Source of the DNA: Asterionella formosa
Lineage: Eukaryota
Assembly (NCBI GenBank): GCA_002256025.1
Contig: NKIB01000541.1
Span: 1-32,076 of the forward strand
Direction: 5' to 3'
Length of the DNA: 32,076 nt
A program made the position numbers and the translations under genes. This document shows, in pieces, positions 1-32,076 of the stretch (its first letter is position 1; every line of letters begins with the position of its first letter). Below the pieces are notes generated by a model. The model was not told the DNA's origin. It saw only the letters and a list, made by a program, of their open reading frames with translations, and did no database searches.

Positions 1-1205
1 CACCTTTCTTTTTCATGTATTCCCTATGGTTCTAGAGGTGGGGGATGCAGCTGACAAAAAGGCAGGGCCCATTGTACCATATGGACTAATAAAACCGGTA
101 CTACTAATTGTGTCCATTCATTTGGGCCCAAGTGCGATTATTGTATAGCTTTAATGTACTATAAAATTAACTAACATTTTTTTCTTAAATGAATCCAGTA
201 ACCAACCATTCTTGAAGTGAAACTTTCAAACCAGAACTTGATACACTTTTCTTCATGTGGTTGCCTTGCTTATTTAAGGTATTTGCCACAAGAGAGTTGA
301 CCATGGTTCATGCTTATTGCAGATTTCGGCAACTGACAACATTTGCACAGTGTTCTTGTTTGGTAAAGGCCATTCCAATATTACATCCCTTAAAAGAAGA
401 GGTTCATGGGAGTCTAATGGGAGTGTTTCCAGAGAGGCAGAAATGCACCGCTTTCTGTATCTGTTGCAGAAGCACAAGATCCATATAAAAACTGACTTTC
501 TTTAATGTGCAAGGGAAAGAGGATGTGCCTTGCAACAGATTTTCTCTTCATCAGTGTTCACTGTGACTCTGGGAGGTGCTTGGTCATGTGTAAGACTTGA
601 GCTTTGTGATGCACTAGCTGATGATTTTTTGCTGCCAAGAGACAAAGGAGAAGTGCTGCTCCATGTTGCAACCACCATGCTGGGAAGGAAGAGTGGCTGG
701 TTGTTGGAAGCAGCTAATGTTGACAACTTTTCACTGATGGTGAAATATAGTGATGGTAAAAATTGTTATATATCACAATCACCAAACCAGCCCAATGCCC
801 CAACCCATGAAACAGCAATGATTGCCCACCCTCAAACCAAAATTTTGATTGGCTATGAATACAACACATAACACATCATGGGTGAACAGCGAAATCGAGA
901 TTTCAATCTTATTTTGCTGTTTAAATTTTGCCTCTTTTCCAGGTTTGATTATCAGAAAAAATGCACAGATACTGTTTGACATCATGTCACCTGGTTAGTT
1001 AATCAGAACATGTTTTCATCAGAATGTTTTTATTTCATCAGCCCCAAGGTAATGATCCTCATATGTATGACATTGTATGAATTGTCCTGTAGACCTAAGT
1101 AATAGCAACCCGGCACTGATGTACTGGAAGTATACCAGTAGTTCATTTTACGTACGTTTAGGGAGAGCAACTGAATAGCAGTCACCCAATATTTCCAATG
1201 CAAAC

Positions 1206-2403
1206 TTACATGTCCAACATTTTGTCTGCTTCCACTATTCCTTTGTCATCATAAAGGCAATGGAATGGAGTGTCATACAAGAATGTATCCATTTCAGCGG
1301 GAGAGTCTAGTTTCCCACCAGGTAGCATAAAGGGCATAGCCTGGTCACGGTCAATGTGACTGCCCAACAACCTTTCTTTTTCTTCCTGTAAATGCCAAAA
1401 CGATTAGATAACACGGCAATATATGGCAATGCTTGTCATATTCGACCAATAAATCACTTGTGGGTTGTATCTTAAAGAATTCAGACACACAACATACCTC
1501 ACCATATATCATGATAATCTTCTCACAGGTATCAGTGCTGAGGAAAACGCGAAGTACTGCATACAGAACTCTCATCCATAGTGGTGGGTCAAGGATGAAC
1601 AAGTTGCTAAGCCGCTCCGGATAATGTCTTTGGAAAATATCCATTGCAGATTTCATGACTTGTCGAGGAGGTGCAAATGCTGAATGATATGCTCCAAAGT
1701 CACAGATCCCAACACATTTTTCCTCTTTTCCCTCTGTCAGGACTTCTGTTGTTGCAATCGCCCGTTCTACCAAATATACATGCGCCATGAGAAATGCCTC
1801 ATTGTTTGCTTGTAATGAATGTCGTTTAAGTTTCACTAATAAGCATCGGAACATTTTGTCATGACCGCGTACAACGTTGGTTTGGCACTTGGCCTCGTCT
1901 TTTATGTAGTCACGATATCGTGTAGCTGTTTGGGAGTCTTCATTTAAATAATAATCATGGTCTGGTTGCATGCATGTTTTTAACAAATCCACTTTTCGTT
2001 CTCTTCTAAAATCAATCGTCGTTTGGAGGGAAAGGAGTGCCTTGGCATAGTCTTTTCCCTCTCCTATATAATGTCGTCTAGCTTCCTTCATGGCTGCTCG
2101 ATGTCGAATTTCTGCAGTCACCAAATCTGGATACATGATAGATGCTACCCAAAAAACATAGGATGTTTGGGCGGCCACATTGAGTTCGTCATCGCTGAGC
2201 TCCTCCACGAGTAACTCGCATGCTCTGGCGTCCGTCTCATCCTGAAAGGGTGGCGGGACATTTAAGATTCGTCGGACCAACTCTAAAGGCAATGTAAGTC
2301 GTGGTGGCAGTTGCTCGGTAGAAGCATCAGTAGTAGAGATGGTTGCAGTAGTCTCAGTAGCGGGCATGGACGCATTCGTTTGTTCTGCAGTGACTTTCAG
2401 CAT
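1206..2403 (-). CDS. CRAL-TRIO (Sec14-like) lipid-binding protein; exons 2403-1498 and 1385-1206
   Basis: Sec14-type motifs (GHDKMFR, ICDF, IFQRHYPERLSNLFILDPP..W..L..FLSTDTCEKI). Intron 1386-1497 (GAG|GTATGT...TTTACAG|GAA) restores a C-terminus EEKERLLG..DQAMPFMLPGGKL..FLYDTPF ending at TAA 1206. First ATG at 2403. Confidence 0.88.
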
Positions 2404-3174
2404 GACGAGGATCCCATGTATACCGGTACCGGTAGTCAGAACGACGGAAATCGCTGTTCGATGTGGGTCTGATTTTGCTGATGAACAATGCAGAAGGCTC
2501 AAATGCTCGTAGTCAGATCATTCATGGCAGGATGGGAAAACTACAATGAGTGATGGATAGTATTTGGTGGCTCGTGGTTGCACACACTTCTAACACTGAA
2601 GCAACAGTATCAATCACACTGATGATGACCATAATTTACTCGCCCATTGAGGCCATCATCAGGAATCGTCCCAACACGCTCAAACCCTTTTCTCTTCCAC
2701 CTCTTTTTAAAACAAAATCTTACTGGAAATATGTACCGGTATACAGACACTGGTACCTGGTACCGTAGTCTATTCACAGGTCAGGCATGCAAACTTACCG
2801 CGCACACCAATCAAATTATCCCCGGCCGTAAATTCCGGTAGAACCTGGTAAGTACAATCTCATCTTTATGATTGGTTAATGAATGATAGACTACTATATT
2901 TAATTCATATACACATTTATACTACATACTATATATGACCGGTATATCATATGATCGATGAATGATGGTGAAAGAAGAAATTATTAGTTTCGTGTTGGAT
3001 GGAAGCCAAATGGAAACGACCCACAATCGACCAATTGAATCCACATCATCCAAAACTATATACTACAGTAGACTGTTCCTCAATACTACATACCTTTGTC
3101 TATGAGGATTGATGCTGCATCAGTTTTGAGGATATCTATTACATGCATCATATGTAACGTACAACAAAGGCAAA

Positions 3175-3433
3175 ATGTGGAAGTTTTGTTGTCAAACAAG
3201 AAGCTGTTGTTATTCTCGTTCTACGTTCATGGCCAAAATCGCGACAACGAGCCGATGTCTTTCTTCCACTGGAAACGAAAATAAGTATTATCGACAGATA
3301 TTTGCTGCAGCTTACAAACAGAATAACAAGCGACCCGACTGGCAAACTCGGTCACCAGAGAAACTGCACAAAAACGAGGGTTTATTGCACAATAACGACA
3401 ACAACAACGACAACGACAACAACAACAGCAACA

Positions 3434-3503
<70 letters not shown>

Positions 3504-6237
3504 CAACAACAATTTATTGATAAACACATCGCATAAATTGGGAATTTTGCTTCACCAAGTGTCCCAACTTGATCCACTACCTCCTGCTTGGGATTTACAA
3601 ACGACAGTAACCCAGAAAGAATCACGACAAATGTTACTTGATGAAACGAGACAGCTTATACGTCAATTGGGAGATTCTGTGCGGGGAGGAGACTTTGATC
3701 TATCTAACCACAAGCATAAAAGGGAGATTCACAACTTTCTCGGAGAATGCTTGAGAATATATTCGCACTTGCCAGGATCCTTCAAAGCCAGTCGAGATGT
3801 TTTGGTCATTATGCGATCATGTGATTTTGATTTACTACCAACCCAATGTGAGCATTTCGTTTTGGCAGCTGCCAGGGAGAAGAGATGGATGGAAGCTGCT
3901 GAATTATTTAGAACGAGAACAGACCCGAATGCGCATGGCTTTTCTCCAGTTCATATATCTGTGCGAGAACCAGTTGGCCTATATGCCATTGCTATGGAGG
4001 CGAAACTAAATGGCAAAGACGCAGCTCAATGTGTCATGGACGCTGTATTAAACATGTCAATGGTTTCTCCCACGGATCAAGAAAAATGTAAGTTACTGGA
4101 GACATTAGAACATTTATGGTACATTTGAAATTATACTTTTTGATTTCCCTCTCACAGAAATACACACAATCCCCTCGACGAAGATGTTTTGGCCGCTGGA
4201 GCTGCGCTTGGTCGTGCAGGCGAATTCCAATCGTTGCTCAAATTTCTAAGAACTAGCTACGACAAAGAGAGACTGGGTCAAGCTCTTGTTGCAAGTGCAA
4301 TGCACGCGTGTATCCTGTGCGCACAGAATGACGAAGCCTTGAATGTGTACAATGGCTCGGCACAGGTGATTCATGGGGATTGGCAGTGGGGCGGGCGAAT
4401 CTTGGATCCCATTTTTGCTGAATTGGCAATGCGAGCAAGCGGTGGAATGCCCAATAGAAGCGAGTTGGCCTTGAATCTACTGCAGCAAGCAAAAAAAGAC
4501 GGTCGAAAGGTAAGCGTCGAGGCGATTCATGGAGTTGTATCTGCCTGCGATTGGGATGGCCGTTGGGAAAATGCATTGTCAATTTTTCTTTCTATTTTCG
4601 AAGAGGAACCGCATTGGGTTGCTGATGGAGACGACCTGTTAGATAACTGTATCTACGATGTAGAAGGAAATGCTCGTATCAAGAAGGATGCCGTAGGGAA
4701 GATCGTAGTCCCTACCATGAGCGCGTGTAACCGAGCAGGTGAATTCGCGATATCCTTAATGTGTGTTGGCTTACTTCAGCTTCGTAACCATGATGATATA
4801 CATGGGTTAGATGAGAAGAGTGACATTGATATAGTGAGTGACCATCATCTTCCTTTTATACTTGGATTTGAAAACATGCAAGAGATTCTCGTTGTAACCA
4901 TGACTGCTTTATGTGGTCTACAGTCACATCATCTTGCCATTAAACTATACGAGAATGTGAAATGCATACATTTTGGTCAGCTTTCAATTGATGCAGAAGA
5001 ATGCTACAAACACGCAAAAAGCCTACCAATCGATGAGCATGGTTTGCTCTTTTCTAAAACGTGGGAGCGCACGTACACAAATATTTATCGATTTGCTGCA
5101 ATCGTATCGCGTTGGAACTCAGCATCTGAGGAGTACATGACAGCCCATACAGAACGCATAGTCATGCTAATTGCTCCTATCATGCGTGGATTGACTGCTG
5201 TCGGTCAGCCCAAAGCTAGTATCTTTTTTGCTGAACAAATAGAGGCAACCTTCTCAATCAAAGCGAAAGGAATCTTTGCCTCCATCTTTGAGATGGGTAA
5301 AACAATGGACAGTAACGCACAAAAGCTCCACAAGGATGACGGGATTTTGGCAGAGAAGATTCGTGCATATCACAGCATTGGAGCCAGTGATGATGCTGTC
5401 AAGCTCTTCCGAGATGTCACGGGCTCCGATATTGTGTCTGGTTTGAAATCCTGGCCTAAAAGCACAAATGCAGCATTAACAACGCTGCTCCATGTCGATG
5501 CGATCGACGATGCTGTCGAACTATTTGAAACGTTTGATTGGTCAAGTCGGGATCCTGACAGCTATTTGATAATTGCCCGAGGACTGGCTAAGTTGGAATT
5601 ATGGCCTTCGGTTATTGACATTTATGGCGTAGCAAGTGACGCAGGCTGCCTCACAGAAGAACTAGCCTTGCTAGCAATGAAGTCGATGGACCGAATCGTT
5701 CTTAAGGAATACGATGGATATGGCGAGATCAAGTTCTTTCGCGTTCGCTACATTTCGATGGCGATTAGCGAAATCGTCGGGATAAACGAACAAATATGGA
5801 TCAAGGAAAGGTATTGGGTGCTGAAGGACATGCTGTCGTTTGATTGCATTCGTTACTTAAATGGTTGGGACGATGATGTGTCATTAATTTCACATGAACT
5901 CGACCTTGCAATATCACAGTTTGAAGAATCCAGAAGAGCAGGATTGAAACCCAATGTCGAAGCTCTTGCTACAATTGTGAAACGCATCGGAAACGTTGAT
6001 ACATTAAAGCTATACGATGATGATGTAAGTCGATGGGAAAAGATTCTCTCGTCGGTAATTGCGGAGGCTCGTAGTACCACCCTTGCTACAGATCCAAGAT
6101 TCATCCATTGCGCCATGAGGGCGTGGCAAGTTCTCAAGAACGACAATGAATACATTGCCATGGCGGCTTTTGCAGTTGAACAAGGTGTGAATCTCAGCGT
6201 AGAGGACATAGAGATTTTGGGTGATGAAAAAGGCTGA
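3175..6237 (+). CDS. PPR/TPR-like helical-repeat protein, possibly organelle-targeted; exons 3175-4087 and 4184-6237
   Basis: Two long ORFs join in frame through intron 4088-4183 (GTAAGT...GAAG), giving DQEKYVLAAGAALGRAG. Degenerate PPR-like motifs (AIHGVVSACDWDGRWENALSIF; SAMHACILCAQNDEALNVY). The N-terminus is R/S/T-rich and lacks acidic residues. Confidence 0.75.
3391..3513 (+). repeat. Compound coding microsatellite (AAC/GAC)n-(AGC)19-(AAC)n encoding poly-Asn/poly-Ser
   Basis: Directly visible; the perfect AGC run spans 3439-3495 in frame with the 3175 ORF. Confidence 0.97.
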
Positions 6238-6547
6238 CATGGGATTTTTTCCGAACAGGTTGTTTTGTCATCGCGGACCTAGTGAATCGTCAGGATTGCC
6301 CAGCGAAATAGTTGTGATCGAAAAGAACGGCATTTACACAATCCTGTATTACGTTCTTCGTTAATGAGCGTAAATTGAGCAATAATCAGTGGATAAACGC
6401 CCACTTGCCTTTGCTTAACAAATGTGAATGCGGAGCGAATGGACAAGTTTGGTAGCACACCACAACACACACAAGTGTTGACCATTGGCATCACTATTTT
6501 CCAGATTTCCATTCAGGAACCTGAATGTGTAGTAATTACTACTTAGT

Positions 6548-8380
6548 TTAGATTACGTGACTGTCAATAAATGCTAGAAAACGGGTAGCGTATTCGTCTG
6601 GTGGGACACAGCTTATTGCTCTCGTATCGTAGCCCATAAGCCCTTTGAATTGTCGTTCGACGACTTTTTTGGTTGTCCAGGGTTGCAGAAAGTCAATGAT
6701 GCCAATGTAATACATTGCACGCTTCCCGTTACGTTTACCTTTGATCAACGAAAGCGCCCCACCATCAATACCACAGATTCCTGCACCATAATAGGGTAGT
6801 GGTCGAGTCACTATCGAAGAAATCATTGTGTCAGTTTTCTCCCATAATCGGCGACCAAAGTATATAGCCGGCGCTCCAAGTATCCGAAAAGGAGTGGCTA
6901 TAGTAGCAAAAAAAACTGTACAAAAGCTTGTCTTCTTTTTGAGGCGTCTTAGCATTTGTGATTCATACGCTTCACTTTTCTCGAACGCCTCCAACGACGA
7001 AGCATCAAGTTTCCTTGAATTCATATTCACAACTCCAACCAAAAGGCTATAGTCCATAACGTTGCACTCCACCAACAGTTTAACATCCCGACGTAGTTGC
7101 GAGAGCAGCGCAGACTTCGCGGTGGCTCCAATATTGATTCCGTAGGAAGATTGGTACCTCGGACTTTCGAGAGATCGAACCAATTCGACTTCTCTTGCTA
7201 GGTCGAGGTCCTTTAGGATCGCGTTGCTGCCTTTCTGTAGCTTCTCCTCTTCAGAGCATTCACGTCCAACCGTTGAGCCTTTCAGATCGTATCGCTCTGA
7301 AATGAATTTCGAACCTTCAGCTGGAAACACAGAATTCATGACAACAAAAACCTCCTCGTCGGTTTTTGAGGGCATCAACTTCTCCTTGAAACTGTTTATT
7401 ATTCCTGTAGGTTTGGGCGTATCGGCATCCATTGAGACACTGTACATTCCGAAGAATCGTGTCAGTAGCGATTTTCGGCCATTTCGTCGCATGTATTTGT
7501 GATATTTTGGAAGCATGTCAAGAAAGGCACCAACTTCTCCACGTTTAATCGTTTTGATCATGTAAGAACCATCTCTCGTAAAGAAAAAGACACCACCGGA
7601 CCTAGCAGCACCCTTGGAGTTACTTTGAAACGAGACAAAGGGACCACTGCAGAGTATCGATTTTATAAAGTCAGTTTCAGATACGCCAAATCGAGCACGG
7701 AGGTCTTGAAACGTTTGCGGAGCGAAGGCTGTTATCTTGGCGCATCGAGGAGGCTCATCTGATTCCATCCCATTGCAGTCAATATTTGCAACTAATCTAG
7801 ACCGGTAGTCCCAGTCTTCTTCCCCAGTGCCAATATCACGCCAGTCCTCATCTTGCTCTGGACTCCTCCAGAGTGCCGCCTTCCAGGATGCAACATATTT
7901 TGCAGCTGAGAGGAGACCGAACACAGCTACGTGCTGGATTCTCTGTATGGACAGGAAAGACGGAAGCGGCGGAAATTTAAACAATCGATGCCAGGATTCT
8001 AGCCCCTTTTCCTCTGCAAGGATCCCCTCTATGTAATCATCGAGTTCTTGGGTGTCGTTATACAGTGCCATTTGAATATGCTCAAGATCAAAGGAGTAGG
8101 GTGGATTTGGATCCCTCAAGGTGTCATCAACCAACTCATACGCAAATAGATGAGGTGCTACAGACAAGCGCACACTCTCTTGAAATGCAAATGACAGTTC
8201 CCACAACAACGACGACTCCGTTTCATTGCGACCAGTAGGCCCCATAATCAACTGACCATCCATCACCCCAATCTGATCATGTTCCATCAAATAGAGGCCT
8301 CTTGATCCTGCTCTCAGAGTAGCAATGATCGTCGAAGCGTATGCCAAGACTGCCAGTGCCCCGTCCAACCAGACTACCAT
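6548..8380 (-). CDS. Phosphatidylinositol phosphate kinase (PIP5K family)
   Basis: FAPQTFQDLRARFG, RSGGVFFFTRDGSYMIKT, SLLTRFFG, VVMNSVF, YDLKGS, LKDLD, MDYSLLVG, YYIGIIDFLQ and ISCVPPDEYATRF motifs. First ATG at 8380. Confidence 0.95.
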   Translation of the reverse strand: MVVWLDGALAVLAYASTIIATLRAGSRGLYLMEHDQIGVMDGQLIMGPTGRNETESSLLWELSFAFQESVRLSVAPHLFAYELVDDTLRDPNPPYSFDLEHIQMALYNDTQELDDYIEGILAEEKGLESWHRLFKFPPLPSFLSIQRIQHVAVFGLLSAAKYVASWKAALWRSPEQDEDWRDIGTGEEDWDYRSRLVANIDCNGMESDEPPRCAKITAFAPQTFQDLRARFGVSETDFIKSILCSGPFVSFQSNSKGAARSGGVFFFTRDGSYMIKTIKRGEVGAFLDMLPKYHKYMRRNGRKSLLTRFFGMYSVSMDADTPKPTGIINSFKEKLMPSKTDEEVFVVMNSVFPAEGSKFISERYDLKGSTVGRECSEEEKLQKGSNAILKDLDLAREVELVRSLESPRYQSSYGINIGATAKSALLSQLRRDVKLLVECNVMDYSLLVGVVNMNSRKLDASSLEAFEKSEAYESQMLRRLKKKTSFCTVFFATIATPFRILGAPAIYFGRRLWEKTDTMISSIVTRPLPYYGAGICGIDGGALSLIKGKRNGKRAMYYIGIIDFLQPWTTKKVVERQFKGLMGYDTRAISCVPPDEYATRFLAFIDSHVI

Positions 8381-8544
8381 GACAGTGGGACACACGTGCC
8401 AAGCCGCCAACAAGAAATTGGCGGTCTATTTACCGAGCGATAGTACACTGGCTTTGCAAAGCAACGCTGAGGACGCGACATCATTATCGTCAAAAGAAAG
8501 CCATCAGGTATTTATAACCTGTATTAGTATATAGTCTACAGAGA

Positions 8545-9045
8545 CTACCAGGGTGACGGTATCTAGTACGATAGACTACCAGTACCTGGTACCGGTAATG
8601 GTAAAACAACATACCGGTACACACACCAATTCTCCATAGTGCCGGAGCTCCCTGTTACCCAGCATATGGAACCTGTTTGTAGTAAGTACCAGGTACTGGC
8701 CTGGAAACTTTTCTAATATAATATCTAAAAATGCATTTATAACCTTCTCTATTTTTTATATGTACACATAAGATATGATCCACCTGGTACCCTGGTACCA
8801 GGTACGGTACCAGGACGTACCTGGTACCAGGGTACCAGGTACTATAAGTTAGTACTACCCATTACTTTCCAGTCCTGGTACCAGGCTACCTGGTACGTAA
8901 GATAGAGCAGCAGCGTAATTTGAGTTTCTTTGAGTGTTGTGGGAGACACGGAACGAGACTACCGGTACCCGGTACCTGGTACCAGGTACCTGGCACCTGT
9001 CGTAGTATGTATCCGGTTTTGGCTGTACCAGGTACCAGGTACATA
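8545..9045. repeat. Dense array of palindromic TACCWGG/TACCGG units between divergent genes
   Basis: Examples: CCTGGTACCCTGGTACCAGGTACGGTACCAGG (from 8783) and TACCGGTACCCGGTACCTGGTACCAGGTACCTGG (from 8960). Confidence 0.9.
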
Positions 9046-9247
9046 AAAGAAGTACAAGTAGTTCACTTCGAAGATGTTCGAAGTTGATCTCCAAAGCAGC
9101 GACACTGCTTTCATTTTATGACAGGGACACTCCAACAAGCAAATCAACAATGTTACGAAGCGAAGTTGGCTCACAATTTATTAAAATTCTAAAGACGATC
9201 TTTTCGAACGAGAACTATAGCAAGGAAAGGACTACCAACGATCGAAC

Positions 9248-10150
9248 ATGACCGTGACAACGAAGGAAACAAACAATTCGCGAACCAATGATATCGAACT
9301 CGATACGCAAGCATTGCGCTTGTCGGACGCTGACTTGCAAGGCGAAAGAAAGATTACATTGTCGCCCACGTCGAACGAACATCAAGCTACTGAATGCCTG
9401 TATCAGCAGGGCACGGAAAATAAGTTTTGCCCATATCGCTTTGTTCCACTCGAAATGGGAGGTAACGGGGGGACGCATAAGCCCTCCACTGGATCTGCTA
9501 GTTTGATTGATGAAGTTCCTTTGGAAAAACTTAAAGAAATGACTGAGTTATTTTATGACAAGGCATTCCAGGATCCCACAGTGGATCAGTTCATTCGCTC
9601 TCACGACGATCCGCATGGAGAGCGATTTGCCAAGTGGATCCACCAAAAGTTAAGTGGATCAACAGTGTGGGATGAAGATCGGAGGAAACGAGACACTACA
9701 CCCGTGGAGGTGGCTGGTGGACGACTTGCTGTAGTTCATGACCGAAGTTCTGCACATGCTGCTGCTTGGTACAGTCCCAAGAGGCCAAAGCGTGATGTTG
9801 GTCGCCACTTCAATTTAGAGGAGTGTCGTGTGTGGATGCGTCTACATTTTTGGGCGTTGCGCGAGTCTGGGTTGGTGGAATCGAATCCATCTTTTGTCGA
9901 CTATTATGTTCGTTTCATTGGACATTTTGTAAGAGTCTATGAAGGGGCAGCACCTATGTTTGCCCGAGAAAGCTTCCGCTGGTCTGCAGACCCATCCAAC
10001 ACCAAGCTGTACTTGAATAATGGACGGAAGATGAAAGATGTACAAGGCCTTCTGCTTCGGCAAGCAATTGCTCAACTTCCTGAGCATGAAGCAAATGATT
10101 CTGATTGGCCCTACAATCAATCTCCTGAACATAATGATCAAGAATGGTGA
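9248..10150 (+). CDS. Truncated (2/2) haemoglobin-like protein with N- and C-terminal extensions
   Basis: LFYDKAFQDP..DQFI (B10 Tyr/CD1 region), W..QKLSGS..W, candidate proximal His (SSAHAAAW), and F..EECRVWMRLHFWAL resembling the G helix of group II trHbs. Confidence 0.7.
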   Translation: MTVTTKETNNSRTNDIELDTQALRLSDADLQGERKITLSPTSNEHQATECLYQQGTENKFCPYRFVPLEMGGNGGTHKPSTGSASLIDEVPLEKLKEMTELFYDKAFQDPTVDQFIRSHDDPHGERFAKWIHQKLSGSTVWDEDRRKRDTTPVEVAGGRLAVVHDRSSAHAAAWYSPKRPKRDVGRHFNLEECRVWMRLHFWALRESGLVESNPSFVDYYVRFIGHFVRVYEGAAPMFARESFRWSADPSNTKLYLNNGRKMKDVQGLLLRQAIAQLPEHEANDSDWPYNQSPEHNDQEW

Positions 10151-10294
10151 CCCTTGCGATTAGTAAGTTTTGGAGTGTTACATGGCTGCTCAAAATAGCT
10201 TGAAGTAAAATAAGAACAAACTAAGCAAAAACTCTAAAATAATAATTAGCACACAAACTTGTAGGTTTCTGTTATATGGATTGGTGAACATCAC

Positions 10295-10876
10295 TCAACG
10301 AAAGATTGACCCAATTGGAATGAGTTCTGGACGAGGAAAGCCCAAATCCTCAGGATCTAGCTCATTTAGATTAGAGCTTTCTCTCCTTGGATAGCACCAA
10401 AGAATAATACGCTTTGAAAGTTTCTCTAGCTGGCAAAATTGAAAGTCATTTTTGTCATGTGACTGGACCATCAATGTTGCGCTCTCGTATGGAATGATTT
10501 CTTGCAGGCGGTATGTTACTTGAATATTATCACTGAAAGCATGCATTATATCTCGTTTTGGTTTTTCCACTGTAGGGTCTTGGCACAGGTCATCCCTTCC
10601 TCTCTTTGGCTTTGCTCTGGCTTTCTTTGATACTCCAGATTCTCCAACTTCGACTGTGTGTGATTGTTTCGGCCATCGCTTTGCACGATACGCTATGATC
10701 TCTTTCTCAAACTGTTTTCGAAGGATTTTATCGCCAAGTAAGACAATGAGCTCTTGCTTGTGTTCCGGCACTGAGTGAAACCAAGCAGTGTCTTGTCGGC
10801 GTAGGTGAATCAATACCTCGACCGTGTGTGTCGTTCCGACAATTAGCTCGAGCGAAACTCGGGTTTTTTGGTTCAT
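10295..10876 (-). CDS. Uncharacterised protein, SLX4IP/UPF0492-like N-terminal domain (tentative)
   Basis: Clean ORF from ATG 10876. VLIHL..QDTAWF...HKQELIVLL and IQVTY resemble, from memory, metazoan SLX4IP VDLHI...KDTSWF...KKEEVCLLL and FQITAY. Confidence 0.5.
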   Translation of the reverse strand: MNQKTRVSLELIVGTTHTVEVLIHLRRQDTAWFHSVPEHKQELIVLLGDKILRKQFEKEIIAYRAKRWPKQSHTVEVGESGVSKKARAKPKRGRDDLCQDPTVEKPKRDIMHAFSDNIQVTYRLQEIIPYESATLMVQSHDKNDFQFCQLEKLSKRIILWCYPRRESSNLNELDPEDLGFPRPELIPIGSIFR

Positions 10877-11793
10877 CGAATCAGCGATGCAAGCATCAAC
10901 AAGATCATTCAAATTGGCAGATGGAAAAAAGCGCGAAGAGTCGTTAATAGCGAATGGAGGCGTGCGCCATGGTCACAGCCACTGGTTGGGACGCGCGATG
11001 CATTGACAAGCACCCCGGGATTTTCTGTACTGGTATGCTAATTGTCCTTTGACATGTGAGTCTTGTACGGTTTGGAGTACGTAGAATCGACAAAAAAACA
11101 CAATGAAGATGCAGTAGACTACCGGTACTACCAGGTACTGGCGCTAAGATAAAGCCACTGGTCAAATGTAATTTTGTTTTTTTACTCCAAAAGCAAAAAT
11201 GCATGTCACACCACCGTTGGTAACAGTTTTTGGCGAGAACGTCGTATCGCATGATGCGCAATAATTGATGTCAGTTGACATTTTCCTTGTGGTTTTGTCC
11301 TCGCTGCGTTGGGCATCATTCCGAATTAATTACTAAGAAACAATCATTTGATTACCGTGTGATTATTTGAATATATTTGATTGCCAAATCAAGTGCTTTA
11401 TTTACTACGAATGAAATATTTATAATCCAAATAAAAAAGGCTTGTATAATTGAAATAAATACACTACCGGTAGACGCTTTTATACGCGGTTGGGTGTCAA
11501 AGTCCGAGAGAGTGAATCATCATATCTAGCGATCTGGTACCGAGGACGATGACCGAGGGCTTTTGAAAGCGAAATAAACAAGTATTAACACAAGACTTCT
11601 TTGGTTAGTCCTAATTTGGTAGCCCCTAACAGTTTTCGATAAGTTGAATCAAGTAAAATTGAGTTCCAACCCATGTAGATTTATGTTTTTATGATTGTAT
11701 TTTTGCATGTGCATTTTCTTTGTAAAATGAAATACCCAGCGATGCTGGCTTAAAATTGATGAATCATATCATTGCTCGTCTCGTTTATGCTTT

Positions 11794-12900
11794 TCAAGAT
11801 TTACCCTCGTCTTCATCTGACGACACCATATCTGGGGCTCCGAGCTCAGGATAGAATGCCTCGGGTTTGTCATGGAATGTGACTCGTCGACTCTTTCGCG
11901 GAGAGTCTGGAGAGACAAGTAGGATCGGCTCTAATTGTTCCAGCGGTGGCGAAACACATCGTTGCCTCTTTGAAACTGGTTCCGCAGATATTACATCGTC
12001 GAAGGAACGCTTCTTCAGAATGCCACCTTCGACACCACCAGTAAGAACGTTCATTCTCGTATTGATCTGAAAAATACTGTCCCTGCTTCGTAGGGGAACA
12101 ATATTCGGAATAGGGGCAGGTTCATCCACTTCCTTAACCATGGCGCTGAAACCAACTGACAAGCACTTCAGGACGAAAGCAGGTGCCCCGGGCCCCCCAA
12201 ACCGAATCAGAGACCCTCTTCTGACTCGATGTGGAATGACCATACCGCTGTTAGGTGTGCTTCGGACTCGAACACCATTAACGTAAGTCCCATGAGATGA
12301 TCCAGAATCGACAACGTAGCAAGAACCATTGGGATGATGGAAGATCAAGGCATGGCGCCGAGAAGATGTTTGGTGAAGCAGTTGAACATCTGAATTAGGA
12401 GATCGGCCGATACGCAAGAAAGGTCGGTTTGTCAGGTCCACTGTGGAATGAGAGCCAAGAGCTTCGCAAACAGGCTCAAGACGAGAGTCCCCACGTGCGG
12501 GAACAGCCCATAGGGGCGGCTCTAACAACGATGGTGTGGCTCGGCATTGCATGTTGTTAAATTGTGGGAGTCGTCCTGTGGGTGCAGAAAATTTATTAGT
12601 GCTGTCATTATTGTGTGGCGACCTATCGCTCCTGGCGACAGCGGCAGTTGGGCTGTTCTTGGAACGGCCTCGCTGCTGCGTTGAGTCTGTCTGTGTGTTA
12701 GAGTTGGGCACAGACAGACATGCCAAGCTGCCAGACGAGCACGTGAGAGAATTGAGTTCGCAAGCTGAAATATCAGACAATGTGTGATGTTTCCTTGGGC
12801 ACGGGGTTGAGCAGCCATCACGGACGATTGCACGTTGACCTTGAGGGATGGAGCCGCAAAGGCTTACATCGACAGTGACTTTGCCGATGGAGAGGGGCAT
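11794..12900 (-). CDS. FHA-domain protein (NIPP1/kanadaptin-like)
   Basis: IGRSPNSDVQLLHQTSSRRHA...VVDSGSSHGTYVNG...IRFGG; upstream PPLWA motif; C-terminal RRVTF, a PP1-binding RVxF-like motif. Confidence 0.92.
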   Translation of the reverse strand: MPLSIGKVTVDVSLCGSIPQGQRAIVRDGCSTPCPRKHHTLSDISACELNSLTCSSGSLACLSVPNSNTQTDSTQQRGRSKNSPTAAVARSDRSPHNNDSTNKFSAPTGRLPQFNNMQCRATPSLLEPPLWAVPARGDSRLEPVCEALGSHSTVDLTNRPFLRIGRSPNSDVQLLHQTSSRRHALIFHHPNGSCYVVDSGSSHGTYVNGVRVRSTPNSGMVIPHRVRRGSLIRFGGPGAPAFVLKCLSVGFSAMVKEVDEPAPIPNIVPLRSRDSIFQINTRMNVLTGGVEGGILKKRSFDDVISAEPVSKRQRCVSPPLEQLEPILLVSPDSPRKSRRVTFHDKPEAFYPELGAPDMVSSDEDEGKS

Positions 12901-13652
12901 ATTGAAATTGATTAGGTGCGACGATAGGTAGAGGAGACGTAAAACAGGAAAAAGCCTATATAGTCTGCTGTGTTTGACACGTCACAAGAGAACCTCCGAA
13001 GAAATTGTAAAGAGCTCGGAAAATGCACTCGGACGCTGGTCGGGACAAGCCCTTTAAACAGCGCTACAAGTGACAATTGATTTTCCTCGCCGTGGTTATA
13101 CTTCCATAATAAACGCCAGAACGATCCAGGGGGGGGGGAGGAGGATAGAGAGAGAGAGCGCTGTAGTAGAACGAGTCTGTTTGCAGGAGGAAAAGAAACA
13201 ACAGAAGTCTCGTTGTTTCCAACTACGGAATGCGTGTAAACAATTTATGGTCCCAGCGTGAAAAGCAGCAGGTTTTTACATGAATGCAACAGCACCTCTT
13301 CTGGCATGTAGAATTCTACCAGAAACTTTTTTATTGTAGAATTATTACTATTGGCTACGCATTCATTTTGGAATAGGAGTTATTGGTGACCATAACGTTT
13401 AATGTACACCTTGGCACTCGCTGGTGATAATATTAGTGTTGTCACACTACCTGGTACCAGCTGCCGGTACTGTCTGTCACATGATGGACAGTCGGCAAAT
13501 GAGGTGAGAGTGGTAAAGTGAATACTAGTTAGGAAGTAGTCGCGTCTAAGTAGTAAAAGTTAGGAAAATGCTTCAGACTGACTGGTCATGCCCACCTCCA
13601 TCTGGTCTGAGACAAAGGGGAGTGTAGGGGAAAAGAGTCTTGCATTGCCATT

Positions 13653-15095
13653 ATGTCGTCGACGACTGGAGACCTCTCTGTCCCCATCGGCCTTGCGGAC
13701 GCTGCTCCAATTTTCCCTCCTCGTCCAAATGCCTTTATCACATTGCTGACCACAGGCGACTTCCTTGCTGGGGCGCAAACGCTGCTCTACTCCATCAAGG
13801 TAAGTCTTGTTTCTCCTCCGACCTTGAGTCGTCTTTGTTGAATGTTAATTTGAGCTACCGGTAGAGGGGATTGGACCTGCCGGTGCAGGTACAAGGGTTC
13901 GTTGCAGTCGCGCGAAGGTTGCATTTTCTGTGCCGCGTTGACAAGAACACGATTGCTTGGCAATGCGAACTTTGCTCGTGCCGCATTGCTGTCCCTCCTC
14001 ATTTGTGCACCCTCCACGCGGTTCCAGCAGAAAGCCCTGCCCAAGAATACAACTGATGGCTACCCGCCCGAGATAGTTGTTCTTGTAACACCGAACATTT
14101 CCAAAGAAATCAAAGCAGCCCTTCATCCTGAATTGTTTACTCGGATCCTTGAGGTGGATCCTATCTCGTTTCCGGAAGATTCGATTCAAGCCAAGCAGGT
14201 AGTCACCAGCCACGTCGAATCTTGGGGAAGCCAAGGAACTCTTACCAAGCTGCACATCTTTAGACTTGAACAGTACAGTACACTGGTTTATATTGACGCA
14301 GATTGTCTAGTCCTCAAGGACGTGAGCCATTTGCTCGACCTCGGCAAAGCCACTGCGAAGGACGCCCTTTTAGGTGCAGCTTCTGATATATTCCCTCCCG
14401 ACAAATTCAATGCTGGCGTTCTCGTTCTTCGGCCGTCCAAGGCCATCTTTGAAGACATGATGGCACAGTCGCTACTTCTAACAACTTATGATGGCGGTGA
14501 TACAGGCTTTCTCAATGCTTTCTTTTCTGACTGGTTCACAAATATGCCACAAACCGCGAGGCTCAAGTTTGGGTACAACGCACAGCGATTTCTACATCAT
14601 TGCACTTATGACAAGCAACCCAACTACTGGGACCTCGGTGTGTGTCCTGATCTTCACATACTGCACTTCAGCTCATCACCGAAGCCATGGGACATTAAGC
14701 CACCAATTTTGACGTCCTCAAGTGCTCAAGGACATCTTGACGAAGCAGACGTTCAAGCCGTGGAGAAAGTATCCAAAACTTCAGAACTTGAACAGCTGTG
14801 GTGGAAATGGTATCAACAAAGTCAGAACTATGTTGGTAAACTTAAGAAGAAACGCCTCGAAGTCGATAAGCCCACCGCTAGGTCATGCGCTAGAGGTCGA
14901 GAGATTCCGGTCAAGTCTAAGAAGGCTCCAACTGAATCGCACAAGCTAGTGGCCTCACGCTACAGAGAGCTTCGAAAAGAAGGTTTGGACGCCAAAAAGG
15001 CGATGGAGCAGGCACAATTGGAATGTGGTCAGGATGATGCGAATAACCCAAGTGCAAGTTCCCAAATAGCTGCGATGTTTGGTATTACATCTTAG
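13653..15095 (+). CDS. Glycosyltransferase family 8 (glycogenin/PGSIP-like); exons 13653-13799 and 14028 (or 14031)-15095
   Basis: AFITLLT..DFLAGA in exon 1; TKLHIF, YIDAD (DxD), FNAGVLV, TYDGGDTGFLN, YNAQ and LHFSSSPKPW in exon 2. Donor AAG|GTAAGT at 13800; CAGCAG acceptor at 14025-14030. Confidence 0.92.
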
Positions 15096-15153
15096 TAATT
15101 AAAGTATATTGAAAGCGCCCCGTGTTGAGCTTGAATTAGATGATCTTATGGCG

Positions 15154-16062
15154 CTAGTTTAAAAATAACCCGATTCTTTCAGCGACGACTCGGCTCCATG
15201 CCACATCCCTTGGTGTAAAACTTTTGGCAGTGTCCAACCCGAGCACAAGAACCGTGACAGGATCGCCCTTTACAGGCAACAGCAATGCCCCTTGCGTATT
15301 CACTGGAAGGTAGGTAAACTCACTTTTACCCGGGAGAGCTTGGAGAGTTGGTAGGTAACTCTCTTTTGATTGATCCTTACGAAACCTGTCCAGAATAGGG
15401 ACCGATGTTAGACTCAACCGTCGTCTGAGGGATTCATCTCTTGGTACAATGCCAGCGCAAGCCAAGATTTTCCAAACACCGTCATCGTCCACGACGAGAA
15501 TCACCACGCTTTTGGCAGGAGTTGCTTTTAACAAAGATTCCAAACTCCATCGAAGATCTTTGGCACTCAAGACATTAGAATTTATCTCAGCGTCATCCTG
15601 CAGCTGCAGACCATCCAACTGTACCGACTCGGCTAGTGCGGATGTAACATCTAGCTTGCTGATACCATTGAGCAGTACAGCCAAACTTGCAAATGTCGCA
15701 AGTAAGTCAGATCGCGTTTCTTGACCCATCGTATCTGAAACCAGCTCATCCATTGCACCAAGTCGATGACCTACGACAATTGCCAACCCAATAACTCCCA
15801 AAATGATTGACCCAATGTCTGAAACAAGGAGGGAAAGCGCATAATCTAGAGCATTCGTCGCCCCACCCGATTCATCAATTCCTCTAAATCGAGCAGTGCC
15901 ACCTTTTTTCTCAGCGAAGCATCGTGTTTGGGGCCTCCTAGATTGATAGAATCGATTCGAAATACTTGTTAAGTGAGGCCTTGGCGAATTTGACGCTATT
16001 GAGAATGACCTGGTACTGTCGAAAAGGCAAAAAAGGACCGAGATTAGAGTCAATAATTTCAT
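15154..16062 (-). CDS. CCB4: Cofactor assembly of complex C subunit B (CCB4/CCB2 family), plastid-targeted cytochrome b6 haem ci attachment factor
   Basis: RSDLLA, YLPTLQALPGKSEFTYLPVNTQG and VLGLDTAKSFTPRDVAW match CCB4. Signal peptide followed by TRS-F (ASAFAP-like) and a Ser/Arg-rich transit peptide. Confidence 0.85.
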   Translation of the reverse strand: MKLLTLISVLFCLFDSTRSFSIASNSPRPHLTSISNRFYQSRRPQTRCFAEKKGGTARFRGIDESGGATNALDYALSLLVSDIGSIILGVIGLAIVVGHRLGAMDELVSDTMGQETRSDLLATFASLAVLLNGISKLDVTSALAESVQLDGLQLQDDAEINSNVLSAKDLRWSLESLLKATPAKSVVILVVDDDGVWKILACAGIVPRDESLRRRLSLTSVPILDRFRKDQSKESYLPTLQALPGKSEFTYLPVNTQGALLLPVKGDPVTVLVLGLDTAKSFTPRDVAWSRVVAERIGLFLN

Positions 16063-16111
16063 TATTCTTAACTTCTCCTCGTTCTATGAAATAGAGAGAA
16101 GAGGAGAGGAG

Positions 16112-17038
16112 GCATCGGAGGCATCGCACACGCAGTGCGGAAAGCCGAGTTCAGCAAAAATCGAAACACTCCTCTGGCATCAGAAACGGTCCGCGATACC
16201 ATCGCATCTCTTTCGGCGACCTTTGTGGACAACGACAGACCGGACCCCTCTACCAACGTGCACGGAAAAACTCACTGCATTCTATGCCTACAATTCTCCG
16301 CATATCGACACACTGACCCCGGCCGTCAAATACCAAAGAGTGCTAACAATTGAGTTTATTTTTAAACTTTACTTTTAATCGTAATACGCCTGTTGATGAC
16401 TGTCTGGATCAGCTAGTCATCCTCGCGTTTTTCTTCGCGATGCACTGTTGCAAGTACCTTACCATCACTGGAGAGCGTTGCACCAAACTTCTTCGGGTGC
16501 AGGATATTCGATTCTTCCAAGACAGAGTCGACATCACGGCACAGTGCGATACCAACAACCATCTTGCCAACATCATTTGCATCATGTTTTGGGACCAGAA
16601 GAATGGCGAAAAAGACAAGGCAATTACATTGAGCCGCACGACCGACCCCATCATCATGTGCCCAGTACGTCAAGGTGCAGGCATCGTCAATAGGATCCTC
16701 ACCATTCCAAGTCAGACAGAAATGGCCACAATCAATACCTATGTGTCCGGGTCCTGCATGTACAGGCTAAAATCAGACACAGCAATCACACGGGTGCAAC
16801 AACTGGTGAAAGACATCGGCCGGGATCAGCTTGGACATAAGACAACAGCCTACATCATTCAATCCGCAGTGCTGCAGCGATGGCCATGATCCTCTCTTGA
16901 TTACCTAAGTACATGGTCGTGCTCATAGGACAATGGAAATCTGATGCCTTCCTAATTTACATTCGCAAACAGGTGTCGGAATTCACGAAGTCTGTCAGCC
17001 AGAAGATGATCACAACTACAACATTCTTCCATTATTAG
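16112..17038 (+). pseudogene. 5'-truncated, frameshifted tyrosine recombinase of DIRS/Ngaro-like (or Crypton-like) element
   Basis: Across frames: TVRDTIASLSATF..RPDP, AFFFAMHCCKY (consensus AMRSCEY), DQKNG, CPVR, HSIRSAAAMAM (HxxR, ~16856) and IGQWKSDAFLIYIRKQV (catalytic Tyr). Several frameshifts and a stop. No RT/RNaseH is visible upstream. Confidence 0.85.
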
Positions 17039-17285
17039 ATAGCTTTAACATACTATACGATTTGATTGATAATTTATTCTTCCACCCACCCCCCAGACAA
17101 CACACCAGCATTCACATCTCGATCGACAATGGCAGGGCGAGAAGCGCATGCCACAGCTCATATAGCATAGAAATTTCGTCGTGACTCGAAAGTGGATCAG
17201 CTAAGCGCAACTCGACTGCCGCAGAACCCGAAAGAAGGACACGGACCGAATCCGGAGTTTGGGAATGGGACGCACACATTACTTA

Positions 17286-19960
17286 CAGCATCTCCACCGC
17301 ATCGACCAAATACCAAAGCCAATTGCAGTTGAAAATATCAATACACGTCACTGGTCGAGAATTTTTTATCAATAGTCGAATTTTTCATGTTTTTTCCCAC
17401 TGCATCGACCAAATCCTAGAATAGTCAAATCTCGCGCCGAAACTTTTAGCGAATAGAAATAGCACTAGAATGTTGTTAAATGTGTATCGTTATATTGGTA
17501 AACCCGATTACCGGTACTACCAATAAGAAAATGATGGGACTGTGTGGTTGTATGGGCGGTACCAGGGTACTCATACATATCTGCCTGATGAAATGAGCAA
17601 CGATAGTGACTCATCAGATGACGACCACTCCTACACTTCCGTACATAGCGGTTATACATATACAGGAAGAAAACGAGAAAAGGCAACCAAAGGAGGAGGT
17701 GGAGGATCAAAGGAAGTTGCTTGGCTAGTCTGTACCTGTAGTTTTTTGAATATTAGTAGCATCACATTTCCTGTAAATTCCTTATTCTTACGCAGCTAGT
17801 ACTACGCCTATTTAAACTGCCCATCAAAAACTAATATGACTATCCATTTGTATATTGGTATTCTAGAACAGAGAAACCCTTCCGTTTTTCTAATTAGCTA
17901 CTAGAGTGATAGCTTTCTAATCAATCATACTAGCATCGCATCAATCATACTAGCATCGACATGTAATCTATATATATTAATCATTTTTATAGCGCATTCT
18001 TACTATTCTATTTCTAGAGTTGCTGTCATTGCGCTCCATGGCCCATATAAGGTGGGGCAGTGGAAAGGGTTGTGTGGAAGTAGTTAAAAAAAATTGTGGC
18101 AGCTTCATTCTTGGTTCTCTTCTCTGTGACTGCATTTTTTGTGTCAGCCAGAGAATAGGATGGTGAGTGTGGATTAGGTTAAAGATTTTCCGTTTGGCCC
18201 CAATTCTGGTGATTCAATTTGAAGTCTCCATAACTATTGGTGATTCCAGGAGGGCTTCCAACTCATTGTTTTTTTGTCGTTGTCTTCATTATCACAAAAT
18301 TATTGCTTTGAGCAACCCATCCAGCTCAGGCGCAATTTCTTCATCAGTGACTTCTTCATTTCTCTGTCTTCTTCTTTACTCTTGTTGATGTCTGGCATAT
18401 CGCAATTCTTGTATTCTTCTGCTTCTTGCACTATAATAGCGCTCAGGGTAGCTAGTGAAAGAGTTATTAAGGTTCTTCATTTCTTTTCTCTTGTTAATGT
18501 CTTTACCTGGTTCTTCTTCTGTTTGCATTGCGTTAATTCCATTGCTGTGAATCCCCCAATTGTGTGTAGTATTTGTGGAAAACGCCAAATCAACATCCAT
18601 GCAATTGCTGGTTTTCACTGCTCCTGCATTAATCTTTGTTTGCTTTTCCATCTCCTCCTCTTTCTGCATTCTCTTTCTGTCGGATTTCATTACCATCTTA
18701 TGGTGCTGTCCCACTTGTATGAGTTGTTCTTTCTTTGCCTGGTTGGCCGCTGGTATAGCGCCTTTCGTCATGATGAATCGGTCGTTTTGAGGATTTATTA
18801 ACTATCGGGACCCGGAGGTCCCTGTAGCTTATGTACCACTAGATTCTGTGATCAGCGCTGTAGTACAGTAGTAGTCTTTCTTAAACTCGCCTTTATACTT
18901 GGCAAAAAAGTGTGACAACGACATGTTATCTATATTATTTTTCTTCATTTGGAATCATCTATTACATCAAAATCATCAGTGGTGGATGACAGGTGGGACA
19001 GTGGAGTACTCAAAGCACTTGAATTATTGAGATGCAATTGGATCACACCTAATCCCTCCTTCACTTTGTTCCTTAAACGACATTGCCTTTATTGGCGTGA
19101 AGCCCTTCGTTAAATGGCGCAACTCTCTTGGATACTTTTTTTAATCCTTCAGCTGATTAATCGATCATCGAAACTGTAAACTGTTACACAATATACCCAT
19201 GGCATAACTTCACATAATGCTGAGCAAACTTGAGCGTAATGTTGATCTGCAGGCAAGGGAAGGAGATATTAATACTAGCCAGGGACATGCAGCAGTCTGC
19301 CAATGATGATACATCATGGTACACGAGGAACAATGCTGCCTTGACAAAACTCGCACATCGCTATCGATTGTCACTCTTGACAGCAGCGCCAAAATATTCC
19401 AACTTTGGTCTTGTCTGAAATCGACGATGAATCATCCTCGTTGGCTACTGCTCCTGCTTCTGCTCCTACTCATGTAGCATCCTGCATTGACGCCAATGGA
19501 TGACGATATCATCTTATTGGGACCGTCAAAGACTTGAAGGACAACATTCAGCAAGATGTCATATTTTATGCATGAGATAGTTTTATTGATAGCTGCCGGT
19601 ATTATTCAAAGGTATTTGTACTTAAGTTTATTATTTTTCTTTATCAAGAGAGTAAAGTAAATGTGTATTGTAAGCCTTTGTGTATCAATTAAACAGTCGA
19701 CGTTATGTTGCCGGCGCAAGCCATAATCTAGACCAATAGAAATGCTTCCTTTGTTTGGCTATGGTCGGAGTCTAATCGACCAAATACCTGATATTTGGTC
19801 GATAAGGGGGTCATTCTCAATCAAGACCAAAGCATATTTGGTCTTGGTCGATGCGGTGGCTAAAATATTTTTGCTTTTTCGACCAAGACAACACATCATG
19901 ACGTGTAATGACTCCCAACTCCAATTGGCTTGGTATTTGGTCGATGCGGTGGAGATGCTC
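17286..19960 (+). mobile_element. Non-autonomous PIF/Harbinger element with unrelated internal sequence
   Basis: TIRs CAGCATCTCCACCGCATCGACCAAATACCAA / TTGGTATTTGGTCGATGCGGTGGAGATGCTC; TTA TSD at 17283-17285 and 19961-19963. Ends are homologous to 20133-23050. Only the transposase N-terminus (MSNDSDSSDDD, 17593) remains. Confidence 0.92.
17920..17959 (+). repeat. 20-bp tandem duplication ATCAATCATACTAGCATCG(C/A)
   Basis: Directly visible, two copies. Confidence 0.9.
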
Positions 19961-20513
19961 TTAGCAACGAACTCAAAAGCCATTTACGATATTTAGCTTT
20001 AATGTTTGGCGCGCTATTCTAGTATACTACGGTTCGTATTAGCGCTATTCCTAAAGAATTCTTATGACCCTACTCGGTCTAAAGATGAGAAAGACAAAAC
20101 GGACGAAACAGTAATTGTGTCGAAGTTACTTAGAGCATCGCCACCGCATCGACCAAATACCAAAGCCAATTGCAATTGAAAATATCAATACACGTCACTT
20201 GGTCGAGAAATTTTTTATCAATAGTCGAAATTTTCTTTTTTTTCCCCACCGCATCGACCAAATCCTATATTAGTTAAATCTTGCGCCCAAATTCTTAGCC
20301 AATAGAAATAAAGGTAGACTGTAGTTTCGTGGGTATCGATTTTAATTCATGAAGTATTCGCATACATACCTTATTCTTAAACAGCTAGCAATACTCCTAT
20401 CTGGTACTGCCCATCAAAACATATTACAACTATGTACTTGAATATTGTTCGTAGAGAATTGTGGCTTCTTTATTATTACCAATAATTATGACTTTTGTTT
20501 CGACACAGCGAAA

Positions 20514-21773
20514 ATGAGCAATGATAGCGACTCGTCAGATGACGATCGCTTCTTCCACTTCCGCAAAATGCGGAAGCAAAGCGAGAAGGCCAAGCAAGAA
20601 AGAAACAAGGGAGGAGGATCAAAGATGGGAAAGGCATCCAATCTCAATCGTTTTCGGACAGACTATGACAAGCTTTTGAAAAAGGATTATTTCGGTGAAA
20701 ATCCAATTTACTCGTCAGCAATGTTCAGGTGGCGCTTCCGGATGAGACGTTCCTTGTTTGAGAAGATTCTTGATGATTTGGTTGCTTCAGATTCTTACTT
20801 TTCTCAGAAGAAGGATGCCTTGGGTTTACTGGGATTTTCGCCACACCAAAAACTTACCTCGGCGCTCGCATGTTAGCCTATGGAACATCAGCTGATCAGT
20901 TGGATGATTTAACAAGGATGTCAGAGTCAACAACACTCAACAATTTGCAACACTTCTGTAACGCAATAATCAACAGCTATGGGAAAGAGTATCTTAGAGC
21001 TCCAACCAAAGAGGACCTTGAGATGATTTTACGTTTGCATGAAGGAAAGGGTTGGCCAGGGCTTCTTGGTTCATTGGATGTCATGCATTGGGAGTGGAAA
21101 ATCTGTCCCAAAGCACACAGAGGAGCATATCAAGGAAAAGAAGGAGTGGCAACAATTGTTTTGGAAGCTGTGGATGATTGTAGACTTTGGTTCTGGCATG
21201 CATGGTTTGGAATGCCTGGGGCAAACAATGATCTTAATATTTGGATCGTTCACCGTTTTTCCATGATTTGTCAGCTGGAAGGACTCCAAAAGTACAGTTT
21301 GCCATCAACAACTAACAACACAATCTGGGGTATTATTTGGTTGACGGAATCTACCCAAATTGGCATATATTTGTCAAGACAATTTCAGAGCCACAAGGTC
21401 CAAAACAAAGTTAATTCTTGATTCGTCAGGAGGCGCAAGGATGTCGAGCAAGCATTTGGAGTTCTACAGGCCAGGTGGAGAATCCTTGCACTTCCATGTA
21501 AAGTTTGGTCAGTGGATGCTATGAACAGTGTAATTATTGCATGCATCATTTTGCACAACATGATCATAGAGGATGAATGGGAAACTGAAAATACAAATGA
21601 ATATCTATTTGACAATATTCAGGATGGATATTTGGTTGACAACGTGGATCATGACAATGTACACATTTCTTGATTTCAAGAATATTAGAATGAACTACAT
21701 GAGTGAAGGTGAGCACTATCAATTGCGTAACAATTTGATTGAGCACTTGTGGATTCAAAACGAGAACAAATAG
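20514..21773 (+). pseudogene. PIF/Pong DDE transposase pseudogene
   Basis: DYF..FRWRFRM, QKL..AL/MLAYG, GLLGSLDVMHWEWKICP, TIVLEAV, FGMPGANNDLN, YYLVDGIYP, RKDVEQAFGVLQARW, CIILHNMIIEDE, LRNNLIEHLW. Frameshifts near 20866, 21241 and 21433, plus in-frame stops. Confidence 0.95.
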
Positions 21774-21893
21774 TAGATAATTACTTGATTCTAGATTTAT
21801 TTTTTTAAGTCTGTAAAGTACAAATTCTAGATTGGCAATAATGAAAGGATTAGTGTAATGTAATGTCACTACAATCAAACTAGTTTAATACTC

Positions 21894-22647
21894 TTATGGT
21901 CCAGTCTCTAGAATCAAAACCTCATCATCAGCAGATGATGAACAAGAAGTTGAAATATCTATTTCAACTGAACTGCCTGACTCCAAAGAACCGGTCTTGG
22001 TTTTTTTGCGTGATGGTTTTGAACTATCCTCCATCTCCTCCATAGCTTCTTGAGCCTTCATAGCAAACCACCTTTTAGCTTCCTCTGAATTAATATTAAG
22101 AGAGAAAATCTTAAACAAAAATTCATCACATTGCGTCTTCACCTTTCTTTCCAACATCTGCACGTGTTTTTGTTCAATGACAACAAGCTGAGCGTTTGCG
22201 AGCAGCTTACTATCTTTTGCTGCTTTCATCCCCATGGGACGCACATCTAGTAACTCAGGACTCTTCATCCTTCAAAATTCGCCAACACCCTTCGAACAGG
22301 AATTCTCTACCCAGTTTCCTTCCTTTTCCCTCTAATTTAAATAGTTCCCTGGCTTCTTCAAGGTAGTTGTCGTCTGTCCATCCTGACTTAGCAATGGACG
22401 TAACCTGTGAATAGAGGCCGCAAAACTTTGTCACATCTTGATTGATTGTTCCCCATCGAGCAGTGCACGCTGTTGAGGTGCGATCCTTCCCATCTGGGAT
22501 AGGCTCAACATAAATCTCAAATACCCTGCTGCTCCAAAACTTGCTTGCTTTCTGACCAGTCCCAGTGATTGCATCTTCACTTGCAGCTACCCAGGCCCGA
22601 GAGAGTGCTTTGTCCTCTTCCTTCTCCCACGTGACACTGGAACCCAT
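21894..22647 (-). pseudogene. Myb/SANT-like (NAM-associated type) partner protein of the PIF element
   Basis: WEKEEDKALSRAW...GTGQKASKFW...RWGTINQDVTKFCG...SGW...FLFEGCWRILKD, then RPMGMKAAK after a frameshift near 22260. Confidence 0.9.
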
Positions 22648-23300
22648 CCTGACAATGATGATTGTTGTTTTATGGTGTCGACTCAATATGATGTATACAC
22701 CACACCAAGATCACATTGGCCTATAGAGTTCTACATGAAGAGACTATAGTGAATGTACTGTAATTATGTATGCACTCATTGAACTATAAATGTTAGGTTG
22801 CCAGCGCGAGCCACAATCTAAACCAATAGAAATGCTCCTTTTATTTGGCTACGGTCGGAGTCTAATCGACCAAATACCTGATATTTGGTCAATAAGGGGG
22901 TCATCCTTAATCAAGACCAAAGCATATTTGGTCTTGGTCGATGCGGTGGCTAAAATATATTTGCTTTTTCGACCAACACAAGGCATCATGACGTGTAATG
23001 ACCCGCAACTTCAATGGGCTTGGTATTTGGTGGATGCGGTGGCGATGCTCTTACTTCGGTAAGATATAAACTACACGTACAAATATCATACCGGTAGTTC
23101 CTTTTGTGAACATTTTGATGATCCGACAAAATAGAAGCCATCATCATCAACACATCATGTCCCTCACAATGAAGACCCTAGTTTATAAGAAGTAAATAAT
23201 GATGCAAGTCCTCATTGAACTTCTCAGTACTTATCAAAATCTTTGAATCTTACAAGCCCCGCATTCATCAACCGCGTCGTTTTGCCCGTTATTTATAAAG

Positions 23301-24755
23301 ATGACAACGATGATATCACAGAAGAGGATGAATAGGCCTAGCACAAACATGGTCACGAGGCTACTCCTTGTCTCTCTTTCGGTCTGGTTTTCCTTTCTTG
23401 GATCTGCCCTCTACATGCTTCATGCACAGATGTCCACTCATGACCCGCCTCAGAGTAAACCATTTGGCGCCAAGACACGAAATGAGAAGGCTTTTAGAGG
23501 AGGAGAAACACTTAAACAGTACCACATGGTGTTTTCAACATCTTGCTCGCCATTTCAAGACTGGCAATCAATTGTGTTTTTCTACTTTGCATGGAAAGTC
23601 AAGCAAACCGGAACTGTTACTAGAATCGCGTCTGGATGCACAAATAAACAGGTGGAACAACTGAGACAAATGCATAAGGAACAGATTGAAATTCTTTCCT
23701 CCAACTTCAAGTTGTACATAACACCAGACTTCAACTTTTCGGGAAGAACCAAGTACTTCAACAAACCGTATGGACTCCGGCATTGGATGGAGAATGAGCT
23801 TGGCTATCCAGGAGGGGCTTCAGAACACGATGACGATATAATTATGCTTCTTGACCCGGACATGATGTTGCTTCGACCCTTGACACATACCTTTTACGAC
23901 TATCCATCCGAGATCTGGTGGAACAATGATTTCCGCGAAATCAAGTGGGAAGTAACCCATGGTTGGCCGATGGCAAGCATATACGCATTCGGAAACAGTT
24001 GGCAAACATCGGTCAATAAGTTTGGAAACATGACGTACGTTGTTGGGGAGGGTTCTCCCGCATTGAAGGTCAGCAGGAAGGAGGCAGAACAACTCTACCC
24101 AGCTGGTCCGCCATATTTGGCGACGGCTCGAGATATGTACGCCATTGTGAAAGTTTGGACAGTTCACGTCATTCGATATTACGATGTTTTTTCTGGATTC
24201 ATGTCAGAAATGTATGCTTACTCCACAGCTGCCGCGCATTTAAAGTTGCCACACCAGTTGTCAATCGGTTTCATGTTATCTAATACTGAGAACAAGCTAT
24301 CTGAAAAATGGAACTTTCTGAATAACGTCAGTCGAGCGGACAGCTGTGAACCAAAGTTACCTCAAAACCAGTTACCGGCAGTTTTTCATTATTGTCAAAG
24401 ATATGCACTAGGTCGGTGGTATTTTGTCAAGTACCAACTACGCAATTCCTTTGTTTGCACTGCACCCCTACTTCGCGTGCCTCCCCGCGATGTGGGAAGT
24501 CGTTATGACTGGTATATTTTCCCGAATGAGGATATTAAAAAGAAATTCACTGAAAGAAATCAGTTGATTGATATCATTTACAATTCCTATGCCCTGTGTA
24601 CCATGATTGATTCTTGGAACGAAGTAGCAACGCACTACAAGAATCATCACTGCAAAGATGATACAGGGAACTATCACAAATCGTTTGTGTTTCATACTAC
24701 CCAGAAATTTGAAAATTTCTTAGCACACCCCGAACTTGAAGTAATCGATAGCTAG
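23301..24755 (+). CDS. Peptidyl-serine O-galactosyltransferase (SERGT1)/HPAT-like glycosyltransferase, type II membrane
   Basis: N-terminal signal anchor; HMVFSTSCSPFQDWQS, VTRIASGC, NKPYG..HW, LDPDM, GPPY, SEMYAY..AAAHL.LPH and HYCQRY motifs. Confidence 0.85.
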   Translation: MTTMISQKRMNRPSTNMVTRLLLVSLSVWFSFLGSALYMLHAQMSTHDPPQSKPFGAKTRNEKAFRGGETLKQYHMVFSTSCSPFQDWQSIVFFYFAWKVKQTGTVTRIASGCTNKQVEQLRQMHKEQIEILSSNFKLYITPDFNFSGRTKYFNKPYGLRHWMENELGYPGGASEHDDDIIMLLDPDMMLLRPLTHTFYDYPSEIWWNNDFREIKWEVTHGWPMASIYAFGNSWQTSVNKFGNMTYVVGEGSPALKVSRKEAEQLYPAGPPYLATARDMYAIVKVWTVHVIRYYDVFSGFMSEMYAYSTAAAHLKLPHQLSIGFMLSNTENKLSEKWNFLNNVSRADSCEPKLPQNQLPAVFHYCQRYALGRWYFVKYQLRNSFVCTAPLLRVPPRDVGSRYDWYIFPNEDIKKKFTERNQLIDIIYNSYALCTMIDSWNEVATHYKNHHCKDDTGNYHKSFVFHTTQKFENFLAHPELEVIDS

Positions 24756-24858
24756 CTAGGTCACAAATGTTTTGACTATTTCTCAAGGTAGATAATCAAT
24801 GTTGTCAGGGTTTGCAACATATAATTGATTTGTGTGTATGTGTGTGTTGGGAGGGGGG

Positions 24859-25896
24859 TCATTCAAGTTTTGACTCAGCCTTTTCCAGGTCTTTTCGCAA
24901 GAACAATAGGGGTACTCCATCAATCATGTATAGCCCCATCTGTAATAGCTCAGGTCCCATCCAATCAAATTTGTGGTTGACCGTATCAGCCAAAACGGGT
25001 TTATAACCCAGAGACTTGTAAAGGGATTGGGCCACTTTGCCGGAATCGTGGTCAGCGTCTACATGCAGCGAGATCGAAGTGCATCCCCAGGATCGTGCCA
25101 ATCCTTCAACTGCTTTCATCATCACCTTACTGTAACCTCGCCCTCTATACTCCTCTGCGATTAAGAGATTGGAAACCCATCCATCCGGTGGAGGCAGATT
25201 CTTAGATTGAGAGTAGGCCAGCTTATACCACAAAGGCAACGGAACTGGAGGTGGGTTTCGTTCGGCATCCAGGGGCTGCATGCTAAGTTCGACAATCCCA
25301 ATAATTTTCCCTTCCTCCTCTAGGCAAAGGATAGTGTCATCGGGTTCCTCCGATGTATCCCCTTGAATTTGGCGTTGAATCTTCATTTCTAGGGACATGC
25401 TTATTAACGGACCAAACATAACCGAGTCCAACCAGGCCTGGATAGATTCTTTGGTAAGGTTTTTCCAGGGGAAACCTTGGACTTCGCTTTCTCTCCCAAA
25501 TTCCTTGACGCACATTGGTACCAGTTCGGGTAGATCACTCTTGTTGATGTTGCGAATGACGAGGCTCTTGGGCAAATGCTTGCCTTCGAATTGTTTCTGA
25601 CCTTCATATTTCAGATCAATTGATGTTGGGAAAGATATCGAACTCTGACTGATACGATCCAAAGCATCACCTGGAATGGTCCAAAGCGACTTTCGTCCGC
25701 GAACACTGGAATTGAAGAACAACTGCAATGGCTGAATGCGACTTGTAGGTTCTACTGGCCCTTGACGCGCGTGGGATTTCGCATGAGGATTTGATGACTT
25801 TTGACCAAGGAACGCAGCATGAGGATCTGCCCTTACAAATCCATCATAGAATGCCCAGAACAGGAAAAGACCGCTGCGCTTGACCCACATGGTCAT
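24859..25896 (-). CDS. GNAT-family N-acetyltransferase with N-terminal targeting sequence
   Basis: GIVELS, VSNLLIAEEYRGRGYSK (acetyl-CoA motif A), LHVD and AQSLYKSLGY. Confidence 0.9.
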   Translation of the reverse strand: MTMWVKRSGLFLFWAFYDGFVRADPHAAFLGQKSSNPHAKSHARQGPVEPTSRIQPLQLFFNSSVRGRKSLWTIPGDALDRISQSSISFPTSIDLKYEGQKQFEGKHLPKSLVIRNINKSDLPELVPMCVKEFGRESEVQGFPWKNLTKESIQAWLDSVMFGPLISMSLEMKIQRQIQGDTSEEPDDTILCLEEEGKIIGIVELSMQPLDAERNPPPVPLPLWYKLAYSQSKNLPPPDGWVSNLLIAEEYRGRGYSKVMMKAVEGLARSWGCTSISLHVDADHDSGKVAQSLYKSLGYKPVLADTVNHKFDWMGPELLQMGLYMIDGVPLLFLRKDLEKAESKLE

Positions 25897-26815
25897 GGTG
25901 GGGACATCAATACGTACATCCGGTCGTAGCTTGAGTTCAGTTCTACAAATGCCGGCACCGCTACTTGGTACCAGGTACCAGGTATTCCACTAAATATCCG
26001 TGGAATATCGGGACTGCCTCTCTCTGATGGTTGAAAACAGTCGCAGCGATTCTTGATTTCGACTCCTTCGATTTTCTCCGGCTCAGTTGCCCTACATATT
26101 GTACGCCTCCTGCCTTGCCGAAAGGCAAGACACACCCAAGATGGTAAGAAAACATACGAGGGTACCCTGGTGTCAGAGTGTGTCTGATAGGCTGTTGATG
26201 TCGACAGGTGTCCGAAAGCTATTGAGGAATGTCTAAAAATGGAAATAGGCAGGATTTATAAAGCAAAATAATATGCAGACGAGTCGGTTTGACAAAGATC
26301 TTGACCGGTCATTCCAGGGCAGCACTGGAATTCGCAAGAAGAGGCACCATATATTTCAACAACCTGGTACCTGCAAGTTGTGGTCATTTTGCCGAAAATG
26401 AAATTAGGTGCCGGCAGGCTCTCAAGCTCGATTCCAACAGTAATAATATTACCTCGACATTTAGAAAATTTCTAATGGTTTTGCACTGGCCCATTCATTT
26501 CAATTATATCAAAATCAAATTTTGAAGAATGATTTTCTGAAAAACCAGGTTTCCGCATTGGAGAAAATTAGAGAGTAGGAAACCCCCATCTCGCTCGAGG
26601 AGGCAGTTTTCGGAAAGCAAGCAAGAAGAGTACTTATTTGTCGATGAGAACCGTTTCTCTATGCCTCCGAAATTGGCGTTGCTCTTAGCCTACTGGTGTT
26701 GCTGATGATTAGTAGTGGCTGCCAACATTTTTCGGAAAATCTGTTTTTTTAGTAGCTAATGAAGCAACAATCAAATATGTCAGGACCTACAAAGAATATT
26801 GGTGGCTCCCATCTT

Positions 26816-27308
26816 CTATTTCCTTGTCCTGGTGGCCAACCAATATGCAGTAACCCAGTTGCTGTGTACTTCTTGGTGTATATGTTTCCGAAATACCTCA
26901 AGAGGAAATCCTTGATACTCCTCTCTGGTCTCACGGAGCTTTTGAGGCACCATGATGTCCTGCTTCCCATCTCTGATGTCAAGCTTGAGAAGATTTTGAG
27001 CTTCCAAGAACCCATCCCAATGAGAACATGAGAATCCTGATTGATTTGTGATGATGGGAAGACGAGGGTGCACTAGCCTATCATGGGCAACTGCAGCACT
27101 GTCCACAATAGCTTTATCATGATAATGTTTCTTGAAAGCTTTCCGGAGGCTATACAGGTTTTTTCTGAATTTTTTGTACTCCACCTCCCTGTATTCATCG
27201 CGCATTTCATAGAAATCCTTTGGTCCTATGTTATGCTGGAGCTTTCCTGCCTGAATAGCTATCCTTTGTCAGGAGCTGCTTTGCAATCTCCCATGGTGTG
27301 GTAGACAT
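26816..27308 (-). pseudogene. Transposon accessory ORF with a duplicated helical motif, frameshifted
   Basis: ATG at 27308: PWEIAKQLLTKD...(frameshift)PKDFYEMRDEY...FRKNL, then W...AQNLLKLDI..G....PQKLRETREEY...FRKHI. Confidence 0.65.
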
Positions 27309-27543
27309 TTTATTTCGTCTTGCTTATATACTGGTACCGGGGTACTATTATTGACTATGATTGTGGTGCATTGTTTTCAAGCAAAGAAGCCATGGTCGTA
27401 TTTGAAAAGTTGCTTCCGTCGTGTATATATAGTAAAACTAACAGGGTACTAGAATTACATAATTTCTATTGTGCAAAATGTAATTCATGAATGATACCAA
27501 TTTACTCTAGTTGTTTAATCTGATAGAATTCGTTTTGCATCTC

Positions 27544-28529
27544 TTAAACATCAGAAATTGGATGACCATCCTCCATTTCATACTGGACAATGACAAAGAC
27601 AGCCTTGAAGACAACTTTGTGTTTTTCTACACCATGCCGGAATCGTTCTGCTAGGATTTTAAAACTTTTGATCTGCCCTTTGAAAGTTTTGTGCCGCGCA
27701 CGAGCGCTTTCCTTAAAATCATTTACTATCGCACTATCCAAGGGATTGCGGGTGCTGATCTGTTGCTCTCCCCTATACCCTTCATCGCCAACAGCTCTCT
27801 TTCTAGCAGCGATTTTGGTATTGAGACCACCTTCGTTGCGAAAGATAGTGATGTCATGATGCCCTGCCGGAAATGGACCATTCATCAAGACCAATTGATT
27901 ATTGAATATTGAAATACCAAGCTCATAGGCCAACCCAGCCTGGTTGAACTTTTTGGAGTACCAGGAGGCACTTGGTTGGGTCCGAGGCTCATTGATGCGA
28001 CAGTGTGTTCTATCCACTGTAGCTAATAATGAAGATCTCATCAGTTTGTTGGTTGTCGTCAAAGTGCCAAATAATCTATAATAATGGGAGTATCAAAATA
28101 CCAAGGAAAAGAAATGAGAAATGGCGCACCAATAGTTCGCAATTTTGTTTTGTTATGATCAACAGCACTGACCTCTTGTCCCTCCTTAAGACCTTGAATT
28201 GCATGCACGTACACCCAAATCCATTTTCGTGCTGTCTTCTCAACCATTTCTAATGATCCAGCAAATTCCTCTTCAATCTTGTAGGTTCTCCACCAATGTA
28301 GAGCCATCATGAGGTGGACTGTGAAGGGATTGATGATACGAGCCATGTCAATCTCCGTTGTCTGCAAATCCATGAAGATTTTTGTGAAACTCTCCGGACT
28401 AGTTCCAAAATGTGCGCAGAAGCGCCTGAGGTTAGTGGCTGCGCAAGTTCTCTGAGTAGACCTCTCATCAAATCCAACAAAATCAAGGCCCACAAAGATG
28501 AATTCGAAAGCAGAAAGATAGAGCACCAT
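27544..28529 (-). pseudogene. DDE superfamily transposase pseudogene with probable intron 28076-28172
   Basis: N-terminal HTH region (RRFCAHFG, ALHW, EKTARKWIW), TVD(R)THC..EP, YSKKF..AGLAYE, NGPFPAG..DITIFR, GDEGYRG, ARARH(K)TF..IK.F.IL..RFRH. Intron GAG|GTCAGT...TATAG|ATT. Confidence 0.88.
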
Positions 28530-31500
28530 GGTGTTATCAGAGCAAGAATTTGGCTCCCTTGAGCGATGTTTTGAATTATTCAGCTGAGTTGTGAAATTTT
28601 TGATGTTCGCTTGATGATTTTTACTGTCTGTATCTATGATATGCATGCAAACATATGTTCTAAAGTGTGATTTTTTTCAGGTACCACATGTTAAGTCATT
28701 GCATATTGGCGGTTGAACAACAACAAATTCTATGATCATTGCTCTGTCTGTGCCTCTGACCCCGACGGAATCTAGCCCTTGGTAAAAACCCCAAATTTTT
28801 TGGGATTGGGGGTTTTTGGAGGGGGGGGGGTTGAGATTGGGTGAATTGGGCAAATGAGTTTCACCCAAACCCAAAAATAGTTCCAGCCAATTCGAATTCC
28901 AGCAGAAAAGTGTTCAAAATAATCATACGACGAATGAAAGATAACCGTTGTAAGAGCTGGCAAGCATATCTATTTGAGTATTAGATCCTCATGCATGAAT
29001 ATCTGCAATGTCTAATTCTTCATTCTTTAGGTGGATTTACCGCAACTTGCTGGTACCAGGTAGTATGTGGTATGTTGCTGCCAAAAAAGGGTACATGTTG
29101 AGGCAATTTCCGCTCAACCGATTGTCTTGCCGCTCAGGTACGTTTAAGTAATATTTAAGCTCTCTGTAAATTGTTAACAGTAATACACATAAAAAAGGTA
29201 AAACAAGCATCAAACACATGAGAATGATTGTAGCATTCTATATCAATGAAAATTGAACATGATGTTTGGAGCAACCAAAGTATGTTATGCAATGAAATAA
29301 GTAGCATCAAATGAGAAATAGAAAATTTTGTTTTCGGTTTAAAAAAAATTAAAAATATGAGTTTCAGTGGAGACATGTGCATTGTAGTATATGCATTGTA
29401 GTACTTACACAGGCGAAATTCCATCACACAATTGAAGAGCAAAATAAAACAGACATGACGAAAAAGCTGTACCCAATTGAGATCTGCATCGTGATGTAGC
29501 ATAGATGATCTGGTTGCTGCAACCATGAACATCACTGTAGTAGCCTGACTCAAGGAGTTGCAGTCCTTCCGCCCACCGTCATTGCTTCCTCCAACCAAAC
29601 ACCCTTGATCATCATTCCATCCAATCCATTCTGATTGAGTATGATCGCCAGGCTGCTCCAACACTATTGACTCCCTCTAGCTGAATATACGGAGCTTGTA
29701 ATATGAACTCCTAGCTAGTAGAAATGTAGCAAAGCGCGTTAGTACAAGAAAAGCATTGCTTGGCGGCATTATTTGACATCATTGTCAACAACTATTCAAA
29801 TCAACAATGGCACAATGCATCTTCAAAGAGTTAGTCATTGATAAATACATTGGTTCTTATGTAGATAGATACAATCAAATCAAAATGACAGTGCGGAACG
29901 ACAAACAACGATGGAAGCGATCAAAACAGACCATGGAAGCAATCAAATATGAAATTTCGATAAATAGGATCTACAATTCACACTCAGTGATTCACTGTTG
30001 CACTCACCGATCCGCTTCAACTAGCATAACAAGCAGCAGGCGATGGGATCAAAGAAAGACAAACATTGCTGTTGCAAGCCCGAATACAGCAATGGCCGCA
30101 GGCAGGAGGATAGAGTGAGAATTATAATTGTGAGGACGAAATTGGGCATACGGTACGTAAATTAATCAATATATGTGAAAAATATAATTTAATATTCTGG
30201 TCTCGTAAAAATAATACCAAGTCTACAGCAACAACATTACAACGTGTTAAAAGCAAGCATGAAAGTTTAGCTTAAACCATGCATGGTTGTTTCAAGTACC
30301 ACGTAGTTAGTACATATGTAGGCTAGATGACTACTACATACTGGTGGTAGAATATCCGTTAAGGATCATCACATGCATGACCAGAGGAAAAACTTGCGAC
30401 CAACATCAGATATATACCGATATCACTGTTTGTCCAAAGAATTATGGACAATGCGGCTATGTGAATCCCACGAGAAGACAAGCAATCCAACAACCAACCG
30501 CATCCGTTTGACAACAAATGGCTTCTAGCTGGCGTCATCACTGAACTGATTTCGCTTCAGACTGGGTATGATGGACAATGATCAGCATAGTGAAAGGTGA
30601 ATTTCTCAAGTTAGTTTTCAGGCAAAGAACAAAAACGAGGTAAATACTAGGTTTATTTGAATCAAATCTGCAGAGTGTATAGAATGGTTTCCGTAAGTAC
30701 TAGACCCCTTGCCAATTCCGGCAATCCCAGGACTGGAAAACCGAGGGGCAATTGGCGCAAATTGTCTTGCCGAAATGCAAACATAAGAAATATACAAAAG
30801 AAATTTTAATTATGGGAAATATCTGACCTTTGGCAAGATTTTATGTGTCGATTGGAAATATACGAAATTTTATTTTTATGATGGGCTATAGAAAGCTAAA
30901 AACGTCATTTATGCTTTAGTTTTGGGCAGTAGGTAAGCGAATGGCATGATGATAGCTAGTTTCTGAATTGCCTCAACAATTCCTTTCTCGGTGGCTACTT
31001 GGCTTCTTGTTTACATGTGTACTCGACTGGGATGGCACTCCAAGGGTGACCGGCACAGGAGCCTCAACACATGTATGCTCACAGGCACTCTAATCACTAA
31101 TTTAACATACCCCCTTCCAAACTACTATTAAGCTTCTCAGGTTTGTTAATTGACTCAAACTTCTCTCCTCCTCCTTCTTTGTCCTCACTGGCTGCTGTTC
31201 ACTACCATTCCCTCTTTCCCACCAGGTTATGAGCTAAAGATTTTTCCTTGAAAGAAACAAAACTGTTGATTGTTAATTCGATTAAGCTCTTGGTGAGGAA
31301 TTTAGGCATCAATTTCTCATGTCATTAGTCATGCATTTTTCGACTGACAAGTCTTTCAAATTGATCATACTATTGGACTTATTAAGGCTTGTTTCACATT
31401 GGATTTTTAACTACAAAAGGAGGCAATTATTTTTTTCACCCAGGGAGGTTTCCAAAGAATGTTTTGGTTGCCATATAAACTAGAATATAATTCCACTTCT

Positions 31501-32076
31501 GGTTGTAGTATCCTGACATAAATTGTTGTATGATTCAATTCCCAACCCCTTTTGATATGACACCTGTTTTATAGACATGAATATAATATTGTCGGGAGTG
31601 ACTGCATCATAAGATATTTTGTCAACCTATTCTTTTATTTTATAGCACAGCATTTCTGAAAGTCATAGTCATTTGCCGAAAGGCATATATCAGCCATTTG
31701 CTGGGGGTCTTTCGTTGTTGCTTGTTGGCGGACATCATAATTGTCGCAAACATAGTAGTTTGGACTAACGGACAGAAGATGTCGAACAAGGAATGCAGTG
31801 AACACGTTCTCGAATATATGTATCGGTAGTCTGTGGTGACAGGTTGATAATGGTCGCTTGCTTCAGCGAAATGACCGGAACATGTAAATTCCCGTGTGGT
31901 GTATGATCGCTAGACTATGGCGAATGTGAGAATGAACCATATTTCACTACGGGTTCTCCGAGTACCCTAGTACCTGGGTGTTCAAGTTGCCGATGACTGA
32001 GTGACTGATGGCGACTATCATCCAGTGACTGAACAGAACAAACCTTGAATTTATGATGCTTTTTCGTGTAATGGTC

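Follow-up and report, generated by a model that had tools for sequence, protein, structure and literature searches.

TA-bounded palindromic units upstream of diatom genes: candidate transposon excision scars and probable landing sites of a CWG-duplicating Harbinger element

The closest described counterparts of the short palindromes considered here are the footprints of Tc1/mariner transposons, which are known as rare local scars. Canonical Sleeping Beauty footprints consist of cag or ctg between two TAs (PMC5224488), Stowaway/mariner elements leave a small duplication together with short end sequences (PMC4561436), and the 5′ break of mariner falls 2-3 nucleotides inside the element, the Mos1 end beginning TA/CCAGG (PMC2642840). 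As far as these sources describe them, the footprints of Sleeping Beauty, Mos1 and Stowaway-type elements resemble the units of this locus in that two TAs surround end-derived letters and variation is found at the junction only. They differ from them in having known source elements, whereas none was found for the units in the window or in 123 loci. No published account of such a density, of stacking in long arrays or of the targeting of arrays by another superfamily was found in the open-access literature, nor was any paper on these words in diatoms. A second described system is the NuwaI group of PHIS (PIF/Harbinger-ISL2EU-Spy) transposons, which duplicate CWG and are, in the part of the description drawn on here, reported mainly from animals; in the same superfamily, ISL2EU duplicates two bases (AT) (PMC4482050). 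Precise excision has been reported for Harbinger elements (PMC4561436).

The window, i.e., the whole 32,076-base stretch of DNA that was analyzed, is nuclear DNA of a freshwater pennate diatom. Its units are best read as TA-bounded transposon scars that breed further scars, a reading which we regard as about evenly poised between right and wrong. They were collected with a regular-expression scan for TACC-N0-3-GGTA, in which TA at both ends is part of the definition, and amount to 32, namely 11 TACCGGTA, 16 TACCWGGTA and five longer forms (TACCCGGTA, TACCCTGGTA, TACCAGGGTA twice, and TACCGGGGTA). The gap between TACC and GGTA measures 0 letters in 11 of the 32, 1 in 16+1 and 2 in four. Compared with 100 dinucleotide-preserving shuffles, TACCWGGTA is present 16 times where 0.14 are expected (largest shuffle 2) and GGTACC 27 times where 3.27 are expected (largest shuffle 9), which confirms the enriched and chained palindromes of the original prediction. 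In non-coding DNA, where the density reaches about 2 units per kb, the observed and shuffled counts (100 shuffles) are 10 and 0.06 for TA-CCAGG-TA, 9 and 0.13 for TA-CCGG-TA, and 6 and 0.05 for TA-CCTGG-TA, so that the TA-bounded forms are enriched 70-170-fold. Exact units number 16 and one-substitution variants 13 (3.75 expected), the latter being scattered evenly across all nine positions, including the outer T and A.

Half of the units (16/32) lie in 8583-9041, and the stretch 8545..9045 is indeed the densest, as had been proposed; likewise, every position that the original prediction named carries a unit or a one-letter variant. The claimed near-absence from coding sequence also holds. When 21 ORFs, each 120 aa or longer, are masked, 30 of the 32 units, 24 of 27 GGTACC and all 16 TACCWGGTA fall outside long ORFs, and the two units inside masked ORFs (2421 and 2427) sit upstream of the first in-frame ATG of a CRAL/TRIO gene.

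All units of the window are placed between genes, upstream of genes or in one probable intron. At position about 94, AACCGGTAC is a one-letter variant of the unit. Two overlapping TACCGGTA (2421..2434) stand 18-31 bases upstream of the CRAL/TRIO ATG (2403), and the divergent intergenic region 2502-3175 contains TACCGGTA and TACCTGGTACC at 2734..2764. The main cluster (8545..9045), which is flanked by the divergent PIP5K gene (ATG 8413, minus strand) and the ORF 9248-10150, combines 16 TACC-N0-3-GGTA units with the partial forms TACCAGTA, TACGGTA and TACGTA. Further along, TACCGGTA and TACCAGGTA (11120..11137) are located 208-225 bases upstream of the minus-strand ORF 10295-10912, an isolated TACCGGTA is found at 11465..11472, and TACCTGGTACC (13448..13458) has the FHA gene on one side and the GT8 gene on the other. 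The isolated TACCGGTA at 13856..13863 is probably intronic; an RNA contig skips the surrounding 13798-14025 (GT..AG). TACCGGTA and GGTACCAGGGTAC (17509..17569) lie within Harbinger copy A, upstream of the first ORF of this copy, and the ORF 23301-24755 starts 212 bases downstream of another isolated TACCGGTA (23089..23096). The array TACTTGGTACCAGGTACCAGGTA (25962..25984), 73-88 bases upstream of the GNAT ATG (25896, minus strand), is the left portion of one array that was split afterwards by insertions. The RNA contigs of run X12, which do not mark transcript ends, end before the arrays (e.g., at 10943, 13117 and 25803).

On this placement, the units could be sites to which a transcription factor or chromatin protein binds, maintained by selection in homotypic clusters at promoters, divergent promoters among them. 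Over-represented palindromic promoter words are found in other protists, e.g., TGCATGCA in apicomplexans, and share with the units an exact palindrome of 8-9 bases that is highly enriched upstream of genes. Eight of the nine 5′ intergenic regions of the window have at least one unit, its convergent 3′-3′ spacers (only about 620 bases combined) have none, exact units exceed one-substitution variants, and the motif recurs in at least two diatom lineages that otherwise share no DNA similarity. Unlike the protist promoter words, the units have a variable centre, overlap in arrays that share TAs, are accompanied by enriched truncated forms and stand at varying distances from the start codon (in the window, between 18 and about 665 bases from the ATG). 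Their half-sites are spaced by 0, 1 or 2 letters, which is unsuited to a dimeric site, and truncated forms with one half-site destroyed, which are 17-fold enriched and strand-asymmetric in the contigs of other diatoms, would be left unexplained. In addition, most other intergenic regions in diatom contigs lack units, units are present inside transposons as well, and variation within the allele-like contig pair L049/L063 is greatest in the arrays. An origin of the units as protein sites is considered unlikely; they may have a secondary regulatory or chromatin role.

The mixed orientation and the intermixed 6-, 7- and 8-base steps, to which attention had been drawn before, are real: Tandem Repeats Finder returns array periods of 7 or 8 with matches of 72-100% and indels of up to 22%. 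Heptanucleotide microsatellites are similar in their head-to-tail period-7 arrays of variable length, and a plain 7-base microsatellite (GGTACCW) changing length by replication slippage would agree with these periods, with the 63% of adjacent units that share the middle letter, and with the one related contig pair that differs by unit blocks. The units depart from such microsatellites by their isolation, their mixed middle letters and lengths, and asymmetric truncated forms that slippage does not fit. Single units make up 10 of the 13 runs in the window, where they are enriched about 100-fold over shuffles, and 240 of 365 runs in the contigs; the middle letter differs in 78 of 213 adjacent pairs (37%) in diatom-like contigs as opposed to 9 of 93 neighbour pairs (10%) in high-GC tandem arrays. 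Given the single-unit runs of the window, slippage alone is insufficient; as the sole cause it is largely refuted by the isolated units and has a very small probability, yet it still contributes.

A perfect 25-base inverted repeat built from units (8782-8806 and 8816-8840, around a centre of 9 bases) is present in the main cluster, a feature that the original prediction did not include, an irregular CCCTGG on one arm being mirrored by CCAGGG. As single-stranded DNA, 8782..8840 folds with -32 kcal/mol (z = -8.0), and none of 200 shuffles folds as well. The structure is either a duplication in inverted orientation or a very small foldback element. As such a palindrome is impossible by independent insertions, it indicates, together with the 63% of shared middle letters, that other processes build arrays too. 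The arrays might even be mobile themselves: they would then form the inverted ends, or the subterminal repeats, of small non-autonomous elements, and the window clusters would be decayed or nested copies of such elements. The inverted repeat and the clustering of units are compatible with this idea, and so is a repeated element of about 160 bases (L022/L028), whose inverted ends are composed of three GGTACCA units plus GGTYGATTT and whose outer boundary is kept in 3-4 copies. Mobile arrays would leave both the isolated single units of the window and contigs and the prefix/suffix rule described below unexplained, and L022/L028 have a GC content of 53-54%. We regard this explanation as improbable. 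The array within the inverted ends of L022/L028 nevertheless points to mobile arrays, and counts against an origin of the units as scars.

In metagenome contigs of other diatoms, identical units fill the intergenic DNA, and it is mainly in these contigs that the rule can be observed. When strings between TAs were counted in 187,459 bases of them, the enriched strings combined C, CC or CCA on the left with G, GG or TGG on the right. Observed and expected counts are 301 and 0.97 for CCAGG, 272 and 0.9 for CCTGG, 42 and 1.9 for CCGG, 78 and 4.2 for CCAG, 73 and 4.2 for CTGG, 55 and 9.7 for CGG, 49 and 9.2 for CCG, 35 and 13.7 for CCA, 40 and 12.7 for TGG, 809 and 253 for C, and 862 and 257 for G. 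The mirror forms in the same contigs show no enrichment (CAGG 7 and 4.1, CCTG 8 and 4.0, CCT 7 and 15.4, AGG 8 and 16.1). If one letter of the palindrome were deleted at random, both mirror classes would arise equally often, and random decay fits ill with the asymmetric prefix/suffix classes of these contigs, in which CCAG/CTGG outnumber CAGG/CCTG by 152 to 15 (binomial p = 1e-29; 47 loci) and CCAGGG+CCCTGG outnumber CCCAGG+CCTGGG by 32 to 0 (p = 5e-10). The class totals of the CCA+TGG and CCT+AGG types are 76 and 15 (p = 5e-11). In the window, the string classes (4 vs 1 and 3 vs 0) have the same direction, with numbers too small for significance.

Some strings in the other-diatom contigs deviate from the rule. 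The predicted CC (57 observed, 54.6 expected), GG (61 and 56.7) and CG (53 and 43) are not enriched there, and CCATGG, the complete 3+3 product, is rare, with 3 occurrences. Outside the rule, TA-GC-TA (181 vs 53) and GTC/GAC are enriched. Further enriched TA-bounded strings are CTCGAG (12 vs 0.13) as well as CAG and CTG (88 each vs about 19), as if several TA-targeting families left scars.

The distribution of units in the other-diatom contigs is strongly uneven. Intergenic intervals that contained the search seed hold 131 units in 17,323 bases (10 intervals) and the remaining ones 2 units in 9,216 bases (21 intervals), whereas stop-free frames of at least 150 codons hold 10 in 62,085 bases; hot intergenic regions reach 7-8 units per kb. 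In the contigs, exact units (573) exceed one-substitution variants (228, with 41.6 expected), which indicates that production is recent or ongoing.

Returning to the excision scars, the string rule fits the end-joining of two TA-CCA ends, as in mariner-type excision, and the units behave as TA junction scars in that variation is confined to the middle while TA-CC and GG-TA remain constant. We infer a transposon as the agent. Each unit would be a small insertion at a TA dinucleotide, with TA present twice, in which up to three letters of CCA... from the left and up to three of ...TGG from the right are joined mid-unit, giving TA-CCGG-TA, TA-CCA/GG-TA, TA-CC/TGG-TA, and shorter or one-letter-longer forms. 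The putative maker would be a TA-duplicating cut-and-paste transposon of the Tc1/mariner type with ends CCA...TGG, cut 2-3 bases inside the element and repaired by end-joining upon departure. Since the scar would retain the old TA and add a new one in a G-TA-C context, it could attract further visits, leading to GGTACCW arrays with a random A or T in the middle, which slippage and inverted duplication would then reshape. Selection would purge units from coding DNA and thus let them accumulate in upstream and intergenic DNA. The 2.7-kb Harbinger element would have arrived later, in a ready-made array. The original prediction of self-propagating footprints is thus supported in its general form, through the prefix/suffix rule and the strong clustering that self-feeding predicts, and is not supported with regard to the specific source element. 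The window and the 123 loci yielded neither a TA-duplicating element with CCA...TGG ends nor a Tc1/mariner transposase. A search for TA-flanked inverted ends starting with CC gave arrays, the 2.7-kb element, a small element in L076 that duplicates CAG, and isolated unconfirmed candidates in L066 (2033-2861) and L045 (2819-4088).

The element that had been proposed as the source, at 26370-29053, is a PHIS/Harbinger-type transposon on the minus strand (26374..29049) with inverted ends CAAGTTGYGGT. Its transposase contains DDE_Tnp_4 (PF13359; E = 1.2e-9, 38.5 bits vs a cut-off of 24.8) and is encoded by the ORFs 28059-28646 and 27544-28062; a polyA RNA contig reveals a 97-base intron at 28076-28172. 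The second ORF (26816-27205, 129 aa), which may be partial or spliced, gave no Pfam match up to E = 1 and thus no sign of a Myb/SANT domain; between the two ORFs lies TACTGGTACCGGGGTAC (27329..27344). On the left, GGTAC and CTG (26366..26373) form the left half of an interrupted unit, this CTG (26371-26373) being the left-hand copy of the duplicated 3-base target; on the right, CTG (29050-29052) and GTACCAGGTA (29050..29062) form the right half of the interrupted array. The junctions hence read GGTAC/CTG/CAAGTTG...CAACTTG/CTG/GTACC, a direct 3-base CTG duplication. We conclude that the element is a CWG-duplicating, NuwaI-like PHIS/Harbinger which landed in the central CTG of a unit in a pre-existing array, and that this family uses the arrays as places to land rather than producing them. 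With the NuwaI group it shares the DDE domain, the inverted ends, the 3-base CWG duplication and two ORFs; it differs by its diatom host, by the second ORF in which the Myb/SANT of most autonomous NuwaI members was not detected, and by a strong preference for GTAC-CWG-GTAC that is absent from the published description as far as it was drawn on here (PMC4482050).

The landing-site reading is further favoured by near-identical ends of the element that adjoin GGTACC arrays in the metagenome contigs L063 and L009, by the small element in L076, which sits in TA-C/CAG/G-TA, and by the rarity of the extended palindrome, since only 11 of the window's 964 CWG sites are part of GTAC-CWG-GTAC. Two complete copies were found, in the window and in L009 (where the flanks are TTG/CTG), without a paralogous empty site. 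Read instead as a TA-duplicating element with ends CCTG...CTGG, 26370-29053 would have TA on both flanks, and its CCT and reverse CCA ends could join at their final letters to give TACCTGGTA, so that repeated insertion and imprecise excision would make the units. This version could draw on the 4 of 5 ends of the CAAGTTGYGGT family that are preceded by TA-CC, on the transposase gene with its spliced intron in polyA RNA and on the 2-base duplication of ISL2EU. With inverted CCW ends and a TA duplication, however, one flank would carry A and the opposite flank T, whereas each of the two complete copies has T as the middle letter at both junctions, as in a direct CTG repeat. Strings of the CCT/AGG type are about ten times rarer than those of the CCA/TGG type, while equal frequencies would be expected if this element were the source. 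One L009 end is preceded by TC, a related L049 end follows TAA-CTG without CC, the element is single-copy in three DNA runs (depth 0.98-8.79 over bins 26453-29110), and Harbinger excision is precise according to the report cited above. Double-duplication scars of a CWG element, GTAC-CWGCWG-GTAC, were not found among the common spacers. The proposal that this element makes the units is probably wrong, and we give it little credence.

Combining the excision scars with the landing sites, a scar ratchet in pennate-diatom promoters is conceivable, in which the scar of a TA-targeting, mariner-like element is itself the preferred target of that element, so that scars multiply into GGTACCW arrays, and is also a dedicated landing pad for CWG-duplicating Harbinger elements, the centre of the scar being exactly the extended palindromic target of this family. 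We put this forward tentatively, as somewhat more doubtful than probable. If true, excision repair would be one of the main processes that shape upstream DNA in these algae, footprints would be among the most over-represented non-coding words, propagating themselves and steering a second transposon family, and transposon excision would be a measurable force in how promoters evolve in a major group of primary producers. Cruciform-prone arrays beside start codons may then be co-opted for regulation, and the locus would offer a natural system for the target choice of CWG-duplicating Harbinger elements. The arrays are hypervariable strain markers, and those adjacent to start codons could affect expression or transgene design.

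An all-against-all BLAST of the 123 loci and the window for paralogous or allelic pairs left 81 rows, most of which were arrays or tandem repeats. No clean pair of TA and TA-unit-TA alleles is among the best-supported indel rows listed, at least 77 further rows existing. L049/L063 is the sole allele-like contig pair, and its differences are complex; the cleanest additional string is CAGG, a member of the rare class, which was counted against the scars. In a search for orthologous promoters with the PIP5K protein, 35 stretches of metagenome contigs matched and none was a relative. No look-alikes of the stretch turned up in the other genomes that were covered. Harbinger copies A and B have CCGGTAC and CTGGTAC, respectively, at the units 17509/17560, where the alignment is too poor for a clean presence or absence to be read.

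Within the split array, a 381-base insert occupies 25985..26365. In a contig of run X6 it is replaced by CCAG, so that the site reads TA-CCAGGG-TA; this evidence is weakened by the left end of the insert, which is TTCCAC and not CCA, and was counted against the scars as well. The 667-base bin that holds the insert (25786-26452) has a depth of 103-423 in three DNA runs, and the adjoining bins 0.66-8.8. A joint 26392 -> 29037, with sides of only 19-21 letters, is present in three DNA runs, and another of the joints listed goes back from 29062 to 25962.

Short TA-bounded palindromes of the form TACC-N0-3-GGTA are strongly over-represented in the window, and the original prediction that they form arrays in largely non-coding DNA was confirmed: the counts are 16 for TACCWGGTA, where 0.14 are expected, and 27 for GGTACC, where 3.27 are. 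A scan for TACC-N0-3-GGTA returned 32 units (11 TACCGGTA, 16 TACCWGGTA and 5 longer forms), 16 of which are contained in 8583–9041. With ORFs defined as the 21 of at least 120 amino acids, 30 of the 32 units are located outside them, and the remaining two lie 18–31 bases 5' of the first in-frame ATG of the CRAL/TRIO gene. The commonest strand-collapsed non-coding 6-mers include CTGGTA, GTACCA, ACCAGG, CAGGTA, ACCTGG, CCGGTA and GGTACC, whose density is 4–10 times that in ORFs. The distance from a unit to the nearest downstream start codon ranges from 18 to ~665 bases. Units are found in the divergent spacers at 2502–3175, 8413–9248 and 12900–13902 and in tandem spacers; the convergent spacers hold none, but amount to only ~620 bases in total. 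Others lie in a probable intron (13856, within 13798–14025, which is skipped by an RNA contig) and inside transposons (17509, 17560 and 27335). The stretches 8782–8806 and 8816–8840, 25 bases each, are perfect inverted copies of one another, with CCAGGG in one arm opposite the irregular unit CCCTGG in the other; the structure is predicted to fold at −32 kcal/mol (z = −8).

A protein-guided search of metagenome contigs found no orthologues of the window locus. Scanning such contigs with GGTACCWGGTACCWGGTACC yielded at least 124 stretches, grouped into at least 123 loci. Among the matches listed, 76 loci are below 50% GC (189 kb, four duplicates dropped) and carry many scattered units each, 43 are at or above 50% GC and mostly hold one tandem array each, and no DNA similarity to the window was found apart from the units. 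The endonuclease V encoded on one locus (L014) has its best named relative in the pennate diatom Seminavis robusta (54% identity), and other loci among the matches listed also encode eukaryotic proteins. Of the 210 units listed for ten long loci, 206 fall between ORFs. In low-GC loci that reach 2.5 kb or more, stop-free frames (150 codons or longer) contain 10 units in 62,085 bases, intergenic intervals with the search seed 131 in 17,323 bases, and the 21 other intergenic intervals 2 in 9,216 bases. From the counts in the window and the contigs, the units are therefore common to at least two diatom lineages, non-coding and strongly clustered. Most of the differences between two allele-like contigs (L049 and L063; 90% identity) are blocks of units.

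The origin of the units was addressed by splitting sequences at each TA and counting the inter-TA strings against dinucleotide-preserving shuffles. In the non-coding DNA of the window, CCAGG (10 observed, 0.06 in shuffles), CCGG (9, 0.13) and CCTGG (6, 0.05) are enriched, as are the single letters C (32, 15) and G (27, 13.6). The low-GC contigs (187,459 bases, N-containing loci dropped) gave, as observed/expected, CCAGG 301/0.97, CCTGG 272/0.9, CCGG 42/1.9, CCAG 78/4.2, CTGG 73/4.2, CGG 55/9.7, CCG 49/9.2, CCA 35/13.7, TGG 40/12.7, C 809/253, G 862/257, CCAGGG 20/0.23 and CCCTGG 12/0.2, with no enrichment of CAGG (7/4.1), CCTG (8/4.0), CCT (7/15.4) or AGG (8/16.1). If the shorter strings were palindromes that had lost one letter, CCAG, CTGG, CAGG and CCTG would be expected in equal numbers. 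Instead, CCAG and CTGG total 152 against 15 for CAGG and CCTG (p = 1e-29; 47 loci), CCA and TGG 76 against 15 for CCT and AGG, and CCAGGG and CCCTGG 32 against 0 for CCCAGG and CCTGGG, all in the low-GC contigs. The window counts point in the same direction (4 vs 1 and 3 vs 0), too few for a test. The enriched strings that are at least three letters long follow one rule: C, CC or CCA comes first and G, GG or TGG second, and an additional letter, where present, is central. In the low-GC contigs CC, GG and CG are not enriched although they fall within this rule, CCATGG is rare, and TA-GC-TA and GTC/GAC are enriched although outside it.

Such a pattern would arise if two DNA ends, each terminating in TA-CCA, were trimmed and joined. 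The pattern agrees with the donor site of a TA-duplicating transposon with ends CCA...TGG, cut 2–3 bases inside the element. The string asymmetry is, for us, the decisive point for end joining over one-letter deletion of a palindrome. Comparable systems have been described: in mariner the 5' break falls 2–3 nucleotides within the element, and the Mos1 end starts with TA-CCAGG (PMC2642840), canonical Sleeping Beauty footprints have cag or ctg between TAs (PMC5224488), and Stowaway/mariner elements are described as leaving footprints, Harbinger excision being precise (PMC4561436). The units would work like Tc1/mariner excision footprints, but membership is incomplete, as no source element was found in the window or the fetched loci. 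Each scar would retain one TA and gain another, both in a G-TA-C setting; the outer neighbours of window units are G on the left in 16 of 27 cases and C on the right in 19 of 27. An element that prefers G-TA-C sites, or that hops locally, would let scars breed scars, and arrays would presumably grow in this way. This model fits the clustering of units, the TA shared by neighbouring units and their mixed middle letters; in diatom-like contigs the middle letter differs in 78 of 213 adjacent pairs, against 9 of 93 for the tandem arrays of high GC. With chance subtracted, there are ~3 exact units for each variant with one substitution, so their production would be recent or continuing. Other array-building processes must also act, because 63% of neighbouring units share a middle letter, not 50%, and the perfect 25-base palindrome needs inverted duplication. 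A regulatory role for the units is conceivable, but leaves their variable centre and shortened forms unexplained. The transposon-scar idea, to which we give an even chance, is the best-supported reading, and on the string asymmetry and the clustering the original prediction is supported in this general form. In the open-access texts searched, no description of these unit words in diatoms was found.

Two further kinds of inter-TA string occur in the low-GC loci: TA-CTCGAG-TA (12 vs 0.13 expected, with the one-letter-longer CTCGGAG and CTCCGAG), and TA-CAG-TA and TA-CTG-TA (88 each vs ~19). They look like scars of other TA-targeting families; CTCGAG forms number 0 in the window.

The source originally named, the 2.7-kb PHIS/Harbinger-type element at 26374–29049, is probably wrong: this transposon appears to be an array user, not a maker. 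It is disfavoured as a source because its scars should show CCT ends as often as CCA, and the strings are asymmetric. The element has a DDE_Tnp_4 domain and inverted ends, and its junctions read GGTAC-CTG-CAAGTTGTGG and CCGCAACTTG-CTG-GTACC. Taking out the element and one CTG leaves GGTACCTGGTACC, a normal array piece. As the target is palindromic, the junctions are also readable as a TA or GTAC duplication; on four points we favour CTG. First, both the window copy and its 90-base relative in L009 have T as the middle letter at either junction, which denotes a direct repeat; with CCW ends in inverted orientation, A would be expected at one junction and T at the opposite one. Second, TC-CC precedes an end in L009, and TAA-CTG a related end in L049. 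Third, three-base duplications are described for the PHIS superfamily and CWG duplication for its NuwaI group (PMC4482050). Fourth, only 11 of the 964 CWG sites of the window have the GTAC-CWG-GTAC context, so the site was not hit at random. The element agrees with NuwaI-type, CWG-duplicating transposons, but no Myb/SANT ORF of that type was detected, and a second ORF (26816–27205) had no match in the Pfam search. Near-identical ends adjoin GGTACC arrays in L063 and L009; these loci and L076 were fetched through arrays, which biases their neighbourhood, and the window copy is free of such bias. A 464-base element in L076 (1979–2442), with inverted ends GAAGAGACRGTA and CAG on either side within TA-C-CAG-G-TA, seems to be a second family that duplicates CWG at the unit centre. 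The 2.7-kb element may be active, because its transposase gene (27544–28646, minus strand) is represented by a polyA RNA contig over 27709–28578 that lacks the 97-base GT..AG intron (28076–28172).

At 25985–26365 the window has a 381-base insert, where a contig of one public DNA run links 25984 to 26366 via CCAG and so reads TA-CCAGGG-TA. The insert begins TTCCAC, not CCA, which is at odds with the scar reading. The 667-base bin holding it has a depth of 103–423, versus 0.66–8.8 in adjoining bins; the insert contains an array remnant (26161–26171), and contigs of other runs break recurrently at 26169, 26216, 26290, 26329 and 26366. It probably represents nested small elements inside a GGTACC array.

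Two diverged Harbinger copies with a Plant_tran domain and TTA on each flank, their ends ~90% identical, lie at 17286–19960 (17283–19963 with TTA) and 20133–23050 (20130–23053 with TTA). Contigs of two DNA runs connect 17271 directly to 19975; in the run with the CCAG-bearing contig, the joint has one TTA only, a clean empty site, so the first copy is an insertion polymorphism. This family is multi-copy, given depths of 58–447 over both copies (bins at 17115–23117, three DNA runs) against 1.4–12.7 over neighbouring genes; the bins of the 2.7-kb element (26453–29110) reach 0.98–8.79 in three DNA runs.

Repeated pieces were also observed in the metagenome loci. An element of ~160 bases, in L022 (200–645 and 895–1146) and L028 (53–54% GC), has inverted ends in which three GGTACCA units are followed by GGTYGATTT; some arrays may thus travel as parts of elements. 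Another piece (L050 1–181 and L055 3184–3359), with two tRNA-like GGTTCGATTCC boxes, (CTA)n at one edge and (TAG)n at the opposite edge, is possibly a tRNA-derived short element.

The window itself has a GC content of 38–51% and long ORFs with few interruptions. Its Pfam matches are eukaryotic and plastid-related (PIP5K, CRAL/TRIO, FHA, GT8, the cytochrome b6f assembly factor CCB2/CCB4, GNAT and, weakly, HPAT). Among named relatives, those closest to the PIP5K protein come from pennate diatoms, Fragilaria crotonensis (50% identity) and then Cylindrotheca and Seminavis, and the public runs in which the stretch occurs carry the labels freshwater, lake water or algae metagenome. Within the ORF at 3175–4128, a CAA/CAG/GAC repeat of ~120 bases (3387–3527) encodes a glutamine-rich tract. 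At 12514, in the FHA gene, C is present in all four runs compared (one RNA, three DNA) and G in the window, which reflects either an assembly error or a difference between strains.
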